Virus record (IMG/VR): IMGVR_UViG_2814123389_000006
Coordinates: 1 to 64,000 of that record
Direction: 5' to 3' (one strand)
Length of the DNA: 64,000 bases
Source of the DNA: a virus
Taxonomy: Duplodnaviria > Heunggongvirae > Uroviricota > Caudoviricetes
Part shown: positions 1 to 64,000 of the stretch, piece after piece
Layout: each line of letters begins with the position of its first letter
How positions within the stretch are numbered: position 1 is the stretch's first letter
The notes under the pieces: model-generated
What the model saw: the letters and a program-made list of their open reading frames with translations, nothing else
What the model was told of the DNA's origin: nothing
The model's database searches: none
Program-made: the position numbers and the translations under genes

Positions 1-390
1 TCAGAAGGTTAGGGGTTCGAATCCCTTCGGGCGCACTTCTTCGCCATCGTCGCCGGGACCCGGTTGTGGGTCCTGGCCGCTCATCACCCACAGCCAGGAG
101 CGGTTCAGCGCGCGAGCGATCGCGCTGATCTCGTGGACTGTGAAGTCGACTTTGCCGTCGAGCTTCGTCGCGAGCGATGCTCGCGATATGCCGGTTGCCA
201 TTGCCAGCTTGGCCCGGCTGATCTTGTGCACACCCATGTAGCCGCGTAGGCGTTCGCCGATGTCCTCTTTGTCGGGCTCCGGCAGCCATTCAACCAAAGT
301 GCTCATGGTCTGAGCATATTGCCGACTTCTCGACAAGTCCAGCGATAACTTTCCATTTCGGTTCAAATCCCACAGTAAGTCCACAAGCAC
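1..390 (-). CDS. XRE-family helix-turn-helix repressor (cI-like lysogeny repressor candidate)
   Basis: Complete minus-strand ORF (stop at pos 1-3). HTH motif GVHKISRAKLAMATGISRASLATKLDGK. Divergent to a second small HTH gene. Start is GTG at 390 or ATG at 306. Confidence 0.65.
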   Translation of the reverse strand: MLVDLLWDLNRNGKLSLDLSRSRQYAQTMSTLVEWLPEPDKEDIGERLRGYMGVHKISRAKLAMATGISRASLATKLDGKVDFTVHEISAIARALNRSWLWVMSGQDPQPGPGDDGEEVRPKGFEPLTF

Positions 391-444
391 GTCTATCGGT
401 GTTTGTCGTTGACAACCTGTCGGAAATCCGGCAGGGTGTACGGC
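391..444. promoter_or_regulatory. Divergent promoter/operator region of putative cI/Cro-like switch
   Basis: Perfect -35-like TTGACA at 409-414 on + strand. 9-bp palindrome GTTGaCAAC at 408-416. Short repeats TGTCG flank it. Lies between the divergent HTH genes. Confidence 0.35.
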
Positions 445-684
445 ATGCCATCGGATAGCTGGATAGACGGCGACGTCGGAGTGAACATCCGCGGCGAGAT
501 GGGCAAGCAGCGGGTCCCCATGACCGAGCTGTCCCGCCGCACCGAAATCCCACGAAGCACCCTCGCTTCCCAGATCAACAACGGCACCCTCACTGTCAGC
601 ACACTGATGCGGGTAGCCGCTGCGCTGGGCGTGGAGCCTGCGGTTCTACTGCCTGCGATCGACGCACCGGCGGTGTCGGCATGA
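403..684 (+). CDS. Cro-like small HTH DNA-binding protein
   Basis: HTH motif MTELSRRTEIPRSTLASQINNGTLTVSTLMRVAAALG. Divergent from the repressor. Alternative ATG starts at 445 and 514 would leave a longer intergenic region. Confidence 0.55.
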   Translation: MSLTTCRKSGRVYGMPSDSWIDGDVGVNIRGEMGKQRVPMTELSRRTEIPRSTLASQINNGTLTVSTLMRVAAALGVEPAVLLPAIDAPAVSA

Positions 685-778
685 TCGCCCGCCTCGGACT
701 CGCCGTCGCCTGGGCGATGACCTTCGCCTCCCCGTTCCTGTTCGGAGCTTCCCTCTACTTCGCCGCCGGCGGTCGCTG

Positions 779-1720
779 ATGAGCACCCGGATCCCCGACC
801 CTGGCCGTGAGTCCGGCTACTTCGGCGCGCTCGAGCGCACGAAGCCGGCCCAGTCATTCCGTCTCGATGACGAAACCGAGCTGACCATCACGCCCCATGA
901 CGTCGACGGCTTCCACGTTCCCGGACCCCAGTTGGCGCTGGCACTCGGATTCCGCGAGGCGTTCGACCTCATGCGGTCGCTTCCCGACGCAGAGAAAGGG
1001 TCCGAGCTAGTTCGGACCCCTGGCGGCGAGCAGATGGTCGGCTACGTCACCGAGGCCGGGTTCTACCGTGCGCTCGGTCAGCGCCAGCCCTCGCGAATCT
1101 CTCACCCCGAACTCCGCAGCCGTGTCGAGCGATTCCAGTCCTGGGTCTACGGCACCGTGCTCCCGCAGATCCGCCGCACCGGCAGCTACAGCCGCGAGCT
1201 GGATCTGTCTGACCCGCTCGCTGTCATAGAGGCTGAGTCGGCCCGTGTGCAGAAGGCCGTCGAGATCGCCCGCTCTGAGCGGGCCCGGGCCGACGAGGCT
1301 GAGAAGCGCGTCGAGATTGAGCAGCGGCACCGCCGCGCCATCGAGGGCGGCGACGGGATCCTGCTCACCGACTTCGGCAAGAAGTACTTCTCCGAGGTCC
1401 GGCACACCGATTTCTTCGAGCACCTCTACAAGAAGCGTTGGCTGATAGACCAGCGCGGCTCCCGCCACCTGCCCGACGGCGATGTCCGCAACGGCCACGA
1501 CCACGGCAAGCCGACGTACAAGGGCCGCCCGTTCATCTATGAGCACGACACCGGAAACCACGGCGGCAAGCGTCGATTCCAGCCGCGCGTCCGGCCTCAG
1601 AAAGAGATCGAGCTACGCGACGCGCTGGCGGCCGAAGGCCTGCCGGTCAATACGCATTCCACCGGCCTGGTCCTGATCTCCAACGACGAACTACGCGCGC
1701 TGGAGCAGCCCCATGGCTGA
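779..1720 (+). CDS. Phage antirepressor-like protein (Bro-N / KilA-C-like)
   Basis: N-terminal region (FRLDDETELTITPHDVDGFHVPGPQLALALGF) resembles Bro-N/AntA. Long C-terminal charged region. Sits immediately after the switch. Confidence 0.45.
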   Translation: MSTRIPDPGRESGYFGALERTKPAQSFRLDDETELTITPHDVDGFHVPGPQLALALGFREAFDLMRSLPDAEKGSELVRTPGGEQMVGYVTEAGFYRALGQRQPSRISHPELRSRVERFQSWVYGTVLPQIRRTGSYSRELDLSDPLAVIEAESARVQKAVEIARSERARADEAEKRVEIEQRHRRAIEGGDGILLTDFGKKYFSEVRHTDFFEHLYKKRWLIDQRGSRHLPDGDVRNGHDHGKPTYKGRPFIYEHDTGNHGGKRRFQPRVRPQKEIELRDALAAEGLPVNTHSTGLVLISNDELRALEQPHG

Positions 1721-2042
1721 CAACTACACGCTGTCTGCCGCCGCGCAGATCCTGTCCAACGAGTGCGCCGAGCCCTACTCCCGGCTGGGGCTGCTGAAGC
1801 TCTTGGAGAGCTACGCCTGGGTCCGCCGGGGACGTCGAAACTGCTGGACTGCAACACCGTTGGCCATATCCGAGGGCTACCTCTGCATGGTCTCCGGCGG
1901 CTTCTACTTCCGCAATGGCCAGCAGCGCGAGGGGCGACCCGTCGTCCAGATCACCCCGTCGGGCCTCGCCGAGACGAAGCGTCGCATCGACATTCTGGGC
2001 CGGATTCCCGGCCGTGCAGAGCATTCCGCGCTCATTCCCTGA
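1713..2042 (+). CDS. Hypothetical protein
   Basis: ATG overlaps the upstream stop (ATGGCTGA). Confidence 0.4.
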   Translation: MADNYTLSAAAQILSNECAEPYSRLGLLKLLESYAWVRRGRRNCWTATPLAISEGYLCMVSGGFYFRNGQQREGRPVVQITPSGLAETKRRIDILGRIPGRAEHSALIP

Positions 2043-2088
2043 ATCCCTCACAGCACCAACAAATCTCACAAGGAGCAAGTCCGCCGTG

Positions 2089-2460
2089 ATGACCCGACCC
2101 CTCAGCAAGGCCACCGTCCTCCGCGTCCTCGCCGCGATTCTGTCCGGTGGCGTGATGGCTTTCACCGGAAGCCTTTGGGCCGCAATCGAAGCCAAGGCAG
2201 ACCCGATCATCGTGGTTGTCCCGGCCCCGCAGCCTGTCCAGTTGGACCCGTACGTTCCCAACCCGCCGACCTGGTGCCCCGGTGGTGGCGGCGGTTCGGG
2301 GTGGGGTGGGTATTGCGAAGGCAAGACCTTCAAGGACGGGACGCGGCTGAACCTGCACCGCATCGGATGGGCGTGGCAGCCGTTGCGCTGCATCATCCCT
2401 GACGGTTCGCCGTTCCCGCCGCTGGCCGGCCCGGGCGGATGCGGCGGGGCACTCGGATGA
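2089..2460 (+). CDS. Secreted/membrane Gly- and Cys-rich hypothetical protein
   Basis: RBS AAGGAGCAAG precedes GTGATG. ATG at 2089. N-terminal hydrophobic signal/TM (VLRVLAAILSGGVMAF). GGGGGSGWGG motif. Confidence 0.5.
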   Translation: MTRPLSKATVLRVLAAILSGGVMAFTGSLWAAIEAKADPIIVVVPAPQPVQLDPYVPNPPTWCPGGGGGSGWGGYCEGKTFKDGTRLNLHRIGWAWQPLRCIIPDGSPFPPLAGPGGCGGALG

Positions 2461-2693
2461 GCGCCGCAGATGAGCGGCCGACACCCGGCGACGGGTGCCT
2501 GTGCTGCCGAAACAAGGGCGTGCTTCCCCCCGCCACGCTCGATGGCAAGCCGATCGGCATTCCCGGGATGGTCGACGGGGACACCGCGCTGAAGTGCTGC
2601 GACGAGTGCCTGTACGCGCTGTTTCTCGGCGGCGGCCCGGCTGCACACCCTCATGAGCTCGACGTGCCAGGCATTCTCGGCGGTGCCCGATGA
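2457..2693 (+). CDS. Small Cys-rich hypothetical protein
   Basis: ATGA overlap with upstream gene. CLCC...CC..C cysteine cluster. Confidence 0.45.
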   Translation: MSAADERPTPGDGCLCCRNKGVLPPATLDGKPIGIPGMVDGDTALKCCDECLYALFLGGGPAAHPHELDVPGILGGAR

Positions 2694-2938
2694 TCGTGCA
2701 TCTGCTCGCCTGCCCGGCGTGTGGGCCTTTCGGGATCCGGGCCCGGCGCCGTAACCGCCGAGCTGCCGACATCGGTCTCATCAACTTCCACGCGCAGTTG
2801 GCCGCCGAGGTCCGCTCCGAGCGCGCGGCGGGGAGTCGACCAATGATCGGCACGTTCGTCATGCCGTCGACCTCGGTGACTGGCCCGATCAAGTTTTCAT
2901 CGGCGGGCAGCGGTCGAGTCCAGGTGACGATCGGATGA
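2690..2938 (+). CDS. Hypothetical protein
   Basis: ATGA start/stop overlap. Positional coding. Confidence 0.4.
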   Translation: MIVHLLACPACGPFGIRARRRNRRAADIGLINFHAQLAAEVRSERAAGSRPMIGTFVMPSTSVTGPIKFSSAGSGRVQVTIG

Positions 2939-3543
2939 GCGGGCAGCGCGAGATGTGGGTGGTCGACGTCGAAACCACCGGGCTGATCACCGCCGTGCAT
3001 GTGCCGGTCGAGGTCGCCGCGGTCAACGTTCGCACCGGCGAGGTCATCGAGTTCGTTCCGTTCCTACGCGACAAGGACCTTGCTCGGGCCGAGCGGCCGG
3101 CAATGGCGATCAACCGGTACTTCGAGCGCCGGGTGTGGGACCGCGAGTTGAGTTGCACCGCAACGGTCGACGCCTATCGAGACCTGTTCGGAGTGCTCGG
3201 TGGCCAGGTGCTCGGCGGCGCGAACCCACGCTTCGACGCCGCGATGCTGGTCCGCGGTTACGCGATCGCCGCCGCGGCCGCTGACCGTGGACGGAACTGG
3301 ACCGACGAGTCCTGGCACCACCGGCTCGAGGATGTCCAGTCCTATGCCGCAGCCGTCATGCGCCTGCCGCTCGGCGACGTCCCCAGCCTGGCGCGGGTCT
3401 GCGAGTTCGTCGGCGTCGAGAACCCCCTCGAGCACTCCGCCCTGGCGGACGCACGCGCAACCGCCGAGTGCTTCCGCCGTCTCTATGCCCGCCAGAACCA
3501 GGGCGCCACCACCACTACCCACGAGGAGACCTGCCGTGCCTGA
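2935..3543 (+). CDS. DnaQ-like 3'-5' exonuclease (DEDDh family)
   Basis: Exo I motif VVDVETTG. Downstream H/D motifs (HSALADARA). ATGA overlap. Confidence 0.7.
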   Translation: MSGQREMWVVDVETTGLITAVHVPVEVAAVNVRTGEVIEFVPFLRDKDLARAERPAMAINRYFERRVWDRELSCTATVDAYRDLFGVLGGQVLGGANPRFDAAMLVRGYAIAAAAADRGRNWTDESWHHRLEDVQSYAAAVMRLPLGDVPSLARVCEFVGVENPLEHSALADARATAECFRRLYARQNQGATTTTHEETCRA

Positions 3544-3886
3544 TATCCGAGAGCTGATCGAATCGACCAAGGCCAAGCTGGGCGTCGCCGCCGAGACCGA
3601 AGAGTCGGCGGAGCACGCACTGCAGATCTTCGCGAACATGCAGGGCGTCACCCTGGGTCTGCAGCTCAAGCACATCTACGGCGGCACCGTACCGCCCGAG
3701 GTGGTAGCTCGCCGCCGGGCGAAGAACCGCCGCGCGCGTCGTCAGCGCCGCGGCAACCAGGCGGCTATCCGACGTGAGGCTCGGCTGGCGGAGTCGCGCA
3801 ACCGGACGTACCGACGTCTCGGCCGATTCGTCACCGGCAGCTTGGACCACCTGGGTCTGATCGCGGACGCCGAGGTCGTCGAATGA
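3536..3886 (+). CDS. Hypothetical basic protein
   Basis: GTG at 3536 overlaps the exonuclease stop (GTGCCTGA), in frame with track ORF 3200..3886. Arg-rich C-terminal half. Confidence 0.45.
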   Translation: MPDIRELIESTKAKLGVAAETEESAEHALQIFANMQGVTLGLQLKHIYGGTVPPEVVARRRAKNRRARRQRRGNQAAIRREARLAESRNRTYRRLGRFVTGSLDHLGLIADAEVVE

Positions 3887-4086
3887 TTATCGAGGGCACC
3901 GTCACTCGGCAGATCGACCCCGGCAACGGCACGCGCGAGGTCGAGATCCCGTTCCTGATCAACACCGAAACCGGCACCTACGCGCAATGGGGGCACGACC
4001 AGTTCGTCCTCGGCGAGAACGTCGACCTGCTGGAGGCGCTGCGCGATGCGGCGGCCGGCAGCTTCGAGGAAGCGACGCCGCGATGA
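3883..4086 (+). CDS. Hypothetical protein
   Basis: ATGA overlap at both ends. Confidence 0.4.
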   Translation: MIIEGTVTRQIDPGNGTREVEIPFLINTETGTYAQWGHDQFVLGENVDLLEALRDAAAGSFEEATPR

Positions 4087-4883
4087 AGGAGTGCAGCAGA
4101 CCGAATTGCACGAACCTCGCCCGGCCGCGTGACCGAGGGCTCTGCCAGAAGCACTGCAAGGCCGAGCGTAAGTACACGCCGCCGATGCCGACAGACCTGG
4201 TGAACGCCCACATTGAACGGCTGCGTGAGGCCGGGCTCGGCAGGCGTCGTATCGCCGACTTGGCCGGCGTGAGTCATTCGACCGTTCGCCGGGTTCGGTA
4301 CCGGAAATACACGGTGAACCGGGTCGCCGCGAAGATCCTGGCTGTCCCGGTTCCAGCCTCAACGATCAACGATGCGGCTGCACCCTATGCGTTCGTGCCG
4401 ATCGTGGGCATCACGCGCCGCCTTCAGGCGCTGGTCGCCATCGGCTACACCCAGGCGCAGTTGGCGGTCGAGCTGGGCGGGATGGAGAAGCAGGTCATCA
4501 GCCGCCTGGTCCTCGGAAAGCACCCGTATGTGTGGGCTTCGGTCGCGCGTCGCGTCGACGACGTGTACCGACGACTCGAAGCGGAACCCATGCCGACGGG
4601 CTACTGGGCGGAGCGCTCCCGGGAGCGTGCGCGGGCGAATGGTTGGCCTCCGCCCTTGGCGTGGGATCACGACAACATCGACGACCCCGCAGCGAAGCCC
4701 GATGTTCCGAAACCGTCGAAGCGTGTCGTGCCAAAGGATTTCGCCGACATCGTTGCGGACCATCGGAACTTGCGGCGGACCGACGAGCAGATCGCGCGGG
4801 CGATGGGTGTCCAGCTCGACGCATTCCAGAAGCGACTGAAGAAGGCGGGCCTGCCCCGTGAGAGCCAACTCATCGCGTCATGA
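4083..4883 (+). CDS. Multi-HTH DNA-binding protein with N-terminal Cys cluster
   Basis: ATG at 4083 overlaps upstream stop, in frame with track ORF 3987..4883. Three HTH-like repeats (RRRIADLAGVSHSTVRRV; TQAQLAVELGGMEKQVISRL; TDEQIARAMGVQLDAFQKRL). N-terminal CxxC..C..C. Confidence 0.55.
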   Translation: MKECSRPNCTNLARPRDRGLCQKHCKAERKYTPPMPTDLVNAHIERLREAGLGRRRIADLAGVSHSTVRRVRYRKYTVNRVAAKILAVPVPASTINDAAAPYAFVPIVGITRRLQALVAIGYTQAQLAVELGGMEKQVISRLVLGKHPYVWASVARRVDDVYRRLEAEPMPTGYWAERSRERARANGWPPPLAWDHDNIDDPAAKPDVPKPSKRVVPKDFADIVADHRNLRRTDEQIARAMGVQLDAFQKRLKKAGLPRESQLIAS

Positions 4884-4987
4884 CGTTCTGGTGCGACCGA
4901 TGCGGCCGCGAGTTCCAAACCAGCGAACCTCGCCACCGACTGTGCGGCCCCTGTGCCGCAGCCATCAACAAGGAGAGCCGATCATGA
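4880..4987 (+). CDS. Mini zinc-ribbon protein (35 aa)
   Basis: Not in track (below length cut-off). ATGA-coupled at both ends. Sequence MTFWCDRCGREFQTSEPRHRLCGPCAAAINKESRS has CxxC-x13-CxxC. Confidence 0.35.
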   Translation: MTFWCDRCGREFQTSEPRHRLCGPCAAAINKESRS

Positions 4988-5178
4988 CGCCAGCCAGGAA
5001 GGTGCCCGGCGAGGTGACCGCGGTGCCCCGAGGCACCGGCTACGGATGGAAGTGGCGGAGCCCCAGAGGAACTGAGCACCTCGGCGCCGAGAAATTCCCG
5101 AGCGAGAAGGCCGCGCTGGCCGCAGGGCGCCGGTTCGCACGGCGTTCCGTGACGGCGCAGGAATCGAGCAGCGAATGA
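4984..5178 (+). CDS. Hypothetical protein
   Basis: RBS AAGGAGAGCC precedes ATG 4984. In frame with track ORF 4858..5178. Confidence 0.4.
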   Translation: MTPARKVPGEVTAVPRGTGYGWKWRSPRGTEHLGAEKFPSEKAALAAGRRFARRSVTAQESSSE

Positions 5179-5618
5179 GCGCGGCGCTGTGCCCGGTGTG
5201 CCACCGGATCATCCATCCGACGAGCCGCGGCAACGTGTTCCGACATCTCGACAAGGCCGGCAACCACTGCCCGATGTCCGGGCACGAGTTCCCCGAGACG
5301 GTGTGGACCGAGAAGCTCACACGGAAGGCAGTTGCGGGCCGGTCGGGTGGGATCTGCGAGTGGTGCCGTCGGGCCCGCGCCACCGACAAGCATCACCGCA
5401 TCAACCAATCGCAGGGCGGCGGTTGGCATCCGGCGAACATTGTGGACCTCTGCCGCGAGTGCCACCACGCCGTCACCGTGAATCCGCAGTGGGCCAAGGA
5501 GATCGGTCTGTCTATCGAGCCCGGGACGGCTTCCCCCGCCGAGGTGCCGATTCAGCGCGGCGACGGCGATCTCTACCTCACCGACGACCTCATCGCACAA
5601 GCAGGAGCACGCGCATGA
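5175..5618 (+). CDS. HNH endonuclease
   Basis: N-terminal CPVCH...C..C. C-terminal HNH motif (DKHHRINQSQGG...NIVDLCRECHH). Confidence 0.7.
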   Translation: MSAALCPVCHRIIHPTSRGNVFRHLDKAGNHCPMSGHEFPETVWTEKLTRKAVAGRSGGICEWCRRARATDKHHRINQSQGGGWHPANIVDLCRECHHAVTVNPQWAKEIGLSIEPGTASPAEVPIQRGDGDLYLTDDLIAQAGARA

Positions 5619-6661
5619 CCGAACCACTCTCTCCCTTCGACGCCATCGAGCGCGGGGCACAACCGTTCCCGAGCGAGCCCGGCCAGTTGTCCGTACCTGG
5701 TCCCGTCGTGACCCCCGGGGTCTACCACAAGGGGCGCCTCGGGTTCATCGAGCCGGGATCGGATCTGCACAGCGCCACCATCAGCCCGTCGAAAGTGGCT
5801 GCAGTCCTGTCGGTCTCGCGGTGGGAGTCGGCCTACCGCCTGTGGCACCGCATCAAGGGCATCACGCCGCCGGAACCCGACAAAGACGAGTTCCGCGTGG
5901 GCCACGCCTTCGAGCCGACCCTCGCGTACTTCTGGCGCGACGAAAACCCCGGCTGGCAGTTGTCTCGCGGCGAGGTGCAGTTCGTCGGCGACGCGAGACG
6001 GTTCGGATTCCCCTACGTCTGCACCCTCGACCGACGCGCCCGCAGCGGCCAGTCCCGTCGGATCGTTGAGTTCAAGACCTGCCGGGGCATGGAGGAGTGG
6101 GGCGACGAATTCACCGACCAGGCGCCGCCGGACTACGTCTGCCAGGTCATCGCCCAGATGCTGCTGACCGGGTTCACCAAGAACCCCGCACACCTGGTGG
6201 TGCTCAACAAGATCGGGTGCGGCCACCACACCTACGTCATCGAATACAACGAGGCGATCGCCGAAGCGATCATCGAGTCCTGCCGCGCATTCTGGCAGTC
6301 GCTCGCCCTCGACGAAGCGCCGCCCCTGGACGACTCGGTCGCCACCTACGAGTGCGTCCGCGAGCAGCACCCCGAGATCGAGAAGGGCGAAGAGGCCGAG
6401 ATCCCCGTCGAGCTGGCGACCGAGTACCACGCGGCGCTGGCCAACCTCGACGAGGCCGAGAAGCGGGCGCGGTTCGCCAAGACCCAGGTCCTCGACCAGA
6501 TGAAGCGAGCCAACTTCGCGATCGCCGGTGACGCACGGGTGGCCCGCCGGCAGCCAGGTACACGCGGCGCCGTCGCTCTCTACTCCATCAAGCCGGGCAG
6601 CAAGGCCGCTGCCGCAACGAATTCCGCACGCCAACAACACGACGAGGAGATCCCAGCATGA
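5615..6661 (+). CDS. RecE/lambda-Exo-like exonuclease (YqaJ-type PD-(D/E)XK viral recombinase domain)
   Basis: ATG 5615 overlaps HNH stop; RBS GCAGGAGCAC. Motifs D..EFKT typical of YqaJ/lambda exonuclease. In frame with C-terminal part of track ORF 5189..6661. Paired with downstream RecT. Confidence 0.7.
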   Translation: MTEPLSPFDAIERGAQPFPSEPGQLSVPGPVVTPGVYHKGRLGFIEPGSDLHSATISPSKVAAVLSVSRWESAYRLWHRIKGITPPEPDKDEFRVGHAFEPTLAYFWRDENPGWQLSRGEVQFVGDARRFGFPYVCTLDRRARSGQSRRIVEFKTCRGMEEWGDEFTDQAPPDYVCQVIAQMLLTGFTKNPAHLVVLNKIGCGHHTYVIEYNEAIAEAIIESCRAFWQSLALDEAPPLDDSVATYECVREQHPEIEKGEEAEIPVELATEYHAALANLDEAEKRARFAKTQVLDQMKRANFAIAGDARVARRQPGTRGAVALYSIKPGSKAAAATNSARQQHDEEIPA

Positions 6662-7815
6662 CCGAAACGCAAGAGGTCGCAGAGGTCGAGGTGGTGGCTG
6701 CCGCCGCCCCGGCCGAGGTGGAGGAACGCACCTCGATCGCTGTGCCGATGACGCCGGAGCTCGCCAAGCTCCGCACCGAGGCAGCGATGCTCGAGGTGGC
6801 GTTCACGATGGCGCAGTCGCTGTCCAAGACCACCGCGGTGCCGCAGCGCTACCAGCAGTCATTCGTGCCGAAGGGTGAACGGGAACCGCTGGGCATCAGG
6901 GCGGCTCACAGCCTCGCGGCCGCGATCCTCTACGGCTCCGAACTGGGCATGACGGCGCTGCAGGCGGCGCAGAACGTGTTCGACGTCCACGGCCAGCCCG
7001 CGGTGTACGCCCGCACGATGGTGGCTCAGGTACGGGCGTGGATCGACAAGCGCATTGCCCAGGGCCTCACCACCACCGACCTCAAGACGGGCGACGCCAT
7101 CTGGGAGGTGTCCGCGTCCCCGACGAGCGTTGTCTGGGCCGCCCGCCGAGACGGCCGCGAGGTGTCGTCGGAGTGGACCCCGCGGCGCGCTGAGACCGCC
7201 GGGTTCACCAAGAACGAGAAGTACCAGAAGCAGCCGACCGAAATGCTGCGCGCCAAGGCCATGACGGAGACCTGTCGAATCCTGTTCCAGGACGTGCTGC
7301 TCGGCATGGCGTACAGCGTTGAGGAGCTGCAACTGGAGCACGGCGTCTCGGTGCAGGTCATTCGGCCGGCCACGAAGGCGAAGGGTGTCGGCGGCCTGGA
7401 GGCGATGCTCGCCGAGCGCAAGCAGGCCGCGATCACGGCGGAGTCTCGCCTCCAGGAGGCGGAGTCCCGCGCGGCCGCGGCTCAGGTGGACGCCGAGCGC
7501 GCGGAAGAACCGACGGTCGAGGAACCCCCGGCGCAGGAGCCAAGTCCGGCAACCGCGGAAGCGGAGGCAGCGCCCGGCGGCGGTGACGAAATCCCGCCGT
7601 CGGGCAGCTCGGACGAGCCGCCCGCCCCGGTGCCGGTGTCGAAGCCGCAACTGACCGAGGTCAAGCGGCTGCTGGCCCGGGAGACCTTCACCAACCCGAA
7701 GGCGCCCGACACGTTGGCGTACGTCGCCCAGATGGTGTCGCTCGACGAGTTGGCCTCCCTGGAGTCGCTGACCTCCGACCAGGCCGACGAGGTCATCCGG
7801 GAGCTGTCGAAGTGA
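6658..7815 (+). CDS. recT: RecT-family single-strand annealing protein
   Basis: RecT-like core (GIRAAHSLAAAILYGSELGMTALQAAQNVFDVHGQPAVY). ATGA-coupled to the exonuclease. Acidic Pro/Glu-rich C-terminus. Confidence 0.75.
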   Translation: MTETQEVAEVEVVAAAAPAEVEERTSIAVPMTPELAKLRTEAAMLEVAFTMAQSLSKTTAVPQRYQQSFVPKGEREPLGIRAAHSLAAAILYGSELGMTALQAAQNVFDVHGQPAVYARTMVAQVRAWIDKRIAQGLTTTDLKTGDAIWEVSASPTSVVWAARRDGREVSSEWTPRRAETAGFTKNEKYQKQPTEMLRAKAMTETCRILFQDVLLGMAYSVEELQLEHGVSVQVIRPATKAKGVGGLEAMLAERKQAAITAESRLQEAESRAAAAQVDAERAEEPTVEEPPAQEPSPATAEAEAAPGGGDEIPPSGSSDEPPAPVPVSKPQLTEVKRLLARETFTNPKAPDTLAYVAQMVSLDELASLESLTSDQADEVIRELSK

Positions 7816-8153
7816 GCAACGTATCGATTCCCCGCTGGGTCCTCGACGAACTCGCATCCTCGGTCGAGGAGTGGGAGAACTCGCGCGACAGCATCGAGGG
7901 TGTCCGGCGGGACGTGCTGAAGTCCGCGCAGAACGTGCTCGACGCCGCCGCCGAACAGGAACTCGCCGCGGTTGCCCCGGAGTCGTTGCAGCGCGACCAG
8001 CAGCAGCGCCGGGCTGAAGCTCTCAGCTACGCCATCGATCTCGCTCGCCTCCAAGGGTCCTGCCGGCCCACGTCCAACTCTGTCGTCGAGGTCGCAGCCC
8101 AGTTTCACCACTTCATCCAGCAAGGCATCACCAACAACACAAAGGAGAACTGA
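7812..8153 (+). CDS. Hypothetical protein
   Basis: GTGA/ATGA-type coupling. Positional coding. Confidence 0.4.
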   Translation: MSNVSIPRWVLDELASSVEEWENSRDSIEGVRRDVLKSAQNVLDAAAEQELAAVAPESLQRDQQQRRAEALSYAIDLARLQGSCRPTSNSVVEVAAQFHHFIQQGITNNTKEN

Positions 8154-8158
8154 TCGAA

Positions 8159-9022
8159 ATGTCTTGGCAAATGTGGTTTTTCCTGATTGTCGGAGCTATT
8201 GGGATCGTGGCACTGATCGGCGGCCTGTTCCTGCAGGAGCCCGGACCGATCGCGACGGGCGGCATTGCAATCACGATTGCGGTGATCGTCCTGGTGTTGG
8301 GCTGCTTCACCATCGTGAGCACCCGCAGCGTCGGAATCGTCACCACCTTCGGCAAGCCGTCGGGCGAGACCCTCGAGAACGGTCTGCACACCAAATCCCC
8401 CTGGTCGAACGTGACCGAGATGGACGGCGCCATCCAGAACGACGTCTACAACGGTGACCACCGGGTGCGGGTGCGGCTCGGCAACAACTCGACCGCCGAC
8501 GCCGACGTGAACGTGCGGTGGCAGATCAAGTCCGACGCGGCCGATGACCTGTTCGTGCAGTACAAGACGTTCGACAACGTGCGCTCCAATCTGGTGACCC
8601 GCTCGCTGCAGTCGGCCATGAACGAGACGTTCTCCACGTTCGATCCGCTCGCGGTGGAGAACGCTGACGGCGCCGACCTCGGAGTGCTGTCCGGCGATGT
8701 GCAGAAGAAGCTGAACGACAAGATCGGCGCGCAGATCGAGGTCCTGGAGGTCAACGTTCCGATCGTCGACTACGACGACGCGACCGAACAGAAGATCAAC
8801 CAGCTCAACGCTGAGAAGGCCAACACGTCGGTCGCCGAGCAGGCGAAGCTGACGGCCGAAGCGACCGCGGCAGCCAACCGGATCCTCGCATCGTCGGTGT
8901 CCAACGACCCCAACGTGATCGTGCAGAACTGCATCACGAAGGCGCTCGACAAGGGCCTGTCGGTGTGGGGTTGCTGGCCCGGCACCGGTGCCGTCGCGAC
9001 CGTTCCCGCCCCGGTGAAGTAG
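8159..9022 (+). CDS. SPFH/band-7 (stomatin/prohibitin-like) membrane protein
   Basis: Two N-terminal TM helices, then an SPFH-like domain (VGIVTTFGKPSGETLENGLHTKSPW...). Coiled-coil C-terminus. Confidence 0.6.
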   Translation: MSWQMWFFLIVGAIGIVALIGGLFLQEPGPIATGGIAITIAVIVLVLGCFTIVSTRSVGIVTTFGKPSGETLENGLHTKSPWSNVTEMDGAIQNDVYNGDHRVRVRLGNNSTADADVNVRWQIKSDAADDLFVQYKTFDNVRSNLVTRSLQSAMNETFSTFDPLAVENADGADLGVLSGDVQKKLNDKIGAQIEVLEVNVPIVDYDDATEQKINQLNAEKANTSVAEQAKLTAEATAAANRILASSVSNDPNVIVQNCITKALDKGLSVWGCWPGTGAVATVPAPVK

Positions 9023-9034
9023 CCGGCGGCCTCG

Positions 9035-9973
9035 ATGATCACTATCAGCACCGGCAGCCTGGTTGGGCTGCTCTCCGACGCGATCCAAACCGCGGACCGC
9101 TCAGGCAAATTGGATATCGGCGTCCACCTGGCCACGCACCGGGACGAGTACGGCGACGAGCCCGGCCAGTACGACCTGCTGGCCGCCACGTCGACCGACC
9201 GGTTCGTCATTGGCCATGGCTTCGTTCCCGTCGAGGGGCAGTTGATGACCTCGGTGTGGCCGGTCGACCAGACCCAGATGGTCATCAAGGTCTGCGAGAA
9301 CCTGCTGAAGTCCCACGGCAAGGACCACACGGTCGACGTCGAGGTGGTGCAGATGCTGCCGTCCGGCGACGACGAGGAGCACCCGCGGTTCACCGTCACG
9401 CTGCGCGAGACGCCGGCGCTATTCGATGCCGAGACCGAGTACCAGTTCACCGCCAACAGCGAGTACGGGTTCCCGCTCAAGGCGGCGTGGAAGGCGCTGA
9501 ACGGCAAGAACTTCGATTCGAAGCACCGGGAGTCTGTGGAGACCATCTGGTCGCCTCGGGTGATGGCGGCGATCACGGCGGTCGCGAAGCGCAAGAAGGA
9601 ATCGATGTACTGGTACCGCCAGGAGGGGACGCTCATTCGGCGGGTCCAGATCGGCAACAACTGGATCGGTGCGGCGAACCCGATTAAGCAGGGTCTGGGC
9701 GAGGCGGGTGCTGCCCCCTCGATTGATCCTCTGCTCCCGCGGCCGGAGGGCGTTGTCGACGACCAACCGCTGAGCGGCGAGTTCGTCGACGACGGTCCGT
9801 TGGCGATCGACCATCCTCCGCTGGAGCTCGAAGCGGGCGACAGCAACATCATCGACGCCGAAGTCATCGAGGACGACGAGCCGGACGCCTCGGATCCCGA
9901 CTTCGAAGCTGACGACGAATTGGACGCGGATGCCGACGATTCCGATGCCGAGTCCGATGGTGGTGAAGAGTGA
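9035..9973 (+). CDS. Hypothetical protein with extremely acidic C-terminal tail
   Basis: C-terminal 40 aa are about 60% Asp/Glu (DAEVIEDDEPDASDPDFEADDELDADADDSDAESDGGEE). Confidence 0.45.
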   Translation: MITISTGSLVGLLSDAIQTADRSGKLDIGVHLATHRDEYGDEPGQYDLLAATSTDRFVIGHGFVPVEGQLMTSVWPVDQTQMVIKVCENLLKSHGKDHTVDVEVVQMLPSGDDEEHPRFTVTLRETPALFDAETEYQFTANSEYGFPLKAAWKALNGKNFDSKHRESVETIWSPRVMAAITAVAKRKKESMYWYRQEGTLIRRVQIGNNWIGAANPIKQGLGEAGAAPSIDPLLPRPEGVVDDQPLSGEFVDDGPLAIDHPPLELEAGDSNIIDAEVIEDDEPDASDPDFEADDELDADADDSDAESDGGEE

Positions 9974-10353
9974 CGCCGCACCGGTTTCCGCTGCGGGTGG
10001 TGCTGGCCGTGACTACCGGCACCAACCTCGCCACCTTGCCCGAAGTGCAGAGCTTGCTCTCGCACATGACTGGGACGCCGTTGGCTCCCAACCAGATCCC
10101 GCGCGCCGCGGACGTGTGCGGGAAGTATCTGCGTGACCAGTTCGGGTGGCTGGCCACGATGCTCCCCACCCAGGCTCAGTCCGATAACCCGGTGAAGCTG
10201 CGGAAGTGGCTGGGGGAGTGCGAGAAGGCTCGCGGTGCGGTCCTGAACATTCAGGTCCTCCCCGGCGGCGCGTATCACGCCATGGACCCGATCGTGGAGT
10301 TCTTCCAGTCGATGGAGTCGCAGGGCGCCGGGCTGGCGGGTAGCGATGCCTAG
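9970..10353 (+). CDS. Hypothetical protein
   Basis: GTGA-coupled. Positional coding. Confidence 0.4.
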   Translation: MTPHRFPLRVVLAVTTGTNLATLPEVQSLLSHMTGTPLAPNQIPRAADVCGKYLRDQFGWLATMLPTQAQSDNPVKLRKWLGECEKARGAVLNIQVLPGGAYHAMDPIVEFFQSMESQGAGLAGSDA

Positions 10354-10765
10354 CCGCCGCCCGGTCCCGGGCCAACTGCTGCTCACCACTGCGGAGTTCG
10401 CGGCAATGACGCAGGCCGTACTCGCCCGGGTCCGCCAGATCATCTCCCTCGGATCTGAGAGCGACATAGGGGAGCGCACCGTGCGCGCCCAGGTCGCGGC
10501 CGTCAACCAGGTTCGGCTGGGCACCCCGCCCGGCGAGATCAGGCGGTCCGACAACGGCAGCATCGCGCACCGCACCCAGACCTTGGCCGGCGATCTGGTC
10601 TGGGACATCACGTATCTCGCCGACGGCGACAGGCCGCTGACCGATGCCCAGTTGGCCGATCCCGCACCACCAAAAGGCGATGTCGGCATCGCGTCCTGGC
10701 GAACCATCCACCCCTCCACCTGGACCAACCGCGTCTGCGAGGACGACATGAAGGAGACCCCGTGA
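10346..10765 (+). CDS. Hypothetical protein
   Basis: Overlapping coupled ORF. Confidence 0.4.
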   Translation: MPSRRPVPGQLLLTTAEFAAMTQAVLARVRQIISLGSESDIGERTVRAQVAAVNQVRLGTPPGEIRRSDNGSIAHRTQTLAGDLVWDITYLADGDRPLTDAQLADPAPPKGDVGIASWRTIHPSTWTNRVCEDDMKETP

Positions 10766-11085
10766 CGGATCTATTCCCCGGCGAGACCGGCAACCGAGCC
10801 CACTACCGCGGCGACGTCGTGAATTCCGTGATGACGCAGTTGGAGCCGTTCGGCCCGGATAACTGCGGGCCCCGGGGGATGGGCGCGAAGTACTCACCGG
10901 TCAGCGCCACCTACGACCCCGAAACCGACCGCACCACCGTGCAGTTCCGGCCGATCCCGAAATCCGACCGACCCCGGGGGATGCCGCTACCCGAGGAGTT
11001 ACCTCCGCTGACCCGGCAACAACGCCGCCAGCTCACCCGAGAAATCCGCAAGTCCCGAGCCCACAAGGAGCACACCTCCAGATGA
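10762..11085 (+). CDS. Hypothetical protein
   Basis: GTGA-coupled start. Confidence 0.4.
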   Translation: MTDLFPGETGNRAHYRGDVVNSVMTQLEPFGPDNCGPRGMGAKYSPVSATYDPETDRTTVQFRPIPKSDRPRGMPLPEELPPLTRQQRRQLTREIRKSRAHKEHTSR

Positions 11086-11633
11086 GCAGCCTCAACGAAA
11101 TCCTCACTGAAGTCGAGGGCCTGGCCTCCCAGCTCGCCGGAGCCCTGGTGCGCTCCGGCGCGAGCGCCATCTACCCGCACGCCGACGACAACGGCAAGGC
11201 GATCCTGCGGTATCTCGGCCTCGGCCCGAAGGTCTCGGCCGGCCCCCTGGCACACATCGAGTTGCCGGTCGACGAAGGCCCCGCGCTGTCGGTGTGGTGC
11301 CACCGCAGCGACTTCGCCCCGCACTGGTACTGGGTGACGGGCTTCGCCGACCAGTACGGCCCCATGCCCGATTGCCCACTGGCCGATGCCGACCACTCGC
11401 CGTACGCCGAGCCGGAGCCAGTGTCGCTGACGAATCTGGGGTCTCTGCCTGAAGAGATCGATCTCGCCTTGTGGAGGTCCGTCGGATGCGGTGTTTGCGG
11501 CCGCCGCCTCACGGTGGCGAAGGCCGACACGAAGTGGCTGTGCCAGACGTGTGCGGCTGGAAACGGCTGGGACGGCTGCACCCCCACGGTCACAGTCCCG
11601 ACGACGTTCAACGTGTTCGGGGCGTCCCGATGA
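11082..11633 (+). CDS. Hypothetical protein with C-terminal zinc ribbon
   Basis: CGVCGRRL...CQTCAAGNGWDGC near the C-terminus. Confidence 0.45.
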   Translation: MSSLNEILTEVEGLASQLAGALVRSGASAIYPHADDNGKAILRYLGLGPKVSAGPLAHIELPVDEGPALSVWCHRSDFAPHWYWVTGFADQYGPMPDCPLADADHSPYAEPEPVSLTNLGSLPEEIDLALWRSVGCGVCGRRLTVAKADTKWLCQTCAAGNGWDGCTPTVTVPTTFNVFGASR

Positions 11634-11905
11634 GCGCCGGCGTGGAGATGATGACGGCCGAGTACCTGATGGAGATCGCCCGCGACGGCGACGGGATCGG
11701 GTGGTCGAACGAGCTGCGCCGCATCTGGAGCGAGGATCGCGACAAGACCCTCGCACTGATGGATCGGGTGATGGCCGAGGGGTTCCTGGCGCCGGTCGAG
11801 ATTGGCGACGACGGTCGGCTGTGGAATGGCCACCACCGAGTGGCGGTCGCTGCCGCGCTCGGCATCATGCTCCCGGTCGCACGCGTGGGGGCATCGAATG
11901 GCTGA
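11630..11905 (+). CDS. ParB-like nuclease domain protein
   Basis: ATG 11630 overlaps upstream stop. Motif DGRLWNGHHRVAVAAALGI resembles the ParB/Srx N-domain GxHR signature. Confidence 0.5.
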   Translation: MSAGVEMMTAEYLMEIARDGDGIGWSNELRRIWSEDRDKTLALMDRVMAEGFLAPVEIGDDGRLWNGHHRVAVAAALGIMLPVARVGASNG

Positions 11906-12221
11906 GACCAGCCCGGCGCCAGCGCAATTGAAGATGGCCGCCGACATTCTGCAGGCAGCCAACGAGAGCGAAAGCATCGCGCCGAATTCACCATGGACAC
12001 CTGATCAGCTCCGGGTCCGCGCTGACCACTTGTCCGAGATGCAGCGCGAGCGCGAACTGTTGGCTGATCGGTTGGCGATCGAGATGCATGATGCCTGGCA
12101 GGGTTTCGCTCGCAGAACTGCTGGCGCACCGTTCGGCACGATGCCGCAGGGCGCCCGGGAGGCGTATCTGGGCGTAGCCGATGCACTGGTGTCGGCCGGG
12201 TGGAAGAAGGTCGCGCGGTGA
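11898..12221 (+). CDS. Hypothetical protein
   Basis: ATG 11898, in frame with track ORF 11802..12221. Confidence 0.4.
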   Translation: MAETSPAPAQLKMAADILQAANESESIAPNSPWTPDQLRVRADHLSEMQRERELLADRLAIEMHDAWQGFARRTAGAPFGTMPQGAREAYLGVADALVSAGWKKVAR

Positions 12222-12742
12222 CCGCGCCGGCAGAGCGAGACGTCGTCGCGTGGGCCACCGAAGCGCTGGACGGCATCATCCCGGGCCCGTGGTGGTGGGG
12301 TGGGAACACCGACAACGAGGGCGATGTGACGTTGCGGTGCACCGTTCCGGGCGTCGGCTGGGTTGACATCATGCGGACCTGCCGTGAAGAGCTCGACGAG
12401 GAAGAACTCGGCGCGCTGTTCGACAAGGCCGACCGCGAGTCCGGGCTGGGTGCCTTCATTGACCGGGACGACTACATCGAAGCTCGGCGTGATCACCCAC
12501 GGCATTGGTTGTCGTTCGTCCATCCCGAGCACTACTTCGTGCAGTTCGGCCGGGATCTGGCCGTCTATGAGGTGGCTCGTCGCCAGGGCTTACCGGATGA
12601 CACCCCGCGCGACCACCCCAAGGTGTACCGCGCGGACGTGGTAGCGATCCGCAACCGGCACGCCCAGTTCCTCGCTGATGCCCCGACTCTCGTGGCTGGG
12701 CTGCTCGCCGAGGTGCAACGGCTCCGGGCGGGGATCCAATGA
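12218..12742 (+). CDS. Hypothetical protein
   Basis: GTG 12218 overlaps upstream stop (GTGA). In frame with track ORF 12200..12742. Confidence 0.4.
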   Translation: MTAPAERDVVAWATEALDGIIPGPWWWGGNTDNEGDVTLRCTVPGVGWVDIMRTCREELDEEELGALFDKADRESGLGAFIDRDDYIEARRDHPRHWLSFVHPEHYFVQFGRDLAVYEVARRQGLPDDTPRDHPKVYRADVVAIRNRHAQFLADAPTLVAGLLAEVQRLRAGIQ

Positions 12743-13305
12743 CCGGCTTTCATCCCATCGGAGCCATGTCGGAAGAACCGCAGATAGACCGGAGGGTCGT
12801 GCTGTTCGGTGCGGACAACCGCCCGGTCCTCAACGCGGTTGCAGCAGTGAAGGCGCCGCGGTCGTCGCAGATCGTGACCGAGTGCCAGAACTGCCCCGCG
12901 ACGTACGACCCGAAGTTCGGCCGGACGCTCAAGCGCGAGTGGGTGTGGACCGACGAGCACGAGGCAGCCGAATTCGCGCTCTGGCACATGCGGGACTTCG
13001 GGCACGACGTGAAGATCCTGCACCGCCACGAGTTCACGTTCAGCCTGTTCGATCATGGCCCGGTTTGGTCCGCGCTGTTCGGTCCTGCGGCAGCAGCTTT
13101 CGTGCCCGACGAGTGGGCCGAGCTCGCTCGCTTGGGTGATTGCGGCGACGTCGAGCGGTCGTACGAGCCGATCGGCGAGGCTCCGGGTCGGCACAGGTTC
13201 GACGAGCGGCGGTGCCGGCGCACCAACGTCCTGCTGCGGTGGACCGACCGCGCTGGCCACGAGCACGGCTACGAGGGCAGCTACTGGCGACGGTGGCTGC
13301 CATGA
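12739..13305 (+). CDS. Hypothetical protein
   Basis: ATGA-coupled. CQNC motif. Confidence 0.45.
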   Translation: MTGFHPIGAMSEEPQIDRRVVLFGADNRPVLNAVAAVKAPRSSQIVTECQNCPATYDPKFGRTLKREWVWTDEHEAAEFALWHMRDFGHDVKILHRHEFTFSLFDHGPVWSALFGPAAAAFVPDEWAELARLGDCGDVERSYEPIGEAPGRHRFDERRCRRTNVLLRWTDRAGHEHGYEGSYWRRWLP

Positions 13306-15224
13306 GTGCAATCGCTGCTGTCGCCGAGCACCGGCCCGCCGTCCAGCCGCGTCGGTTCCGGCACGATTCGCTGATCGCTGTTGACCTGTTCTCCGGGTTC
13401 GGCGGACTCACCACCGGCATCAAACGCGCCGGATTCGAGACGATCATGGCGGCCAACCACAACCGCTACAAAGTCGAGGTCCACGAGGCCAACCACCCCG
13501 AGGCCGAGCACTGGATCGCCGATCTCGTCGACCCCGAGGCTGCGGACTATCACTCAGCGCGGGATCTGCCGCCCGCCGATTTGCTGTGCGCCGGCGTCAG
13601 CTGTGTCAACCATTCGCAGGCCAACACGAAAAAGGCGTACGCCCAGGGACTCTCGCTGTTCGATCTGGACGACCCCGAATTCGACGACAGGGTGACGCGG
13701 TCCGAACGGGATCGCGCGACCGCCAACTGCGTACTGCACTACGCCGCGCAGCACCACCCGCGACTGGTCCTCGTCGAGTGCACCACCGAGCTCAGCTCGT
13801 GGGGCCCGGCGCTGCCCGGCAAGTCGAAGGTCGGCGACGGCTCGACCTACCGGTGGTGGCTCAACCAGTTCGAGAAGCTGGGCTACAAATACCGTGTCCT
13901 GTACCTGAACTCGATGTTCTTCGGGGTGCCGCAGTCCCGCGATCGGCTGTACATCGCGTTCTGGGACAGGCGGATTCCGACGCCGGATCTGGACCACCGG
14001 CCGCCGTCGTGGTGCGGTCTGTGCGACAAGGTCGTCGAGGCGGTATGGACGTGGAAGACCGGGGTGCCGCCGACAGGCTCGGTGCGCTACGGCAAGCAGT
14101 ACGAGTACCGCTGCCCGTCGTGCCGCGGCGTCGTCGTGCCGCCGATGACACCGTCGCTGGCGGCGCTGGACCTGTCCAATCTGGGCACCCGCATCGGGGA
14201 TCGTGAGAAGCCGCTGGCCCCGGCGACCATGGCCCGCGCCGAGCGGTGCCGCCAGCGGTTCGCCGAATTCCCGGCCGTGCTGATGCCGGCCAAGGCTGCG
14301 CGCGGATCGGAACGTCACCTCGGCCAGCCGTTGGCGACGCAGACCTCCCAGCAGGAGACCGCGCTCCTGTCCACCGGGCAGGTGATGGCCGCGCACCGTC
14401 ACAACGGCGACGGCAAGCACATCACCCAGCCGATGGACACCATCACCAGTACCCACGAGAAGGCGGTACTGCTGGCGGTCAACAACTTCCAGGGCGCACC
14501 GCGTGGTGTCGACGAGGCGCTGCCTACGCAGGGTGGTTCGGAGACGCTGTCGCTGCTTTCGGCGCGTGTGATGCCCAACCGGACGAACGCCACCAGCAGG
14601 TCGGTCGGTGAGCCGATGGAGACCATCGTTGGCGGTGCTGGCTCAGGCGGACTCGGCGTGCTGTCCTCCGGCGTGATCCCGTATCGGAAGAACACCACGC
14701 CGTCCACCCACCACGAGCCGATGCCGACCGTGACGGCCGAGCAGATCCCTGGACTGCTCACCGCGGCCGGGACGGTCCAATACAACCAGGGTGTTGACCG
14801 CCGCGTCGCGGGTGTGGACCGGCCGCTTAAGACGATCGTCGCCGACAACCACATGGGCCTGCTGTTCTCCGGGTGGTTTAAGCAGAACGGCACGGCGCCG
14901 GGCCAGTTCCCGGCTCCGCATCCGCTGAGCGATCCGCTCGGTGCGATGACGTCGCTGGCCACCACGGGGCTGCTGACGGCCGAGTGGCGGGCGATGCTCG
15001 AAGAACTGACGCTCGAGGACTGCTACTTCCGCATGATGGCCGCCCACGAGATCGGTCGCGGCTGCGGATTCGACGTGGACTTCGCCGACTACAAGGGCAG
15101 TTTCGTGGTTTGGGGAAGCGCTCGGAATCAGGTCGACGGCTACGGCAACGCAGTCAGTCCGCCGGTCGGTGAGTGGATCAGTGCGCGGCTGCGTGCTGCT
15201 CTGCACGGCGAGGTAGTAGCGTGA
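13302..15224 (+). CDS. DNA (cytosine-5)-methyltransferase
   Basis: ATG 13302 overlaps upstream stop, in frame with track ORF 13140..15224. Motif I DLFSGFGGLT. Catalytic-Cys region GVSCVNHS (variant of PCQ). Motif VIII VPQSRDRLYIAF. Confidence 0.75.
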   Translation: MSAIAAVAEHRPAVQPRRFRHDSLIAVDLFSGFGGLTTGIKRAGFETIMAANHNRYKVEVHEANHPEAEHWIADLVDPEAADYHSARDLPPADLLCAGVSCVNHSQANTKKAYAQGLSLFDLDDPEFDDRVTRSERDRATANCVLHYAAQHHPRLVLVECTTELSSWGPALPGKSKVGDGSTYRWWLNQFEKLGYKYRVLYLNSMFFGVPQSRDRLYIAFWDRRIPTPDLDHRPPSWCGLCDKVVEAVWTWKTGVPPTGSVRYGKQYEYRCPSCRGVVVPPMTPSLAALDLSNLGTRIGDREKPLAPATMARAERCRQRFAEFPAVLMPAKAARGSERHLGQPLATQTSQQETALLSTGQVMAAHRHNGDGKHITQPMDTITSTHEKAVLLAVNNFQGAPRGVDEALPTQGGSETLSLLSARVMPNRTNATSRSVGEPMETIVGGAGSGGLGVLSSGVIPYRKNTTPSTHHEPMPTVTAEQIPGLLTAAGTVQYNQGVDRRVAGVDRPLKTIVADNHMGLLFSGWFKQNGTAPGQFPAPHPLSDPLGAMTSLATTGLLTAEWRAMLEELTLEDCYFRMMAAHEIGRGCGFDVDFADYKGSFVVWGSARNQVDGYGNAVSPPVGEWISARLRAALHGEVVA

Positions 15225-15331
15225 CCGCCCGCATCGTGCGCGTGTTCGGGCCGGACGTGCGTTACCACTTGGCCCTGTTGCACTTGTGGCAGTTGGCGTT
15301 GTCCTGCTTCTGGTTTGGCGGTGCGATGTGA
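15221..15331 (+). CDS. Possible small hydrophobic peptide (36 aa)
   Basis: GTGA-coupled to the MTase stop and ATGTGA-coupled to the next gene. Sequence VTARIVRVFGPDVRYHLALLHLWQLALSCFWFGGAM. Below track length cut-off. Confidence 0.2.
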   Translation: MTARIVRVFGPDVRYHLALLHLWQLALSCFWFGGAM

Positions 15332-16176
15332 GCGCACCTCCGATGGCCTACTACGGCGGCAAGACGCGGGTGGCCGAGAAGATCGCGGCGTTGCTCCCAG
15401 CCCACGAGCACTACATTGAGCCGTTCGCCGGCAGCCTCGGTGTGCTGCTCGCGAAGCGGCCCAGCCGGATGGAAACCGTCAACGACCTCGACGGCCTGCT
15501 GATGACGTTCTGGCGAGTACTTCGCGAGCGACCCGCTGAGCTGGCCCGCGCGTGCGCCCTCACCCCGCATTCACGCTCGGAGTACTTGGCTGCCCGCGAG
15601 GCCGACCTTGACTCTGCGGACGACGTCGAGCGTGCCCGCCTGATCTGGGTGCAGATCGCCCAGGGCCGTGGCGGCACGCTACGGAAGACCGGGTGGCGCT
15701 GCTACGTCGACCCGGCGGGGTGCTCGTCGGGCATGCCGCAGTACCTCGCTGGCTACGTCGATCGCATGGCCGCCTGCGCCGAGCGCCTGCACCACGTCAG
15801 CCTCGAATGCCGTCCGGCGCTCGAGATCATCCAGCAATACGGGGCATTTCCCTCCTGCTGCCTGTACGTCGACCCGCCCTATCTCGGCAGCAGCCGGACC
15901 GGTGGCGGCGGCACGTACCGGCTCGAAATGCGTTCCGACAGTGAGCACGAGGAACTGCTCGAGGCGCTGCTGAACTGCCGGGCATCGGTGGTCCTGTCCG
16001 CGTACCACTCGGAGCTCTACGACCGTCTGCTGGGCGATTGGGCACGGGTGGAGATCCCGACCATGACCGGGCAGGCCAAGACGAGCCATGCGCGGACGGA
16101 GGTCGTCTGGTCCAACCGGCCGCTGACTGCGCAGCGATCGCTGTTCGATATCCGACCGAACTGGGGGCCGCGATGA
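15328..16176 (+). CDS. DNA N6-adenine methyltransferase (Dam-like, D12 class)
   Basis: Motifs MAYYGGK and DPPY (YVDPPYLGSS). Start GTG 15328 or ATG 15343. Confidence 0.75.
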   Translation: MSAPPMAYYGGKTRVAEKIAALLPAHEHYIEPFAGSLGVLLAKRPSRMETVNDLDGLLMTFWRVLRERPAELARACALTPHSRSEYLAAREADLDSADDVERARLIWVQIAQGRGGTLRKTGWRCYVDPAGCSSGMPQYLAGYVDRMAACAERLHHVSLECRPALEIIQQYGAFPSCCLYVDPPYLGSSRTGGGGTYRLEMRSDSEHEELLEALLNCRASVVLSAYHSELYDRLLGDWARVEIPTMTGQAKTSHARTEVVWSNRPLTAQRSLFDIRPNWGPR

Positions 16177-17264
16177 GCGCCAACACGAAGATCGAGTGGA
16201 CCGAGGCGACATGGTCGCCCGTCACGGGTTGCACCCGGGTCTCCGACGGTTGTCTGAACTGCTACATAGAGCGGACGCCTCCGTTCCGCATGTCGCACAG
16301 GCGATTCGACCGCGACGGGATCGGCGGCACGACCGGCGTGCTGCTGCACCCGGGGCGGTTGGGCATCCCGCTGAAGTGGCGGAAGCCCAAGCGGATCTTT
16401 GTCTGCTCAATGGCCGATCTGTTCCACGCCGAGGTCCCCGATGAGTTCATCGCCCGGGTCTGGCACGTGATGCGGATGGCGCCGGATCACACGTTCCAGG
16501 TGCTGACGAAACGTCACGATCGCATGCGGTCGCTGCTCAACTCGGTCGACTTCCGGGAGTTGGTGTTCGGCCTCGGTGGCGTCGGTCGCGGGCAGGCCAA
16601 CGGGCACCTCGAGCACTATCGGCAGTGGCCCGTGCCGAACGTATGGCTGGGCGTGAGCACCGAGAATCAGCAGTGGGCCAACATCCGCATTCCCGTCCTA
16701 CTCGACACCCCGGCCGCTGTGCGATTCATCAGTGCTGAGCCGCTTCTCGGACCGATCGACCTGATAGGTCAGGGCGGCAACATGGTGGGTGCTGGCATGT
16801 ACGCGCTGCCGGATCCGCCGGAGTACGACGGCGGAGAGCCTGTCTGTCAGGACCACGGCGTGGCGCAGTGCCAGCAAGGTTGCACATTCCTCGATTGGGT
16901 CATCGTCGGCGGTGAGTCCGGGCCTGGCGCCCGGCCGATGCACCCCGCCTGGGCGCGGGATATCCAACGGCAGTGCGCCGCAGCCGATGTCCCGTTCCTG
17001 TTCAAGCAGTGGGGCGACTGGACGCCACTAGCGCCGCTCGTGGACGGCAAGTTCGACTTCACCCGCGGTATCACGATGACCGACGACGGGATCACCTACA
17101 ACCGGGGCGATCTCGACTACCCCGACGGCCCACGCCGCGGCGAGGCCATGCGCGCCGACTTCCCACACCATCACCCGACGTCGATGTACCGGGTCGGCAA
17201 GGGGCGGGCCGGTCGTGAGCTTTACCACGACGGCCGGACCTGGGATGAGTACCCCGGTGGTTGA
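16173..17264 (+). CDS. Phage Gp37/Gp68-family protein (DUF5131)
   Basis: Hallmark N-terminus TKIEWTEATWSPVTGCTRVSDGCLNCY. ATGA overlap with Dam. In frame with track ORF 16038..17264. Confidence 0.7.
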   Translation: MSANTKIEWTEATWSPVTGCTRVSDGCLNCYIERTPPFRMSHRRFDRDGIGGTTGVLLHPGRLGIPLKWRKPKRIFVCSMADLFHAEVPDEFIARVWHVMRMAPDHTFQVLTKRHDRMRSLLNSVDFRELVFGLGGVGRGQANGHLEHYRQWPVPNVWLGVSTENQQWANIRIPVLLDTPAAVRFISAEPLLGPIDLIGQGGNMVGAGMYALPDPPEYDGGEPVCQDHGVAQCQQGCTFLDWVIVGGESGPGARPMHPAWARDIQRQCAAADVPFLFKQWGDWTPLAPLVDGKFDFTRGITMTDDGITYNRGDLDYPDGPRRGEAMRADFPHHHPTSMYRVGKGRAGRELYHDGRTWDEYPGG

Positions 17265-17412
17265 GCCGAGCACCCCGGAGCAGAAGGACCGGTACCTCGC
17301 GGAGCCGCGGCAGTGCATCGACTGCGGTGGTCGCCCGTCGGCTGCCCGGCCCCGCTGCGATGGCTGCCACGAGGTCCTGCTGGAGCGCCGTGCCAACGGC
17401 GAGAACGTCTAA
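17245..17412 (+). CDS. Small zinc-ribbon protein
   Basis: CIDCGG...CDGC. Overlaps the 3' end of gp37. Start ambiguous (track ORF from 17215). Confidence 0.3.
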   Translation: MSTPVVEPSTPEQKDRYLAEPRQCIDCGGRPSAARPRCDGCHEVLLERRANGENV

Positions 17413-17442
17413 ACCGCACAACGAGATTGGAGAACCCTGAAG

Positions 17443-17733
17443 GTGAGAATCAACGTCTACAGCCAAGAGCTATTTCCCCAACGAGGGCCGCACGTCGAAC
17501 TGCTGACACAACGGGCAGACGACACAGTCGATGGGGTTCCGGTCAACTACAGCGCCGTCCGCCTGTATCTGGAAAGCCCTGAGCGACTTCACTACGCGCC
17601 CGGCGACGACGACCGAAGCGCCGTGACGTTCTGGCTGCCGAAGTCATCCAACCGACGCGAGCAACTGGCGCTGACATTCGAGATGATGGCGCGGCGCGTG
17701 CGTGAAGCTCCGGCTGAGACGGGGCTCGACTGA
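17443..17733 (+). CDS. Hypothetical protein
   Basis: RBS GGAGAACCC precedes GTG 17443. Confidence 0.4.
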   Translation: MRINVYSQELFPQRGPHVELLTQRADDTVDGVPVNYSAVRLYLESPERLHYAPGDDDRSAVTFWLPKSSNRREQLALTFEMMARRVREAPAETGLD

Positions 17734-18293
17734 TGAGCGGGCCATCGAACGATCGTTGGCTGCGGAAGTGGCTGCGCCTTGAGCCGCACATCTACATCGG
17801 GGGCAAGGACGACCCGTATCTGCTGCGCTGGTATCTGTTGCCGCGCAACCGGTTCCTGAACCTGTACGTGCACAAGTTCGTCCGCTCCGACGTCGACACC
17901 TTGCACGATCACCCCTGGGGGTTCGTGAGCCTGATCCTGCGGGGCGAGTACACCGAGGTCACCCCGCAGGGCCACAACCGCCGGCGCGCGGGCTCACTCG
18001 CGTTCCGGGACGCGAAGTTCCGCCACCACGTCGTGCTGCTCCCCGAGTTGCAGGAGACTGCCCGGCTGGAACCGACCGGGCCGGACCGGCCGCTGGTCCG
18101 GTTCTGGCACACGCACGAACGGCCGTGCTGGACGCTCATCGCGACGGGCCCGGTCACCCGCGTCTGGGGCTTCTGGTGCCCGACGCCGCGCGACTCCATC
18201 AACTCGGCGCTCGGCGACATTGGCGTGCCGGAGCCCGCGATGCGGTTCGTGCCGCATCACGAGTTCGCCGACGCAGGGTGCGGTGAAGCATGA
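17733..18293 (+). CDS. Hypothetical protein
   Basis: TGATG coupling. Confidence 0.45.
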   Translation: MSGPSNDRWLRKWLRLEPHIYIGGKDDPYLLRWYLLPRNRFLNLYVHKFVRSDVDTLHDHPWGFVSLILRGEYTEVTPQGHNRRRAGSLAFRDAKFRHHVVLLPELQETARLEPTGPDRPLVRFWHTHERPCWTLIATGPVTRVWGFWCPTPRDSINSALGDIGVPEPAMRFVPHHEFADAGCGEA

Positions 18294-18853
18294 GCGCCGC
18301 TGACGAGTGGGATCGCTGCGTGATGTGCGGGGCGGAGGTGTACGAGAACCACCTCGACGGCGGCCGCCTGTACCACCGGCACGGCAAGCCGTGGTGCTAC
18401 CCGGAGGACATCAACAACCCGACGGCCGCGACTCTCCGCATCCCGAGCGGCATCGTTGTGGACCCGACGCCTTCCATCGCGGTGATCGCCGACGTCCTCG
18501 CCGAGCGGCTCCGCCAGGACCTGAAGTGGGGAGAGCAGAACCACCCCAACGTTGACCCCGCGCTGATCGAGTATCAGGCCAGCCTCGCGCGCGTCGCCGA
18601 GGACTACGAGATCCCAACGGCGGATAGGGCAAAGACGCTGTGCCAGTTGGCCGCCTCCGGCCGGGGCTGCACGTGGGCGCACATCTTGATCGAGGAGGTG
18701 GCCGAGGCGATCGAGGCAGCAGCCATCCACGACAAAGCGGTCCACGCCGACGCAGTACTCGCGCCCGGGCTGCGGATGTCACTGCGTGACGAGCTGATCC
18801 AGGTGGCGGCCGTCGCGGTGCAGTGGGCCGAGAAGCTCGGCGGCGCAAAATGA
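18290..18853 (+). CDS. Hypothetical protein (possible MazG-like NTP pyrophosphohydrolase fold)
   Basis: C-terminal segment ILIEEVAEAIEAAAIHDK resembles the MazG EExGE..EA helix. N-terminal CxxC. Weak support. Confidence 0.4.
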   Translation: MSAADEWDRCVMCGAEVYENHLDGGRLYHRHGKPWCYPEDINNPTAATLRIPSGIVVDPTPSIAVIADVLAERLRQDLKWGEQNHPNVDPALIEYQASLARVAEDYEIPTADRAKTLCQLAASGRGCTWAHILIEEVAEAIEAAAIHDKAVHADAVLAPGLRMSLRDELIQVAAVAVQWAEKLGGAK

Positions 18854-19212
18854 CCGGGCTCTGGTGGTTCCTGGCCGGGCTGGCGGTGCTGCCCGTGGGA
18901 TTCGGCATGTGGTGGGCCGGATCGGAGTTGGCCGCCAAGTTGCGCTGGTGGTACACGCGGCCAGTCGACCTATCCAGCAAGACGATTGCCTACCGGCGCT
19001 CGCTGGTCGTCGGCCTATCGCTCGAAATACTTGATGCGACGCATGTTCGGGCGGTCCGGCTGCCCTTCAACCGCCTGTTCATCATCCGATCTACGCCGCG
19101 CACGGAGTACGACTTCGTCGGCAAGCAGTGGGTGGTCATTGGTGACGACTTCGAGAACGCGGAGCAGTCGATGCGTAAGGCGCTCGACGAGTTGGGCTAC
19201 GTCGATGAGTGA
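18850..19212 (+). CDS. Membrane protein
   Basis: ATG 18850 overlaps upstream stop. N-terminal TM helix LWWFLAGLAVLPVGFGMWWAG. Confidence 0.45.
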   Translation: MTGLWWFLAGLAVLPVGFGMWWAGSELAAKLRWWYTRPVDLSSKTIAYRRSLVVGLSLEILDATHVRAVRLPFNRLFIIRSTPRTEYDFVGKQWVVIGDDFENAEQSMRKALDELGYVDE

Positions 19213-19489
19213 ACTAGTTCCGGCTGACGAAATTGAACGGATCGTCGGCGTCCGGCGACATCGCAAGGCGCATTACGGCCGTGCGGTCTCCGCCGAGCAA
19301 ACGGTGTATGTCCTCCACTCGCACGAGTGCCGGGATACCGGGATCGACTTGCGTGAGTGCCGATTCTCGGTCGCGCTGGACCGCGGTATCAATCCCGAAG
19401 CGTGGAGCGCACACCTGGACGTAGCGGTCGCCCTCGGCGTGTGGGATGGCCGCCTGATTCCCCTGAAAGGCACGGAGGTTCACCGATGA
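19205..19489 (+). CDS. Hypothetical protein
   Basis: ATG 19205, in frame with track ORF 18986..19489. Confidence 0.4.
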   Translation: MSELVPADEIERIVGVRRHRKAHYGRAVSAEQTVYVLHSHECRDTGIDLRECRFSVALDRGINPEAWSAHLDVAVALGVWDGRLIPLKGTEVHR

Positions 19490-19860
19490 GCGACCGCATC
19501 GAAACCGTCATCGCTGAAGCGATGCACCGCGCGACCTATGGCGGCGCCGTAGATTTCGCTGACGACTTCAAGTACCGGCAGACCCTCATGCGCCGCCGCG
19601 CCCAGGCCATCCTCGATGCTCTCAAGGCCGCCCGGATAGCTGTAGCGGAACTGCCCGAGCCGATCTTCTCGCCTCGCCACCAGGAGCGGTTCTGGGAAGT
19701 TGGCGACTCACACGTCGTCTTCAGCGAAAAGTGGCTGCACATCCGTGCCGAGCTGGACTACGACGACGGCAACGATGATCCGCTCAGCGTCGCTGACGCG
19801 AGGGCATTCGCGGCCGCACTCCTGGCCGCCGTGGACGCTGCGGAGGCATCCGATGAATGA
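19486..19860 (+). CDS. Hypothetical protein
   Basis: ATGA-coupled. In frame with track ORF 19357..19860. Confidence 0.45.
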   Translation: MSDRIETVIAEAMHRATYGGAVDFADDFKYRQTLMRRRAQAILDALKAARIAVAELPEPIFSPRHQERFWEVGDSHVVFSEKWLHIRAELDYDDGNDDPLSVADARAFAAALLAAVDAAEASDE

Positions 19861-20170
19861 CGCCCAGAAGCTCATCGCCGAAGTGATCGCGGCGCACCAG
19901 GAGTTCGTGGTCTCCCTGGAAGAGGACACGTTGCCGTCGTACCTGGTGCGCTGCCAGGGCAATGGAGAGGTCGATGGATGCGCATGGGACACGTTCGAAT
20001 TCACGTACGACTTCGCCGTAGCCGCCTTCAACGCCCATGTCGCCGCTGAGATCGACAAAGCCCTCGAAGGACTCACCCGGGAGACGCCGTGGATGGTGCC
20101 GCCTGATGACAAATGGACCGGCACAACCCGTTGGGTGTCTGGCTGGACCGAGGCGCATGGTGCCCGATGA
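19853..20170 (+). CDS. Hypothetical protein
   Basis: ATG 19853, in frame with track ORF 19700..20170. Confidence 0.4.
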   Translation: MNDAQKLIAEVIAAHQEFVVSLEEDTLPSYLVRCQGNGEVDGCAWDTFEFTYDFAVAAFNAHVAAEIDKALEGLTRETPWMVPPDDKWTGTTRWVSGWTEAHGAR

Positions 20171-20619
20171 GCCTCTACCTGTGTCCAGTCACGTTCGCTG
20201 AGGCTGCCCGCTTTGTCGAGCAGCATCACCGGCATCACCCGCCGCCAGTTGGCCACAAGTTCAGCGTGGCCATAGCCCAAGAATGCGAAATCGTCGGTGT
20301 CGCAATGGTCGGCCGCCCCGTCGCAGCAGCATTCGATGACGGCTGGACCCTCGAGGTCAACCGCACCTGCACCACCGGCGAACCGAACGCCAACTCGATG
20401 CTCTACGGCGCCGCCTGGCGCGCGGCCAAGGCACTCGGATACCGCCGACTGATCACCTACACCCTCGCCAGCGAGTCCGGCGCCTCACTGCGCGCCGCGG
20501 GCTGGCGCGTCGTGGCCGAACGGAAGCCGCGCAAGGGATGGAACATGCCCGGCCGGCCCCGGGTCGACACCACGAAGCACAACGTGCAACGCACGCTCTG
20601 GGAGGCCACCAATGCCTGA
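20167..20619 (+). CDS. Hypothetical protein (HHRHHPP motif family)
   Basis: ATGA-coupled. In frame with track ORF 20113..20619. Confidence 0.45.
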   Translation: MSLYLCPVTFAEAARFVEQHHRHHPPPVGHKFSVAIAQECEIVGVAMVGRPVAAAFDDGWTLEVNRTCTTGEPNANSMLYGAAWRAAKALGYRRLITYTLASESGASLRAAGWRVVAERKPRKGWNMPGRPRVDTTKHNVQRTLWEATNA

Positions 20620-20998
20620 GCGGATTCAGCGGAAGCGCACCGCAGGCTGGCGGATGCCCGAAGATGCCATCTACGTCGGCCGACCAACCAAGTGGGGCAA
20701 CCCGTTCAAGGTCGGTGAGCAATGCCAGCTCTGGCATCAGGACTGCAGCCAAGGTGCGCGGCCCGGCGATATGCACCGCGACTGGTTCACCGTCGTGGAT
20801 GCCGCGCACGCGGTGCGACTCTTCGCGGCCTGCGTAGACCCTGCCGACGACCGCTACACGGACATGATTCCCGGCGTCCCGACCCCTGCCGACATCGAAG
20901 TACTCCGTGGCCACGACCTCGTCTGCTGGTGCCCGCTCGACCAGCCCTGCCATGCCGACGTGTTGCTCGCCATCGCCAATCAGGAGGCGCATTCGTGA
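20612..20998 (+). CDS. DUF4326-family protein
   Basis: Signature MPERIQRKRTAGWRMPEDAIYVGRPTKWGNPF ... CWCPLDQPCHADVL. Confidence 0.6.
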   Translation: MPERIQRKRTAGWRMPEDAIYVGRPTKWGNPFKVGEQCQLWHQDCSQGARPGDMHRDWFTVVDAAHAVRLFAACVDPADDRYTDMIPGVPTPADIEVLRGHDLVCWCPLDQPCHADVLLAIANQEAHS

Positions 20999-21852
20999 CC
21001 ACCGGAGAACTACTCGCGCTGCTGCGCCGCCACTACATCAAGCCCAGCCAACCGCTCCCCGGTGGCGTGTTCCTGCCCGAGGTCGGCTGGAACCCCGCCG
21101 GCGGGGCCAGCGGCCGCGACGGCGGCTGTGACGCAATCTATGTGGGGTTCACCTCCAGCAGTGGGCGAATCCTTGTTGGCCACGAGCTGAAGGTGTCTCG
21201 GTCGGATTGGCTGAACGAGCTGAACAAGCCGGGCAAGGCCGACGCCTGGGCCGACCAATGCCACCAGTGGTGGCTGGTGGTCAGCGACCCGTCCATCGTG
21301 CACGAAGGCGAACTGCCGCACGGCTGGGGACTGATGAGCCCGGGCCGGTCCAAGACCAAGATGGCCGTGCACACCAAGGCCGATACCAAGACCGACCACC
21401 ACCCGTCCTGGCTGGCTGTCCGGTCGATCATGGCCCGCCAGGACACACTCCGGGCGCAGGAAATCTCTGCCGGCCTGGCCGCCGGCCGCGCCAACCAGCA
21501 CAAGGAGATTGAACGGCGCGCTACCGAACTGATGAAGGCCCGCAACAAGCGGGACGATGCCGAGGAGCTGCGTGCCCGGCTGGACGCCGTCGAGGAAGCC
21601 CTGGGCGCTCCGATCGACTTCGGCGCCAGGTCAACCGACAGCCCCCTGTTCCGGCACATCGGGCTGGCCGCGCTCCGTGAAATCGGCGAGGCCGCAAAGG
21701 CGTACGGCGGTGTCCAAGCTGGCCTGCACCGGCTCACAGAGGGCTATGGCAACCCGATCGGCAATACCCAGCGCGCGCTCGACGCGCTGCGTGACGCGCT
21801 CGTCGAACTGCGTGAGGGCACGAAGGTGGGTGCATCTGCTGATGGCTCGTGA
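20995..21852 (+). CDS. PD-(D/E)XK-like (MmcB-like) nuclease-fold protein
   Basis: RBS CAGGAGGCGC precedes GTG 20995 (GTGA overlap). Motif DAIYVGF...GHELKVSRSDW (D..E.K). Confidence 0.5.
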   Translation: MTTGELLALLRRHYIKPSQPLPGGVFLPEVGWNPAGGASGRDGGCDAIYVGFTSSSGRILVGHELKVSRSDWLNELNKPGKADAWADQCHQWWLVVSDPSIVHEGELPHGWGLMSPGRSKTKMAVHTKADTKTDHHPSWLAVRSIMARQDTLRAQEISAGLAAGRANQHKEIERRATELMKARNKRDDAEELRARLDAVEEALGAPIDFGARSTDSPLFRHIGLAALREIGEAAKAYGGVQAGLHRLTEGYGNPIGNTQRALDALRDALVELREGTKVGASADGS

Positions 21853-22945
21853 CCACACTCGAATCAACCTGGACGTCTGGGGCGACGACGAGTTCCTGGA
21901 CCTGCCGGTCGACGCGCAGAGCCTGTACTGGACGCTCTGGACCAGCCCCGACCGGACGTACTGCGGGGCCCACTGGTGGCACCCAGGGAAGTTGGCTCAG
22001 CGCGCCTCTGACTGGACGGTGCCGCGGTTGGAGGCGGCGGCCGCGGTGCTGTCTGAGCGCCTGTTCCTGGTGGTCGACGTCGACACCGAGGAGTGCCTTC
22101 TGCGGTCGTGGATCAAGCACGACGGGTTGTGGCGAACCCCGAACATGGCGGTGTCGATGGCCAACGATCGCGCCAAGCTGGCCTCCCGGGTGCTGCGCGG
22201 TGTGGTCGTGCACGAGGTCCACAAGATCCGCGAGATGGAGCCCGCGTCGACGTCGTGGGAGCGGGATCAGGTTCGGAATCTGCTGGGGCAGAGGGCGGTC
22301 GATCCGGCTGAGTTGGCTCCGTTTACCCCGGCCGCAACCCGGGGTGTAACCCCGCCTTCAACTACGCCTGTAACCCAGCAGGTAACCCCAGGCGTAACCC
22401 CCCCGCTAACCCTTAGCGATGGGGTTGGGGTTAACCCCCCGCCCAACACCCCCTCTACTACAGCTACAGCTACTTCTACAGCTACACCCGCTAAAGCGGG
22501 CTCTACGCGCGCGCGAGCCCAGCGCGGGCAGCCAACGTTCGGCGAGATGCTCCGCGGCGAGCCCGATCCCATCCCCGACGCCCCGCCAGACGACCAAGGC
22601 GCCCGCCCCGTCGCCGGAACGACGGCAGCCGAGTTGGTGCGATCGACGTTCCCCACGAATCGCTACCCCGCTGCGGTCCTGACGGATCTGCGGATCCGGG
22701 TCGGCGCGCTGCTGCATGAAGGAACCGACCCCGAGCTGATCCGCGATGCCCTGCATCTGTGGGACCAGCGCGACGGCGGACCCGGCCTGCTGCCGCACCT
22801 GCTGGCCGACGCCGTCAAGGCACGCGCCCCCCGGCCCGACGCGAAGAAGCAGAACCCCGGATCCCGCAAGGTCGCCGCCGGCCTGGACCTTGCGGCCCGA
22901 CTCGCCGCCGGAACCAACGACGACCCACCAGCCCTGGAGGCGTGA
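21842..22945 (+). CDS. Hypothetical protein with Pro/Thr-rich linker (candidate replication initiator carrying an internal ori-like repeat tract)
   Basis: ATG 21842, in frame with track ORF 21557..22945. Low-complexity linker (VTPPSTTPVTQQVTPGVTPP...TTATATSTATP) is encoded by phased DNA repeats. Confidence 0.45.
   Translation: MARDHTRINLDVWGDDEFLDLPVDAQSLYWTLWTSPDRTYCGAHWWHPGKLAQRASDWTVPRLEAAAAVLSERLFLVVDVDTEECLLRSWIKHDGLWRTPNMAVSMANDRAKLASRVLRGVVVHEVHKIREMEPASTSWERDQVRNLLGQRAVDPAELAPFTPAATRGVTPPSTTPVTQQVTPGVTPPLTLSDGVGVNPPPNTPSTTATATSTATPAKAGSTRARAQRGQPTFGEMLRGEPDPIPDAPPDDQGARPVAGTTAAELVRSTFPTNRYPAAVLTDLRIRVGALLHEGTDPELIRDALHLWDQRDGGPGLLPHLLADAVKARAPRPDAKKQNPGSRKVAAGLDLAARLAAGTNDDPPALEA
22346..22437. 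repeat. Iteron-like GTAACCC repeats (6-7 copies; four at exact 12-bp spacing)
   Basis: TAACCC at 22347, 22371, 22383, 22395, 22407, 22432, plus variant TTACCCC at 22323. Also GGGTTGGGG. Lies inside the CDS. Confidence 0.45.
22458..22487. repeat. Tandem hexamer repeat (CTACAG)x5, two copies degenerate
   Basis: ctacag ctacag ctactt ctacag ctacac. Encodes TTATATSTAT. Confidence 0.5.
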
Positions 22946-23595
22946 TGACCGAACCCGACATGTACGCAGCTCTGGCCGCGGTGGTGCTCGCCAAGTGCGC
23001 TGCCTACGACCCGTACCTCACCGAGCCGACCGAGGAGCAGGCCCGCGCCTGGGGCGAGCAGTTGGCCCGCTGGGAACTCACCGACCAGCAGCTTCTGATG
23101 GACGCCGTCACCGAGGTCTACGCCGCGAACGGCTCTGGCTATCGGCCGCTGCCGAAAGACGTCACCGACGCTGCCCGCAAGCTCCGTGCCGAGCGCGCGA
23201 CCGCGGAACCGCTTGCGGGGCTGGCGGATCGGCAGGCACGCCAGGATGCAAGGTTCGGCGATGTCGCGGCGATCGAGGTTTCGCCGGCCACCGCGGAGGC
23301 CCGCCGCCGGGCGATCGAGTCTTTCGCGCAGGCCACCGGTCGTCCGGTCAACGAGGCCGACCGGCACGTCACCGTCGATCGAGAGCCGCCGCACCAACGG
23401 CAGAGCCGACTCATCGCGGCTGCCGTCGCCCGAGCCCGGGCCGAAGCACCCCCAGCCCCCATGGGCGACGAGCCGGAGCCAGACCGCGCGGGCACGCTAC
23501 ACGCCGCCTCCGACACGAACGCCCCAACGGCAAGGGGCCAGTGCCCACCAGACAGCTCCGACGGCTCTGCGGCGATCTCAGACGGTGCCCAGTGA
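22945..23595 (+). CDS. Hypothetical protein
   Basis: RBS CTGGAGGCG precedes ATG 22945 (GTGATGA). In frame with track ORF 22759..23595. Confidence 0.4.
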   Translation: MTEPDMYAALAAVVLAKCAAYDPYLTEPTEEQARAWGEQLARWELTDQQLLMDAVTEVYAANGSGYRPLPKDVTDAARKLRAERATAEPLAGLADRQARQDARFGDVAAIEVSPATAEARRRAIESFAQATGRPVNEADRHVTVDREPPHQRQSRLIAAAVARARAEAPPAPMGDEPEPDRAGTLHAASDTNAPTARGQCPPDSSDGSAAISDGAQ

Positions 23596-23969
23596 GCGGC
23601 GTGGAGTACACCCCCGAGCAGATCAACGCCCAGTTCGCGGGGATCACCGGCCGCTACGACGGCCCGGTCCGATGCCAGTGCAGCCTGCATGACCAGCCGT
23701 GCGCCGGCCGGGCCGACGTGATCGTCGAGGCGCACCAACTCGGCCGCTGCAACACCTCCGAGTGCAACGACTTCGGCAACCGAGTCGAGCTGCTCTGCGA
23801 GGAGTGCGCCCGGGCGCTGTGGCTCGAGGCGCTGCGGTTGGCCGCCAACGCGCGGCAGCACGCACACCAGCACGGCGGACGGCCAGCGTGCATGTCCTGC
23901 CTCAAGACCATCGCCCACGGGTCCGACCTCGTGGTGTCCGTGAAACGAATCCCCGGAGGTGTCCAGTGA
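23592..23969 (+). CDS. Cys-rich hypothetical protein
   Basis: GTGA-coupled. In frame with C-terminal part of track ORF 22746..23969. About 11 Cys. Confidence 0.4.
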   Translation: MSGVEYTPEQINAQFAGITGRYDGPVRCQCSLHDQPCAGRADVIVEAHQLGRCNTSECNDFGNRVELLCEECARALWLEALRLAANARQHAHQHGGRPACMSCLKTIAHGSDLVVSVKRIPGGVQ

Positions 23970-24079
23970 GCTCGACGCAGCACCCAGTGAGCGGCGCCGA
24001 CGCCCACTACTCGGTGTACGGCGTGATCGACTCCGACGGCAACCGGTACGGCTACGTCCGTGCGTGGACCGTGGAGTAG
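23966..24079 (+). CDS. Possible mini-protein (37 aa)
   Basis: RBS CCGGAGGTG. GTGA-coupled. Below track cut-off. Confidence 0.25.
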   Translation: MSSTQHPVSGADAHYSVYGVIDSDGNRYGYVRAWTVE

Positions 24080-24103
24080 TTCGCGAAGTGGCGGATCCGC
24101 CGC

Positions 24104-24331
24104 ATGCCGTCGGGTGCGCTGCCACCGTGGCGTGATGGCCGCATCCCCGACGAGGCGATCGCCGGCGAGGATGGCCGCGTTCACGGCGAGTTCGAGTGCC
24201 CCTGGTGGGTCTGGGCGCCGCGGTGCGCAGAGCCGTGCATCACGGTGTCGAGCCATCAGGGTGCCTTGCGGTTCATCCAGGCCGCGTTCGATGACGGAGC
24301 TGTCGCCACGCTGATTGCGGCTGGCTCATGA
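24104..24331 (+). CDS. Hypothetical protein
   Basis: Track ORF, coupled to rusA by ATGA. Confidence 0.35.
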   Translation: MPSGALPPWRDGRIPDEAIAGEDGRVHGEFECPWWVWAPRCAEPCITVSSHQGALRFIQAAFDDGAVATLIAAGS

Positions 24332-24771
24332 GCTGGCCGATCGAGTTCTGGGCACCCGGGAAGCCTCAACCGCAGGGCTCCAAGAGCCAGGACCGGCACG
24401 GCAACATGTTCGAGTCCGCCGCCGACCTGTCGGTGTGGCGTAAAGCCGTGTGGGCGTACGCACGTCAGGCAATGCGGCGCCTCCCGCCCGCGCTGGCCAC
24501 GGTGCCGATGGTGTGCGAGGTGGAGTTCGTCCTCTACCGACCGAAGAACCTGCCCAAGACGAAGGCGACCCCGCCGGCAGTGAAGAAACCCGACAGCGAC
24601 AAGTTGGCCCGCGCCATCGGCGACGCCATGAAAGGCGTTGTGTACGCCGATGATTCCCAGATCGTCCGCTGGCTGATCAGCAAGCGGATCGCCGAACCCG
24701 GCGAACAGATGGGTGCCCGAATAACCGTGTACCCGGTTGACAAAGAAGGAGATTCACGAAATGGCACGTAA
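24328..24771 (+). CDS. rusA: RusA-family Holliday junction resolvase
   Basis: RusA core PDSDKLARAIGDAMKGVVYADDSQIVRW, comparable to E. coli RusA [26 protein letters not shown]. Confidence 0.75.
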   Translation: MSWPIEFWAPGKPQPQGSKSQDRHGNMFESAADLSVWRKAVWAYARQAMRRLPPALATVPMVCEVEFVLYRPKNLPKTKATPPAVKKPDSDKLARAIGDAMKGVVYADDSQIVRWLISKRIAEPGEQMGARITVYPVDKEGDSRNGT

Positions 24772-25000
24772 ACAACCGTCCCGCATCCTCGAGGTCTACC
24801 CGGCCAAGGACGGACACCGCTGGCACATGTTCTACGCCGGGAAGGTGATCGCCGAATCAGGCCAGGCGTACAAGACCCGCAACAGCGCCCGGGCTGGCGC
24901 CCGCAACGCGTTCCGGGGCGTCGCCTATCCGATCCTGTTCCGGTTCCAGAAGTACATGCCTGGCCAGCACCGTCACGTCTGGGTCACCGAAGCGCTCTAA
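24761..25000 (+). CDS. DUF1508 (YegP/UPF0339) domain protein
   Basis: RBS AAGGAGATTCACGAA precedes ATG 24761. Motif KDGHRWHMFYAGKVIAESGQAYKTRNSARAGARNAFR. Confidence 0.6.
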   Translation: MARKQPSRILEVYPAKDGHRWHMFYAGKVIAESGQAYKTRNSARAGARNAFRGVAYPILFRFQKYMPGQHRHVWVTEAL

Positions 25001-25045
25001 CACCCCAGTCCAAACCCCCACCACCACACAAGGAGATTCACGACA

Positions 25046-25492
25046 ATGCAAATCCGACGAGTCGCCATCATCGCCGCCATCGATGTAGCGCTCACCAAGC
25101 ACGACAAGGACGTCAACGAGTACCAGAGGCAGGTAGCCAAATGGAAAGCTGACCGCCGCGCCGCCTGGGACAAGGAGTCGACGGCACGTTGGAAAGCGTT
25201 ACGCGACTTGATCACCGCACGCCTGCGTGCTGGCAAGCCCATCACGCCCAGCGACCTCAAGGGTGCGCTCGGCTCAGAGTCGGCGGTCAACCGCTGCTTC
25301 GCCGATCGCGAACCCAGCGCCAGCGAGATCGTGGTTCCTCGCTGCCCGGTGGAGAAGCTGAAGTCCTTCCGGTCCGCGCTGGTGGCGATCGCCGACGACG
25401 CTGTCACCCCGTCGGCGCTGAAAGCCCTGGGCTACAAAGAGCTTGAGTGGGTGTTCACCGCGGCAATCAAGAACGGCGGGGCTGTCCGGTGA
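25046..25492 (+). CDS. Hypothetical protein
   Basis: Same 14-nt RBS block AAGGAGATTCACGA as the previous gene. Confidence 0.45.
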   Translation: MQIRRVAIIAAIDVALTKHDKDVNEYQRQVAKWKADRRAAWDKESTARWKALRDLITARLRAGKPITPSDLKGALGSESAVNRCFADREPSASEIVVPRCPVEKLKSFRSALVAIADDAVTPSALKALGYKELEWVFTAAIKNGGAVR

Positions 25493-25845
25493 CGAGTACT
25501 GACGGCGAGCTCCCGCAGCTGCCTCCGCGCATCGAGGACATCCGGCCGGTGCCGACCATCGGTCGGATCGTCCACTACACCCAGGAACGTCCGATGTGGA
25601 TGCGGGTACATACCGAGTCCCCAGATGCCCTCAAGTGGCGGCCGACAACGTACCCGGCGATCGTCACCGCGGTCATCAACGACGCGGACGCGGTGAGCCT
25701 GCAGGTGTTCGCCGTCGAGGGTGTGTTCCCTGTGGTCATCTGCCCCCGCGCCGATGAACCCACCGAGGGGCACTGGCACTGGCCACCTGGAGGCGATGCG
25801 TGGGCGATCCGTCTCGCTCAGCAGAACCCAGGGGAGTCGCGATGA
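25489..25845 (+). CDS. Hypothetical protein
   Basis: GTGA-coupled. In frame with track ORF 25447..25845. Confidence 0.4.
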   Translation: MTSTDGELPQLPPRIEDIRPVPTIGRIVHYTQERPMWMRVHTESPDALKWRPTTYPAIVTAVINDADAVSLQVFAVEGVFPVVICPRADEPTEGHWHWPPGGDAWAIRLAQQNPGESR

Positions 25846-26186
25846 GCGCCGACAACTGGGCGAACTGCAAGGCCTGTATCGATAACGCGAACCGTGAGAT
25901 CGAGGAGGTCCGCAGGGAATACCAGGAGCAGCTCAATTCCAGCTATGGCGAGATCCCGCTGGACGAGTATCAGTTGCTGCAGGCGGAAGCAGCTCAGGCC
26001 ATCAGGGATGCAACGTCGAGATCCGCCGTTCCGCTCGGCACGTTTCGGGAGGACTACGAGTTCTACGGTGCCGAGGACGGGGAGGTGACCGCCTGCTACT
26101 CCGGGCGCTGCACCACGTGTGGGTACGGAGTGAGCTTCAAGCACACCGTGCCGATCCCCGAATTGGCGGAGGGCAAGCGGTCGTGA
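25842..26186 (+). CDS. Hypothetical protein
   Basis: ATGA-coupled. In frame with track ORF 25800..26186. Confidence 0.4.
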   Translation: MSADNWANCKACIDNANREIEEVRREYQEQLNSSYGEIPLDEYQLLQAEAAQAIRDATSRSAVPLGTFREDYEFYGAEDGEVTACYSGRCTTCGYGVSFKHTVPIPELAEGKRS

Positions 26187-26815
26187 GCAACGTGTGGTTC
26201 ACCTCCGACCTGCACATCGGCCACGAGTTGGTCGCGGTGCAGCGGTTCCAGCCATCCCAGATCGACGGGCCCGCCGCGATCGCATGGCACGACGCCACGC
26301 TGGCTCGAGTGTGGGACGGCAGCGTCGGCAAGGACGACCAGGTGTGGGTGCTCGGGGACCTGTCAGCGGGCGGCCCGGAGGCAACGGCATACGCGCTGAA
26401 CTGGATTGCAGACCGGCCGGGCACCAAGCACTTGGTGCCCGGCAACCACTGCCCGGTTCACCCGATGTACCGGGATGCCCACCGGTGGCAGTCGGCGTAT
26501 CAGCAAGTGTTCGCGTCGGTGCAGCCGTTCGCGCGGCGCAAGATCGCCGGGCGCTCAGTGCTGTTGTCCCACTTCCCATATGCGGGAGGTGGTGACCACA
26601 CCACCGAGGAGAGGTACACGCAGTACCGGCTGCAGGACGAGGGGTTGGTGCTGCTGCATGGCCATACGCACCGCGCAGAGAAGGTCAGTTGGGTTGGCCC
26701 GGCGGGGTTCCCACTCGCCTCGACTCTGCAGATCCATGTCGGTGTCGACGCGTGGGAAATGCGGCCGGTCCACCTTGACGAGGTGGCGGTGCTGATTGAG
26801 GAGTCGCATCGATGA
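26183..26815 (+). CDS. Calcineurin-like metallophosphoesterase (Ser/Thr phosphatase family)
   Basis: Motifs SDLHIGH, GDL, GNHC, HGHTH. GTGA-coupled. Confidence 0.65.
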   Translation: MSNVWFTSDLHIGHELVAVQRFQPSQIDGPAAIAWHDATLARVWDGSVGKDDQVWVLGDLSAGGPEATAYALNWIADRPGTKHLVPGNHCPVHPMYRDAHRWQSAYQQVFASVQPFARRKIAGRSVLLSHFPYAGGGDHTTEERYTQYRLQDEGLVLLHGHTHRAEKVSWVGPAGFPLASTLQIHVGVDAWEMRPVHLDEVAVLIEESHR

Positions 26816-27309
26816 GTGGAACAAGGCGAAGTTCGCGCCGATCGCGGGGCTTCTTCGGTGTGGCGATCTGGCGTCCGAAACGGGAGATCAACGTCGGCAC
26901 CCTGTGGCGGTCGGCGTTCCTGTACGACGCCGCGTTCTGCGCCACCGTTGGCGGCCAACGCTACGAGAAGCAGGCCTCCGACACCCCGGGCACCGCGAAT
27001 CACATTCCGCTGGTGGCCTACCAGGACATCGACGACCTGATCGAGCACCTCCCGCAGTCATGCGAATTGGTCGGGGTGGAGTTGGACGACCGGGCTGTCC
27101 CGCTCACCAGATTCCACCATCCGATGCGGGCGGTGTATCTCCTCGGCGCCGAGGACCATGGACTGCCTCCGCGGGTCCTGGCGCGGTGCCATCGGGTGGT
27201 TCAGATCCCGGGGGCGCAGGACTGGTCGATGAACGTTGGCGTGGCCGGCTCCATCGTGATGTACGACCGGTTCGCCAAGACCGCGGGCGCGGAAGCCGCG
27301 GCGTCATGA
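26812..27309 (+). CDS. SpoU/TrmH-family RNA 2'-O-methyltransferase
   Basis: SPOUT motifs AVYLLGAEDHGLPPRVLARCHRVVQIPGAQDWSMNVGVAGSIVMYD. Confidence 0.65.
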   Translation: MSGTRRSSRRSRGFFGVAIWRPKREINVGTLWRSAFLYDAAFCATVGGQRYEKQASDTPGTANHIPLVAYQDIDDLIEHLPQSCELVGVELDDRAVPLTRFHHPMRAVYLLGAEDHGLPPRVLARCHRVVQIPGAQDWSMNVGVAGSIVMYDRFAKTAGAEAAAS

Positions 27310-27321
27310 GCTACGCGGCTG

Positions 27322-28380
27322 GTGATCACCGTGGGTAGACGGCCGATCGAGCGGCATTCAACGCAGGTCGAGAAGGGCAAGCCGCAACCCCCGCCACGCG
27401 GCGGGGGCGTGCGGTCGACGATCCCGGAACGCGACCGGGCGCCGCGGCCGACAGCGAGGCCTCTGACGCCGGTGGAGTTAGCGCTCCGCCGGTATCAGGA
27501 GGACGGCGAAGTCGAGACGAACATGCGGGAGGTCGTTGAGCACATGTTCGCCGGTAGGGACATCAACGTGTCGATCACCGCGTCGAACGGCAGCGTGGCC
27601 GCGCTGTCGGTCGGCGAGGTGAGGATCGGCGCGCACCACAGCGAGAAGCCGACTTACGAGATCAGCGTGCCCCGACTTCGCCTGGGGCCACCGTGTGGCT
27701 GCGGTCGGGAGCTCTGGACGGACGACCCCGACCTGTGGAATGGGAAGCGTCGGGACTGGTATCACGCTGATGACCACACACCGGCATGCGCGTCGGCCTT
27801 CGCCCCCGCTCCGGTCGCAGGCATCGGGCGCCCCCCACCTCGACCCGTGGAATGGGAAGCGTCGCGACAGCCATCACGCCCAGCGCGGCAGCGGATCGCC
27901 CGGGCCATGGAGTTGCCGGCGGGCGCGCTCGCCCCGCGGGTGGGGGCTGCAGGCCTGACCATCGTCCACGCGGCTCTCGTCGCCCTCGCGGCCTACGGAC
28001 TGCTGTCCGACAACTGGACGTGGCTCACGCTGGTGTCCCTGCTGCTGAACGGATTGGCGGTGTGGTTCAGGGTGTGGCAGCTCCGTCGCGTCGCAGCCCG
28101 GCGGCAGCCCGACGGAGCTGTCGACGCCTCGGTGGCCGATGAGGTACAGGCCGAGGACATGCCGCCGCTCAAGCGCGCGAAGTCGATACCGGTGCGGGAC
28201 TTCACCGCGGTGTCCGAGTGTCCGAACTGCGGACTCACCACGCTGCACGAGCTGCGGGCCCCGTCCCCCACCACGGTGATCACCACCGAGGGCGGTCGGA
28301 CCGTCACGAAGGAAGATCCCGCCGGGGCCGACGTCATCCGACTGTGCGGGAAATGCGGCCAGGAATGGGGCGAGAAGTGA
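27322..28380 (+). CDS. Membrane protein with C-terminal zinc ribbon; contains out-of-frame internal direct repeat
   Basis: Two TM helices (LTIVHAALVALAAYGLL...LVSLLLNGLAVWF). CPNCG...CGKCG. 28-bp direct repeats at 27729-27756 and 27842-27869. Confidence 0.5.
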   Translation: MITVGRRPIERHSTQVEKGKPQPPPRGGGVRSTIPERDRAPRPTARPLTPVELALRRYQEDGEVETNMREVVEHMFAGRDINVSITASNGSVAALSVGEVRIGAHHSEKPTYEISVPRLRLGPPCGCGRELWTDDPDLWNGKRRDWYHADDHTPACASAFAPAPVAGIGRPPPRPVEWEASRQPSRPARQRIARAMELPAGALAPRVGAAGLTIVHAALVALAAYGLLSDNWTWLTLVSLLLNGLAVWFRVWQLRRVAARRQPDGAVDASVADEVQAEDMPPLKRAKSIPVRDFTAVSECPNCGLTTLHELRAPSPTTVITTEGGRTVTKEDPAGADVIRLCGKCGQEWGEK

Positions 28381-28461
28381 CCAGCAAATCCATCCGGGGC
28401 CCTGTGTACGTGTTGAGGGAGTGCGAAGGGTTCGGAGTGATCCGAGGGCAGGAGGTCGACG

Positions 28462-29538
28462 GTGTTCGAGCGCTCGACCTCTGACGCCCGCCCCATCGGC
28501 TCTGACGACGAGAACGATTACCACCGTTGCTATTCCGACGGCGGGTGCGTCAACGCGGACGTCTCCGAACATGACCCGGATACCCGTCGGCCGATCCGCC
28601 GAGGCGCACTGGTAGCCGACGGCCCGCTGTGCCCGGGATGCCTTCTGCGACTGTCAAAGGCAGTCAAGGCGATGTCAGGGGACTACGAACGTCTCGCCGC
28701 CGCCATCGGGGAAAGCGTGGCCGGCGGCGGCGACAAGGTCCACCTCACCCGCGAGGCCGCGATCCCGATCAACACCGCAACCGAAGCACTCATGTCGAGG
28801 ATCGTCGAAACCACCACGCGCGCCGCGGAGATGGTTTCCGACGCGATGAACATGGAGCCGCGGACATGGCCAGCCAATCCAAGCGCAGCGTTGCGTCTCG
28901 CCGTGCGAATTCTGGAACCGACCCTGCCGGTTCTGATCGCCGTGGAACCGCAGGCAGCGATGGTGTGGAGCCGGACCCCGAACGGCGATGAGGGGTGGGA
29001 ACACAACGGCCAACCGACCGAACTGATCGAGCAGTCCGGGCTAGACATGGCACTCGAGCTGTTGGAGATCGGCCGGCTCGTGGGTGTCCAGCTCGGCAAG
29101 TCGCATCTGCGACACGAACTCCCAGGGCCGTGCAGCGCCTGGGACGAAAGGGCGAAGCGATTTTGCGGCGCCTACACCGTGGGCCGCGACAACGGGTCCG
29201 ACTTTGTTGACTGCACGACGTGCGGGACGCGTTGGCCGAGCGAGCACTTCCCGATTCTGGTGCGCCTGCAACTGAACGAGATTCAAGAACGGGAGGAGTA
29301 CGAATTGCTGCGTTATCTGCTCGCCGAGGCGTACGCCCGGCTCGACGAACTGCAGGCTATGGCGGCCCGCCTCGACGGCGACGGCGCCCTGGATCTGCCC
29401 GGCGCTGGGGCGCTGCTTCTCGGCCGCGTGCAGGAGGTCCTGGACGGTCATCTGCCGCCGGCGGAGCGCAACGTCGGCACGGAATCGAAGAAGCAGAAGG
29501 CCATCCCGGCCGCCAAGCGGAAGGCGATTGAAGCATGA
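28462..29538 (+). CDS. Hypothetical protein
   Basis: Track ORF. CPGC and CTTCG motifs. Coiled-coil C-terminus. Confidence 0.45.
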   Translation: MFERSTSDARPIGSDDENDYHRCYSDGGCVNADVSEHDPDTRRPIRRGALVADGPLCPGCLLRLSKAVKAMSGDYERLAAAIGESVAGGGDKVHLTREAAIPINTATEALMSRIVETTTRAAEMVSDAMNMEPRTWPANPSAALRLAVRILEPTLPVLIAVEPQAAMVWSRTPNGDEGWEHNGQPTELIEQSGLDMALELLEIGRLVGVQLGKSHLRHELPGPCSAWDERAKRFCGAYTVGRDNGSDFVDCTTCGTRWPSEHFPILVRLQLNEIQEREEYELLRYLLAEAYARLDELQAMAARLDGDGALDLPGAGALLLGRVQEVLDGHLPPAERNVGTESKKQKAIPAAKRKAIEA

Positions 29539-29972
29539 AAACAGCACGCGGAATGGTTCGCGAGATCACGGTGTCCGCCGACCGCCAGCACGGCAAGTCG
29601 GACATGTTGCTGATGGCGACCGCCCGGGACGCTCGTCGGGGCAAGAAGGTGATCTACGAGTGCCGCGGATGGGGGCTCGCGAGCCACGCACAGAGAAGCC
29701 TGCTCGAAACGCTGCTGCCGGAGGAAGTGCTCAAATCCACCTTCAGCAACGGCAACCTACGGGTCACGCTGCGCGACCTGGGACTTGGTCCTGACTGGCC
29801 AGGGGGTGGGCTGGTGGTGTTCTCGTCCAACGGGACAGGCAGCCCATACTACGGCCGCCCCGACACCTACATCCTCGACGACACCGACCGCCCCACGCTG
29901 GAAGTGCTCTCCCGATTCCCAACGGTGACAACGATTTATCGGTCCCATTGCACCGGCGAGGATGGCTGGTGA
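29535..29972 (+). CDS. Hypothetical protein
   Basis: ATGA-coupled. Confidence 0.4.
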   Translation: MKTARGMVREITVSADRQHGKSDMLLMATARDARRGKKVIYECRGWGLASHAQRSLLETLLPEEVLKSTFSNGNLRVTLRDLGLGPDWPGGGLVVFSSNGTGSPYYGRPDTYILDDTDRPTLEVLSRFPTVTTIYRSHCTGEDGW

Positions 29973-30184
29973 GCAGCCGTCCCTTCGCGGCCAAGTTTCG
30001 CGGCCGCTGCGCAGCTGAATGCGACACCCCTCGTATCGAGCCGGGGGACCGGTGCGTGATGACCGACGGCGGCGAACTGGTCCACCTCGATTGCGACGAT
30101 GACGCTGGGACCTCGACCACGATTCGGCGGGAGCCACCGAAGTGCCCGGCCTGCAACACGTATCACGCGGGAGAGTGCATATGA
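29969..30184 (+). CDS. Small Cys-rich protein
   Basis: GTGA-coupled. CAAEC...C...C..C. Confidence 0.35.
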   Translation: MSSRPFAAKFRGRCAAECDTPRIEPGDRCVMTDGGELVHLDCDDDAGTSTTIRREPPKCPACNTYHAGECI

Positions 30185-30774
30185 AGCAGTCGGACCTGAC
30201 CAGCGTCGGCCGATGCGCATTCTGCGGCGGCCACGCCATCGACGGCTTCGGCGCCTACAAGCTCGCCGACGGCCGCGCGTTCTGCGGTGCCGCTGCGTGC
30301 GCCCCCGCACCCCGGCCCGATGGCGCGTGGCGCATGGGCGACAGGTTCATCCCAGAGGATGCCCGGTACTCCGGCGGGTGGACCTGGTGGTGGTGGCGCT
30401 ACACCCTGACATCACGCGACGTGTTGATGATGCAGACCGACGATCCAGACACGTCGACGGCGGTTTTTGTCTGGCTCGAGCTGGGTGATGGACCGACGAT
30501 CCCATTGCGCGCCGACGTCCTGGGCCGCATCTACGTCGTCCACGACACCAGCAACGCGCCCACGTGGGCTCGGGAGCTGACGCGGGTGTGGCTGCCAGAT
30601 ACGCACGTCGACGTCCTGGCACCTGAAGCGCCGGCCGAAGGGTGGCGGCAACAACTACGGGAGGACCCGATCGGCAGGGTCTGGTGGCATCACGAAACTG
30701 AGGGCCACGATCGGCACTTCCGCAGCATGCGGCCGCAGAGTCTCGTGCAGACCAGGGTGGGCGGTCCAGAGTGA
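30181..30774 (+). CDS. Hypothetical protein
   Basis: ATGA-coupled. CAFCGG...C..AAC. Confidence 0.4.
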   Translation: MKQSDLTSVGRCAFCGGHAIDGFGAYKLADGRAFCGAAACAPAPRPDGAWRMGDRFIPEDARYSGGWTWWWWRYTLTSRDVLMMQTDDPDTSTAVFVWLELGDGPTIPLRADVLGRIYVVHDTSNAPTWARELTRVWLPDTHVDVLAPEAPAEGWRQQLREDPIGRVWWHHETEGHDRHFRSMRPQSLVQTRVGGPE

Positions 30775-31082
30775 TTCCGCCGCCCACGCCCCCACCTCCG
30801 CTAGAGCTGGAGGACGTCGACTCGATCCCCGACCAAGCGCACGACTGGGGCCGGGAATGGGAGAGCGACTACCACAGCGGCCGTGTCTGCAATGTGTGCG
30901 GCGAAAACTCGGAATGCCTGTCGTGCTACCCGAATTCAAAAGCGCTCGAGGAGATGGATTGCCTTCGCGCTCAGGCCGAGGACCGCAACTTCATCCGCGA
31001 GCGCGAGCACCGAGCCGCGACCGCGCGCTACGAGGCGCAGATGGACTACTACCGCGAAATCACGAAAGGCGCTGACAGTTGA
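30771..31082 (+). CDS. Hypothetical Cys-containing protein
   Basis: GTGA-coupled. CNVCGENSECLSC. Confidence 0.4.
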   Translation: MIPPPTPPPPLELEDVDSIPDQAHDWGREWESDYHSGRVCNVCGENSECLSCYPNSKALEEMDCLRAQAEDRNFIREREHRAATARYEAQMDYYREITKGADS

Positions 31083-31090
31083 GCATTTTC

Positions 31091-31945
31091 ATGAAGGCAT
31101 TGGGCTCGGCCGGACTTGTGCCCACCTCCAGCGGCGAGGGCTTCGCGCAACCAGGGTCCTTCACGTTTCCCGGCGGCGAGCACCACTTGCGGAACATTCC
31201 CGACTTCGACGAGCCGGTGACCTGGATCGCCGACGTGAGAGGCGCCGACCCCAACGATCTGGTCAAGGCAGCGCTGTTGGCCGACGTGGCACACCAGCGC
31301 AACGACCGATTCGTTCTGTGGCTGCCATACGCGCCCGCTGCCCGCGCCGACCGCGGCCAGCCCCTCGGAGTGAAGGTGTACGCCGATCTGATCAACACGA
31401 TGCAGGCCGAACGTGTCGTGATCATCGATCCGCACAGTCCGACCGTCGTCGAGCACCTGAACCATGTTGTCGTCGCCGACGTGCTCGGGCTTATCGACCG
31501 CGTCATGGGTTCAGGGCTGGTACGTCGCCACTTCGACGGTGTGATCGCACCCGACAAGGGCGCCACCGAACGGGCCGCAGTGGTCGCGAAGCACCTTGAT
31601 ATCGACCTGTATCAAGCCGAGAAGGACCGCGACTTCGAGACCGGGCGAATCCTCGGCATCCGCATGCTCGACCGGCTCCCCGAGTCCGGCGGCTACCTCG
31701 TGGTCGACGACATCTGTGACGGCGGAGGAACTTTCAAACTGCTAGCCCAGGCGACCGGTTTACCGCGCGAACAGCTCGCCCTGTGGGTCACGCACGGCAT
31801 CTTCTCGGGCATCGCCTGCCACCTCCGCGATGACTACCACCAGATTTTCACCACCGACTCCCATCCCGGGCACAACCGGGTGGACGTCGCAACCACCATC
31901 GTCCCCACCTTCACCAGCCTGTTCACCGCAACCACCAGGAGCTGA
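31091..31945 (+). CDS. Ribose-phosphate pyrophosphokinase-like enzyme (Prs-like; candidate ADPR-PP synthetase Adps of NARP1)
   Basis: PRPP-binding loop YLVVDDICDGGGT. Two-domain Prs-like layout. Immediately upstream of a NAMPT-family gene. Confidence 0.7.
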   Translation: MKALGSAGLVPTSSGEGFAQPGSFTFPGGEHHLRNIPDFDEPVTWIADVRGADPNDLVKAALLADVAHQRNDRFVLWLPYAPAARADRGQPLGVKVYADLINTMQAERVVIIDPHSPTVVEHLNHVVVADVLGLIDRVMGSGLVRRHFDGVIAPDKGATERAAVVAKHLDIDLYQAEKDRDFETGRILGIRMLDRLPESGGYLVVDDICDGGGTFKLLAQATGLPREQLALWVTHGIFSGIACHLRDDYHQIFTTDSHPGHNRVDVATTIVPTFTSLFTATTRS

Positions 31946-31949
31946 TCCG

Positions 31950-33437
31950 ATGACCGATTTCACGCCCGTCGCTGCGCTGTTCCAGACCGATGCCTACAAG
32001 CTCGACCACCGCCGCCAGTACGGGCTGAGCGGCAACGTCACCCGGGTCTACTCGAACTTCACCAACCGCAAGTCCCGGCTGCCCGGCGTTGACCACGTCG
32101 TCCACTTCGGACTGCAGGCGTATATCCAGAAGCACCTCGTTGAGGCCTTCAAGCCGTTCTTCGCGGCCGACGAATCTGTGGTCACTGAGCTGTACTTCCA
32201 GCGCGTGAAGTCCATTCTGGGACCCGATGCGGCGCGCGCGATCGGCGTCAAACACATTCGTGACCTCCACCAATTGGGCTACCTGCCGTTGCGGTTCTGT
32301 GCTGTCCCCGAGGGCACGCTGGTACCCATCCGAGCACCGAGCTTCACCGTGGAGAACACCGCCCCAGAGTTCTTCTGGCTGACCAACTACATCGAGACCG
32401 GCTTGTCGGCCGGCTACTGGCAGGCCAGCACATCGGCCACCATCGCCCACGAATATCGCAAGGCGCTCGAGGCGGCGGCTGAACGGACCGGAGCCCCCAT
32501 CGAGGCAGTCGATTGGCAGTGCCACGACTTCAGCTATCGGGGCATGTCGAGTCACGAAACCGCGGCGGCGTCGGGCGCAGCCCATCTGCTGTCGTTCACG
32601 GGCACCGACTCGTTGGTGGCGCTGGACTGGATCGACCGCTACTACGGCGGGGAGTACGTTGCGGGATCTGTTGCGGCGACGGAGCACTCGGTGATGTGCA
32701 CCGGCATCGCGACCGCCGGGGAGTTGGAGACGTTCGAGCGGCTGCTCGACCTGTACCCGTCCGGCATCGTGTCGGTCGTCTCGGACACTTTCGACCTGTG
32801 GCGCGTCCTCACCGAGTACCTGCCGAAGCTGAACGACAAGATCATGTCGCGGGACGGCAAGTTGGTGATCCGGCCAGACTCCGGCGACCCGCTCAAGATC
32901 CTGTGCGGCGACCCGCAGGCGACCGCGGGAAGCCCCGCGCACCGCGGCGTGGTGGGGTTGCTGCTCGATCAGTTCGGCGGCGCCGAGAACGAAGCAGGGT
33001 TCATGGAGTTGGACCCGTGCGTGGGCGTGATCTATGGCGATTCCATCACCATCGAGCGCGCGAACTCCATCACGGCGAAGTTAGCGCTGATGGGATTCGC
33101 CTCCACCTCGGTGGTGTTCGGCGTCGGCAGCTACACCTACCAGCACAACACCAGGGACACCTTCGGCAGCGCCATGAAAGCCACCTGGGCCGAGGTCGAC
33201 GGCAAGGGCGTGGACCTGTTCAAGAACCCCGTCACCGATGACGGCACGAAGCGCAGCGCCACCGGCCGCCTCGCTGTCCTGCCAACTGGCCCAGATGGTG
33301 CCCTGGAGCTGCACGAGCGGGCTGGCGGCTACCAGCAGCAGCACTCGGTACTCCAGCCCGTTTGGGAGGACGGCAAGTTCATCGAGCGGCAGACATTCGC
33401 CAATGTCCGCGAGGTGCTCGCCGCACAGGCCCGGTAG
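31950..33437 (+). CDS. Nicotinamide phosphoribosyltransferase-family enzyme (NAMPT/NadV-like; candidate Namat of NARP1)
   Basis: N-terminal FQTDAYKLDHRRQY (the DSYK motif of NAMPT). About 495 aa. ATG 31950, in frame with track ORF 31830..33437. Confidence 0.75.
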   Translation: MTDFTPVAALFQTDAYKLDHRRQYGLSGNVTRVYSNFTNRKSRLPGVDHVVHFGLQAYIQKHLVEAFKPFFAADESVVTELYFQRVKSILGPDAARAIGVKHIRDLHQLGYLPLRFCAVPEGTLVPIRAPSFTVENTAPEFFWLTNYIETGLSAGYWQASTSATIAHEYRKALEAAAERTGAPIEAVDWQCHDFSYRGMSSHETAAASGAAHLLSFTGTDSLVALDWIDRYYGGEYVAGSVAATEHSVMCTGIATAGELETFERLLDLYPSGIVSVVSDTFDLWRVLTEYLPKLNDKIMSRDGKLVIRPDSGDPLKILCGDPQATAGSPAHRGVVGLLLDQFGGAENEAGFMELDPCVGVIYGDSITIERANSITAKLALMGFASTSVVFGVGSYTYQHNTRDTFGSAMKATWAEVDGKGVDLFKNPVTDDGTKRSATGRLAVLPTGPDGALELHERAGGYQQQHSVLQPVWEDGKFIERQTFANVREVLAAQAR

Positions 33438-33474
33438 TGCCACCCGTGATTGCGCCTCACTCCGGCGGCGTCCA

Positions 33475-33867
33475 GTGACCGACCAGGATTGGCCGCCGCC
33501 GGGGTGGACACAGCAGGACTGCGATCGCCTGGTGGCCATCACCTACCGGCAGCTCTGCGAGCAGATCGCGGCCGGCGAGGTAGCGGACCCCGCGACCGCA
33601 TTGGCTGACATGGACCGGCTTTGGTCAGGCCGCTCGGTGCAGTGGATGCTGCCAACTCTGCAGATGCCGGGCGAGGACGACTGGCTGACCGACGAGGAAG
33701 TGGCCCGCTGGGTGGGCTGCCGGGCTGTCACGGTCCGCAACTGGGCGAGCCGGGCCCGCCGTGGTGGCGACGGTGTCATCCCAATCAACGGTCGCTACCG
33801 GTGGGGCGATGTCCAGGAGTACCGGCAGCGCCAGAACCAACGGCGGCAGGGACAGTCGGATGGATGA
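33475..33867 (+). CDS. Excisionase/AlpA-type HTH DNA-binding protein
   Basis: HTH LTDEEVARWVGCRAVTVRNWASR. GTG 33475, in frame with track ORF 33238..33867. Confidence 0.45.
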   Translation: MTDQDWPPPGWTQQDCDRLVAITYRQLCEQIAAGEVADPATALADMDRLWSGRSVQWMLPTLQMPGEDDWLTDEEVARWVGCRAVTVRNWASRARRGGDGVIPINGRYRWGDVQEYRQRQNQRRQGQSDG

Positions 33868-33887
33868 GGCGCAAATCTACACAAATG

Positions 33888-33916
33888 TTGAACACAATTG
33901 TGTGGATTTGTATGAT
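33888..33916 (+). promoter_or_regulatory. Sigma-70/SigA-like promoter TTGAAC-17-TATGAT with embedded 12-bp palindrome ACACAATTGTGT
   Basis: -35 at 33888-33893, -10 at 33911-33916, palindrome at 33892-33903. -10 ends 7 nt before ATG 33924, implying a leaderless transcript. Confidence 0.45.
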
Positions 33917-33923
33917 CGGCGCT

Positions 33924-34562
33924 ATGAAGCACTTCTTGAGCAGCACCCAGGTCGCAGAACGCCTTGGCATGACCCGTGATGCGTTGAATACCAAGATCCG
34001 TGCCGATGCCTTCATTCCGCCTGATGTAGTGGTTGGGGACCGATATCAGGGCTGGTCGGTTGAGTCCATTGAAAAATGGGCCGAGTCTGGCGGTGGGGAT
34101 CGAATCCGGGTCGACAGCGACAAACTGTTCGATGTGGTTACCAGTATTCGGCGGGCGGCCGAGAGGGTTCGCGCATTTGGCCGTAGCCCGGAAGGTGGCA
34201 ACGGCACGGCGATTGCGGTTCCGTCCGACCTTCACATGCTTGCGGGACGGTTGGAGGCGGAGGCCCGCAGCTGGCTGGAGGTACGGGACTACTCCGGCAA
34301 GCGTTTCAGACAGCTCGTCGATGTCGCGACGGGTGTCACTGAGATCAGGGTTGAGTTTGAGCAGGTTCCGACGCTCGTTGGCTCGCCCGCGTTACCGCCG
34401 GATGTCCGAAGGCTTGAGCTTCACGCCGCAGCGGACGAGATGGCATTGGCGGCGGAGGAAATTCGCCGCGCTTTGGTGGCGAAGTCTTCACGCCACTACC
34501 AAGAGTCGCTGCTGAAAAAGGCGGCGCAGATCCATGAGTTCGCTGATGCGCTAATGACATAG
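33924..34562 (+). CDS. HTH (excisionase/MerR-like) regulator, probably leaderless
   Basis: N-terminal HTH LSSTQVAERLGMTRDALNTKIRADAFIPPD...GWSVESIEKWAE. ATG 33924 (alternative 33912). Confidence 0.5.
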   Translation: MKHFLSSTQVAERLGMTRDALNTKIRADAFIPPDVVVGDRYQGWSVESIEKWAESGGGDRIRVDSDKLFDVVTSIRRAAERVRAFGRSPEGGNGTAIAVPSDLHMLAGRLEAEARSWLEVRDYSGKRFRQLVDVATGVTEIRVEFEQVPTLVGSPALPPDVRRLELHAAADEMALAAEEIRRALVAKSSRHYQESLLKKAAQIHEFADALMT

Positions 34563-34640
34563 TCGGGCAATGGTATTCGACGAGTGGAACACAAACGCCT
34601 GGGCTGCGGTGCCCGCACTGACCTGAAAGGCCCCTGACGC

Positions 34641-34925
34641 ATGACGACCCATACGCATGACAATCGACTCGGCATGGTGCGCAACAGGCTGAAGCTTCGC
34701 GGCTACACCGTGTCGGAGATCGGGGAGGGCAAGTTCGGCGGCCGCGTGTTCACGATCGAGCAGGGCCCAGATGGACGCCCGGTCGCGGTTGACGTCACCG
34801 ACCTGGCGACGCCCAACGGTCAGCCGTCCGACATCAGGTGGGGCGCCTCTGGGTTCGACGATCTGGCTCTGACGCCGGACCAGTTGGTTGGCCGCATTGT
34901 CGAGTCGCTTGAGGCGCTGCCGTGA
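34641..34925 (+). CDS. Hypothetical protein
   Basis: Track ORF. Confidence 0.4.
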   Translation: MTTHTHDNRLGMVRNRLKLRGYTVSEIGEGKFGGRVFTIEQGPDGRPVAVDVTDLATPNGQPSDIRWGASGFDDLALTPDQLVGRIVESLEALP

Positions 34926-35215
34926 GTTCCCTGTCGAGCCGTCAGCGGCGCTGTTTGCAGGCGCTGGCCGTGCAGGGGGAGTGGCCGGCCGCGCGCGGGG
35001 ACCACGGGTGGCGCGGGGTTGCGGGGCAGGCGCCGTGGGCGGCGGATTCCCGGCGGCTGCTGGCGTCGCTGGCCCGGCTCGGCCTGGTGGTGGACGAGTC
35101 GACCACGACGGTGGGCCGGTTGCCGTCGACTGGCCTTGGGTTGAGTCTTCGGGCGCGGCGGTACGTGATCACCGAGCGCGGGAAGGTGATAGCGGATACG
35201 CTATCGAAACGTTGA
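34922..35215 (+). CDS. Hypothetical protein
   Basis: GTGA-coupled. Confidence 0.35.
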   Translation: MSSLSSRQRRCLQALAVQGEWPAARGDHGWRGVAGQAPWAADSRRLLASLARLGLVVDESTTTVGRLPSTGLGLSLRARRYVITERGKVIADTLSKR

Positions 35216-35240
35216 GAAGTGCTAGCACCCACGCTATTAT
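35212..35240 (+). promoter_or_regulatory. Promoter TTGAGA-17-TATTAT upstream of hicA (leaderless)
   Basis: -35 at 35212-35217, -10 at 35235-35240, ATG at 35247 (6 nt downstream). Confidence 0.4.
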
Positions 35241-35246
35241 TTCGGT

Positions 35247-35507
35247 ATGGCGAGCGTGGAAAAGATCGAGGCCCAGATGCGGGAATCGGCGGCCAACGTG
35301 GCGTACAACGACCTCTACAAGGTCTGCGTCCACTACTTCGGCGACGCCCGCCAGAAGGGCTCCAGCCACGCTGTGTTCCGCACCCCGTGGCAGGGCAACC
35401 CGCGCGTCAACATTCAGAATGACCACGGCAAAGCCAAGGCCTACCAGGTCAAACAGGTCTTGGAAGCCATCGCCAAGCAGGCCGAGATGAGAAAGGGGAA
35501 CCACTGA
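35247..35507 (+). CDS. hicA: HicA-family toxin (mRNA interferase)
   Basis: 86 aa. GSSHAVF...H motif region. Immediately upstream of a HicB-like gene with TGATG coupling. Confidence 0.55.
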   Translation: MASVEKIEAQMRESAANVAYNDLYKVCVHYFGDARQKGSSHAVFRTPWQGNPRVNIQNDHGKAKAYQVKQVLEAIAKQAEMRKGNH

Positions 35508-36091
35508 TGTCCAATCACTACACCTACCGGGCCGAGTGGTCGCCCGAGGACAACGAATACGTCGGGCTCGTTGCCGAGTTCCCGAGCTTGTCCTGGCTAG
35601 CCCCGTCCGCGGGCGAGGCTATCGCCGGCGCAGAGCGCCTGGTCGATGACATCTTGGCTGATATGGCCGAGACGGGTGAAACCCCGCCCGAGCCGCTAAC
35701 CGAGCGTCGCTACAGCGGGAACCTGTCGGTGCGTACCAGCCCGGAGCAGCATCGCCAGCTCACCATCGAGGCCGCCGAGCAAGGCGTCTCGGTTAATCAG
35801 TGGATCATCCAGAAGCTCGGCAAGGACTGGTCCGGGGCCCGCGCCGGTGTCGCCTCGGGTGTCGAGGAGGTGCTTGCGAATGTGGTTGGCCAGCGGGTTA
35901 AGCCGAAGTTTCCGTCCTTCGACCTGATGGTCCGGGAGGTCGCAGAGTCGATCATGGATCCCGTGGATATTGGGTCGTTCGCTCCGTCCTTCAAGCAGCC
36001 GGAAGGGGCGGCATTTCTAGTGCTGTACAACGACACTGCTGGCACCCACGTGGTGAGCCTCGGGGAGGTCAAGTCGAAGGCGAAGAAGTAG
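35507..36091 (+). CDS. hicB: HicB-family antitoxin (HicB N-domain plus RHH DNA-binding)
   Basis: N-terminal HicB-like YRAEWSPEDNEYVGLVAEFPSLSWLAPSAGEAIAGAERLV. RHH segment SGNLSVRTSPEQHRQLTIEAAEQGVSVNQWIIQKL. Confidence 0.65.
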   Translation: MSNHYTYRAEWSPEDNEYVGLVAEFPSLSWLAPSAGEAIAGAERLVDDILADMAETGETPPEPLTERRYSGNLSVRTSPEQHRQLTIEAAEQGVSVNQWIIQKLGKDWSGARAGVASGVEEVLANVVGQRVKPKFPSFDLMVREVAESIMDPVDIGSFAPSFKQPEGAAFLVLYNDTAGTHVVSLGEVKSKAKK

Positions 36092-36150
36092 CGCGCAGGC
36101 TTCGCGTGTGACCGATGTCGCACGGATCGTGAAATCTGTTGGACGCCAAG

Positions 36151-36166
36151 CTGTACCCCGGTACAG
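36151..36166. terminator. Perfect inverted repeat CTGTACC-CC-GGTACAG (possible terminator after hicB)
   Basis: 7-bp perfect stem. Confidence 0.25.
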
Positions 36167-36187
36167 TTCAACATGTTCGGGTGATGT

Positions 36188-36320
36188 GAGCCGGACGCAG
36201 ATCGGTTATCCACTTCTAATGGAGAGGTCGCGGGTTCGAGTCCCGTCACCCCGTTCGCGGGGTGTAGCTCAGTCGGCAGAGCGCTAAACCCCGGTCCGCA
36301 GACACACGCCCACATCGCCT
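36188..36320 (+). ncRNA. Y-RNA-like (YrlA-type) ncRNA candidate 1 with permuted tRNA-like module
   Basis: T-arm GCGGG-TTCGAGT-CCCGT (36230-36246). 3' acceptor CACCCCG joined by TTCG loop to complementary CGGGGTG. tRNA D-arm TAGCTCAGTCGGCAGAGCGC. No anticodon arm. 5' GAGCCGGA...ATCGGTTATC. Ends with ACACGCCCACA. Confidence 0.45.
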
Positions 36321-36341
36321 GAGTAACAACTCAATTGCTGC

Positions 36342-36470
36342 GAGCCGGAGCATGATCGGTTATCGATTTGGGATCGAGAGGTCGCGGGTTCGAATCCCGC
36401 TCACTCAGGTGGCCTGGGGGATAGCTCAGTGGTAGAGCGCTAAAACCCGGTCGGCACAACACGCCCGCAG
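36342..36470 (+). ncRNA. Y-RNA-like ncRNA candidate 2 with tRNA-like T-arm/acceptor-like stem/D-arm module
   Basis: T-arm GCGGG-TTCGAAT-CCCGC (36384-36400). Stem-loop CTCAG-GTGGC-CTGGG. D-arm TAGCTCAGTGGTAGAGCGC. Same 5' GAGCCGGAG...ATCGGTTATC and 3' ACACGCCCGCA framing. Confidence 0.45.
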
Positions 36471-36496
36471 CACTCAACAACTGAACATTGCGATGC

Positions 36497-36640
36497 GAGC
36501 CGAAGCGAATCGGTTAACCAATGGTCCGTGGGTTCAAATCCCACTGCACGCCAATGCAGTTCGGTGTGTATGGCAGAGCGGCCTAATGCAACTGGCCTCA
36601 AACTCCCGGTACGCGCACCACGCCCGCATCGCTCCAGGTC
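36497..36640 (+). ncRNA. Y-RNA-like ncRNA candidate 3 (degenerate tRNA-like module)
   Basis: T-arm GTGGG-TTCAAAT-CCCAC (36528-36544). Stem-loop CTGCA-CGCCAA-TGCAG. Degenerate D-arm (TGGCAGAGC). 5' GAGCCGAAGCGAATCGGTTAACC. 3' CCACGCCCGCA. Confidence 0.35.
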
Positions 36641-36662
36641 CACCCAATTGATCAATCGGTGT

Positions 36663-36735
36663 GAGCCGGACGGCGGTCGGTTACCTTCATGCGGAATACC
36701 CCGGTCGCCACCAACACGCCCACACCCCAGACCCC
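36663..36735 (+). ncRNA. Y-RNA-like short stem-loop unit 4 (no T-arm)
   Basis: GAGCCGGACGGCGGTCGGTTACC...CCGGTCGCC forms a roughly 9-bp stem (GGCGGTCGG/CCGGTCGCC). Ends with CAACACGCCCACA. Confidence 0.3.
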
Positions 36736-36744
36736 CTGGTGCGC

Positions 36745-36812
36745 GCCGGATTTCGATCAGTTATCACTGAGAATGATTCCTCCGGTCGGAGACTCACACG
36801 CCCGCACCCCCC
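36745..36812 (+). ncRNA. Y-RNA-like short unit 5 (degenerate)
   Basis: GCCGGATTTCGATCAGTTATCAC...CCTCCGGTCGGAGACTCACACGCCCGCA. Shares the 5' and 3' motifs of the other units. Confidence 0.25.
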
Positions 36813-36824
36813 TCAACAAAGGAG

Positions 36825-38483
36825 ATGGCAGTGGACGTGTTGGCGACCGTGAGCACCCGGCGGACCCCGCAGACGGAGAAGGCCGACCCGCGCCAAATCC
36901 GAAACGCTGCAGGCGGATACACGTTCGCCGTCGATGACTGGGCGCGCGTCCACCGGTTCCTCACCCTCGGTGTCGATGGCGGAACCTACTACACGGGCGC
37001 CGCCGAGCTGGCCAAGGACAACGCTGAGGTGATCTTGCGCGCCGCCGCGACCGACCCGATCGAGCTGGTCCGCCGCATCGTCGAAGTCTCGACGGCTGGC
37101 CGCGCCCCCAAGCAGAACCCCGCCCTGTTCGCGCTCGCGATCGCCGCCGCGGCCGACGACGTCGACGGCCGGCGCGCCGCGCTGGCCGCACTGCCCCAGG
37201 TGGCCCGCACCGGCACCCACCTGTTCCTGTTCGCGCGGTACGTCGAGCAGTTCCGCGGTTGGGGCCCAGCCTTGGCGAAGGGCGTTGCCCGCTGGTACAC
37301 CGATCGCAACGTCGACAAGCTGGCCTACCAGGTGGTGAAGTACCGGCAGCGGGAGGGCTGGACCCACCGGGACCTGCTGCGCCTGTCGCATCCCGTGACC
37401 GTCGAGCCGGAACGCCGCGCTCTGTTCGATTTCGTGACTCGTGGCTCGCTCGGCGCAGTCCCCGAAGCGCTGGACCCCGGCGAGGTCCGGGTGGGACTCC
37501 CGGCGATTATCGAGGACTTCACCGCCGCGCAGAACAGCACCTCCATCCACGACTGGGTTGACCTGATCGGCCGCGGAAACGGGCTGTCGTGGGAGATGCT
37601 GCCCGACGCAGCGCTCGGCCACGCCAAGGTGTGGGAGGCGCTGATCGATCAGGGCATTCCGCAGACCGCGCTGATGCGGCAGCTCCCGCGCCTGACCCGT
37701 CTGGGTCTGGCCGTGGGCGATACCGGTCGGACGATCGCGGCCCAGTTGCAGGACCCTGTTCGGCTGAAGACCGGCCGGGTGCATCCGATCAACGTCCTGG
37801 TGGCTCAGCGCACCTACACGTCGGGCCAGTCGGCCCGCGGAGAGTCGACGTGGACGCCGGTCTCGAAGATCAGCGACGCGCTCGACGCGGCGTTCTACAA
37901 CGCGTATGGCGCGGTCGAGCCGTCCGGTAAGCGGATCCTGCTTGCCCTGGACGTGTCGGGTTCGATGACGGCGCCCGTGTCCGGGCTGCCGCTGTCGTGC
38001 CGGGAGTCCTCCGCCGCGCTGGCGATGGTCACCGCGGGAACCGAGCCCAACCACGACATCGTGGGCTTCACCGGCCGGCACGGGAACAACGGTTACGGCG
38101 CCTACGTCACGTCGACGGCGTTGACCGAGCTGGATATCAGCCCGCGCCGGCGCCTGGACGACGTGTGCCGCTACGTCGGCGGCCTGCCGATGGGGATGAC
38201 CGACTGCGCTCTGCCGTTCACCTGGGCGGCCGAGCAGAAGCGGGTCTACGACGCGGTCGTGGTCCTCACCGACAACGAATCGTGGGCAGGACCGGTCCAC
38301 GTCCACCAGGCGCTGCGGCGGTACCGGGAACAGATCAATCCCGAGGCGCGCCTGATCGTCGCGTCGATGACGGCTCGACCCAACACGGTTGCGGACCCGA
38401 AGGACCCGCTGTCGCTGGACGTGTCGGGCTTCGACACGACCGTGCCGCAGGTGATCAGCGACTTCGCGGCCGGTCGGATCTGA
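36825..38483 (+). CDS. rsr: Ro60 ortholog (Rsr; TROVE domain plus C-terminal vWA/MIDAS domain)
   Basis: RBS AAAGGAG. TROVE-like N-terminal region (GYTFAVDDWARVHRFLTLGVDGGTYY). C-terminal vWA with MIDAS DVSGSM. Preceded by the Y-RNA-like array. Confidence 0.7.
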   Translation: MAVDVLATVSTRRTPQTEKADPRQIRNAAGGYTFAVDDWARVHRFLTLGVDGGTYYTGAAELAKDNAEVILRAAATDPIELVRRIVEVSTAGRAPKQNPALFALAIAAAADDVDGRRAALAALPQVARTGTHLFLFARYVEQFRGWGPALAKGVARWYTDRNVDKLAYQVVKYRQREGWTHRDLLRLSHPVTVEPERRALFDFVTRGSLGAVPEALDPGEVRVGLPAIIEDFTAAQNSTSIHDWVDLIGRGNGLSWEMLPDAALGHAKVWEALIDQGIPQTALMRQLPRLTRLGLAVGDTGRTIAAQLQDPVRLKTGRVHPINVLVAQRTYTSGQSARGESTWTPVSKISDALDAAFYNAYGAVEPSGKRILLALDVSGSMTAPVSGLPLSCRESSAALAMVTAGTEPNHDIVGFTGRHGNNGYGAYVTSTALTELDISPRRRLDDVCRYVGGLPMGMTDCALPFTWAAEQKRVYDAVVVLTDNESWAGPVHVHQALRRYREQINPEARLIVASMTARPNTVADPKDPLSLDVSGFDTTVPQVISDFAAGRI

Positions 38484-38687
38484 GTGGACCCACGTGCGCA
38501 GCAAGCCCGGGAGCATCACCGCAAGGCGGCAGACGCTTCCGGGCTTGCTGATCGGCACCGCGCTCAGCGCGACAATCTCGTCCGGCAGATATGGGCGACG
38601 GCGCGCGCCCAGTGGACGTACGCGAAGCTGGCGAAGGCCATCGGCTGCTCCCCTGAGCTCATCGCGAAGATCGTCAATCGCCGCTGA
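38484..38687 (+). CDS. Small HTH DNA-binding protein
   Basis: GTG 38484 immediately after rsr stop. HTH TYAKLAKAIGCSPELIAKIV. Confidence 0.4.
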   Translation: MDPRAQQAREHHRKAADASGLADRHRAQRDNLVRQIWATARAQWTYAKLAKAIGCSPELIAKIVNRR

Positions 38688-38759
38688 ACTGCAGTTCTAT
38701 GGGAAATACCAAGAATGTCATCTCGGTGTGGCACACTTGGCCTTGCCGACGATAAGACG

Positions 38760-38815
38760 CCCAGGGGGTGTCTTCCCCAGGAGGGATAGTCGGCATTTAA
38801 CTTTTCTGGCCCCAG
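38760..38815. terminator. Candidate bidirectional terminator between convergent genes
   Basis: GGGGG-TGTCTT-CCCC hairpin followed by TTTAACTTTTCTGG. Lies between the + gene ending 38687 and the - gene ending 38797. Confidence 0.25.
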
Positions 38816-39456
38816 GGCGTCCAGAGCGTCACCAGCGTGGGTTCCACCGCCGTGGTGTACCAGTGCGTTGTCTTGCCGGTGAGGTGCCGCTGAACGGCCC
38901 ATAGGCCGTAGTCGGCCACCTGGAGGCCCCAGGACGTTGCAGCGTCCCAGTAGCAAAGCTTGATCACGCGGTTGACCTGTGCGCAAACCTCTGCCAGCGC
39001 TGCTTTCGCTTGCTGCCGGCGTGCGGCGGTGGCGATGGTGCCGACGATGACGAAGAGTTCGTCCTGTGGGGTGCACACCCACTTCGCGACCTCCTTGAAG
39101 TGGAGGTACCAGGCCATCTTGTAGAGGTACATCTCGCCCTTGGCCTGCACGTATGGGTAGGCGTTGGACTTGCAGAGGAACGTGGTGTCGAACCTGGGTG
39201 CCTGCTGGCGGATCAGGTCGTACATTTCGTTCTTGGTCGGCTTGCTGTCGTTCACCGCGTGGAACCCGCGGGGCAGGGTGAGGCCCGAAGCCTCGATCTG
39301 CGCGCGGAGCTTGAGCCCGTCATAGAGGTGCTCGCCGTGGGAATGATCGGGGAACACCGCGGTCCCGAAGCCGAAGTAGTCGGTCGCGCCCGCTTTGCCG
39401 TCGGGGGAGTAGTCGAGGTTGCCGGTTTCGTCGGCATACATGTAGATGGTGGCCAC
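38797..39456 (-). CDS. DUF3800-family protein (minus-strand moron)
   Basis: N-terminus (M)ATIYMYADETGNLDY matches the DUF3800 M-x-IY-x-DESG hallmark. GTG start. Opposite strand to the phage backbone. Confidence 0.5.
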   Translation of the reverse strand: MATIYMYADETGNLDYSPDGKAGATDYFGFGTAVFPDHSHGEHLYDGLKLRAQIEASGLTLPRGFHAVNDSKPTKNEMYDLIRQQAPRFDTTFLCKSNAYPYVQAKGEMYLYKMAWYLHFKEVAKWVCTPQDELFVIVGTIATAARRQQAKAALAEVCAQVNRVIKLCYWDAATSWGLQVADYGLWAVQRHLTGKTTHWYTTAVEPTLVTLWTPWGQKS

Positions 39457-39817
39457 GTCGTTGTGCTGTCTCTCTCTCGTTTGCCCCAGGCTCGTTGGAG
39501 CCCAGGTTTAGCTGCGCGGACCTCGACTGGGCCCTGTCGGAGAGTGGACGGCGGCACGCGATGATCACCGAGATGATGACGTATCCCGGCGTATCGCTTA
39601 GGATCGTGGCGTCTCTTGCCAAAGACTCACGAGCCCTGCTGGAGTCCGCCTCCGGCAGGGCCTCGGCATTTTCCGCGGGTGGAGGTTGTTCCACCTCGCA
39701 TCAGTCTATTGCTGGGGTCATCCACCCGCGGTGACCGCGACACAAAATGTTGGCGTGTCGCTACGAAATGCACCCGAACTCGGGCGTGTCGCCTTTTGGG
39801 CGTGTCGAGCCCCGACG

Positions 39818-40156
39818 TCAGCCGTGGGGGAGAAACAGCACCGTTTCGGGCATGAACACGGCGGCGAAGATGCACAGGGCTATGTGGGTGACGAGCATCG
39901 TGCGGAGGAACAAGCCGAGCCGGTGTCGGGGTGGCTCATCTGGTGCTCGCCTGCGTTCCGTGATGACCGAGGTCACTACGAGCACGGCTGAGATGAGCAA
40001 TGCAACGAACGCCGCCGTGCCGAACGACACCGTGTAGAAGCCGACGAGCGCGAGCATGAGCACCAGCCAGACATACACAGCCAGTCCAGCGGCTACGCCG
40101 GCCACGACGATCCCCGCGGACTGCGCCAGCCGCCTGGGTGATTGGTTGGCAACCAT
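39818..40156 (-). CDS. Small membrane protein (candidate immunity protein for upstream toxin)
   Basis: 3-4 TM helices. ATG is 3 nt after the toxin stop (TGAccgATG). Confidence 0.5.
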   Translation of the reverse strand: MVANQSPRRLAQSAGIVVAGVAAGLAVYVWLVLMLALVGFYTVSFGTAAFVALLISAVLVVTSVITERRRAPDEPPRHRLGLFLRTMLVTHIALCIFAAVFMPETVLFLPHG

Positions 40157-40159
40157 CGG

Positions 40160-41293
40160 TCATGGACCTTTCGTCAGCACGGGCACCGCGCCCTCGGCTG
40201 CCGCGATGTTGGCCGCGAGCCGGTCGATGTAAGGCTGCCACGTCAGCGCGGCGACCTGACCGTAGCCCGCCCGGATCGGCGCGCCGACCCAGCCCTCATC
40301 TGTGCCGGGCCCGTGAGCGATGTAGCCGCGTATGCCCAGATGCATCTCGCCACCCGATTCGTAGAAGCGGAAGTGGATCGTGCTGCCTTCACCGTCGACG
40401 TGGCCGGGCAGCGTCGCGAACTCGATATTGATCTCGTTCGCCGTCTTGTCGATCTGGGTCACCTCGACCGGGAAATCAGCCGCGTGGATGCCGAACCGCT
40501 CAATTTCGAGGGGTAGGTGATCACCGACTTTGGGCATCTTGGCCGGCGCACCTCCCATCGGGAAGTTGCAGTTGAAGCAGCGGTTCAGCTCTTTCCACAC
40601 GTCATCGACGCTCATGATCGTTCCGGCGCTGGGCTTCCCGGGGGCGTCGAGCCACACGCGGGTCGTGAGATCGAGGTTGTACTCCCAGGGCTTGTCGTGG
40701 TCGAGGATCGGCCACTGCTTGAAGTCAACTGCGTGAACGATCCCGTCGGCGGGGAAGTAGTCACCCTCGCCGGCGAACCGGATGCTGTCGAGCTCGGTGG
40801 CGCTCGCCTCGAGGCGGCTGCCGATCAGCCTGTCGGTCTGCAGGAGCTGATCGGCGTTCCACCGGATGTTCTCGGCGTGCTCCGTCGCCATCCTGTACCG
40901 GTCGGCCATTGTGGACACGTCGATTCGCCGGGTGTCCCTGACGGAGAGGTCCTCACCGACTCGGAACCCAGCGGCCTCGGCCTCGGCGATGGCTTCCAGG
41001 ACCGCGCGTACAGCGGCTCGCAGGTCTCCCGCGCCGTCGGTGGCGATCGCCGCAGCGCGGCGGGCGACGTCCCCGTGCTGACGGACTACCGCCAGGTCGG
41101 CTGAGGTGCGATCGGCGGCCGCGTCGCTGCCAGCGCCGGACCAACCATCGGCGGGTTGGTTCTGCTGCTCGAACAGAGTCTCGGACTGGCCCGCCGACTC
41201 CACCCAGCGGGTGGCCATGGACTCGAGGTGGGTGATGTCCCAGTTCTCGATCTGCGATCGCGTCAGCGCACTACCGGAGGCCGTCGTGCTCAT
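40160..41293 (-). CDS. WXG100-domain polymorphic toxin candidate (T7SS/ESX-exported; C-terminal toxin domain of unknown activity)
   Basis: N-terminal helical domain with WxG motif (ADGWSGAGSDAA). Divergent C-terminal about 200 aa (FPADGIVHAVDFKQW...NRCFNCNFPMGG...). ATGA-coupled to upstream 92-aa gene. Followed by small membrane ORF. Confidence 0.55.
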   Translation of the reverse strand: MSTTASGSALTRSQIENWDITHLESMATRWVESAGQSETLFEQQNQPADGWSGAGSDAAADRTSADLAVVRQHGDVARRAAAIATDGAGDLRAAVRAVLEAIAEAEAAGFRVGEDLSVRDTRRIDVSTMADRYRMATEHAENIRWNADQLLQTDRLIGSRLEASATELDSIRFAGEGDYFPADGIVHAVDFKQWPILDHDKPWEYNLDLTTRVWLDAPGKPSAGTIMSVDDVWKELNRCFNCNFPMGGAPAKMPKVGDHLPLEIERFGIHAADFPVEVTQIDKTANEINIEFATLPGHVDGEGSTIHFRFYESGGEMHLGIRGYIAHGPGTDEGWVGAPIRAGYGQVAALTWQPYIDRLAANIAAAEGAVPVLTKGP

Positions 41294-41568
41294 ATCGACC
41301 TCGATAGACCGTCAGCTGCGCCGTCGTCGGTGTCGGTGTACCCCGCGCTGGCGGTGCGCAGATCTGATGCGTGGCGGCCGGCGCGGGCGGACTGGCGAGC
41401 GCGGGCCGAGGCGAGTGCCGTGTCGAACGACGAGGCGCCCGCGTGGCTGGGTTGGCTGCCTGCCGGCGGCCCGCTGCTGGTGCCGGTTGCGAGCGTTTCT
41501 GCGATGTCGTCGCTCCGCAAAGACGCCGCGTTCAAGCGCGCGCTGTCCACCGATAGTTCGTCTGCCAC
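41290..41568 (-). CDS. Small ESX/WXG-associated partner protein (hypothetical)
   Basis: RBS GAGGGG precedes GTG start. ATGA-coupled to the toxin gene. 92 aa, Ala/Ser-rich. Confidence 0.4.
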   Translation of the reverse strand: MADELSVDSARLNAASLRSDDIAETLATGTSSGPPAGSQPSHAGASSFDTALASARARQSARAGRHASDLRTASAGYTDTDDGAADGLSRSI

Positions 41569-41903
41569 CTAAGTGCCCCTCGTCACAGATGTAACTCGCA
41601 CGCTATCGCCCGGCCGATCTGTCGGCAAACACGCCAGTTGCAGTCGCTCATCGAGCAGCCCGTCGATCCGCGCGGTGTTCGGCGGCCGATCGCCCGCGCG
41701 CCTGCAGGCGGCCCGTATCGCTGCCAGCACCCGGAGCTCGGCGTCGATCATCCTGATGGTTCTCATGATGGTTGGACGCGCGCCGAGCCGCTGCGGTTCC
41801 ATTCGCGTGAATTATCAAGTTGCACAACATGTTTCGCGTATTGCACGGTATGCTGACCGCGAGGGCAGGCAAGGGCCAGCCCCACCGAGAGGAGCAATCC
41901 CCC

Positions 41904-42128
41904 GTGAACATCACCAGCACCTGGAGCGAAGCAGCCCAGTTCTACGCATGCCACGACCCCGGCAGCGACGTCCACGAGTTCTGCCTCTACATGCAGGGCG
42001 GCCCCGACGCCCCGGCCTGGCGGCCGATGGACGTTCCGGCGATGTGGCGGCGCGTGCACGCCGACGACATGCTGCCCGTCGACCCGGCCACCGTGCCGGC
42101 GCTCGCGGCCGTGGCGGTTGCGCGATGA
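41904..42128 (+). CDS. Hypothetical protein
   Basis: RBS GAGAGGAG precedes GTG 41904. In frame with track ORF 41820..42128. Confidence 0.35.
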   Translation: MNITSTWSEAAQFYACHDPGSDVHEFCLYMQGGPDAPAWRPMDVPAMWRRVHADDMLPVDPATVPALAAVAVAR

Positions 42129-42790
42129 GCGCCCGCGACGAGGCAGTCCGGTTCTACCGCGCCTGGCTGCGCATCGCCGCTGCCGCATCGGTGCTCGGCA
42201 ACGTGGCCCACGCGACCCTGTCCCACCCGCCCTCGTGGATCGTGGCGGTCGCCGTCGCGGTCGGCCCGCCCGTGGTGTGGCTGGCCGCCGTCCACGGCCT
42301 GTCACTGTTGGTCCGGGCGCAGATCCGCGGCTGGACGTACGCATTCGCAGCGGTGGGCACCCTTCTGCTCGGCGGGCTGGCGGCCTTCGTGTCGTTCAAC
42401 GCGCTGTCCGATCTGGTCCACCGGTGGGCGGGATACTCGGGGCTGGCGGCGGTGCTCGTCGCGCTGGCGGTCGACCTGTCGATGGGGATCTCCACCCTGG
42501 CGCTGATGGCATTGACCCGACCGGGCCTGGCCGCCGCCGGAGAGGGGAACGCGGACGTGGAGTACTCGACCCCCGAGGTGTGGGGCCTGCACCCGGTGCT
42601 GAGTGTGGTGGAGCCGATCGAGAAGCAGCCCGGCGAACGCCGCGACCAGACCATCACCCTGCGGGTCACCGAGTCCGAGATGGTCGAGGTGGAGAGCCTG
42701 GCTGCTGGTGTGAACCGCCGGACCGCCGAGGCTGCCCGAGACGTCGTGCTCAGCGCGGCCCGGCTGCCCCGAGTGGCGGACGCAGCGTGA
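42125..42790 (+). CDS. Membrane protein (about 4 TM)
   Basis: ATGA-coupled. In frame with C-terminal part of track ORF 41573..42790. Hydrophobic helices (VAVAVAVGPPVVWLAAVHGL; LLLGGLAAFVSF; LAAVLVALAVDL). Confidence 0.45.
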   Translation: MSARDEAVRFYRAWLRIAAAASVLGNVAHATLSHPPSWIVAVAVAVGPPVVWLAAVHGLSLLVRAQIRGWTYAFAAVGTLLLGGLAAFVSFNALSDLVHRWAGYSGLAAVLVALAVDLSMGISTLALMALTRPGLAAAGEGNADVEYSTPEVWGLHPVLSVVEPIEKQPGERRDQTITLRVTESEMVEVESLAAGVNRRTAEAARDVVLSAARLPRVADAA

Positions 42791-42829
42791 GCGCCACAGT
42801 GCCCCCACTGCACTCAGAAGGGCGAAACG

Positions 42830-43075
42830 ATGAGCGCCGTGCTTAGCCGCTATGCGCGGCAGATCATCGCCAGCCGAGGCGTGAAGGTCGCCGACTACAT
42901 CAAGTTCAACACGGGCGGCGACACCTGGCACGGAGACCGTTGCGGCTGCCCCGATGACCGCTGCAGCGGCGGTTACCACCACGACGGCGGCGACGACGAA
43001 TGCAGCTGCCTCCCGGCAGTGCTCGATCAGATGCTCGGCGAGGGCGTGTGGGCGCACCTGCCGAAGCCGACATAA
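42830..43075 (+). CDS. Small Cys-rich protein, first member of a tandem family
   Basis: CGCPDDRCSGG...ECSC. Stop TAA embedded in conserved junction CCGAAGCCGACATAAGGA. Confidence 0.45.
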   Translation: MSAVLSRYARQIIASRGVKVADYIKFNTGGDTWHGDRCGCPDDRCSGGYHHDGGDDECSCLPAVLDQMLGEGVWAHLPKPT

Positions 43076-43290
43076 GGAACGCAGAATTATCGGCACGCAA
43101 GGGGGGCTGATATGAACCGATTCATCTGGTGGCATCGACTCAGGGGCCATCACATTGCGAAAGTTCCTCGCGCCGGATAGACCAGTAACTTTCTGGGAGT
43201 GCCGGAACTGCCCGAGCGATAGAGGTTGGGCAGCCGCGAGCAGCGAACGGGAGTTGCAGACGCTCCCGAAGACGACATAAGGACGAAATC

Positions 43291-43470
43291 GTGGGCAACA
43301 CAACGACCCCACTGAGTGAGCGCCGAGCCGCTGGAATCCGAGCGGCACAAGCGAACAGCTGCCCGCGCTGCGGACGCAGCAATGCACTGACCCGCCAATG
43401 CCGCGCGAACGGATCACGCATTTGCCGCTGGGAAGCGTCGGGCCGATGCCCACGACCCAGCCCGACATAA
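43291..43470 (+). CDS. Small Cys-rich protein, family member
   Basis: GTG start 8 nt after ATAAGGA. CPRCGRS...C...C. Ends PSPT*, inside junction repeat CCCGACATAAGGAG. Confidence 0.3.
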   Translation: MGNTTTPLSERRAAGIRAAQANSCPRCGRSNALTRQCRANGSRICRWEASGRCPRPSPT

Positions 43471-43479
43471 GGAGACGTG

Positions 43480-43614
43480 ATGGACAAGAAACCGCAGTGC
43501 TGTTCGCGATCGTCTGAGGTCGTCATCTGCCATTGCCACGCTCACTGGCACCCCCATCGCCGCGGGCCAGAGTGCAAGTCGCGCACCAACTCAAACGGGC
43601 AGAAGGGAGGGTGA
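43480..43614 (+). CDS. Small Cys/His-rich peptide (44 aa)
   Basis: ATG 6 nt after GACATAAGGAGACG. CCS...CHCHAHWHPH...C. Confidence 0.3.
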   Translation: MDKKPQCCSRSSEVVICHCHAHWHPHRRGPECKSRTNSNGQKGG

Positions 43615-43859
43615 TGAAGATCCGTCTCGAGCTGACGAGCCGATACAAGGGCACACACTGCACGTTCTGCGACCGGTCGATTCACGAGGCTGACCCCGGC
43701 CTGCCGGGCTGGCTCAGCGAGCGGGTGGGCAAGGCCAAGTTCTGGCGGCACAAGCACACCGCCGAGCACAAGGGCAACCGCCCGACCGGTGCCCCCACTC
43801 CGGCGCCGACGCTCGATGTCGACGCATTCGAGCGCCGCGCCCGTGAGCGTCAGCGATGA
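43614..43859 (+). CDS. Small Cys/His-containing protein
   Basis: ATGA-type coupling (GGTGATGAAG). CTFCDRSIH...H.H. In frame with track ORF 43533..43859. Confidence 0.4.
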   Translation: MKIRLELTSRYKGTHCTFCDRSIHEADPGLPGWLSERVGKAKFWRHKHTAEHKGNRPTGAPTPAPTLDVDAFERRARERQR

Positions 43860-43963
43860 CCGGGATCCTGATGCTCGGGGCGCTACTCGCAGTGATCGTC
43901 GGGCCCCTGTGGGTCCTGGACCGCTATATCCGGTCAAGGGGTGGCGAGGAGTGGCATTGGTGA
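43856..43963 (+). CDS. Possible 35-aa membrane peptide
   Basis: ATGA-coupled at both ends. MTGILMLGALLAVIVGPLWVLDRYIRSRGGEEWHW. Confidence 0.25.
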   Translation: MTGILMLGALLAVIVGPLWVLDRYIRSRGGEEWHW

Positions 43964-44151
43964 TGAGCGAGTGGGCCCCGGGCCGCTGGTGGCGGGTGAC
44001 CTACGTCGTCGACGGTGAGCAGAAGCTGTGGTGCGAGACCTCTGCCGAGGACGAAGCCCGCGAGGCACTCCAGAGCGTGCCGTCCGGCGCCGAGGACGTG
44101 AAGCTGGAACGACTCTGGGAACGGCGCGCCGCCGAGTGGCGATCAGCCTGA
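43963..44151 (+). CDS. Hypothetical protein
   Basis: In frame with track ORF 43789..44151. TGATG coupling. Confidence 0.4.
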   Translation: MSEWAPGRWWRVTYVVDGEQKLWCETSAEDEAREALQSVPSGAEDVKLERLWERRAAEWRSA

Positions 44152-44162
44152 CGCTGAGTTCC

Positions 44163-44744
44163 TCACTCGTCCCAGAGTGAGCTGACGAAATCGTGATCGT
44201 CTGCGGCCTGGGCCGCAGCAGTGTTCTTCTTGGCGTTGTCCAGGAATAGCAATGCGTCCACAAGGTCTGTGAATTCGTCAGCACTGTCGAAAAGTTCGTT
44301 CGGATACAGGCGCAACGGGCCACCCATTAGCTCCACAGAGAACCCACGTTGGGTCAGAACGACGTTGAAATTACCTATCTCGCCGTGGAGGAAGTCGGAT
44401 ATGCCATCGCGAACTGCTCCGGCTGATGGACCGTGGTACGTCGCGCCGATTGCATTTGTGCGCGGAGGCCACTCGGGTCGCTGAATTGTTGCTCGCATCC
44501 GCACGAGGACATCGTCCAACGCAGCGGAAAGATTGGTGCGCAGAGATGCGATGCCCTGTGCTCCCAGCTTCCGGGCAATGTGCGGCTGGGACAGCGTGAC
44601 CGATTTGGCGTGGTCTATGAGTCGTGGGCGAATTTCGCGTTCAAGTTTCGAGGCGAGGTCTCGTTTGGCTTCAGCAACTCGATCATGAGCCTGCGTCTCG
44701 ATCGCTCTGCACCGCTCCAGCTCCCGGGCTGTTTTGTCGCTCAT
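44163..44744 (-). CDS. Hypothetical protein (minus-strand)
   Basis: Internal ATG (MSDKTARELERC...) of track ORF 44163..44930 chosen. Opposite orientation to flanking genes. Confidence 0.4.
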   Translation of the reverse strand: MSDKTARELERCRAIETQAHDRVAEAKRDLASKLEREIRPRLIDHAKSVTLSQPHIARKLGAQGIASLRTNLSAALDDVLVRMRATIQRPEWPPRTNAIGATYHGPSAGAVRDGISDFLHGEIGNFNVVLTQRGFSVELMGGPLRLYPNELFDSADEFTDLVDALLFLDNAKKNTAAAQAADDHDFVSSLWDE

Positions 44745-44853
44745 GACCCGCAGCCTAAACGTGCACGGTGACACTGTGGTGGGTCGCAGCATCCGCTGGT
44801 CCGTGTCGCGTGTTACAAATGTGTGCGGGCACTGCTGTGCCTGAAATCGCCTA

Positions 44854-44890
44854 CCGAAACCCTCGTAGCGGGCTGCTACGGGGGTTTTCG
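44854..44890. other. Imperfect 16-bp inverted repeat CCGAAACCCTCGTAGC / GCTACGGGGGTTTTCG in divergent intergenic region
   Basis: 14 of 16 complementary with a 5-nt loop. Lies between minus-strand gene start (44744) and + gene 45111. Confidence 0.35.
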
Positions 44891-45110
44891 TGTTTCTGGC
44901 GGTCGCTTCGCACCGCGGCGTCGGCGTCAACGTCTGGCGGATTTCCAGGCAAAGCTCGCGCGATCCCGCTGCTCCTGCCCCCGCGTGATTCGCCAGTCAG
45001 CCCCGGCCTTGTGCCCGGGCGGTTACCCAGGACCACAACTCCTGTGAACAGGGCGAGCTGCGCGCGGCGCCGCGGTGCGAAGCTCCCGAGCCCCGAGCGG
45101 AGACGAATCC

Positions 45111-45284
45111 ATGGACTTCACCAATGCCCCGCTGCAGCCCCGTGTGCTGCAGTTCCCCCGGCTTACGTCCTGGCCGATGAGCACGGGCGAGCGGCTGCTG
45201 ATGCTGGCGCTCGCGATCCACGCCGCGCGAACCGCGCCGCAGCTCCCGCCCGACCTCGGGTTGTCGAGCTGGTGGGGCGTCTGA
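45111..45284 (+). CDS. Hypothetical small protein
   Basis: ATG 45111 within track ORF 45075..45284. Confidence 0.3.
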   Translation: MDFTNAPLQPRVLQFPRLTSWPMSTGERLLMLALAIHAARTAPQLPPDLGLSSWWGV

Positions 45285-45535
45285 TGGTGGCCCAGTCGGC
45301 CGGCCACCTGACCATCGACGTCCGCGCCGAGGTGAAGGGTGATCTGCTGGCCCCCGAGATCCAGCTCTACGCCGGCGACACCCCGCTCGGGGCGTTCCCC
45401 GTGGACGTGCACGTCAAGGGCCGCACCGTCACCTACCTCACGGCCAACGGTGACGTCGTTGCGACGGCCCAGCTCGACGACCATCTCGCATGCCCGACCT
45501 GCGGTCACGCTCTGAAGGGGAGCGCGGGCCAGTGA
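45284..45535 (+). CDS. Hypothetical protein with C-terminal CPTCGH
   Basis: TGATG coupling. In frame with track ORF 44768..45535. Confidence 0.4.
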   Translation: MVAQSAGHLTIDVRAEVKGDLLAPEIQLYAGDTPLGAFPVDVHVKGRTVTYLTANGDVVATAQLDDHLACPTCGHALKGSAGQ

Positions 45536-45828
45536 CGCCGATCTGGGACGAACTGGTCGACCAGCACGGCGACCCGCTCGACTCCCTGCCCTGGCTGCTG
45601 GCCGACGCGGCCGTGCTGTGTGCGAAGTGGTTGGCCAGCGGCCCGTCGGTCGTGCGACCTCCCGCCCGGGGCTACACGATCGCCGAAGTGGACAGCATGC
45701 GGTGGGCTGGCCAGGCGTCATGGCGGGACCGCTGGGGGCGTCGCGGGCGGTTGGCGTCGGTGGCCGACGCCGTGGCCCCGGTGCTGAAGGACGCCAACCT
45801 GCGAGTGACCATCGGGAGCGCTGTGTGA
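45532..45828 (+). CDS. Hypothetical protein
   Basis: GTGA-coupled. Confidence 0.4.
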   Translation: MTPIWDELVDQHGDPLDSLPWLLADAAVLCAKWLASGPSVVRPPARGYTIAEVDSMRWAGQASWRDRWGRRGRLASVADAVAPVLKDANLRVTIGSAV

Positions 45829-46214
45829 GTACCGACCGCAAGCAGTACCGACGAACCATCCCCGTCGAGCACAGCGCCGATGTGGAGCAGTTGCGGTGGC
45901 TGACGCGGGAATCGTTCGACCAACTCGCGGCCGCCGAGGGACTGCGCATCGAGGAGTACGGCGAAGCCGTCGTTCCGGCCGACCAAATCCCGGCGGCGCT
46001 GGGGGAGCAGTTGCCCTTGGAGGTGTCGGAGTACGAGTGGCGCGAGTTCACCGCGGTAGCCGTCCGCCTCGACCCCGAGCCCGCGGACCCGGTGTGCGGC
46101 TACTGCGGGCACCCGCCCCACCAGGGCGGCGAGTGCACCGGCACCGAGCCGGAGTGGACGGTCCACAAGGACGCCGAGCCGGGCCCCTGCCGCTGCGTCG
46201 GCGACGCTCTGTGA
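45825..46214 (+). CDS. Hypothetical protein with C-terminal Cys cluster
   Basis: GTGA-coupled. CGYCGH...C...C.C. Confidence 0.4.
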   Translation: MSTDRKQYRRTIPVEHSADVEQLRWLTRESFDQLAAAEGLRIEEYGEAVVPADQIPAALGEQLPLEVSEYEWREFTAVAVRLDPEPADPVCGYCGHPPHQGGECTGTEPEWTVHKDAEPGPCRCVGDAL

Positions 46215-46218
46215 CGAC

Positions 46219-46971
46219 ATGACCGACACTCTGCTGCTGCTGTCCGGCGGTATCGACTCGGCCTACTGCCTCTGGCAGCGCGTCCGCGCCGGCCAACCCA
46301 CCCGGGTCCACCACGTGGTGCTGTCCGACTCGGAAGGCCGCGCAGACGTCGAGACCCGAGCTGTCCGCCAGATCCTCGCGTGGATGCACACCAACTACCG
46401 CGCGGAGCGGCTGATCGAATACACCGAATCGGTCGTGGACTTCGGCGACCTCGGCCCGGGGCTCAACCACCACCTGTGGGCGTACTGGGTCGGCGCCATC
46501 CTCGCGGAACCGCAAGGCCGCGACTACCGGTTCGTTGTCATCCCGAGGCATTCGGACGCATTCCACGACGGGGACGTCGATGGGCCGGCCGCCGAAGCTT
46601 CGGACGCGGCGTATCTGGGGCACATCGAGCTGATGGCGCCCGGACGGGTGCCGACGCTGACCTACCCGATCAAGCACCGCACCAAGGCGCAGATCATCGC
46701 GGCCATGCCACCGGATCTGCTCACGTGCTGCTGGTGGTGCCGACGCCCAGAGCCCGGCCCGTCGCCCTGCCACGAGTGCTACACGTGCCGCCTCGTCGAT
46801 CCAGCGCTCACAGCCAAACCCACCGAGGTGGTGCGTCTGCAGCAGTGGGGAAGCGACGACCCCGTGTGGATGAACGCCACCCCCACCTACGGCCTGGAGG
46901 GCGAGTTCCTCACGGCCTACCTGAACGAATGGACGGAGACCAGCCATGGGCAACAAGCTGACCCGCGTTGA
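46219..46971 (+). CDS. queC: QueC-like PP-loop ATPase (7-cyano-7-deazaguanine synthase family)
   Basis: PP-loop LLLSGGIDSAYC at the N-terminus. C-terminal zinc cluster CCWWC...CHECYTCRL. Confidence 0.55.
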   Translation: MTDTLLLLSGGIDSAYCLWQRVRAGQPTRVHHVVLSDSEGRADVETRAVRQILAWMHTNYRAERLIEYTESVVDFGDLGPGLNHHLWAYWVGAILAEPQGRDYRFVVIPRHSDAFHDGDVDGPAAEASDAAYLGHIELMAPGRVPTLTYPIKHRTKAQIIAAMPPDLLTCCWWCRRPEPGPSPCHECYTCRLVDPALTAKPTEVVRLQQWGSDDPVWMNATPTYGLEGEFLTAYLNEWTETSHGQQADPR

Positions 46972-47545
46972 GGTGCGTATCGATGACCGCATCCACTACT
47001 CGCAGGACGTGGAATCGGTGGACCTGACGCACGCCGAGGGCGTCCTGTCGCTCGTGGCCCGGGCTCCCGGCTGCGCTGCCCTCATGGCGGAGGACAACCC
47101 GCTGCTGCCGCCGACCCCGATCCCGGGAGCGCCGGACGAGGACCTGACCGATGAGCCTCCCGCTGACCAGCCGCCCGTGCTCGAGCGGGTGCACACCGGC
47201 GAGGAGTACTCCAAGCTCGCCGAGCAGCCTCCGGCCGGCCGCGGTCGCGGCAAGAAGGCGAAGGCCACCACCGAGAGCGATCTGCCGCCCGGCGCGGTCG
47301 ATGTCACCGACCTGGTGTTCGGCGACGGCGAGCTCCCGCAGGCCACCGTCACGGTCGACGGGGTGGAGATCCCGGGCCAGATCGGCTACAGGCCCGACGG
47401 CGCCCCCGAAGGGCAGGTCGTGCACCTGCCCACCGGAACCGTCATGGACGGCGTGGTCCTGAACCTGCAGCCCGACACCATTGCGGATCTCATCACCGAG
47501 ACCACCAGCCCGGTCGATGACGAGTCGGAGAGCACCGAAGCCTGA
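46946..47545 (+). CDS. Hypothetical protein
   Basis: Track ORF. Overlaps queC 3' end by 26 nt. Confidence 0.4.
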   Translation: MGNKLTRVEVRIDDRIHYSQDVESVDLTHAEGVLSLVARAPGCAALMAEDNPLLPPTPIPGAPDEDLTDEPPADQPPVLERVHTGEEYSKLAEQPPAGRGRGKKAKATTESDLPPGAVDVTDLVFGDGELPQATVTVDGVEIPGQIGYRPDGAPEGQVVHLPTGTVMDGVVLNLQPDTIADLITETTSPVDDESESTEA

Positions 47546-48024
47546 TGGCCACGCTGGAGTACTTCACCGTCTCCTACGACGCCAAGGGCGTAACCCGTGA
47601 CGGGCAAGACGAGGACATGCTGCCCGACACCCCGCCCATGTCGTGCAACGTCGAGTTCGTCTACCGCGTGCCACCGGGCTTCGCGTTCCGCGCCTCCACC
47701 TTGGACCCCCGGCCCACCGACCTCGGGTTCGGGGGTTTCGTCGCCCGTGTCGACGAGGGCCGCCTCAAGCACCTCAACGGCAACGTCGACTACACGCTGC
47801 CTGCCAACACCGCGGTGCTCGAATGGCCAGCCGACCTGTACATCGACGTCGTGTTCACCAACGTCGTCTACTCACGGGCACGCCGAGCGTGGAACAACTT
47901 CGCCTTCAAGTGCCCAACCGTCGGCTCGGCCACGGTCAACCTCACCACCGTGGAGCGCCACCCGTACGTGCCGGTCGAGCGGTACAACGATTGGTTCCAG
48001 CGCAACCCCGTACCGACGCCTTGA
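47545..48024 (+). CDS. Hypothetical protein
   Basis: TGATG-coupled track ORF. Confidence 0.45.
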   Translation: MATLEYFTVSYDAKGVTRDGQDEDMLPDTPPMSCNVEFVYRVPPGFAFRASTLDPRPTDLGFGGFVARVDEGRLKHLNGNVDYTLPANTAVLEWPADLYIDVVFTNVVYSRARRAWNNFAFKCPTVGSATVNLTTVERHPYVPVERYNDWFQRNPVPTP

Positions 48025-48317
48025 GCACCGCCACGTTCCGCCGCGACGATCACCACTACCGCGACCTCAAGGCCGAGTTCCGAGACGAGTGCGACAACCA
48101 CCAGCGCCCGTGCTGGCTGTGCAACCTTCCGATCAACTACAGCCTCGAGCACCCGCACCCCGAATCGTTCAGCGTCGACCACGCCAAGACCGTCAAGGAG
48201 CATCCCGAGCTCGGCGACGACCCCCTGAACTTCCGGCCATCCCACCTGGTGTGCAACCAGCGCCGCGGCGACGAGGACCCGCACATCGACATCGGGGAGC
48301 CCAGCGAGGCCTGGTGA
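48021..48317 (+). CDS. HNH endonuclease (packaging-associated position)
   Basis: HNH motif SVDHAKTVKEHPELGDDPLNFRPSHLVCNQRRG plus CWLC. TTGA-coupled start. Sits immediately before the GC-rich noncoding region and terminase genes. Confidence 0.6.
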   Translation: MSTATFRRDDHHYRDLKAEFRDECDNHQRPCWLCNLPINYSLEHPHPESFSVDHAKTVKEHPELGDDPLNFRPSHLVCNQRRGDEDPHIDIGEPSEAW

Positions 48318-48630
48318 GCCCGCGTCGGGGGCCGAGCCGCCCAGCGCGCCGCTCCCGAATCCTGCACCGCCACCCCAAACCAGCCCAACGCCCGCGACAC
48401 GAGGGCACACGGGGGCACACAGGGCCCCGGACGGCCCCCTGCCCGGGCCACCCCAGGAGGGGGGCGGGTCGAAAGTTCGGCGGCCGACCCCGGCCCCGAG
48501 CCGCCGGCAAGGAGGCATCCCCCTCCGAAAGAAGTGAACAAACGCCTCGAGAGGTCCGGTCCCCTGACCTGCGGATATGCGGGTCGGCCGCCCGGGTCGG
48601 CCTCGAGCACTTCTGAGAGGCGGTGATCGC
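48318..48630. other. GC-rich noncoding region, candidate cos/packaging site
   Basis: About 310 bp without a credible ORF. Lies between the HNH endonuclease and terminase genes. GGGCACAC repeats and GC palindromes (GGGCCCCGG...CCGGGCC). Confidence 0.3.
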
Positions 48631-48918
48631 GTGAGGCGTCCGGGTGTGGTGGTCGCTGAGACCACGAAGAAGGCCGATCAGCTCCGCGAGGCGCTGGGGC
48701 TCCGCGACTGGGTGATCTTGTCGCCGCGGACCGCCCACGTGTCGATGCGCGGCGTCGAGTGCGAGCCCCGCTGTGTGACCGATGACCCGGCCTGCCTGAC
48801 CCCGATGGTGCGGCTGGCGGTGGAGACGTCGGCGGCGGCCTGGCGCCGGCCCGTGCGGTTCTACGCCATCAACTCGGTTGCCGACGCGGCGGCCGCCCCT
48901 GGACAACCCACCTCATAG
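48631..48918 (+). CDS. Hypothetical protein
   Basis: GTG 48631 within track ORF 48577..48918. Confidence 0.35.
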   Translation: MRRPGVVVAETTKKADQLREALGLRDWVILSPRTAHVSMRGVECEPRCVTDDPACLTPMVRLAVETSAAAWRRPVRFYAINSVADAAAAPGQPTS

Positions 48919-48926
48919 GAGACGCC

Positions 48927-50237
48927 GTGACGAAGCCGCAGACGATCGGGCACGCCGGACGGATGGCTGTCGGTGAGCTGACGCCGTTCGCCGGCAACCC
49001 GCGCCGCGGCAACGTCGATGTGATCGCGCAGTCGCTCGCGGCGTCAGGACAGTACCGGCCGATCGTGGTCAACGAGGGAACACTGACCGGTCGGCCGTCG
49101 GAGGTGCTGGCCGGCAACCACACTCTGCACGCCGCGCGGAAGCTGGGATGGGCCGAGATCGATGTGTGGCTGGTCGACGTCGACGACGAGACGGCCAAGC
49201 GGATCGTCGCGGCCGATAACCGGACCGCGGACCTGGGCGATTACGACGCCGCGGACCTGTTCCGGCTGCTCGATTCGCTCGACGATCTCGACGGCACGGG
49301 CTACAGCGACGTCGAGCTGGAGCGGATGCGCCGGGATCTGATGCCCGACGAACCGCTCACCGACCCCGACGATGTGCCCGACAAACCGGAGGACCCGATC
49401 TCCGAGGTGGGGCAGGTCTGGCAGCTCGGTGACCACCGGCTGCTGGTCGGCGATTCGACCAACGCAGACATGGTGCTGGCGAAGCTGTTCGGCGACGAGC
49501 GCGCCGACTGCGTGTGGACCGACCCGCCCTACGGCGTCGACTACGTCGGCAAGACGAAGGACGCGCTGACGATCCGCAACGACGGTGCCGCGGGTCTGCA
49601 GGACCTACTCGGGGCGGCGTTCCCGGTGGTGGCCGCGGTGTGCCGCCCGGGTGCCCCGGTGTACGTGGCGCACGCCGATACCGAGCGGGTGACGTTCGAG
49701 ACGGCCATGCGGGCCGCCGGTCTGCTGGTCCGGCAGAACCTCGTGTGGGTCAAGAACACGATGGTGATGGGCCGGTCGGACTACCACTACCAGCACGAGC
49801 CGATCCTGCAGGCGGAAGCGCCCGGCGAGGAGCCCGAGGACGACGCGGGCCCTGAGCACGAGCCGATTCTGTACGGCTTCACCGCCGGCGGGCAGGGCCG
49901 ACTGGGTCGGGGCGGGCCGCGGTGGTTCGGCGACAACAAGCAGACCACCGTGTTCGCCTACAAGAAGCCTGCCCGCAACGGCCAGCACCCGACGATGAAG
50001 CCAGTCGGTCTGATCGCGGCCATGCTGGCCAACTCATGCCCGCCGCGGGGCCTCGTGTTCGACCCGTTCTCCGGCTCGGGTAGCACTCTGATTGCCGCGC
50101 ATGGCCGCGGTGCCCAGGCGCGGTGCGTCGAGCTGGATCCGCGCTACGCGGATGTGATCATCCGCCGGTTCGAAGAGCACACCGGGATCGTGCCGTCGCT
50201 GGACGGCCGCGAGATCAGCTTCGTGGGTGTGGTGTGA
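48927..50237 (+). CDS. ParB-nuclease-domain / DNA methyltransferase fusion (N6A/N4C MTase)
   Basis: N-terminal ParB-like (GNPRRGNVDVIAQSL...GNHTLHAARKLG). MTase motif DPPY (WTDPPYGVDY). HPTMKP. Confidence 0.75.
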   Translation: MTKPQTIGHAGRMAVGELTPFAGNPRRGNVDVIAQSLAASGQYRPIVVNEGTLTGRPSEVLAGNHTLHAARKLGWAEIDVWLVDVDDETAKRIVAADNRTADLGDYDAADLFRLLDSLDDLDGTGYSDVELERMRRDLMPDEPLTDPDDVPDKPEDPISEVGQVWQLGDHRLLVGDSTNADMVLAKLFGDERADCVWTDPPYGVDYVGKTKDALTIRNDGAAGLQDLLGAAFPVVAAVCRPGAPVYVAHADTERVTFETAMRAAGLLVRQNLVWVKNTMVMGRSDYHYQHEPILQAEAPGEEPEDDAGPEHEPILYGFTAGGQGRLGRGGPRWFGDNKQTTVFAYKKPARNGQHPTMKPVGLIAAMLANSCPPRGLVFDPFSGSGSTLIAAHGRGAQARCVELDPRYADVIIRRFEEHTGIVPSLDGREISFVGVV

Positions 50238-50695
50238 CGGATAGGCCGACGCCGACGCGGGCCGAACGCGCGAAGCGCGACGCCCGGGTGCTGCAGATGT
50301 ACATCGCCGGCGCGACGTACCGCGATATCGGCGAGCGGCTCGCGATGAGCCACACCAACGTCGACAAGGTCATCCGCCGCGAGATGGCGAAGGCGGCGAA
50401 GCGTCGCGACCTGTTGGCCGACCAGGCGCTCGCCACGTTCGTGGAGCGGACTGAGGCGATCTTCAAGGCCCACTTCCCGAACGCCCTGCGTGGTGACTAC
50501 AAGGCGTCGGTCATCTGCGACCGGATCCTGGCCCGTCAAGCGCGCCTCTACGGGCTGACCGACGGGGGTGGTGCGGCGACCGTGATGGGCCCGGACGACG
50601 AGGACACGGATCCGACGCTGCTCGGTGGCGGCGAGGACAAAGAGGACGTGACCCGGCTTGACGAGTGGCGTCGCAGAAGCTCCACCGGAACTTAA
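50234..50695 (+). CDS. Terminase small subunit candidate (HTH, sigma-70 region-4-like)
   Basis: GTG 50234 (GTGTGA overlap). HTH YIAGATYRDIGERLAMSHTNVDKVIRR. Directly upstream of TerL. Confidence 0.5.
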   Translation: MTDRPTPTRAERAKRDARVLQMYIAGATYRDIGERLAMSHTNVDKVIRREMAKAAKRRDLLADQALATFVERTEAIFKAHFPNALRGDYKASVICDRILARQARLYGLTDGGGAATVMGPDDEDTDPTLLGGGEDKEDVTRLDEWRRRSSTGT

Positions 50696-52274
50696 GGGCC
50701 ACACCAAGCCGCGGCTATTCACGCCGCCGCTGGAGGCCAACTGCGACACGTCGCGCGAGGACGGCTGCCCCTGTGGCTGTGGCCTAAACCCCGACACGTC
50801 GTGGGGTTTCGACTGCTGCCTGTTCCTGGAATTCGTTCTCGGCTGGGAACTGGTGCCCTATCAGCGGTGGCTGTATATCCACGCGCTCGAAAAAGGCCGC
50901 GGCGGTAAAGGATTCCGATACCGCACCGTCGTTATTCTCATTGCCCGCCAGAACGGAAAGACGAAATGGCTTCGCGGCCTGGGACTTTGGCGCCTGTACA
51001 TCAACAGGAAGGGCGTCATACCGACCCTGAGCAGCAAGCCGGCAGCCAAGACGGTTGTGATCGCGGCGCAAGGCCTCGAATACGCGGAATCGACACTCGG
51101 CGAGGTCGTCGAGGACGTCAAGGAATGCCCGGCGCTGTTCACCGAGTTTGTCCGGCACTCGCAGACCAACGGCAAGCACCGGATGATCCTGACCAACCGG
51201 CGGTCGTGGCGGGCAACCGCGGCGAACCGCCGAGCCTGCCGTGGTTGGTCGGTCGACCTCGCCGAACTCGACGAGTTGCGCGAGCACCACGACTGGCTGG
51301 CATGGGACGCCATCGTGCCTACCACCACGTCGCGCCGCTACTCGATGACCGTCGCGGCGTCGAACGCGGGGGACAAGCGGTCGGTGGTGCTGAGGTCCCT
51401 GCGCGACGAGGCCATCTCCCGAATCCTCGGGATGAACACCGAGGACACCTCGACCGGCCTGTTCGAGTGGTCCGCGCCAGACGACGTGCACCACATGGAT
51501 CGCCGGTACTGGCCGATGGCCAACCCGGCGCTCGGATTCCTTCCAGGCCACGACGAGGAAGGCCTGGCGGCGAAGGCGGAGGCCAAGGCCTCCGACGTGC
51601 CCGGGTTCAAGACCGAGCACCTGTGCCAGTGGGTCGACACCCTGACGCCCGGCATCATCCCGGCCGGCGACTGGCGCGACACCATAGACCCGGGGTCCTG
51701 CCGATATGAGGGGGCGCCCGTGTTCGCCGCCGTGGACGTCAACTTCGAACGAACCAAGGCCTACATCGCGATCGCATCCCGACGAACCGACGGTCTGCTG
51801 CACGTCGAGGTCGTCGCCGCCCAGCGCGGTCTCGACTGGGTGGTCCCTTGGTTCAAAGAGCCCACCCGCGCCGGGAAGTTCGTAGCCGTCGCGGTCCAAG
51901 CCCGCGGCGCACCCGTGTCCGACCTGATCGACCCGCTGCGGCAGGCGGGACTGACCGTGATGGAAATCGGCGGCGCTGACCTGACCCGCGGTTGCGGCGG
52001 TGTGCTGTTCGACGGCATCCGCAACCACAGCATCTGGCACCGGCCGCAACCCGCCCTCGACACGGCGGCGGCCAGCGCACCCGCTCGAAGCATGGGCGGC
52101 GACACCTGGGTGCTCGACCGCAAGAACTCACCTGTGGACGCGTCACCGCTCGTGGCGTGTGCCGCCGCGGCGTGGGCAGAGTCCGAGGGCCCGCCGCAGC
52201 CCGAGAAGGTGCCCGACGTTCACGAGTGGCCTGACGAAGAGGAGATGGCGCAGTGGGAGAAAGAGGAGTTTTGA
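50658..52274 (+). CDS. Terminase large subunit
   Basis: Walker A VVILIARQNGKTKW. C-terminal nuclease-like domain. Start uncertain (TTG 50658). Confidence 0.8.
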   Translation: MTSGVAEAPPELKGHTKPRLFTPPLEANCDTSREDGCPCGCGLNPDTSWGFDCCLFLEFVLGWELVPYQRWLYIHALEKGRGGKGFRYRTVVILIARQNGKTKWLRGLGLWRLYINRKGVIPTLSSKPAAKTVVIAAQGLEYAESTLGEVVEDVKECPALFTEFVRHSQTNGKHRMILTNRRSWRATAANRRACRGWSVDLAELDELREHHDWLAWDAIVPTTTSRRYSMTVAASNAGDKRSVVLRSLRDEAISRILGMNTEDTSTGLFEWSAPDDVHHMDRRYWPMANPALGFLPGHDEEGLAAKAEAKASDVPGFKTEHLCQWVDTLTPGIIPAGDWRDTIDPGSCRYEGAPVFAAVDVNFERTKAYIAIASRRTDGLLHVEVVAAQRGLDWVVPWFKEPTRAGKFVAVAVQARGAPVSDLIDPLRQAGLTVMEIGGADLTRGCGGVLFDGIRNHSIWHRPQPALDTAAASAPARSMGGDTWVLDRKNSPVDASPLVACAAAAWAESEGPPQPEKVPDVHEWPDEEEMAQWEKEEF

Positions 52275-52315
52275 GGCAATTCGCCTCGGCCTGCGCCGAA
52301 TTGGGCGGTCTGACG

Positions 52316-52471
52316 ATGGTGAATGTGGGGTTCTGGCAGATCCACACGGTAGCCGGGCTGTTCGCGACCGGACTGAGTTTTATTCTGGTCGGACTGGCCG
52401 TCGACCCGCCTCGCAAGCAGCAGCCGCGGACCAGCGGCGGCCGCGTCCTCGGACTGGTTGAGGGCTCGTGA
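52316..52471 (+). CDS. Possible small membrane protein
   Basis: MVNVGFWQIHTVAGLFATGLSFILVGLAV. Within track ORF 52253..52471. Confidence 0.25.
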   Translation: MVNVGFWQIHTVAGLFATGLSFILVGLAVDPPRKQQPRTSGGRVLGLVEGS

Positions 52472-53739
52472 GTTTCCTCGCCCGCGCGTTCGGTGCTGGG
52501 GGTGTCGAGCTGGAACCCCGGGCAATCACGTCGTCGCACTTGGTGCCCACCATCGCCGAGGACGCGGTGTTGCAGGGAACCGCGCCCGGCAAGGCGATGT
52601 CGCTGACCGCGTTCAACGCGTGCGTGTGTCTGCTCGCGGATTCTGTTGCGGGGCTGTCGGGTTCGGCCTACCGCAAGAAAGTTGCGGCGCGTGAGCTGCT
52701 GGATCCGCAGCCGACCCTGTTCAACGAGAATTCCCCGTACCCGGACACCACGTGGTTCGAGTGGATCTGGATGGTCATGGAGTCGCTGGCGGTCACCGGC
52801 AACGCCGCGACATTGGTGACGGCGCGTGACAAGTACGACCGGGCAACAGCGCTGATGCCGTTGCACCCCGACATTCTGACTGTCGACATTCCCAAGCGGA
52901 CCAAGTGGCCCGAGCCGGTGTTCCGCATCGATGGAACGAAGGTCCCGGCCGGGGACGTCGTGATCTTCCGCCGCTACCCGGTGGCCGGTTCAGTGTTCGG
53001 AATGAGCCCGGTCGAAAAGGCTGCGGCTGCTATCGGTTTGGGACTGGCCGCTGAGCGTTACGGCCTGTCGTACTTCAAGGACTCCGCCAACCCGTCGAGC
53101 GTTCTGGAAACCGACCAGACCCTTGACGCGGAGGCCTCCCGCGCGGTGATGAAGCGATGGATTGCCAGCCACCAAGGCCGCCGACACCCGGCGATCCTGT
53201 CGGGCGGGTTGAAGTGGAAGCCCATTGCGATCGCGCCGAACGAGGCGCAGTTCCTCGAAACACGGCAGTTCCAGCGCAGCGAGATCGCGATGCTGTTCCG
53301 CGTACCTCCCCACATGATCGGCGACACCACCAAAACCACCAGTTGGGGGACCGGCATCGAGCAGATGTCGATCGGGTTCCTCAAGTTCACGCTCAAGCCG
53401 TGGCTGACCTGCATCGAGCAGATCCTGTCCAAGCAGCTACCGCGCGGCCAGTTCTTCAAGTTCAACATCGACGGTCTGCTCCGCGGGGACGTCAAGTCCC
53501 GTTGGGAGGCATACCGGTTGGGCCGCGAGACCGGCGCATACAGCGTGAACGACATTCTCGCGATGGAGGACCGCCCACCGATCGGGCCGGAAGGCGATAT
53601 CCGCCTGCAGCCCATGAATTTCGCCCCGTTGGGTTACGAGCCCACCGGTGATGAACCCGCCCCAGACCCCGAGCCGGAACCCGAGCCCGAGGACGACGAC
53701 CCTGCCGACGGCGAGGACGAGGAGGACGACGATCAATGA
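52468..53739 (+). CDS. Portal protein (HK97-like)
   Basis: Portal family features. Acidic C-terminus. GTGA-type coupling. Confidence 0.8.
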   Translation: MSFLARAFGAGGVELEPRAITSSHLVPTIAEDAVLQGTAPGKAMSLTAFNACVCLLADSVAGLSGSAYRKKVAARELLDPQPTLFNENSPYPDTTWFEWIWMVMESLAVTGNAATLVTARDKYDRATALMPLHPDILTVDIPKRTKWPEPVFRIDGTKVPAGDVVIFRRYPVAGSVFGMSPVEKAAAAIGLGLAAERYGLSYFKDSANPSSVLETDQTLDAEASRAVMKRWIASHQGRRHPAILSGGLKWKPIAIAPNEAQFLETRQFQRSEIAMLFRVPPHMIGDTTKTTSWGTGIEQMSIGFLKFTLKPWLTCIEQILSKQLPRGQFFKFNIDGLLRGDVKSRWEAYRLGRETGAYSVNDILAMEDRPPIGPEGDIRLQPMNFAPLGYEPTGDEPAPDPEPEPEPEDDDPADGEDEEDDDQ

Positions 53740-54800
53740 AGACAATCCTGTGCGGTGCTCCGGCCCGCGAGAAGCGCGACCAAATGGTGGATATCCAGGA
53801 GAAGCGCGACCGCCCGGCCGTCCTATTGGGCGAGGTTCGCTCCGACGACGACACCATCCTCGAGTTCAGCGGCTACGCCTCGACCTTCGAGCCCTACGAG
53901 ATGTACGGCGGGCCGGCTCGCGGCGGCTGGATCGAGCAGCTCGACCGCACCGCATTCGACAAGACGCTGCGGGCCAAGCCAGACCTGCACCTGTTGGTAA
54001 ACCACGAGGGCTTGCCGCTGGCGCGCACCAAGAGCGGCACGCTGGAGCTGTCCGTCGATGACGGCGGGCTCAAGACGTACGCACCGCTCGACCGCTCCGA
54101 CCCCGACGTGCAGCGCATCGAACCGAAGATGCGACGCAAGGACCTCGACGAGATGTCGTTCGCGTTCCGCGTTATCAAGCAACGGTGGGACTACGCGCCC
54201 GACTTCGAGGATGACCCCTACAGCCTGCGCATCATCGAAGAGGTCAGCCTCCACAAGGGCGACGTCTCGATCGTTAACTTCGGCGCCAACCCCACCACGT
54301 CGGCCGAGCTGCTGTCGGCGGTCAAGACGATGGCGAAGGCGGATCTACGTAGCCTCGCGGACATCGAGGAGTTGCTGGCCGCCGAGGCGCTCCGTGGTGC
54401 GAGCGACGACGCCGAAGTGCAACGCGCGATCCGCAACCTGGAGATGCTGGCGCGCGAATCGCTTCCCGGCAATCTCCGTGGCAACCCGGTCGTCGTCGAC
54501 CTCGGTTCGGGGGCCAAGAAGTCGGCGACCGCGGCCGACGAGGCACGATCTGCCGCGCCGGCCGACGAGCCGGAGCCCACGCCCGAGCCGACGCCGACGG
54601 CCAAGTCGACCGGTCGCAAGCTGCTTACCCGCAGCGAGGCCATGCGCCGCCAGGGGTTCGGATCCGAGGACGGCAGCCTGATGAGCCGTCAAGACGGCGA
54701 GGCCCGGCAGGAACGCGACGGGGAAGCAGTCGAGGCGCTGCGGGCCACCGGAGCCAGCCATGACGCACTGCTCGCCAAACTGAACGGCAGCACCAACTAG
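53736..54800 (+). CDS. Prohead protease (HK97 family, S78/U35) with C-terminal scaffold-like extension
   Basis: TILEFSGYASTFEPYEMYGG...LLVNHEG protease core. ATGA-coupled to portal. Confidence 0.75.
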   Translation: MKTILCGAPAREKRDQMVDIQEKRDRPAVLLGEVRSDDDTILEFSGYASTFEPYEMYGGPARGGWIEQLDRTAFDKTLRAKPDLHLLVNHEGLPLARTKSGTLELSVDDGGLKTYAPLDRSDPDVQRIEPKMRRKDLDEMSFAFRVIKQRWDYAPDFEDDPYSLRIIEEVSLHKGDVSIVNFGANPTTSAELLSAVKTMAKADLRSLADIEELLAAEALRGASDDAEVQRAIRNLEMLARESLPGNLRGNPVVVDLGSGAKKSATAADEARSAAPADEPEPTPEPTPTAKSTGRKLLTRSEAMRRQGFGSEDGSLMSRQDGEARQERDGEAVEALRATGASHDALLAKLNGSTN

Positions 54801-55011
54801 ACCACGCGGTCGGAACCACCTGTCCGCGTAAGAGTTTCCGGCACTCGCAACCCAACCTCCCTCAACGCCCCACCTGGCACTGGTGGGGCGTTTTGCGTTG
54901 GCGTGCAAGCCGAATCCTCCCTGGCACTGGGAGTCGCAATCCCGGCGAGCCGATCCGGCGGCCGGTTCCAAATCTGCCCTGTGTCAGGGCAATTCCCGAA
55001 AGGAGCGTTCC

Positions 55012-56418
55012 GTGGAGGAACGTTTGAAGCGGCTCATCGCACTGCGCAAGAAGGCCCAGGACGAGCTGGACACCCTGTTCGCTCAGCGCAAGGCCATCAC
55101 CGACTTGCAGACCGAGGAAGCCCGCGAGGACTTCACGGCCGACGAGGACCAGGAGTTCCGCGTCAAGACGGCCGAGATCGCTACCAAGCAGGGCGAAGTG
55201 GAGGCGTTCGACGAGCGTATCCGCGAGCTCTCCGAGGAGATCGAGCGTTCCGGTCGCCTCAACGAGAGCGCCGTCGCGGCCCGCAAGGCCCAGTCCCGGG
55301 TCGAGGCGGTCCGCGAGCAGGACGCCTACACCCGCGGCAACGGTCAGTCCTACTTCAAGGACCTGATGATGTCGCAGCGCGGTCTGGACCCCACCGGCGA
55401 GGCCACGGAGCGTCTGCGCCGCCACGCGGTGGACGTCAAGACGTCGGCTGACTACCGCAAGCCCGAGATCGCACGCGCACTGGACACCACCGACGGCAAC
55501 GGTGGTTACTTCGTGCCTCCCGTCTGGCTGGTCAGCGACTACATCAAGATGATCCGGGCGGGGCGGGCGTACGCCGACCTGTGCAAGAAGCAGGATCTGC
55601 CGGCCAACACCAACGCCATCCAGATCCCCAAGGTCACCTCGGGGACCTCCGTGGCGTTCCAGAACGGTGAAAACACCGCCATCCAGCAGACCGATCTGGA
55701 TGACGACTTCATCACCGTCAACGTCCGCACCATTGCTGGTGGTCAGGACATCTCGCTGCAGTTGCTGGAGCAGAGCGCAGTCAACTTCGACGAGGTGGTT
55801 TTCGGCGATCTGCTGGCCGACCACGCGGCCCAGACGGACCTCGCCGTCCTGGCGGGCTCCGGTACCAACGGTCAGATCCGGGGCGTGCACAACACCCCCG
55901 GCATCGGCACCGTTGCCATCGCGGGTGGTGTCACCATGGCGAAGTTCTACGGCGCCATCGCCAACGGCATCCAGAAGGTGCACACGGGCCGCAAGCTGGC
56001 CCCGACGCACATCGCGATGCACCCGCGTCGGTGGGCGTGGCTGACTGCCGCGCTGGACGGCGACGAGCGTCCTCTGGTGCTGCCCGCGGGCCGCTCGGTG
56101 AACAACGTCGCCACCCTCGACGCGGTCGAGTCCCAGCAGATCGTCGGCGAGCTGCAGGGCCTGCCCGTGCTGACCGACCCGAACATCGGCACCAGCTACG
56201 GCGCTGGTGAGACCCCGTCGGAGGACATCGCCTACGTGCAGCGCTCCAGCGACATGGTGCTGTACGAGTCGGGCATCCGTACCCGGGTCCTGCCGGAGAT
56301 CGGCGGCAAGACACTGACCGTGCACCTCCAGGTGTACAGCTACGTCGCCTTCACCGCCGAGCGGTACCCGTCGTCCGTCGTTGAGATCACCGGTCTGACG
56401 GCTCCGACCTTCTCCTAA
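55012..56418 (+). CDS. Major capsid protein (HK97 fold) with N-terminal coiled-coil delta/scaffold domain
   Basis: RBS GAAAGGAGCG precedes GTG 55012 within track ORF 54883..56418. Coiled-coil N-terminus, then capsid core. Confidence 0.8.
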   Translation: MEERLKRLIALRKKAQDELDTLFAQRKAITDLQTEEAREDFTADEDQEFRVKTAEIATKQGEVEAFDERIRELSEEIERSGRLNESAVAARKAQSRVEAVREQDAYTRGNGQSYFKDLMMSQRGLDPTGEATERLRRHAVDVKTSADYRKPEIARALDTTDGNGGYFVPPVWLVSDYIKMIRAGRAYADLCKKQDLPANTNAIQIPKVTSGTSVAFQNGENTAIQQTDLDDDFITVNVRTIAGGQDISLQLLEQSAVNFDEVVFGDLLADHAAQTDLAVLAGSGTNGQIRGVHNTPGIGTVAIAGGVTMAKFYGAIANGIQKVHTGRKLAPTHIAMHPRRWAWLTAALDGDERPLVLPAGRSVNNVATLDAVESQQIVGELQGLPVLTDPNIGTSYGAGETPSEDIAYVQRSSDMVLYESGIRTRVLPEIGGKTLTVHLQVYSYVAFTAERYPSSVVEITGLTAPTFS

Positions 56419-56431
56419 CCGTCCAGGCCAG

Positions 56432-56469
56432 TTGTCGGGCCCCCACCCACTTTTCGGGCGGGGGCCCGG
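56432..56469 (+). terminator. Strong GC hairpin after capsid gene (terminator/attenuator candidate)
   Basis: CGGGCCCCC ... GGGGGCCCG, 9-bp GC stem with a roughly 17-nt loop. No U-tract. Confidence 0.35.
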
Positions 56470-56504
56470 CGCTGGTTGCCACTCTCACCACCCTGGAGGA
56501 ACCC

Positions 56505-56816
56505 ATGAGCGACACCCACAATCGTGATTTCACCGCGGACGTCATTGCGTCCCTCAAGTCCCAGCGCCGCCTGAAGCTGTCTGTTGGTCAGCCCGTCGAT
56601 GACGTCGACGCGGAACTTGCCCGCTACGGCGTCTCGGTGCAATCGGCTGTTCCGGAAACCAAGAACGAGGCTCCCGCACCGCAGAAGGCTGTACCGGCGC
56701 CGCCAGACACCGCCGCCAAGCCAGCGGAGCCGACCAAGGCCGCGTCCGCACCGGCGAAAAAGGCTGCGCCCCCTGCGAAGCCTACTGCACCGGCTGACGG
56801 CAAGGCCGGCGACTAG
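56505..56816 (+). CDS. Hypothetical head protein (Ala/Pro/Lys-rich C-terminus)
   Basis: RBS CTGGAGGAACCC precedes ATG. Confidence 0.4.
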   Translation: MSDTHNRDFTADVIASLKSQRRLKLSVGQPVDDVDAELARYGVSVQSAVPETKNEAPAPQKAVPAPPDTAAKPAEPTKAASAPAKKAAPPAKPTAPADGKAGD

Positions 56817-56819
56817 TCG

Positions 56820-57356
56820 ATGGCCCTTCCTGCCGGCGCGCTGGTCGACCCCGCCGACCTCGAGGGCAAATTCGAGGCAGGCAACCCGGAGTTCTTCGTC
56901 ACCGCCGCCGAAGCGGAGGTGCGGAAGTTCTGCGGTTGGCACATCGCCCCGTCGGTGACCGTCACGAACGGTCGTTACCCGGCAGGGGAGCGCGGGCTGG
57001 TGATGCTGCCGTCGCTGCACGTCACCGATGTTGCGTCCGTGGCGGTCGACGGGCACGAGCTGGATCAGCATGACTACGACTGGGAGCCTTGCGGTCTCAT
57101 CACCCGCAGGCTCCCGTCGTGGTCGTGCGACCCGTACGTGACGGTGACGTGGACGCATGGCTACGAGGTCTGTCCAGCCGATATCGCGGCCGTCGTGTTC
57201 GAGCTGGCATCGAGCGCGATCGAACTCCCTGCATCTCCCGCCCGGGACGTGACAGCCGGTCCGTTCCGGCTCGTCCTGGGCGGTGCCGTCGGGCTGACGC
57301 TGGACAAGAATCAGCGAGACCGGTTGGCCAACTACCGAATTCAGGGCATCGCCTGA
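56820..57356 (+). CDS. Head-tail connector/adaptor candidate
   Basis: Position and size in the head-tail module. Confidence 0.45.
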   Translation: MALPAGALVDPADLEGKFEAGNPEFFVTAAEAEVRKFCGWHIAPSVTVTNGRYPAGERGLVMLPSLHVTDVASVAVDGHELDQHDYDWEPCGLITRRLPSWSCDPYVTVTWTHGYEVCPADIAAVVFELASSAIELPASPARDVTAGPFRLVLGGAVGLTLDKNQRDRLANYRIQGIA

Positions 57357-57733
57357 TGGCTGTGTTCCCCGCTCGACTGCCGTTCAAGCACTTCAAGTGG
57401 GAGCCCGAGGCGGGCAAGGACGCGCACGGAAACGCCAAGGGCGCCCTGTCTGAGACGCCGATCGAGCGCCGCGCGATCTGCTTCTACACGGCGAACTCGC
57501 AGCAGTCATCGACGCAGGAGCCGGTGAGCCCCGAGACGGTGGCCCGTTACGTGAACAACCTGGTGATCCTGGTGAAGAACTCGACGCTGTTCTCCGAGCG
57601 GGATGAGGTCGAGATCCACGGGGTCCGTTTCCAAGTCGTCGGTGACGCGTTGTCCGGCGACTGGCGAGACGGCCCATGGCCGCGCTACAGCCGTCTGCTC
57701 GGCGGTCAAGTCAAAGCGACGAGGGTGGGCTGA
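57357..57733 (+). CDS. Head-tail joining (head closure) candidate
   Basis: TGATG coupling. In frame with track ORF 57089..57733. Confidence 0.45.
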
Positions 57734-57735
57734 CC

Positions 57736-57981
57736 ATGGTGCGAATCCGCTACAACCGGTCGGCCTGGCGCAAGATCCGCCACGCCTACGCCAACCACGT
57801 AGCCGCCCGGGCTGAGCAGATTCGCCGAACCCTGCCCGACGGCTACGAGCTGGTGGTGCAGCGGGACCCGTCGACCCAGCGGCCCCGCGCCTACATCGTT
57901 GCCCGCGAGATCCCCGCGATGATCGATGACGCAGAGAATGGCTCTCTGCTGAAGGCTGTTTCAGCGGCCCGGGGGTCGTGA
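57736..57981 (+). CDS. Head-tail/tail component candidate
   Basis: ATG 57736 within track ORF 57676..57981. Confidence 0.4.
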   Translation: MVRIRYNRSAWRKIRHAYANHVAARAEQIRRTLPDGYELVVQRDPSTQRPRAYIVAREIPAMIDDAENGSLLKAVSAARGS

Positions 57982-58409
57982 CGGTGGGGATCTATCAGCC
58001 GCTGCTGCCTGCCGATATAGAGGCGCTGGCCGTGTCGTTCCTGACCCCACTCATGGGTGGCCTGCCGGTGTGCACCGCAGTGCCGAAACCCCCGGCCGGA
58101 CAAACGGTCCCCGACCCGTTCCTGCGAGTCGAGTACGGCGGCGGGCAGCAGGTCAATCTGCTCGAGTACGACATCGACACGATCCTGTTCGGCTACGCGC
58201 GCGAAGAGATCGCCGCCTCTCTGAACACCCGAACGGCGTTCGCCCACATGGTTGCCGCAACGGGATCCACCGTTGATGGCTGGTATGTGGGCTGGTGCCG
58301 CGGCCCATCGCTGCCGCACCGCTCGAATGACCCGAAGGTGCCGGACATGCGGCGCTACCGGGCGATGGTCACCTGGCGCGTCCAGGGCCAACCCATCGCC
58401 ACTCCCTGA
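57978..58409 (+). CDS. Tail terminator / minor tail candidate
   Basis: GTGA-coupled track ORF. Confidence 0.45.
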   Translation: MTVGIYQPLLPADIEALAVSFLTPLMGGLPVCTAVPKPPAGQTVPDPFLRVEYGGGQQVNLLEYDIDTILFGYAREEIAASLNTRTAFAHMVAATGSTVDGWYVGWCRGPSLPHRSNDPKVPDMRRYRAMVTWRVQGQPIATP

Positions 58410-58502
58410 TCCCTCACCGCCCCACGCGGGGCGTGAGTCAAACGGCCGTCCCGAAACCGGGGCGGCCGTTCGCATTTCCCAACCCATGAAAGGAAGCCCG
58501 CG

Positions 58503-59096
58503 ATGGCTCTCAACAATGTGCTGGAGCTGGCGGCCCCGTCCCCGCGGGTGACCGGCGGTGTCCTGCGCGCTGCGGTCGGCACGGAACTGCCCACCACGGC
58601 GACCGGCGCTCCGAATGTGGCGTTCACCAACCTCGGCCACGTCGGCGACGACGGCCTGGAGCGCACCGAGGACCGGTCGAACCAAGAGGTCAACAACTGG
58701 GGTGGCGACCTGGTGGCGGTGCTGCAGGAGAAGTACGGCCTGGAGATCAAGTTCAAGCTGCTGCAGGTCCTCAACGCTGACGTGCAGAAGGCCGTTCACG
58801 GTGCCTCCAACATCACCGTGACTCCCGCAGATGCCACCCACGGCACGGAGATCGCCGCCAAGCTGAACGCGAAGCTGCTCGACACCGGCGCGTGGATCTT
58901 CGACGGGTTCTACAACGCCATCTCCATGCGCCTCGTGATCCCGATCGGCCGCATCACCGCCGTCGCCCCGATCAAGTGGTCGCACAAGGAGCTTGCGGCC
59001 TACGAGGTCACGCTGAAGCCGTTCCCCGACGAGGACGGCAACCACGGCTACCAGTACTGGAACGACGGTGTCGTGGTCCTGGGCGGTGGTGGTTAA
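58503..59096 (+). CDS. Major tail protein
   Basis: RBS GAAAGGAAGC. Size and position immediately upstream of the tail assembly chaperones. Confidence 0.65.
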   Translation: MALNNVLELAAPSPRVTGGVLRAAVGTELPTTATGAPNVAFTNLGHVGDDGLERTEDRSNQEVNNWGGDLVAVLQEKYGLEIKFKLLQVLNADVQKAVHGASNITVTPADATHGTEIAAKLNAKLLDTGAWIFDGFYNAISMRLVIPIGRITAVAPIKWSHKELAAYEVTLKPFPDEDGNHGYQYWNDGVVVLGGGG

Positions 59097-59482
59097 TGAC
59101 CGTCTCCGCCAAGAAGTCGACGCCACGCAAGGCGCCGGCCAAGAAGGCCGCGGAGCCCAAGCCGCAGGACGCCACCCCCGCCCCCGAGTCGGGGGTGGCG
59201 TCGCTGTACCCGAAGGACACGCCTCTGTTCGAGTACCAGACGAAGTCCGGACTCAAGGTGGCGTTCCCCAAGATCACGTCACGGGAGCTGTCTCGCCAGT
59301 TCTGGTGGAGCATCTACAAACTCGATCCGGTATTCCAGGGCTTCGCCTGGATGGACGAGTTCGAGGTGCCAGCCGGGCTGCAGGCGCTCGTGGTCGCTCT
59401 GCCCGACGACGAATACGAGGCGCTGTTTGACGCCTGGTACTCCGACGCCGGGCTTACCCCTGGGGAAACTGCGGGGGAATAA
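59097..59482 (+). CDS. Tail assembly chaperone (G-like)
   Basis: TAATGA coupling. In frame with C-terminal part of track ORF 58892..59482. Confidence 0.55.
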
Positions 59483-59901
59483 GCACGCTCACCAGTGTCT
59501 GCGGCAGGCACTGGTGGGCGGTCCTGCGTGATCTGCTGGCGATCGGGATTCGGGCCGACGATGTCGAAACCCGCTTGACTCTGCAGGAGTTGGCGGCGGT
59601 GGTGCTCGCCGCCCACCCGGGCACCGCGGTATACCACGCCCGCTACGGCGGCTGGACGCGTGAGGCGCACCTGTTGGCCTCACAGATGGAGCAGCGCGCC
59701 GGGCTGGTCGACCTCAGCCGCCGCATGCCCCGCGAGGGCGTGGCGGCCGAACCGCCAAAGGCCCAGCCGCGCAACCCGAACCGAATCGACTCCTGGGATT
59801 CGTACTCGATTGAGGAGTTCGAGAGGATGCGCGCCGCCAACTACGCCCTGGGGCCCGCCCCGTCGAAAGTGATTGGCCCAGAAAGGAGGAACCCACGATG
59901 A
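59461..59901 (+). CDS. Tail assembly chaperone -1 frameshift extension (G-T-like product)
   Basis: The -1 frame is open from at least 59461 to stop 59899-59901. GGGGGAA run (59473-59479) lies immediately before the zero-frame TAA. Classic position upstream of the tape-measure gene. Confidence 0.45.
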   Translation, partial: WGNCGGISTLTSVCGRHWWAVLRDLLAIGIRADDVETRLTLQELAAVVLAAHPGTAVYHARYGGWTREAHLLASQMEQRAGLVDLSRRMPREGVAAEPPKAQPRNPNRIDSWDSYSIEEFERMRAANYALGPAPSKVIGPERRNPR

Positions 59902-62900
59902 CTTCAGTCGAACTGGCCCAGGTGTGGGTCCCTCTGATGCCGGAGGCGTCGCGCCTGGCGCAGGGCGTGAACAAGATCGCCGGGGACGCCGAGAAGCGGT
60001 TCGGCAAGGCGGGCTCCACCATGGGAGCTTCGCTGGCCAAGGGCGTCGACACGTCGGCGCGCAAGGCGGTTGACACTCTCAAGCTGATTGAGAAGCACAC
60101 CGTCTCGGTCGAGAAGGCCAACAAGGCCAATGCCGACGCTATCGGCCGCGTCGAGGTCGCGCACAAGAAACTGGCGCAGGTCACGGCCAACGCCAAGTCC
60201 ACCGATCTGCAGCGCACGTCGGCGGCTGAGGCGTACAAGCGGGCGCAGCGTGCGCAGGAGCTGCAGGCGAACAACCTCACTCGGGCCACCAAGGACCTCA
60301 CCAACGCGGAGAAGGCGCACGCCGCGGCGCAGCGGCAACTGAGCCGCGGCACCGGGCCGGTGATGTCCTTCAAGCCGAGCGTGCTGACCGAGTCGGAACA
60401 GTTCGGTACCGACAGCGGCAACCGGTTCAGCGCGGGGTTCCGGCGGGCACTGGGCGCCGGCGCTGCGCTCGCGGTCGGCGGCGGATTCGTTGCGGGCGTG
60501 AAGAAGGTCATTGACGCGGGTCTGTCTTACGAGAGCGCGCTGAACACGCTGCAGGGTGTCACCCGGGCCAGCGGCTCTGAGATGGCCGTGGCCTCGCAGC
60601 GGGCCCGCGAACTCGGCACCGACACGCAGCTTGCCGGGGTGTCCGCGCAGGACGCTGCGATTGCGATGGCTGAGCTGGCCAAGGGCGGCTTCACGCTGGA
60701 CGAGGCGATGCGCGGTGTCCGCGGGACGCTGCAGCTCGCGACGGCGGCGCAGATCAACGCTGGTGAGGCCGCCAAGATCCAGGCGTCGACGATGAAGGCG
60801 TTCCAGCTCGATCCCGGGCAGGCCGAGAACGTCGCCGACATGCTCGCCAACGTTGCCAACGCGTCCGTCGGCGATATCCCGGACTTTGCGTACGGCCTGC
60901 AGATGGCCGGGTCCGTGGCGCACGGGTTCGGGCTGTCGGTTCAGGACACGGTGGCTGCGCTCGGCATGTTCGCCAACGCCGGCATCAAGGGCTCCGACGC
61001 GGGCACCCTGATGAAAACATCGATGCAGGCCATTACCGACCAGGGCAACCCGGCCCAGGGTGCGATCGAACAGTTGGGCCTCCAGCTCTACGACGCACAG
61101 GGCAAGTTTGTCGGCTACTCGTCGATGCTGACCCAGGTCGCCGAGGCCTCCGGTCGCATGAGCGAGCAGCAGTTCCAGGCCGCGACCAACGTGCTGTTCG
61201 GCTCAGATGCAATGCGCGCCAGCATGATCGCCGCCAACGGTGGAGCTGAGGCGTTCCGTGAGATGTGGTCGGCGGTCGGCCGGCCCGGCGGTGCGGCCGA
61301 GATGGCGCGGGCCCAGATGCAGGGCCTGCCCGGCGTGGTGGAGAACATCAAGAACACCGCCGAGGGCGCGAAGCTGGCTGTCTACGACTTGCTGCGGCCG
61401 TCGGCGATCAGCGCCGGGACCGGCCTCAAGGGGTTGCTCGACGACGTCGCCACCGGTCTGACCAGCATCAAGGACGGCACCGCCTCGGGCGCCTGGCTGC
61501 AGATCAGCGAAGGCTGGCGCGACATCTCTGGTGCTGCAAAGGATCTCGCCCCGGCTGCGTCAGCCGCGGTGAAGGCTCTCGCGACGGGCGCGGGGGCGAC
61601 CCTCGTGGTCGGGTGGCGTGCGCTCGGCGCCGCGCTGCAGATGCTCGAGCCGCCGCTGGAACTCATCGCCAACATCTTGTCCAACCCGGTCGTGTCCACC
61701 GGCCTGGTCGCCGGGCTGGGGCTGCTCTACGCCAAGTCGAAGTTGCTTCCCCCGGTGCTGCGCGGAGTCGAGAACACCACCTCCGCCGTCAGCCGCGTGA
61801 TGTCCGAACTGCGGGGACCGCTGCGAAACGTCGTCGACGAATCGACCGGCCTGGTAACCCAGACGGGTCTGCTGTCGCGTGCCAACGAGGGCACCCTGGG
61901 CCCGCTGGGCCAGATGCGCGTCGCGTACTTGGAGGGCGCCAAGCAGGCCAGCGAGTTCGGCCGCTCGCAGAAGCTCAACACCGACTTCGCGCGGGGACTG
62001 CGCGAGCAGATGGTGAGCCAGCTCGGGCCGTGGGGCCGGTTCAAAACCACCGTGGCAGACAGCACGAACCGACTGCAGTCGATGAGCACGGTCATGGGCA
62101 CGCTGCGGTCAGCCCAGTCGGGTCTGAGCAGCGCGGCGGGCGGTCTGATGAGTGCGCTCGGCGGACCGTGGGGCGTCGCGATCATGGGCGCCACGACGGC
62201 GATCGGTCTGCTCGGCGCCGCGCATGCCAACGCGGCACAGAAGGCGGCCGAGCAGAAGCAGCGCGAGAAGGAGCTGCAGGAGACGCTCGACGAGACCACG
62301 GGCCGGGTCACCGAGGCGACCCGCGCCAAGGTCAAGGACCAGTTGCAGTCCGAGGACAAGTACGGCACAACCGATTTCGGTCGCGCCGCGTCCTACGGGA
62401 TCGACAAGAGCCTGCTGATCGACGCCGCCACCGGCACCGGCGACAAGGACGCCTACGAGCGCATCCGCAAGGCCGCACTCGAGCGGGGTGTACTGCCCGG
62501 TCTGCAGGCGATCGACGAGGTTGGCGCCGGAGGAGTCCAGATCAACTGGGCGTCGCTGGAAAAGCAGCTGTCGTCGGTCGGCGTCACCACCGACGAGCTG
62601 AACAACGCTCTGCTCAAGCAGGGCACCGCATGGGACGACGTGACGGCCAAGCTGCAGAAGCTTCCGCCCGGCTCTGACGGTGCGCGGCTGAGCCTGCAGA
62701 ACCTCATCGACTGGATGCCCACCAGCAGCGAATCGATCATCACGCTGACACAGAACCTCAACGGGCTACGCAACACGTTCGATGACGGCGCGAACAAGGC
62801 CAAGGAGGGCACCGAAGCCCTCAACGGTCAGTGGGTGGCCAGCGAGGCGCTCAAGCAGAAGTACTCCGAGCTTGGGGCTCAAATCGTCGCAGTACCAACC

Positions 62901-64000
62901 AAAACCGAGCTGACCGTCCAGGTCGACGAGGCCCGCTACGTCGACCTCAAGTCCAAGCTCGAAGAGGCCGGCAACACCGTGACCCGGCTGCCCGGCGTCG
63001 CGGGCGGCCCCGCGGTCATGAAGGTCGAGGCCAACACCGATCTGGCCAAATCCGACCTGGCCAACCTGCTGAACCAAATCCAGGCCGCCAAGCCGGAGAT
63101 GGACGTCGCGGTCAAGTTCAAGACCCCCGACGGCCAGGTCATCGACCCGGCCCAGTTCCGCACCCCCGGCCGGATGCCGGCATTCCCCGGCGACACCACC
63201 GTGCCCAAGGGTGGCCGCGCCCGAGGCGGCCGCGTCGACCCCACGGGCCGAATCTGGGGCCCGGGATCCGGGACGTCGGACTCGATCCTGGCGCGCATCC
63301 TCGGCACCGACGGCGCGATCGCCGTCAGCAACGGGGAGTCGATCAATACCGAGCGGTCCACCCGCGCTAACTGGCCGGTGATCGACGCGATGAACAAGGG
63401 CGCCGACCTGAGCCGGTGGTTCCACAGCCTTCCCGGCTACAAGAACGGCGGCGTGCTCGGCGACGCCGGCGGCCTGCTGCCGTTCACACGGCAACTTCGG
63501 GACCTGACGCTGGACACCTGGCCGCAGATCAGTGAAATCGGCGGCTACCGCTCACCGGACGGCTACAACGAGCACAGCTCCGGTCGGGCGCTGGACGTGA
63601 TGATCCCGAACTGGGATTCGCCGCGCGGCCGGGCGCTGGGAGACCAGATCGCGCAGTGGGCGTTGTCGATTCCCGGTGTCGATCGGGTGATGTGGCAGCA
63701 GTCGATCATCCGCCCCGGCGGGCAGGTCGAACCGATCCCGGATCGCGGGTCGCCGACGGCGAATCACATGGATCACGTCCACATCTTCACCGACCAGATG
63801 CCGTCGGGCTCTGTGCCGTCCGCGTCGATGCCGATGGGTGGTGGCTACGGGCTCAGCAGCAGCGGCGGTGGATACGGCGGCGGGGGTGGGACACCGGCGC
63901 AGCAACGGCAGCTCCGCGACGCCAACCAGAAGGTGCAGGACAAGGCCGACGCCGTCGACGAGGCGAGGCGTGAGCGTGACGCCGCCAACGCCGACCCGAA
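59898..64000 (+). CDS. Tape measure protein (3' truncated by window end) with embedded peptidase M15-like motifs
   Basis: RBS GAAAGGAGGA precedes ATG 59898. Long open frame running off the window (not in track). Ala/Gly-rich repeats. Motifs NEHSSGRALDV and HMDHVH near 63560-63790 resemble VanY/M15 zinc peptidase H-x6-D and HxH. Confidence 0.75.
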   Translation, partial: MTSVELAQVWVPLMPEASRLAQGVNKIAGDAEKRFGKAGSTMGASLAKGVDTSARKAVDTLKLIEKHTVSVEKANKANADAIGRVEVAHKKLAQVTANAKSTDLQRTSAAEAYKRAQRAQELQANNLTRATKDLTNAEKAHAAAQRQLSRGTGPVMSFKPSVLTESEQFGTDSGNRFSAGFRRALGAGAALAVGGGFVAGVKKVIDAGLSYESALNTLQGVTRASGSEMAVASQRARELGTDTQLAGVSAQDAAIAMAELAKGGFTLDEAMRGVRGTLQLATAAQINAGEAAKIQASTMKAFQLDPGQAENVADMLANVANASVGDIPDFAYGLQMAGSVAHGFGLSVQDTVAALGMFANAGIKGSDAGTLMKTSMQAITDQGNPAQGAIEQLGLQLYDAQGKFVGYSSMLTQVAEASGRMSEQQFQAATNVLFGSDAMRASMIAANGGAEAFREMWSAVGRPGGAAEMARAQMQGLPGVVENIKNTAEGAKLAVYDLLRPSAISAGTGLKGLLDDVATGLTSIKDGTASGAWLQISEGWRDISGAAKDLAPAASAAVKALATGAGATLVVGWRALGAALQMLEPPLELIANILSNPVVSTGLVAGLGLLYAKSKLLPPVLRGVENTTSAVSRVMSELRGPLRNVVDESTGLVTQTGLLSRANEGTLGPLGQMRVAYLEGAKQASEFGRSQKLNTDFARGLREQMVSQLGPWGRFKTTVADSTNRLQSMSTVMGTLRSAQSGLSSAAGGLMSALGGPWGVAIMGATTAIGLLGAAHANAAQKAAEQKQREKELQETLDETTGRVTEATRAKVKDQLQSEDKYGTTDFGRAASYGIDKSLLIDAATGTGDKDAYERIRKAALERGVLPGLQAIDEVGAGGVQINWASLEKQLSSVGVTTDELNNALLKQGTAWDDVTAKLQKLPPGSDGARLSLQNLIDWMPTSSESIITLTQNLNGLRNTFDDGANKAKEGTEALNGQWVASEALKQKYSELGAQIVAVPTKTELTVQVDEARYVDLKSKLEEAGNTVTRLPGVAGGPAVMKVEANTDLAKSDLANLLNQIQAAKPEMDVAVKFKTPDGQVIDPAQFRTPGRMPAFPGDTTVPKGGRARGGRVDPTGRIWGPGSGTSDSILARILGTDGAIAVSNGESINTERSTRANWPVIDAMNKGADLSRWFHSLPGYKNGGVLGDAGGLLPFTRQLRDLTLDTWPQISEIGGYRSPDGYNEHSSGRALDVMIPNWDSPRGRALGDQIAQWALSIPGVDRVMWQQSIIRPGGQVEPIPDRGSPTANHMDHVHIFTDQMPSGSVPSASMPMGGGYGLSSSGGGYGGGGGTPAQQRQLRDANQKVQDKADAVDEARRERDAANADP

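Follow-up and report, generated by a model that had tools for sequence, protein, structure and literature searches.

The systems closest to the gene pair analysed here belong to NARP1 (NAD+ reconstitution pathway 1), which was founded on the Bacillus phage SPbetaL1 and the Escherichia phage Bas63, both with a two-gene Adps-Namat operon (Osterman et al.). Structures of the SPbetaL1 Namat have been described (9w5x/9w5w; PMC12774641), and the same work defined the catalytic-core residues of Namat enzymes and their selectivity clamp, composed of a loop (SCL) and a helix (SCH) with the consensus GS-X-phi-X-phi-X-phi-TRD. Also, the purified Adps and Namat of mycobacteriophage DyoEdafos (GenBank MN234187) turn ADPR into NAD+ in vitro (bioRxiv 10.64898/2026.05.28.727677, preprint, 2026). 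A second pathway, NARP2, is represented by phage KVP40, where the Nampt NadV is accompanied by the NMNAT/Nudix protein NatV. Within the phage collection, the closest relative of our pair is found in Mycobacterium phage WXIN (OR813930; Omegavirus), a 115-kb phage whose Adps is annotated as 'hypothetical protein'.

Here, we analysed a 64-kb stretch of DNA (the window) from a prophage integrated in the genome of Mycolicibacterium fortuitum (contig LZIH01000199.1), in which two neighbouring genes very probably constitute a NARP1 cassette, judging from sequence comparison. The original prediction described adjacent Prs-like and NAMPT-like genes, and both genes, with the motifs quoted for them, are indeed present on the + strand. 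The putative adps gene (ADPR-pyrophosphate synthetase, Prs superfamily), supported by its open reading frame, its match to phrog_619 and its identity to DyoEdafos gp77 and WXIN Adps, occupies positions 31079/31091 to 31945. After its stop codon (TGA, 31943-31945) and a spacer of 4 nt (31946..31949, + strand) follows the putative namat gene (nicotinamide ADPR-transferase, NAMPT family; 31950..33437, 495 aa), supported by Pfam and PDB matches, identity to DyoEdafos gp79 and a neighbour-joining (NJ) tree. Regarding the start of gene 1, RefSeq gives the TTG at 31079 (288 aa) and GenBank the ATG at 31091 (284 aa); the latter, from which the original prediction had the gene begin, is an internal ATG. 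The TTG overlaps the stop codon of the upstream gene (TTGA) and yields the N-terminus (M)SIFMKAL, parallel to the annotated MSISMKLL of WXIN. The open reading frame of gene 2 opens at 31830, homology supports the ATG at 31950 as its start, and the AGGAG ribosome-binding site that precedes this ATG sits within the 3' end of adps. With GC3 values of 0.82 and 0.87, the two genes are biased as true genes are in this DNA, whose GC content is 67%.

The promoter and terminator scans revealed no promoter-like or terminator-like site between adps and namat, and the former revealed no promoter on the + strand from 26000 to 33888. Downstream of the namat stop codon, terminator scan and folding gave no significant terminator (z = -0.53). 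Consequently, the limits of the operon are only loosely defined. An adps homologue directly adjoining a namat homologue is the arrangement of the founding SPbetaL1 and Bas63 operons and also that of WXIN, whose Adps and Namat are 68.5% and 79.5% identical to ours, with ~76% nucleotide identity over the pair, and whose neighbours are otherwise unrelated. DyoEdafos is alike in gene order, strand and a related host genus, and its gp77 Adps and gp79 Namat share 55% and 74% identity with gene 1 and gene 2, respectively. It differs in being isolated as a free phage and not as an M. fortuitum prophage, in its unrelated flanking genes, and in carrying gp78, the gene of a RyDEP glycosidase, between adps and namat, whereas here only the 4-nt gap is found and tblastn with gp78 matched nothing in the window.

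With regard to gene 1, its scores in two models and its identity to gp77 suggest that it belongs to the Adps subfamily, apart from cellular Prs. It matches phrog_619 with 251.6 bits (1.6e-74), where the validated Adps reach 333, 248 and 243 bits and E. coli Prs 193, while in TIGR01251 (cut-off 113) it attains 68 bits, against 138, 106 and 82 for the validated Adps and 423 for E. coli Prs. The HMM comparison that had been suggested for this protein thus returns an Adps-like pattern and not that of a Prs. In agreement, none of the NCBIfam Prs models reaches its cut-off with gene 1 (23-70 bits; cut-offs 113-536), the best curated score being 69.7 bits for a cut-off of 296, compared with 423-533 bits for E. 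coli Prs. A further HMM, made with the Adps of six phages other than actinophages, told gene 1 from E. coli Prs only weakly (142 vs 117 bits); this is a point against the NARP1 reading, and the model was dropped as a test. A PDB search with gene 1 returned Prs-type matches only and no solved Adps structure.

At the residue level, gene 1 and E. coli Prs, a class I PRPP synthetase of the same superfamily, are 21.5% identical, and FxxGE, RxDR, DPHS/DLHA, the catalytic Lys and the DDxxDxGGT loop can be aligned in both. In the alignments, the Adps loop EKDRDFETGRILG (31619..31657, + strand) contains K178 followed by the signature R-D/N-x-x-T-G-x-I. K178 aligns with K162 of SPbetaL1 Adps, whose K162A variant is inactive; this Lys is kept in all Adps aligned and also in E. 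coli Prs (K194), so that its presence is necessary but does not discriminate between the two. The TG-x-I of the signature is found in 13 out of 13 aligned Adps-type sequences and is absent in E. coli Prs, whose flexible loop reads KRRPRANVSQV in place of the KDRDFETGRIL of gene 1. Likewise, the phosphoribosyl/pyrophosphate-binding loop YLVVDDICDGGGT identified by alignment (aa 202-214, nt 31694..31732, + strand) contains DGGGT where E. coli Prs has DTGGT, in line with DDICDGG(G/R/A)T in Adps-type sequences vs DDMIDTGGT in the E. coli enzyme. Counting against the NARP1 reading, the identity of gene 1 to the first Adps to be characterised, those of Bas63 and SPbetaL1, is just 27-29%.

Gene 2 carries TDAYKLDH at aa 13-20 (nt 31986-32009) and matches Pfam NAPRTase (1.2e-35), NAMPT_N and NCBIfam NF006629 (2.6e-147). 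NF006629 and phrog_448 were discarded as Namat tests, since KVP40 NadV scores as high as Namat in them; for this reason we relied on the clamp motifs and the tree to split Namat from Nampt. In the NJ tree, gene 2 groups with WXIN and DyoEdafos within the Namat clade. It is 46-48% identical to the Namat of related Bacillus and Staphylococcus phages, a range that becomes 44-48% when ICP1 is included, and its comparison with Namat and NAMPT, also proposed as a check, favoured the former, with 461 bits to the SPbetaL1 Namat structures and 217 bits to human NAMPT. All the core residues are kept (D14, Y16, F194, R197, D220, A243, R308, D310, G363 and D364); among them F194, R197, D220, R308 and D310, together with the His of TEHS, correspond to F189, R192, D215, R306, D308 and the catalytic His of SPbetaL1 Namat.

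The clamp points in the same direction. The SCL of gene 2, NRKSRLPGVD (32064..32093, + strand), is 3-5 residues longer than in phage Nampt (KVP40, Aeh1, Ccr5, P52_1), and its R43 aligns with the adenine-stacking R40 of SPbetaL1, in accordance with the Arg, Lys or Tyr that stacks on adenine in Namat. KVP40 NadV, which prefers PRPP to ADPR-PP, shares the NAMPT-family fold and core but has a shorter SCL, GGGLLQQLDRD in the clamp region and a place in a separate clade. The SCH motif GSYTYQHNTRD of gene 2 (33126..33158, + strand) fits the Namat consensus in length and register, with Tyr at position 3 and His at position 7. This His differs from the usual Tyr of WXIN and of the founding NARP1 systems: the 86 loci fetched yielded 83 Namat-type motifs, of which 69 have Tyr, 9 have Phe and 3 have His at this position. 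Such a minority variant speaks to some extent against the NARP1 reading, but it is also present in the active DyoEdafos Namat (GSFTYQHNTRD). Since it occurs in a mycobacterial sub-lineage (gene 2, DyoEdafos and a few others) and here in a resident prophage, another explanation may be that the enzyme has changed its preference of donor, e.g. towards an ADPR derivative released by mycobacterial NADases, or that the pair protects the lysogen, in place of plain NARP1 counter-defence; we regard this as unlikely.

The reading of the pair as a NARP1 cassette, as originally predicted, held in every sequence-level test applied: it is supported by the clamp motifs, the match to Namat structures, the identity to DyoEdafos, the HMM pattern and the lack of NMNAT and Nudix domains in the window. 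We infer the enzyme activities, the expression timing and the anti-defence effect of the two proteins. By analogy with the DyoEdafos and SPbetaL1 data, ADPR and ATP would give ADPR-PP, which with nicotinamide would give NAD+, R5P and PRPP being the less favoured substrates. During lytic growth, the two genes would be co-transcribed as the last ones of a long early/middle block that runs rightward, and would be translationally linked. The Prs-like Adps would transfer pyrophosphate from ATP onto the 1'' position of ADP-ribose; the Namat clamp (R43, Y395 and H399) would then grip the adenine of the resulting ADPR-PP and the enzyme would join it to nicotinamide, releasing NAD+ and PPi. In this way, a NAD+ pool split into ADPR and nicotinamide by Thoeris-, SIR2- or DSR-type defences may be refilled and phage replication completed.

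The same superfamily membership allows a more conventional interpretation, in which gene 1, as a divergent PRPP synthetase, converts ribose-5-phosphate to PRPP, gene 2, as a true NAMPT, forms NMN, and a host NMN adenylyltransferase finishes NAD+. The catalytic cores are common to Prs and NAMPT, most phage records are annotated in these terms, and Namat enzymes can still make NMN from PRPP in vitro (PMC12774641), so that gene 2 may carry out some canonical salvage. As the main function of the pair, however, we consider it quite improbable: gene 1 stays below every curated Prs cut-off and has the Adps-type loop, the clamp of gene 2 is Namat-specific and not of the Nampt type GGGLLQ..RD, the nearest tested homologues use ADPR (bioRxiv 10.64898/2026.05.28.727677), and published trees set Adps-linked proteins apart from Nampt proteins (Osterman et al.).

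It may also be considered that the NARP1 biochemistry serves the lysogen, with the pair expressed from the resident prophage to guard the NAD+ of M. fortuitum from, for instance, NADase toxins. In favour of this, a bacterial genome harbours the element, NARP1 homologues of bacteria are active (PMC12774641), and Adps-Namat pairs occur widely in the chromosomes of actinobacteria, notably in Curtobacterium, which contributed numerous genomes to the loci retained. However, genes of lytic type (RecT, YqaJ, methylases and RusA) form a dense block, running rightward, that ends with the pair, and the pair has no promoter-like site of its own. We regard such a role as very unlikely. The remaining possibility, a NARP2-type system whose NMNAT/Nudix partner is encoded elsewhere in the prophage (the 64 kb scanned cover part of the element, which lies in a 157-kb contig) while the Prs-like gene merely supplies PRPP, is the least credible one, considering that no CTP_transf_like (NMNAT) or NUDIX domain appears in the called genes of the window, that gene 2 is just 30% identical to KVP40 NadV and falls outside the Nampt clade, and that Osterman et al. 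found both pathways together in no phage and Nampt-clade genes to lack Adps partners.

Returning to the NARP1 cassette, the partner genes were searched with Pfam on the concatenated products of the ~70 called genes of the window. The claim that no NMNAT or Nudix partner accompanies the pair holds for these genes, and the partner of gene 2 is an Adps. Neither did this set contain a Pfam match to Macro/Adpp or RyR (PF02026), and thus the window shows no sign of the extended variants of NARP1, namely NARP1-AP with its Macro-domain Adpp and those containing RyDEP. Neither the upstream genes, including the one that runs into the start of adps, nor the downstream ones gave a tblastn match at 90 other Adps-Namat loci, indicating that just the two genes travel together. 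In this sense, the proposal that the pair shares an island with a candidate WXG toxin does not stand: the WXG gene (40160-41293) lies ~7 kb off on the opposite strand, with HTH, HicAB, tRNA/Y-RNA-like and Ro60 modules in between, and the neighbours of the pair are kept at none of those loci.

Nor is the pair as notable for an actinophage as had been supposed. A total of 1,495 phage records contain an Adps homologue, including 104 from Mycobacterium phages; the pair is present in these and in records of Gordonia, Microbacterium and Rhodococcus phages, and several such phages figure in published tables: Myrna, Bantam, OneUp, Octobien14 and Thibault are listed in the NARP1 tables of Osterman et al. 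as having Namat-neighboured Prs/Adps homologues or an Adps-associated Namat. In actinobacterial genomes, Namat adjoins the Adps homologue at 78 of 80 loci, in contexts otherwise unrelated. Because the prophage pair corresponds to a known two-gene phage pathway, we regard it as a real but ordinary addition to the described NARP1 family; the claim of novelty is not supported, and the pair raises no new mechanistic question. With it, the ~4% of phages already known to rebuild NAD+ as counter-defence gain another temperate mycobacterial prophage. Public annotation still mislabels such pairs, as 'hypothetical protein' and 'nicotinate phosphoribosyltransferase', and this bears on predicting which mycobacteriophages and prophages are able to beat NAD+-depleting defences, for instance when therapeutic phages are chosen against non-tuberculous mycobacteria. 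These are also the product names that NCBI gives to the two genes of the M. fortuitum prophage.

We found the two co-directional genes, and the motif of each, where the original prediction had placed a PRPP-loop Prs-like gene followed by a NAMPT-like gene with TDAYKLDH. The first ORF (adps) starts at TTG 31079 or ATG 31091, ends with a TGA at 31945 and carries YLVVDDICDGGGT (nt 31694-31732). The second (namat) extends from ATG 31950, a start backed by homology, to 33437 and carries TDAYKLDH at nt 31986-32009. The spacer is 4 nt, and AGGAG lies immediately 5' of the namat start. The true adps start is likely TTG 31079, since it overlaps the stop of the upstream gene (TTGA) and would give the N-terminus (M)SIFMKAL, which resembles the MSISMKLL annotated for the nearest phage homologue; RefSeq also uses the TTG.

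Within the Prs superfamily, the adps product is divergent. It misses every curated Prs model (top score 69.7 bits versus a cut-off of 296), reaches 68 bits on TIGR01251 against a cut-off of 113 and has an end-to-end match, at 252 bits, to the phage family phrog_619. TIGR01251 and phrog_619 were calibrated with proteins whose function is established, namely E. coli Prs (423 and 193 bits, respectively) and three experimentally validated Adps, those of Bas63 (138 and 333), SPbetaL1 (106 and 248) and DyoEdafos (82 and 243). By these scores the protein behaves like Adps and unlike Prs. It retains K178, the catalytic Lys that corresponds to SPbetaL1 K162, and the R-D-x-x-T-G-x-I loop found in all aligned Adps-type sequences, while E. 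coli Prs has KRRPRANVSQV there.

The namat product belongs to the NAMPT family and is full-length (Pfam NAPRTase 1.2e-35, with NAMPT_N also matched; 491 bits on NCBIfam NF006629); every residue of its catalytic core is conserved. Generic NAMPT-family models were rejected as a discriminator between Namat and Nampt; they accept KVP40 NadV and SPbetaL1 Namat alike. What separates the two is an adenine-binding "selectivity clamp" of two elements, a loop (SCL) that provides Arg, Lys or Tyr for stacking and a helix (SCH) with the motif GS-X-phi-X-phi-X-phi-TRD (PMC12774641, a 2026 structural paper). The window protein has R43, equivalent to SPbetaL1 R40, as SCL Arg and GSYTYQHNTRD as SCH, whereas the phage Nampt proteins of KVP40, Aeh1, P52_1 and Ccr5 show sequences of the GGGLLQ..(T/D)RD type, and their loop is shorter. 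The His at SCH position 7 is unusual and common to this protein and DyoEdafos Namat; of 83 Namat-type motifs from 86 fetched loci, 69 have Tyr at this position, 9 have Phe and 3 have His. In the HMM or structure comparison that the original prediction had proposed for both proteins, the adps product gave Adps-like scores and the namat product was nearer to SPbetaL1 Namat (9w5x and 9w5w, its top PDB matches, 461 bits) than to human NAMPT (217 bits). A neighbour-joining tree clusters it with WXIN and DyoEdafos within the Namat clade, separate from NARP2-type Nampt proteins.

The best-supported mechanism is the conversion of ADPR to NAD+ by the window Adps and Namat, for which we infer activities, expression timing and phenotype alike. 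Adps would use ATP to pyrophosphorylate ADPR to ADPR-PP, and Namat would join nicotinamide to ADPR-PP; the NAD+ so regenerated would offset NADase-based defences in lytic growth. A role of the pair on the lysogen side is an unlikely alternative. Salvage by a canonical Prs and Nampt is disfavoured because of the Namat-type clamp and the adps scores below Prs cut-offs. A NARP2 pathway is likewise disfavoured, since the window holds no NMNAT and the namat product falls outside the Nampt clade.

The NARP1-type reading (Adps plus Namat) is thus backed by clamp motifs, HMM scores and identity to DyoEdafos, a mycobacteriophage that shares 55% (Adps, gp77) and 74% (Namat, gp79) protein identity with the window pair and whose purified Adps and Namat convert ADPR to NAD+ (bioRxiv 10.64898/2026.05.28.727677). 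The closest phage relative of the pair is WXIN (68.5% for Adps, 79.5% for Namat), and the 90%-identity clusters hold only 4 sequences each. The original prediction regarded NARP1 in a high-GC actinophage as notable, a view that the many actinophage examples do not sustain: an Adps homologue occurs in 104 Mycobacterium phage records, and the pair also in Gordonia, Microbacterium and Rhodococcus phages. Biochemical tests exist for one mycobacteriophage example. Osterman et al. report NARP1 in 4.3% of the phage genomes they analysed (859 genomes), and Myrna, Bantam, OneUp, Octobien14, Thibault and others already appear in their supplementary tables, either as Prs/Adps homologues next to Namat or as Namat proteins associated with Adps. 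The locus is a mis-annotated new example of this known kind, which tools such as DefenseFinder already pick up; its products in Mycolicibacterium fortuitum contig LZIH01000199.1 (157 kb; assembly GCA_001667445.1), the source of the window, are named "hypothetical protein" (adps) and "nicotinate phosphoribosyltransferase" (namat).

As predicted, a domain search of the window found no NMNAT or Nudix partner; it also found no Macro or RyR domain, and tblastn found no homologue of RyDEP, the DyoEdafos gp78 glycosidase. Therefore this is the plain two-gene form of NARP1. Adps-Namat pairs are common across actinobacterial genomes, and the two genes travel as one unit. Namat adjoins an Adps homologue in 78 of 80 actinobacterial genome loci (L015-L094, kept from 258 confirmed stretches), many from Curtobacterium and others from Arthrobacter, Glutamicibacter, Pseudoclavibacter, Leucobacter and the Curtobacterium plasmid pCPAA3, and none of the window's flanking genes recurs across 90 other Adps-Namat loci. 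Besides DyoEdafos, the only fetched locus with a RyDEP insertion is a bacterial chromosome, L016 (Mycobacterium sp. MAG, OZ257262.1), where a homologue with 82% identity lies between Adps and Namat (4813-5205).

The window represents a siphophage-like temperate element, in which no integrase was found. At its left edge, a repressor-like HTH ORF (1-390, minus strand), which begins at base 1 and may be truncated there, diverges from a Cro-like HTH ORF (403-684, plus strand) followed by an antirepressor-domain gene, and together they look like a temperate-phage immunity switch. After the antirepressor come YqaJ, Band-7, three DNA methylases, DUF5131 (16038-17264, plus strand), RusA, a metallophosphatase and a SpoU methylase, and further right HicB, Ro60, DUF3800 and then portal, protease, capsid and tail tube genes. 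Of the methyltransferases (13140-16176 and 48927-50237, plus strand), one is a C5-cytosine enzyme of 694 aa, another is of the D12 class and targets N6-adenine, and the third is an N6/N4 enzyme fused to ParB_N. The calcineurin-like metallophosphatase and SpoU/TrmH-family RNA methylase (26117-27309, plus strand) are encoded some 4 kb upstream of the pair; in WXIN, genes for a TrmH-family methylase and a polynucleotide kinase/phosphatase likewise precede the Adps-Namat pair by a few kb. The pair ends a dense rightward gene block, and a plus-strand scan of 26000-33888 found no promoter-like or terminator-like site in the block. Two small plus-strand genes follow namat (33475-33867 and 33912-34562; weak HTH/AlpA-like signals, E 0.04-0.2), and the sigma-70-like promoter match between them (33888-33916) suggests that a new transcription unit begins after the pair.

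The pair had also been tied to a WXG toxin "island", a proposal that gained no support, as no link between cassette and pair was found. The toxin-like cassette (39818-41568, minus strand) encodes a 377-aa protein with a WXG/ESX-like N-terminus and no Pfam domain even at E <= 0.5, between an upstream 92-aa gene with a faint T7SS_ESX_EspC match and a downstream 112-aa multi-pass membrane protein; it resembles polymorphic toxin-immunity cassettes of mycobacterial prophages. An 86-aa ORF (35247-35507, plus strand), a HicA candidate from its sequence alone, directly precedes a 194-aa HicB-domain protein (2.5e-15; 35507-36091, plus strand), and the two look like a HicA/HicB-type toxin-antitoxin system. 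Between the toxin-like cassette and a Ro60/Rsr orthologue (36825-38483, plus strand; 552 aa, TROVE and vWA_Ro60 domains) lies a 219-aa DUF3800 protein (38797-39456, minus strand). Upstream of Ro60/Rsr are tRNA-Arg(TCT) (36177-36254, plus strand), an Rfam tRNA match (36320-36408) and two sub-threshold matches to the Y RNA-like YrlA (36223-36285 and 36360-36460; 38 and 34 bits against a gathering score of 69); 36177-36550 and 36825-38483 together look like a prophage-borne Ro-Y RNA module.

Follow-up and report, generated by a model that had tools for sequence, protein, structure and literature searches.

A mosaic region near the end of the early genes

This locus raises the question of what kind of region interrupts the tightly coupled plus-strand genes of the phage, and whether it is one acquired element or a set of separate modules. 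The original prediction had described 33440-45100 as a mosaic accessory island placed between DNA-modification genes and the late region, and as a hotspot of lysogen-expressed functions. The window, that is, the whole stretch of 64,000 nucleotides that was analysed, is 100% identical to NCBI contig LZIH01000199.1, whose proteins are named M. fortuitum, and it is a prophage within a Mycolicibacterium genome. A host aminotransferase gene lies on its left, followed by the repressor (1-306, minus strand) and a cro-like gene. The phage is an integrated temperate mycobacteriophage whose kin are the Bipper/Typha group and the M. abscessus prophage prophiGD43A-5, and its terminase shares 72% identity with Typha and Bipper and 69% with prophiGD43A-5.

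Gene calling with a self-trained codon score places about 57 plus-strand genes in succession at 436-33867, with overlaps mostly of 4-8 nt, and tight plus-strand coupling returns at about 45.1 kb and persists to 59.9 kb or beyond. Recognised structural genes extend to about 59.9 kb and phage-type ORFs go on to the end of the window. The proposed break in this organisation is indeed present: between the coupled arrays there are promoter matches, minus-strand genes and gaps of 733 bp (36092-36824), 109, 361, about 215 and 330 bp, and the longest gaps between recognised genes in the window fall within this accessory zone. All credible minus-strand genes of the window also lie there, with the repressor as the sole exception. 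The intervals originally given for them hold, but their number was not four: there are five clear genes (DUF3800, Imm, PT, EspC-like and g44163) together with the probable gene orf77. The zone lies close to where the rightward array of early genes ends, a few kilobases 5' of the packaging genes, and not beside the DNA-modification genes, the nearest of which on the left (13.3-17.3 kb) are about 17 kb distant. Its true extent is approximately 31.1-47.0 kb rather than 33440-45100. GC3 is backbone-like in most of the cargo genes, and two cassette genes show foreign-looking codon usage.

Forward modules and the conserved core

The NARP1-like pair assigned to the cargo exists, and its position (31079-33437, plus strand) is just left of the start first proposed. 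The first gene (31079-31945) encodes an Adps-like PRPP-synthetase homologue with weak Pribosyltran and ribose-phosphate diphosphokinase matches, far under the equivalog cut-offs, and it is found directly 5' of a Namat-like gene in 80 phage loci. The second gene (31950-33437) encodes a Namat-like protein of the NAMPT family that matches NCBIfam PRK09198 with 491 bits and has its best PDB matches in two structures of phage Namat, 9W5X and 9W5W (461 bits, versus 217 bits for canonical NAMPT). The pair resembles the described NARP1 system (bioRxiv 10.1101/2024.02.11.579819; PMC12774641) both in the PRPS-like gene lying immediately 5' of the NAMPT-like gene and in having phage Namat structures as nearest solved relatives. 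It differs in that its enzyme specificity is putative and that its position relative to Ro shifts, being 5' of Ro in the window and 3' of Ro in the relative L002.

The pair is followed by a conserved backbone anchor, a 130-aa HTH/excisionase-like protein (HTH130; 33475-33867, plus strand) that matches phrog_1969 and phrog_66, is 96% identical in L164, a relative of about 92% identity, and whose homologues in the M. abscessus prophage group (38-41%) precede Ro. Next to it, g33924 (33924-34562, plus strand) is a lineage-restricted cassette gene of 212 aa with an N-terminal HTH, whose matches to phrog_597 and phrog_66 cover the N-terminus only; its GC3 is 0.68 (z = -3.6 versus the backbone), and its slot in L164 is occupied by 2.25 kb with five genes. 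Two small plus-strand ORFs complete this part: one of 94 aa (34641-34925), missing from L164 and without match in family searches, and one of 97 aa (34922-35215), with identities of 92% in L164 and 45% in L002 and a pN/pS of 0.18.

The two sigma-70-like promoters with predicted leaderless starts were found exactly where they had been placed, both on the plus strand. TTGAAC-17-TATGAT (33888-33916) includes the 12-bp perfect palindrome ACACAATTGTGT (33892-33903), and its -10 hexamer precedes the ATG at 33924 by 8 nt. TTGAGA-17-TATTAT (35212-35240), with 10/12 consensus matches, carries the 10-bp perfect palindrome GTGCTAGCAC within its spacer (35219-35228), and the A of the hicA start codon, an ATG at 35247, coincides with its predicted +1; the spacing from promoter match to ATG is 7-8 nt at both sites, and palindromes of this kind have a base rate of about one in 530 bp. 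The count of promoter matches in the region is not significant when taken alone (3 versus 1.3 +/- 1.1 in shuffles). These two are the only sense-strand consensus matches in the 64 kb, and the remainder of the window holds one further match, antisense.

Behind the second promoter, an 86-aa protein with a predicted leaderless start (35247-35507, plus strand) is probably HicA: it is sub-threshold for PF07927 (13.8 bits versus a cut-off of 27), and several of its 1777 homologues carry the NCBI name 'toxin HicA'. Its stop codon overlaps the start of hicB (35507-36091, plus strand), which encodes a 194-aa antitoxin (Pfam HicB, E 3.7e-16; phrog_9151). Within the predicted HicAB pair, HicB is confirmed and HicA is probable. 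As in the hicAB family and in the toxin-antitoxin (TA) modules that M. abscessus prophages carry among their early lytic genes (PMC8092301), there are two genes with the toxin first, overlapping stop and start codons, and their own predicted promoter with an operator-like palindrome; moreover, the pair sits in the slot taken by a BrnT toxin-antitoxin pair in prophiGD43A-5. Unlike those prophage modules, which lie on the opposite strand, the present hicAB is on the early-gene strand, and it departs from the family in a HicA too divergent for the Pfam cut-off and in a C-terminal extension of about 85 aa in HicB.

Five Y-RNA-like modules (36178-36812, plus strand) come next, detected through sub-threshold Rfam YrlA matches (37.8 and 33.5 bits versus a gathering score of 69) and through ARAGORN and Rfam tRNA calls. 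With approximate ends, Y1 (36178-36320), Y2 (36330-36476) and Y3 (36486-36636) have tRNA-like T-arms, and Y4 (36652-36732) and Y5 (36734-36812) are short and lack a tRNA-like domain. All five share the 5' motif GCCGRA and a closing stem, in which compensatory changes are seen (UGUG/CACA versus UGCG/CGCA). The array precedes a Ro60 orthologue (36825-38483, plus strand) with TROVE and vWA domains (Pfam E 3.5e-48 and 4.3e-55), in keeping with the Y RNA/Ro60 cargo proposed. Relatives of this protein occur in 355 phage records, including mycobacteriophages of about 155 kb such as ET08 and Alice, which we take to be lytic myoviruses. A 67-aa HTH-like protein (38484-38687, plus strand; weak HTH_31 match, pN/pS 0.04) is encoded 3' of Ro in 75 of 161 loci, and this Ro/HTH core is syntenic among distant relatives. 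The module agrees with the Ro60 (Rsr)/YrlA-type Y RNA systems of mycobacteria and mycobacteriophages (PMC4201824) in the location of the RNAs directly 5' of Ro60, in their tRNA-like T-arm and acceptor-like plus D-arm domain, and in the conserved 5' strand of the Ro-binding stem. In contrast, the modules here number five in tandem, of which two are short and devoid of the tRNA-like domain, all score under the Rfam YrlA gathering threshold, and the internal domain of one has been swapped between near-identical phages.

Reverse-strand cassettes and the right edge

The first minus-strand cassette (38673-39593) contains, as predicted, a DUF3800 gene (38797-39456; 219 aa, Pfam E 1.9e-7), whose product shows on inspection the N-terminal DE and C-terminal QVAD motifs described for DUF3800 (PMC7736814). 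It found a match in none of the phage records searched. In L164 its place is taken by a RhuM gene that matches PADLOC PDC-S05 (E 3e-149) and is a candidate defence gene; the same search returned no match for any protein of the window.

The expected toxin-immunity function corresponds to an ESX-type polymorphic toxin cassette, likewise on the minus strand. It is headed by orf77 (41569-41802, 77 aa), a probable gene that is called in the source record and has a GC3 of 0.76 and a pN/pS of 0.11 relative to L164 (14 synonymous and 4 non-synonymous changes). There follows an EspC-family small ESX partner of 92 aa (41290-41568), with a T7SS_ESX_EspC match of 26.5 bits (E 9e-6) against a cut-off of 23.5 and a YTDTD (YxxxD) motif near its C-terminus. 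PT (40160-41293) is polymorphic toxin-like: its N-terminal WXG helical hairpin lies in a region 43-50% identical to annotated prophage polymorphic toxins, and its C-terminal domain, which adopts an SRPBCC/START fold, has no match among 50,697 phage records or in IMG/VR. That domain is a ligand-binding fold and not a known toxin fold, so that PT is a putative toxin. Imm (39818-40156), a 112-aa polytopic membrane protein with hydrophobic stretches at residues ~10-68 and 80-111 by hydropathy, is a putative immunity protein; the same order of toxin gene and 112-aa gene is seen in L164 and in L245. A copy of the toxin cassette with 75% identity lies at the edge of another mobile element. This arrangement recalls the PEST/PT-Imm cassettes of M. 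abscessus prophages (PMC8092301, PMC10654092) in the order of ESX partner, toxin and immunity gene, in the N-terminal WXG hairpin joined to an interchangeable C-terminal domain, and in transcription against the phage backbone. However, the described cassettes adjoin attL or attR and the present one is some 40 kb away from the prophage's left end; it is also distinguished by the SRPBCC/START domain, by a partner of the EspC family instead of WXG100, and by the probable fourth small gene at the operon head.

The last minus-strand gene, g44163 (44163-44744), encodes a 193-aa ORFan with a GC3 of 0.62 (z = -4.9) and a pN/pS of 0.31 that matches only two protein clusters among 5.8 billion and nothing in protein-family, phrog and PADLOC searches. 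A consensus promoter was sought 5' of the reverse-strand genes and found for none.

The plus strand between these cassettes carries a 102-aa ORF (41820-42128; 91% identity in L164, pN/pS 0.30), a DUF2637-like membrane protein of 221 aa (42125-42790; phrog_2342, E 7e-35) and the small Cys-rich peptide ORFs that had been proposed: one of 81 aa (42830-43075), missing from L164, and two Cys/His-rich ones with a weak zinc-finger match (43291-43470, 59 aa; 43477-43614, 45 aa), the latter kept in L164 with 93% identity. Two more small ORFs (43611-43859 and 43963-44151) are 88% and 96% identical there, with pN/pS of 0.36 and 0.31. A 383-bp segment (43079-43461) is flanked by the 12-bp direct repeat CCGACATAAGGA, which comprises the stop codon and the ribosome-binding site of the following gene and occurs at 43067, 43272 and 43462 (3 copies versus 0.15 expected). 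This segment is missing from L247 and L248, with the junction exactly at the repeat.

Bidirectional terminators and hairpins had also been anticipated. Terminator-like matches are not enriched in the region (5 versus 6.2 +/- 2.8), and only one hairpin, at 44856-44888, is clearly non-random. Its stem, about 14 bp long and counted as 15 pairs by the scanner, is flanked by an A-run and a U-run, and it folds with z = -4.1 on the plus and -3.8 on the minus strand, none of 200 shuffles being equally stable. A candidate bidirectional terminator, it lies at the border to the tightly coupled rightward genes. A further accessory gene, for a QueC-like PP-loop protein (46219-46971, plus strand; phrog_1550, E 1.3e-36), lies past the end originally proposed, and L164 has 76 bp in place of the segment 46216-46890.

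Variability among relatives and origin of the zone

The comparison with relatives suggested alongside the original prediction was carried out and revealed the expected variation. Between L164 and the window, five cassettes have been gained, lost or swapped; each of these differences maps to 33.85-46.9 kb, while 46.9-52.4 kb is collinear. L247 (97-99.9% identical) differs mainly within 35.5-41.5 kb, where divergence is highest over HicB, the Y RNAs and Ro and one Y-RNA domain is swapped; it also differs by the 383-bp indel, and it is 99.9% identical over 41.5-54.7 kb. In the group of prophiGD43A-5, the distance between the anchor and Ro varies between 1.2 and 8.7 kb. Every shared gene has a pN/pS under 0.6. 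The zone is a patchwork of at least 10 separable modules and not one mobile element.

In agreement with this, a single insertion of one horizontally acquired genomic island is very improbable. The zone is compact, with strand switches and two low-GC3 genes, as such an island might be, but a search for an integrase, a transposase and flanking direct or inverted repeats found none, GC3 is backbone-like in most cargo genes, the modules vary independently in L164, L247, L002 and L245, and the Ro/HTH core keeps its synteny among distant relatives. Ordinary mosaicism of the early arm, with the zone standing out merely through recognisable names and reversed genes, is an unlikely explanation. It would account for the mosaic state of the entire early region when set against distant relatives, for the finding of homologues for only about one third of the early genes, anywhere in the window, in prophiGD43A-5, and for further divergent patches of the near-identical relative, one at 0.7-4.5 kb and one starting at about 13.5 kb; moreover, coverage by close relatives is confined to 0.7-14 kb and 32.4-54.7 kb, and the comparison of the zone with other parts applies to these intervals. 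Nevertheless, five of five L164 differences fall in 33.85-46.9 kb with the adjoining 5.5 kb on the right collinear, the near-identical relative is virtually unchanged over 5-13.5 kb, and all non-repressor reverse genes, both sense promoter matches and the longest gaps are in the zone.

It is also unlikely that HicA as an RNase toxin, the Y RNAs with Ro60 and the RNase H2-like DUF3800 form one RNA-centred defence or counter-defence system whose clustering has been selected. An RNase-type TA pair does lie directly 5' of Y RNAs in two lineages (HicAB in the window, L002 and L164; BrnT/antitoxin in prophiGD43A-5 and prophiT37-1), small reverse-strand genes flank Ro in Sparky too, DUF3800 genes have known links to structured RNAs and to retrons (PMC5737381, PMC7736814), and it is over HicB, the Y RNAs and Ro that near-identical phages diverge most. 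Against this, of the 161 Ro loci not near-identical to the window only about 3 include HicAB, Ro and Y RNAs occur alone in hundreds of phages and are unchanged in L164 next to the unrelated RhuM, and none of the Rfam motifs associated with DUF3800 was found. We consider it likely that this part of the integrated temperate mycobacteriophage is a recombination-permissive accessory zone, a patchwork around a conserved core. The core, consisting of the HTH130 anchor, the Y-RNA array, Ro60 and the 67-aa HTH protein, would be more conserved than the modules, which would be gained, lost and swapped via recombination at or near gene boundaries; such recombination is seen directly in the 383-bp indel between 12-bp repeats of stop codon and ribosome-binding site.

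Possible roles in infection and lysogeny

The cargo may be divided into two classes, for which we infer the timing of expression, toxicity, immunity and roles in defence. Forward modules read with the early genes would probably act during infection: NARP1 would restore NAD+ in the face of defences that deplete it, and Ro60 together with the Y RNAs may serve in RNA surveillance or tRNA mimicry. Both are more likely lytic than lysogeny functions, since Ro60 is present in phages that are presumably lytic and NARP1 counter-defence acts during infection. Self-contained cassettes, on the other hand, would probably be expressed from the prophage. Forward members would be hicAB and g33924, each with its own consensus promoter, operator-like palindrome and leaderless start; reverse members would be DUF3800, the ESX-secreted toxin cassette orf77-EspC-PT-Imm, and g44163. 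In M. abscessus, lysogens express PT-Imm cassettes as well as TA cassettes on the reverse strand (PMC8092301; PMC10654092). By analogy with those prophages (PMC8092301), lysogen expression is plausible for the promoter-bearing and reverse-strand cassettes only.

The accessory zone is real and fast-changing, and its modules are independent and mostly already known. Temperate-phage morons and variable regions, including the P2/P4-like defence hotspots, consist of self-contained cassettes between backbone genes that are exchanged among kin. The present cassettes, with their own predicted promoter or reversed orientation, are likewise exchanged among close relatives, and one slot alternates between defence-type genes, DUF3800 or RhuM; the difference is that the zone adds infection-phase counter-defence genes and an RNA-protein module, and that the defence roles are putative. 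The zone consequently illustrates well a type of phage region that is already known, and is not a new kind of system.

Prophage setting and gene organization

The sequence, with a GC content of about 67%, is 100% identical to contig LZIH01000199.1 of NCBI assembly GCA_001667445.1, where one protein is named Mycolicibacterium fortuitum. Immediately to the left of position 1 the contig carries a host aminotransferase gene; then come an HTH repressor gene read leftward (1-306) and a cro-like gene read rightward. From this order it follows that the window opens at the left boundary of an integrated prophage. Since the aminotransferase abuts the leftward repressor (positions 1-966 of L249, the upstream sequence of LZIH01000199.1), the left attachment junction should be located at most about 250 bp from the window start. 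In the Mycobacterium abscessus prophage prophiGD43A-5, attP lies within the repressor gene. PHROG matches in the left 17 kb are to an antirepressor, RecT and DNA methyltransferases; those at 48.9-56.4 kb are to a ParB-methyltransferase, terminase, portal and major capsid protein. The terminase is 72% identical to those of Mycobacterium phages Typha, Hilltopfarm, Cracklewink and Bipper, and 69% identical to those of prophiGD43A-5 and of a second M. abscessus prophage, prophiT37-1.

Gene calling with a self-trained codon score bears out the break in plus-strand organization that had been predicted for 33440-45100: genes are coupled by overlaps of 4-8 nt from 436 to 33867, and this arrangement resumes at about 45.1 kb. 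The interval from 33.9 to 45.1 kb contains the largest gaps between recognized genes in the window, as well as all its credible minus-strand genes bar the repressor. The latter had been counted as four; five are clear and a sixth, orf77 (41569-41802), is probable. It is called in the source record and displays 14 synonymous versus 4 non-synonymous changes against L164, a relative of 92% identity. To the right, a QueC-like PP-loop gene (46219-46971) stands alone, translationally coupled within the rightward array, and no further genes of the 7-deazaguanine pathway were noticed beside it within the window.

Variability among related phages

The stretch is a real accessory zone, built as a patchwork of independent modules. 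L164, a Logan contig spanning 32.4-52.4 kb of the window, carries five differences, all of them within 33.85-46.9 kb, and the 5.5 kb to the right are collinear. In this relative, 2.25 kb with five genes occupy the place of g33924 (an HTH gene of 212 aa) and its promoter; g34641 (94 aa) is missing; a RhuM gene matching the PADLOC candidate PDC-S05 (E 3e-149) takes the place of the DUF3800 cassette; the first Cys-rich block is replaced; and the QueC-like gene is missing. The genes shared by both sequences are all under purifying selection. At a much closer distance, a near-identical phage from an ENA metagenome (contigs L247 and L250) is 99.9% identical over 41.5-54.7 kb bar a 383-bp indel, and all but identical over 5-13.5 kb. 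Divergence is seen at 35.5-41.5 kb and is highest over the HicB C-terminus and the Y RNAs; contig L250 reveals two more divergent patches, one at 0.7-4.5 kb and one starting at about 13.5 kb. The zone is one of at least three divergent patches in the comparison with close relatives, which covers 0.7-14 kb and 32.4-54.7 kb. The 0.7-4.5 kb patch runs from the antirepressor N-terminus through the region of a DnaQ-like exonuclease, and the one at about 13.5 kb opens at the start of a C5 methyltransferase. Differences in gene calls among contigs L250-L253 were discarded as real variation, being caller artefacts over sequences that do not differ.

The boundaries of one exchange can be read at nucleotide level. 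The 383 bp at 43079-43461 are missing in L247 and in a further near-identical contig, L248, exactly between copies of CCGACATAAGGA, a 12-bp repeat that comprises a stop codon and a ribosome-binding site. Three copies are present here (43067-43078, 43272-43283 and 43462-43473) versus 0.15 expected, and they end three successive small ORFs. A different Cys-rich ORF of L164 ends in a motif similar to CCGACATAAGGA.

More distant relatives tell of order as well as of change. The prophiGD43A-5 group keeps the succession of an HTH anchor, Y RNA/Ro, a small HTH gene, then two conserved genes, the ParB-methyltransferase and the terminase, with spacings that differ by kilobases and with a BrnT toxin-antitoxin pair at the position of hicAB. 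Gene content thus differs among the relatives compared and, because they vary, the segment is not a block conserved without variation, the outcome that would have spoken against the original prediction. The mosaic island of that prediction holds as an accessory zone and fails as a single island. One inserted element would account for a compact zone of cargo, but no repeat family flanks the whole of it and nothing integrase-like was found; independent modules arranged around a conserved Ro/Y-RNA core are the preferred reading. Foreign-looking GC3 is confined to g33924, g43291 (a Cys/His-rich ORF) and g44163.

The Ro60 locus and its Y-RNA-like array

The predicted cargo is present as Ro60 and a Y-RNA-like array. 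Ro60 (36825-38483) possesses TROVE and vWA domains, and five tandem Y-RNA-like modules (36178-36812) occupy the 733-bp gap before it. They have in common a terminal (closing) stem with compensatory changes and a conserved 5' strand motif, and the first three bear tRNA-like T-arm hairpins. Ro60/YrlA is a described family (PMC4201824), from which the array here differs in having five modules that score below the Rfam threshold, with YrlA scores of 37.8 and 33.5 bits versus a gathering score of 69. Relatives of Ro60 occur in 355 phage records, and arrays in which the conserved 3'-end module motif appears 3-5 times upstream of Ro were found in about 21 of 160 relatives. The 552-aa Ro60 as called has no exact database record, the database probably using a 550-aa start. 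When the whole stretch was compared with phages by megablast, about 245 bp of the Y-RNA region gave the sole match.

An ARAGORN tRNA-Arg(tct) and a borderline Rfam tRNA (36177-36254 and 36320-36408) are parts of the YrlA-like modules that they overlap; the 'tRNA-Thr' annotated in prophiGD43A-5 (MW584167.1, 26001-26079) likewise overlaps such a module. None of the three is likely to be a decoding tRNA; each is probably the tRNA-like domain of a Y RNA. In module 3 (36442-36640), comparison with L247 (ENA ERZ22666056, k127_29647150) reveals that the closing, putatively Ro-binding stem is kept and the internal tRNA-like domain is swapped for unrelated sequence.

A 67-aa HTH-like protein (38484-38687) is encoded directly after Ro60, as in 75 of 161 Ro loci (e.g., L005, L063-L065, L075 and L080), which span phages, prophages and apparently chromosomal actinobacterial loci. 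Its pN/pS of 0.04 denotes strong purifying selection, and no description of it as a Ro60 partner was found in the literature consulted. On the minus strand at about 39750-39810, just downstream of the putative immunity gene of the toxin cassette, CGACACGCC occurs three times and resembles the Y-RNA 3' motif ACACGCCC.

The NARP1 pair and hicAB

The NARP1-like genes are supported as a pair, in a position (31079-33437) left of the predicted start of the zone and therefore outside it. A PRPS-like (Adps) gene is followed by a NAMPT-like (Namat) gene, and the two are adjacent in 80 phage loci. The nearest solved structures of the NAMPT-like protein are those of phage Namat (9W5X and 9W5W), at 461 bits versus 217 bits for ordinary NAMPT. 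Judged by sequence, the locus has the Namat gene adjoining Adps that marks NARP1, a described family (PMC12774641), and its ADPR-PP-specific chemistry is putative. The Mycobacterium MAG L002 has its NARP1 pair on the downstream side of Ro; GC3 is lower in that genome, and a GC3-filtered listing of the ORFs downstream of its pair is therefore uninformative.

As for HicAB, HicB (35507-36091) is secure (PF05534, E 3.7e-16, 59 bits versus a cut-off of 21), and the 86-aa product of 35247-35507 is HicA-like on weaker lines, namely a sub-threshold Pfam match (PF07927, 13.8 bits, under the cut-off of 27), gene order, and the name 'toxin HicA' given by NCBI to homologues of 70-81% identity. It had no match in NCBIfam, PHROG or PDB and no sequence relative among solved structures. 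The locus is a bicistron with the putative toxin first and a stop/start overlap at 35507, preceded by a predicted promoter with a 10/12 match and a palindrome in its spacer. It differs from the hicAB family in its divergent HicA-like protein.

The putative ESX-type toxin cassette and neighbouring genes

The toxin-immunity cargo is an ESX-type polymorphic toxin cassette, whose toxicity and immunity role are putative. The partner upstream of the toxin (41290-41568) belongs to the EspC family (Pfam T7SS_ESX_EspC, 26.5 bits versus a cut-off of 23.5) and displays a YxxxD motif. Residues 1-195 of the 377-aa toxin (40160-41293) are common to proteins with RNase A-like, amidase or other C-terminal domains, and residues 200-377 to proteins with PPE, DUF4226 or WXG100 N-termini; on these sequence matches, the toxin-like protein has a polymorphic, interchangeable C-terminal domain. 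In an AlphaFold model (pLDDT 86.7), W51-S52-G53 sits in the loop of a helical hairpin, between helices 21-44 and 54-107. The WxG is conserved in the alignment, and annotated 'polymorphic toxin' genes of M. abscessus prophages match the N-terminus at 43-50% identity. As modelled, the N-terminus has the WXG helical hairpin of a secretion domain, and ESX-dependent secretion is predicted. The C-terminal domain adopts an SRPBCC/START fold, which to our knowledge is no recognized toxin fold. The toxin had no relative in IMG/VR, and its SRPBCC C-terminal domain was unseen in 50,697 phage records and IMG/VR. The putative immunity gene downstream (39818-40156) encodes a 112-aa membrane protein, co-conserved with the toxin in L164 and in L245. 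In L245, from M. syngnathidarum, a 75% homologue of the three-gene cassette lies at the edge of a different mobile element, in a junction-proximal position.

In other mycobacteria (P0055, P0066, P0040 and P0058), the SRPBCC-fold domain is fused to PPE, DUF4226 or WXG100/EspC N-termini, and ESX substrates appear to carry it recurrently as cargo. Two residues, H298 and D300, do not vary among its homologues, and H307 and H318 hardly do. The cassette shares with PEST/PT-Imm, the phage-encoded ESX-secreted polymorphic toxin and immunity cassettes, an ESX partner gene, a WXG-hairpin toxin N-terminus and an interchangeable C-terminus, and differs in its SRPBCC C-terminal domain and in its position. 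PEST/PT-Imm sit next to attL/attR, whereas the cassette here is internal: about 40 kb separate it from the left end of the prophage, and on its other side phage-type ORFs carry on up to the window end.

DUF3800 (38797-39456, minus strand) was correctly recognized, with PF12686 at 32.3 bits versus a cut-off of 21 and both the N-terminal DE (YADETG) and the C-terminal QxxD (QVAD) motifs reported for this described family (PMC5737381; PMC7736814). It departs from the family in missing the associated RNA motif: no Rfam family, DUF3800-I to XI included, matched at E<=1 in 38600-45200. No relative was found in the phage collection, nor a sequence relative among solved structures. Right of the toxin cassette lie several small Cys/His-rich ORFs, in line with the predicted small Cys-rich peptides, and a DUF2637-like membrane protein. 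The reverse-strand ORFan g44163 (44163-44744) has two related protein clusters among 5.8 billion, and its single-sequence AlphaFold model (pLDDT 54) is too poor for structure search. PADLOC returned no defence-model match for nine island proteins beyond a chance-level HTH.

Predicted promoters and terminators, and probable timing of expression

Both predicted sigma-70-like promoters are found where they had been placed (33888-33916 and 35212-35240), each in an intergenic gap with an ATG 7-8 nt on. They are the sole sense-strand matches in 64 kb, a number that is not significant versus shuffles. Inside each lies a perfect palindrome (ACACAATTGTGT and GTGCTAGCAC), with a base rate of about 1 per 530 bp. 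Such a layout would be expected of an autoregulated promoter. Of the predicted terminators, one hairpin alone, at 44856-44888, departs clearly from random expectation (z about -4 on either strand); the convergent-junction hairpins at 38688-38796 and 44140-44230 are marginal only (z between -1.7 and -2.5), and no part of the window is enriched in terminator-like sites.

The genes need not all act at the same stage. A role during infection is the more likely one for NARP1 and for Ro60 with its Y RNAs; Ro60 is also carried by large mycobacteriophages that are lytic. By analogy, 'lysogen-expressed' would be a reasonable description of hicAB, g33924 and the reverse-strand cassettes, as RNA-seq of M. 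abscessus lysogens detected expression of PT-Imm and toxin-antitoxin cassettes with the rest of the prophage silent (PMC8092301; PMC10654092).

Significance of the region

Every module belongs to or resembles a described family, be it PEST/PT-Imm, hicAB, Ro60/YrlA, NARP1 or DUF3800. A joint reading of the region can be offered, which we regard as rather unlikely in its entirety. It holds that RNA-directed toxin and defence cassettes may have been inserted repeatedly, in unrelated actinophage lineages, next to the Ro60/Y-RNA locus, which would serve as a conserved landmark; possible examples are HicAB or BrnT on its upstream side and, downstream, DUF3800 or RhuM plus reverse-strand genes. The Y RNAs may be diversifying components of an arms race, in which the Ro-binding stem is kept and the effector or tRNA-like domain is exchanged cassette-wise between otherwise 99.9%-identical phages; the swapped domains may, for instance, be decoys or adaptors that counter immunity directed at tRNA or RNA. 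The toxin cassette would provide the second novel element, an effector secreted through ESX whose SRPBCC domain binds a lipid or ligand and which is matched by an immunity protein in the membrane.

The patchwork provides several experimental handles: two predicted autoregulated leaderless promoters, a slot filled by DUF3800 or RhuM, a repeat-bounded indel from which the mechanism of exchange can be read, an ESX-type toxin cassette in an internal position with an SRPBCC domain unseen in catalogued phages, and an array of five Y-RNA modules, one of which has had a domain swapped in nature. The region does not overturn what is currently held about phage mosaicism or prophage-encoded functions; it is a compact, clearly bounded case of temperate mycobacteriophages carrying and exchanging accessory cargo.

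What the first reader, a model, noticed from the sequence alone, without database searches (positions are those of the whole stretch)
36188..38483. Tandem array of five Y-RNA-like ncRNAs with permuted tRNA-like modules directly upstream of a Ro60 (Rsr) ortholog
Units 1 and 2 carry canonical tRNA T-arms (GCGGG-TTCGAnT-CCCGn) and canonical D-arms (TAGCTCAGTnGG-AGAGCGC) in reversed order: T-arm, 3' acceptor strand, short closing loop, 5' acceptor strand, D-arm. There is no anticodon arm. Unit 3 is a degenerate version of this layout, and units 4 and 5 are T-arm-less stem-loops. All five units share a 5' block GAGCCGGA...ATCGGTTA(T/A)C and a 3' block (C/A)ACGCCC(A/G)CA. They sit immediately before a TROVE plus vWA (Ro60) gene. 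The layout matches bacterial and phage YrlA-class Y RNAs that mimic tRNA and tether Ro60. Five tandem copies of graded completeness beside NARP and HicAB in one island is unusual. A role in resisting tRNA- or rRNA-targeting defences, or in tRNA quality control during infection, is possible.
Basis: partly seen in the sequence, partly recalled or inferred. Interest (0 to 1): 0.75.

Follow-up and report, generated by a model that had tools for sequence, protein, structure and literature searches.

The report
Five phage Y RNAs before Ro60
A mycobacteriophage-like prophage carries five small non-coding "Y RNA" genes in a row, three with a rearranged tRNA-like module, directly in front of the gene for the Ro60 protein that binds such RNAs; this is a rich example of a system known since 2014, not a new kind.

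Summary
Five head-to-tail units lie at 36180-36808 (+), followed by a TROVE+vWA Ro60 gene (36831-38483). Each unit is closed by a covarying 5'/3' stem that carries the Ro-binding-type motif GNCGRA.

A covariance model of that stem finds exactly these five sites in the 64 kb window (E <= 6e-8) and nothing else. Units 1 and 2 are YrlA-class Y RNAs (V, T arm, closed acceptor stem, D arm). On 44 homologues the fold is 94.7% paired, with 21 of 35 pairs compensatory and tRNA 15:48 covariation.

Three corrections:
- Unit 3 is not degenerate. It belongs to a conserved subtype with a 7-bp acceptor stem and a class-II-tRNA-like D arm, also seen in at least five other (pro)phage lineages.
- Five copies are not exceptional. 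Cellular actinobacterial rsr loci have a median of 2 units, but 10 of 51 viral loci have 5-7.
- HicA and a complete NARP are not confirmed.

YrlA beside bacterial and mycobacteriophage Ro60 was published by Chen et al. in 2014, so this is a new member of a known kind.

Outside the finding, a conserved small HTH-like gene follows rsr. It co-occurs with a palindrome over the array's promoter-like site, which suggests an autoregulated operon.

The parts
36139..36167 (+). Promoter-like element: TTGGAC (36139-36144), 17-nt spacer, TACAGT (36162-36167). The palindrome CTGTAC-cccg-GTACAG (36151-36166) overlaps it. It ends 13 nt before unit 1.
   Evidence: Read from the sequence. The same layout sits in front of the first unit in Sparky, L004, L007, L010, L084, L085, L087 and L149. 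It is too weak for the sigma-70 consensus scan (0 sites). Function is inferred.
36180..36318 (+). Unit 1 (W1), YrlA type I. GNCGRA motif 36190-36195; V hairpin 36210-36222; T arm 36230-36246; 7-bp acceptor-like stem with UUCG loop 36247-36264; U8 A9; D arm 36267-36282; the 3' strand closes the basal stem.
   Evidence: Rfam YrlA 37.8 bits, E 1.4e-6 locally, below the gathering score. R2 64.1 bits, not in its training set. 90% identical to Sparky unit a. Fold supported on alignment A2.
36336..36472 (+). Unit 2 (W2), YrlA type I paralogue. T arm 36384-36400; D arm 36424-36438. The acceptor-like stem is 9 bp with one A.G mismatch. The V hairpin is UCGAU-UUGGG-AUCGA.
   Evidence: Rfam YrlA 33.5 bits over the full model. 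R1 43.1 bits when not in training. R2 70.8 bits. 81-82% identical to W1 and Sparky unit a.
36490..36632 (+). Unit 3 (W3), YrlA type II. Exact GCCGAAG motif; T arm 36528-36544; 7-bp acceptor-like stem UGCACGC (36545-36551) / GUGUGUA (36564-36570) with a 12-nt loop; class-II-tRNA-like D arm GCA-GAGCGGCCUAA-UGC (36573-36589).
   Evidence: R1 38.7 and R2 53.3 bits, not in either training set. Orthologues in L007, L084, L085, L105 and L089-91 have compensating acceptor stems and an invariant D arm.
36658..36726 (+). Unit 4 (W4), short Y RNA: basal Ro-binding-type stem plus a small apical loop, with no tRNA-like module.
   Evidence: R1 58.2 bits (in training) and R2 58.2 bits. A continuous 9-bp helix GGCGGUCGG/CCGGUCGCC is in the MFE fold. 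Best matches are short units of L007 and Sparky, 75%.
36738..36808 (+). Unit 5 (W5), short Y RNA, last before rsr. Apical hairpin AUCA-N7-UGAU.
   Evidence: R1 60.4 and R2 54.6 bits. 82% identical to Sparky unit b. A short unit in this position, just before Ro, recurs in many loci.
36831..38483 (+). Ro60/Rsr ortholog (TROVE + vWA with MIDAS DVSGS). The likely start is GTG 36831, 6 nt after AGGAG. ATG 36825 is the longest ORF.
   Evidence: Pfam TROVE 3.5e-48 and vWA_Ro60 4.3e-55. 72% aa identity to Sparky and Farewell Ro, and 355 phage records with a homologue. Homologues begin (M/V)DVL.
38484..38687 (+). Conserved 67-aa HTH-like ORF. Its start overlaps the Ro stop codon (TGAGTG). Candidate regulator or cofactor of the operon.
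   Evidence: Found right after rsr in 76 loci. Alignment A5 has mean column identity 65%. Weak Pfam hits to HTH_31 (26 of 38 members), HTH_23 and MRP-L20. Co-occurs with the upstream palindrome.

Best explanation
The region is a phage-borne Y RNA-Ro60 operon with five Y RNA genes.

Proposed mechanism:
1. One promoter-like element about 13 nt upstream of unit 1 drives a precursor that carries the five Y RNAs, rsr and a small HTH-like gene.
2. The precursor is cut into individual Y RNAs.
3. Each Y RNA pairs its 5' and 3' ends into a long imperfect helix. An internal loop in that helix presents the GNCGRA motif, the Ro60 docking site.
4. The apical 'effector' modules differ. There are two class-I tRNA mimics (V, T, closed acceptor, D: YrlA), one mimic with a class-II-like D arm, and two plain stem-loops. 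The phage Ro60 ring could therefore be gated and tethered to different host partners, such as PNPase in a RYPER-like complex or proteins that bind the tRNA elbow. That would redirect host structured-RNA decay or quality control during lysogeny or infection.
5. Units 1 and 3 have exact 7-bp acceptor-like stems, so they may be opened by RNase P and receive CCA, as M. smegmatis YrlA does.

Shown here: the repeats, their folds by covariation, tRNA tertiary-pair covariation, strand, linkage to Ro60, and conservation of the subtypes.

Inferred: transcription, processing, Ro60 binding, partners and biological role.
For: Specificity of the units: basal-stem covariance models find exactly the five units in 64 kb. 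In 162 related loci nearly all their hits lie on the rsr strand just upstream of rsr; in six Promicromonospora-type loci further hits lie on the opposite strand 1.5-3 kb upstream.

Basal stem: on 129 units it is 92.1% paired against 34-43% for slid controls, and 20 of 21 pairs show compensatory changes.

YrlA fold: on 44 units including W1 and W2 it is 94.7% paired against 34-48% for slid controls. 21 of 35 pairs are compensatory, and 0 of 500 shuffles reach the observed value.

Strand: the U:G pair at columns 24:129 is invariant in 44 of 44 units. It would be an A.C mismatch on the other strand, which fixes the + strand.

tRNA mimicry: the Levitt pair 15:48 is G:C in 24 units, A:U in 19, with 1 exception.

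Link to published YrlA: W1 matches the published M. smegmatis YrlA probe sequences CCACTTCTAATGG and CACACGCCCACATC.

Ro60: Pfam E-values 1e-48 to 1e-55.

One transcription unit: no terminator-like site between the units and rsr, spacers of 11-25 nt, and a conserved promoter-like element only before unit 1.

Age of the subtypes: the best match of W1, W2, W3 and W4 lies in another genome, and W5 matches Sparky unit b (0.82) better than its window paralogue W4 (0.72). W2 is nearly as close to W1 (0.81) as to Sparky unit a (0.82).

[quoted passage not shown] Two Yrl RNAs lie upstream of Thermus phage phiLo Ro60 and form a complex with host PNPase (PMC12135203).
Against: There are no expression or binding data for this locus.

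The Rfam YrlA gathering score is not reached: 37.8 and 33.5 bits against 69. A control weakens this objection: none of 15 actinobacterial rsr loci reached it either, including Gordonia polyisoprenivorans, the species (this strain not verified) whose YrlA is shown in the 2014 paper.

Folding energies are not better than shuffles.

Most units carry GCCGGA rather than the published GNCGAA.

The promoter is weak by the sigma-70 consensus.

The function of any phage Ro60-Y RNA system in vivo is unknown.
Confidence: 0.88

Rival explanations
1. The units are tRNA genes, tRNA pseudogenes or a decayed tRNA cluster. The tRNA callers would then be right.
For: ARAGORN calls tRNA-Arg(tct) at 36177-36254. 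Rfam tRNA scores 30.5 bits, with a gathering score of 29, at 36320-36408. GenBank records annotate the homologous spots as tRNA-Thr or tRNA-Leu. The V hairpin has an anticodon-loop-like 7-nt loop.
Against: Both calls join the Ro-binding 5' strand or a spacer to a V hairpin and a T arm. The Rfam hit needs a 21-nt D-loop insertion and straddles two units. The real D arm and the 5' acceptor strand lie downstream of the T arm, in permuted order. Genuine tRNAs in related loci score 46-69 bits. The 5'/3' basal helix covaries across 129 units, and tRNAs have no such helix.
Confidence: 0.02
2. The array is a long structured 5' leader that controls rsr in cis, through attenuation, stability or translation control. 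It would not be a set of trans-acting stable RNAs.
For: The array is contiguous with rsr, with no terminator between them. The last unit ends 10 nt before the rsr ribosome-binding site (AGGAG, 36820-36824). Arms at 36711-36723 and 36831-36843 are 92% complementary, so unit 4 could pair with the rsr start region (I5).
Against: The same unit types occur in variable number and order, and even on the opposite strand from rsr in Promicromonospora loci. In M. smegmatis the orthologous RNAs accumulate as discrete Rsr-bound species (PMC4201824). Conserved tRNA tertiary pairs are hard to explain for a leader.
Confidence: 0.06
3. The units are circularly permuted pre-tRNAs. They would be processed (ends ligated, acceptor loop opened) into functional tRNA-like adaptors, or act as decoys for host tRNA-targeting nucleases, with Ro60 playing only a secondary role.
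For: Units 1 and 3 have exact 7-bp acceptor stems. M. smegmatis YrlA is cut by RNase P and receives CCA (PMC4201824). The permuted pre-tRNA analogy is discussed in bioRxiv 10.1101/312249. The unit sits next to a NAMPT-type counter-defence gene.
Against: No bacterial enzyme for such splicing is known (bioRxiv 10.1101/312249). Units 4 and 5 have no tRNA module yet keep the Ro-binding stem. The basal stem and motif, not an anticodon, are the most conserved shared features.
Confidence: 0.04

Closest known systems
YrlA / YrlB Y RNAs of Mycobacterium smegmatis and other Rsr-encoding bacteria and mycobacteriophages (Chen et al. 2014, RNA 20:1715, PMC4201824; Rfam RF02553)
   Same: Encoded just upstream of rsr on the same strand. 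Same 5' Ro-binding motif and basal helix. Same V-T-AS-D permuted tRNA-like module with tRNA tertiary pairs. 7-bp acceptor stem as in M. smegmatis. W1 shares the published probe sequences. More than one Y RNA per locus, with plain stem-loop partners.
   Different: Five units rather than two. One unit has a class-II-like D arm (3-bp stem, 11-nt GAGCGGCCUAA loop) plus extra 3' sequence. The short units lack the T arm reported for M. smegmatis YrlB. The motif is GCCGGA in four of the five units. The scores fall below the Rfam gathering threshold, as they do in all 15 actinobacterial loci tested.
Thermus phage phiLo Ro60 with Yrl1 and Yrl2 (NAR 2025, PMC12135203)
   Same: A phage-encoded Ro60 with Y RNA-like genes directly upstream. 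They were identified by a CGAA-type motif in a 5'/3' stem-bulge-stem. Shown in vitro to bind the phage Ro60 and host PNPase.
   Different: Two units, and no tRNA-like module is reported. The host phylum is different. Ro60 binding is experimentally shown there and only inferred here.
Deinococcus radiodurans Yrn1/Yrn2-Rsr-PNPase (RYPER)
   Same: Same architecture: a Ro-binding helix formed by the RNA ends plus an effector module. W4 aligns over the full length of the Deinococcus Y RNA model in the same layout.
   Different: That alignment is not significant (16.6 bits, E 4.9). The tRNA-like part of Yrn1 has the opposite arm order and is thought to have evolved independently (PMC4201824).
M. abscessus prophage rsr loci (prophiT37-1, prophiGD43A-5) and phage Sparky
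   Same: Homologous Ro (63-72% aa) preceded by unannotated arrays of the same unit types, and followed by the same small ORF.
   Different: prophiT37-1 has six units and Sparky two. The motif there is ACAGGA or GCAGGA with a compensating GUUC 3' strand. The neighbours are BrnT/antitoxin genes or tRNA genes instead of HicB and NAMPT.

Membership tests
YrlA (Y RNA-like A; Chen et al. 2014) | GNCGAAN0-1G motif near the 5' end (putative Rsr contact) | tested here: met
   W3 has the exact GCCGAAG. W1, W2, W4 and W5 have GCCGGA(N)G, one A-to-G change. Among 44 actinobacterial YrlA-type units, 30 have GCCGGA and 8 have GCCGAA, so this is the clade's normal form.
YrlA (Y RNA-like A; Chen et al. 2014) | Near-invariant T and D stem-loops in the order T, acceptor-like stem-loop (AS), D, with an optional V hairpin 5' of T | tested here: met
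   Met for W1 and W2. On A2 the T, AS and D helices are 95-100% paired, and all 7 AS pairs have compensatory changes. Met for W3 with a variant D arm. Not met for W4 and W5, which are therefore Y RNAs but not YrlA.
YrlA (Y RNA-like A; Chen et al. 2014) | tRNA tertiary interactions can form, with covariation of the Levitt pair 15:48 | tested here: met
   G15:C48 in 24 units, A15:U48 in 19, and 1 exception among 44 units. W1 and W2 are G:C. U8, A14, G18 G19, A21 and the T-loop UUCRA are visible in the sequence.
YrlA (Y RNA-like A; Chen et al. 2014) | Encoded within 4 kb of the Ro60 ortholog on the same strand | tested here: met
   The units end 22 nt (W5) to about 510 nt (W1) upstream of the rsr start, on the + strand.
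YrlA (Rfam RF02553) | Score at or above the curated gathering score (69 bits) | tested here: not met
   W1 scores 37.8 and W2 33.5 bits. Control: no YrlA hit at the gathering score in 15 actinobacterial or phage rsr loci, including Gordonia polyisoprenivorans, the species (this strain not verified) shown in the 2014 paper. The threshold therefore excludes this whole clade and is not informative for membership.
Y RNA (general) | 5' and 3' ends pair into a long helix with an internal loop or bulge that carries the Ro-binding site | tested here: met
   All five units qualify. The basal helix is 92.1% paired over 129 units, and 20 of 21 pairs are compensatory. The R1 consensus has an asymmetric internal loop: CGGA on the 5' side and 8 nt ending in ACAC on the 3' side.
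Y RNA (general) | Stable RNA physically bound by Ro60 | not testable with these tools
   Needs RIP or Northern blotting. Shown for the M. smegmatis orthologues (PMC4201824) and for phage phiLo Yrl RNAs in vitro (PMC12135203).
tRNA | Canonical order acceptor-D-anticodon-(V)-T-acceptor with a decoding anticodon arm | tested here: not met
   The order is permuted: T before D, the acceptor closed by a loop, and the basal stem in place of the anticodon stem. The ARAGORN call and the 30.5-bit Rfam call are chimeras of unrelated parts.
Ro60 / Rsr | TROVE (HEAT-repeat ring) domain followed by a vWA domain with MIDAS | tested here: met
   PF05731 3.5e-48 (residues 26-367) and PF25045 4.3e-55 (residues 370-548). 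The DVSGS motif is in the sequence.
HicAB toxin-antitoxin (claimed neighbour) | HicA toxin gene paired with HicB antitoxin | tested here: not met
   HicB is present: PF05534 3.7e-16 for 35507-36091. The upstream 86-aa ORF 35247-35507 has no Pfam, PHROG or NCBIfam hit.

The most novel reading that the evidence does not exclude
Actinobacterial (pro)phages would carry a regulated, expandable repertoire of Y RNAs rather than one Y RNA.

The repertoire has at least three conserved effector subtypes:
- a class-I tRNA mimic;
- a previously undescribed mimic with a class-II-like D arm;
- plain stem-loops.

Arrays hold 4-7 units. They would be transcribed from a promoter whose -10 lies inside a palindromic operator. 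That operator would be bound by the small HTH-like protein encoded right after rsr, closing an autoregulatory loop.

The different subtypes would dock one phage Ro60 onto different host tRNA- or RNA-processing factors, possibly as part of a counter-defence island.

The anticodon-loop-like V hairpin would be a relic of the first tRNA in the proposed dimeric-tRNA ancestor of YrlA.
Probability: 0.25. Interest if true: 0.6.

Novelty: new member of a known kind. Interest (0 to 1): 0.4.

Why it matters
What bacterial and phage Ro60-Y RNA particles do is still largely unknown, and it is unknown why their Y RNAs imitate tRNA.

This locus and its relatives show that (pro)phages keep several distinct, separately conserved tRNA-mimic and non-mimic Y RNAs in one operon. 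The operon also has a candidate operator and regulator. That gives a compact, genetically tractable system in M. smegmatis and M. abscessus phages. It could be used to ask which host factors each module recruits and whether Ro60 serves phage fitness or counter-defence.

There is also a practical point. These units are routinely mis-annotated as tRNAs or left unannotated, and Rfam's YrlA threshold was not reached in any of the 15 actinobacterial or phage rsr loci tested.

Tried and rejected
- Minimum free energy z-scores for each unit on both strands were not discriminating at 60-67% G+C. I relied on covariation instead.
- The Rfam gathering-threshold scan gave only a spurious tRNA hit. I rejected it as a membership criterion after the control.
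- With filters off, R1 split the long units into partial hits and scored them lower. This was a banding and local-end artefact, solved by retraining as R2.
- A naive search for the complementary 3' end mis-placed many unit ends. It was replaced by the covariance models.
- An exact-pattern scan of viral contigs for the W3 D arm found nothing. Homologues came instead from Ro-anchored loci.
- RNAalifold on A2 preferred a local hairpin GGCCGG/UCGGUU without covariation over the long-range stem. Explicit pair counting supported the long-range stem, which was 100% paired with one compensatory pair.
- The sigma-70 and terminator consensus scans found nothing.
- The single-sequence AlphaFold model of the small ORF gave one long helix (pLDDT 81, pTM 0.46) and did not help decide whether it is an HTH. 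I ran no fold search on it.
- A profile search of the small ORF against PDB gave only insignificant hits, E >= 0.2.
- A fixed-length spacer-motif search missed copies. A gapped regex worked.
- No held supplementary tables of Chen et al. 2014, and the 2020 Annual Review was not available. I therefore could not check which phages and how many YrlA copies per phage were already listed.
Full report
WHAT IS THERE

The window has 66.7% G+C and is a mycobacteriophage-like (pro)phage. It encodes:
- RecE/RecT (5189-7815);
- a replication initiator (21557-22945);
- DNA methylases;
- a NAMPT-like enzyme (31830-33437);
- HicB (35507-36091);
- terminase, portal, protease, major capsid protein and tail tube (50658-59096).

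It has only mosaic similarity to sequenced phages.

Between HicB and a Ro60 gene lie five head-to-tail units on the + strand: W1 36180-36318, W2 36336-36472, W3 36490-36632, W4 36658-36726 and W5 36738-36808. The spacers are 11-25 nt. The gene that follows matches Pfam TROVE (3.5e-48) and the Ro60 vWA domain (4.3e-55) and carries a MIDAS-type DVSGS motif. Homologues begin (M/V)DVL and AGGAG sits 6 nt upstream, so its start is probably GTG 36831 rather than ATG 36825.

IS IT MORE THAN CHANCE?

Each unit is closed by pairing of its ends. Examples are GGUGAUGUG.../...CACAUCGCC in W1, UGCUGCG.../...CGCAGCA in W2 and GCGAUGCG.../...CGCAUCGC in W3. The terminal stems therefore differ between units while the pairing is kept.

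I built covariance model R1 from 12 short units of different genomes. Twelve of the 20 pairs RNAalifold predicted on that alignment already showed compensatory changes; one more pair was added for the model, giving 21. R1 finds only these five places in the 64 kb window, on both strands, at E <= 10.

I retrained on 129 hits from 93 sources (the window and 92 loci) to give model R2. R2 scores all five units at 53-71 bits (E <= 6e-8) and nothing else at E <= 1. W1 and W3 were not in its training set.

Across those 129 units the basal helix is 92.1% paired, against 34-43% when the partners are slid. Twenty of 21 pairs have compensatory changes. That alignment is fitted to the model, which inflates the figure somewhat. 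An independent MAFFT alignment gives the same picture.

Folding energies alone are uninformative at this G+C content.

WHAT THE UNITS ARE

W1 and W2 have the layout published for YrlA Y RNAs:
- a 5' strand with the Ro-binding-type motif (GCCGGA);
- YUAY;
- a V hairpin;
- a T arm;
- an acceptor-like stem closed by a loop (AS);
- U8 A9;
- a D arm;
- a 3' strand.

I tested this on 44 such units from 42 loci. The structure is 94.7% paired, against 34-48% for slid controls. Twenty-one of 35 pairs are compensatory, including all seven AS pairs, and no shuffle out of 500 reaches the observed values.

The tRNA Levitt pair 15:48 covaries: G:C in 24 units, A:U in 19, with one exception. This is the test used by Chen et al. 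2014. An invariant U:G pair in the middle helix would be an A.C mismatch on the other strand, which fixes the + strand.

W1 also contains the sequences of the published M. smegmatis YrlA probes.

Rfam's YrlA model hits W1 at 37.8 bits and W2 at 33.5 bits. Both are locally significant but below the 69-bit gathering score. As a control I scanned 15 actinobacterial and phage rsr loci, including Gordonia polyisoprenivorans, the species (this strain not verified) whose YrlA is drawn in the 2014 paper. None reached that score. The failure therefore reflects a narrow Rfam model and does not argue against membership.

The ARAGORN tRNA-Arg(tct) call at 36177-36254 and the 30.5-bit Rfam tRNA hit at 36320-36408 are chimeras of basal strand or spacer, V hairpin and T arm. 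Real tRNAs in related loci score 46-69 bits. The same artefact explains 'tRNA-Thr' and 'tRNA-Leu' annotations over homologous units in GenBank phage records.

UNIT 3 IS NOT DEGENERATE

W3 has an exact GCCGAAG motif and a canonical T arm (GUGGG-UUCAAAU-CCCAC). It has a 7-bp AS (UGCACGC/GUGUGUA) and a D arm with a 3-bp stem and an 11-nt loop (GCA-GAGCGGCCUAA-UGC). That is the geometry of class II tRNAs (Leu/Ser/Tyr); this comparison rests on my knowledge of tRNA structure.

Orthologous units occur in L007, L084, L085, L105 and L089-91. The D arm is invariant and the AS changes in a compensating way: CAUUCUC/GAGGGUG, CGCACCC/GGGUGUG and UCGGCCC/GGGUCGG.

For W1, W2, W3 and W4 the best match lies in another genome: W1-Sparky a 0.90, W3-L084c 0.79, W4-L007c 0.75. 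W5 matches Sparky b (0.82) better than it matches its window paralogue W4 (0.72). W2 is nearly as close to W1 (0.81) as to Sparky a (0.82).

The array therefore holds three old types: YrlA-I twice, YrlA-II once and short stem-loops twice. It is not a gradient of decay.

W4 and W5 keep the basal helix and motif but lack a tRNA module. This resembles the 'long hairpin' second Y RNAs of other bacteria. M. smegmatis YrlB differs from them in having a T arm.

HOW UNUSUAL ARE FIVE COPIES?

I counted R2 hits at E < 1e-3 in two sets of loci.
- 83 Ro-anchored loci (80 from the species-representative genome collection, plus Sparky and the two M. abscessus prophage records): 8 loci have 1 unit, 38 have 2, 15 have 3, 20 have 4 and 2 have 5. 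The median is 2.
- 51 IMG/VR viral loci: 5 have 0, 1 has 1, 9 have 2, 13 have 3, 13 have 4, 6 have 5, 2 have 6 and 2 have 7. The zeros are distant Ro genes.

The M. abscessus prophage prophiT37-1 shows six units by eye. Five copies are therefore at the top of the range for cellular loci but ordinary for (pro)phages.

HOW IT PROBABLY WORKS

A conserved promoter-like element, TTGGAC-17 nt-TACAGT (36139-36167), precedes unit 1 only. No terminator-like site separates the units from rsr. In M. smegmatis, YrlA and YrlB come from one precursor upstream of rsr.

I infer one operon transcript that is processed into five Y RNAs. A clade-specific spacer motif, A[CAT]AACU[CG]AA(N0-2)UUG, lies just 5' of internal units seven times and occurs only once elsewhere in 1.33 Mb. 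It may mark a cleavage site.

Units 1 and 3 have exact 7-bp acceptor stems. That feature makes M. smegmatis YrlA a substrate for RNase P and CCA addition.

Each RNA would dock on the phage Ro60 through the GNCGRA loop and helix. Its apical module would gate Ro60 or tether it to host factors. The precedents are the Deinococcus and Salmonella Rsr-Y RNA-PNPase complex and the phage phiLo Ro60-Yrl-PNPase complex.

A phage Ro-like protein expressed alone is moderately toxic to M. smegmatis. That fits a need for Y RNA gating, but this is only a lead.

Transcription, processing, binding and the biological role are all inferred.

BEYOND THE FINDING

A 67-aa ORF (38484-38687) starts at the Ro stop codon. 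It is conserved right after rsr in 76 of the 162 loci, at 38-81% identity. It is absent from M. smegmatis-like cellular loci. It gives weak hits to HTH families and to mL58/MRP-L20.

Loci with this ORF have a TGTA-N4-8-TACA palindrome upstream of rsr in 51 of 76 cases, against 2 of 65 loci without it. Fisher's test gives 8e-17, but this is not corrected for shared ancestry. In the window the palindrome overlaps the -10-like hexamer. An autoregulatory repressor-operator pair is a reasonable hypothesis, but it is untested.

About half of the YrlA-I V hairpins have a 7-nt loop of the form C-U-NNN-R-A, like an anticodon loop. This fits the proposal that YrlA derives from a dimeric tRNA transcript.

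COMPARISON AND VERDICT

Y RNAs with a permuted tRNA-like module next to Ro60 were described in 254 bacteria and 22 phages, mycobacteriophages among them, in 2014. Multiple Y RNAs per locus and phage Yrl RNAs are also known. The finding is therefore a correct identification of a new member of a known kind.

Three things may be new: the class-II-like subtype, the scale of (pro)phage arrays (up to 7 units), and the HTH-like gene with its palindrome. I could not check the 2014 supplementary tables, so this cannot be settled here.

I found no paper in the held library that describes such arrays.

The claims about HicA and a complete NARP pathway are not supported.

Noticed in passing
window 38484-38687 (+): A 67-aa ORF starts at the Ro60 stop codon (TGAGTG). 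It is conserved immediately downstream of rsr in 76 of the 162 actinobacterial and phage loci, but not in M. smegmatis-like cellular loci. It gives weak hits to HTH_31, HTH_23 and MRP-L20 (mL58).
   Followed up: partly
window 36139-36167: A promoter-like TTGGAC-17-TACAGT with the palindrome CTGTACcccgGTACAG over the -10 region, 13 nt before unit 1. TGTA-N4-8-TACA palindromes occur upstream of rsr in 51 of 76 loci that have the small ORF, against 2 of 65 without it. Cellular mycobacterial loci instead have GCCCGC-N10-GCGGGC around a TACCGT -10.
   Followed up: partly
window 36326-36337 and 36477-36490; L007 3738; L084 2597 and 2747; L085 2601 and 2750: A conserved inter-unit spacer motif, A[CAT]AACU[CG]AA(N0-2)UUG, lies directly 5' of internal units in this phage clade. 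There is only one other hit in 1.33 Mb of loci. It may be an endonuclease processing site.
   Followed up: partly
window 36210-36222 (W1 V hairpin) and 44 homologues (A2): In about half of the YrlA type-I units the V hairpin has a 3-4-bp stem and a 7-nt loop C-U-NNN-R-A, like an anticodon loop. This explains the tRNA mis-calls and fits the dimeric-tRNA origin model.
   Followed up: partly
L003 2250-2328 (prophiGD43A-5 gene 51); Gordonia phages Boopy, BlueNGold and Mareelih; Microbacterium phage Magritte: GenBank phage records annotate tRNA-Thr, tRNA-Leu or tRNA-Arg over sequences homologous to YrlA units. These are probably annotation artefacts. The Y RNA arrays themselves are unannotated in Sparky, Farewell and prophiT37-1.
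   Followed up: partly
L102, L097 (7 units); L092, L103 (6); L002 2100-2975 (6 by eye): Some IMG/VR prophage contigs and M. abscessus prophages carry 6-7 Y RNA units upstream of rsr, the largest arrays seen here.
   Followed up: partly
L027, L036, L041, L057, L081, L083 (about 1000-2600, minus strand): Promicromonospora-type loci have two or three additional Y RNA units on the strand opposite to rsr, 1.5-3 kb upstream.
   Followed up: no
L001 2000-2558; L026 2372-3626: Clusters of genuine tRNA genes lie directly upstream of the Y RNA array in phage Sparky (4 tRNAs) and in a Nocardioides genome (7 tRNAs).
   Followed up: no
window 31830-33437, 35247-36091, 33437-34641: The NAMPT-like enzyme (phrog_448, 4e-187) and HicB are confirmed. 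The 86-aa ORF upstream of HicB has no HicA signal. No second NAD-salvage enzyme could be recognised in the poorly coding stretch 33437-34641.
   Followed up: partly
window 36711-36723 vs 36831-36843: A 13-nt inverted repeat, 92% complementary, links the 3' strand of unit 4 (CCAACACGCCCAC) to the first codons of rsr (GTGGACGTGTTGG) (I5 and I6). It could couple Y RNA folding to rsr translation, or it could be chance.
   Followed up: no
window 38797-39456 (-): A DUF3800 protein is encoded on the opposite strand just downstream of the rsr operon.
   Followed up: no
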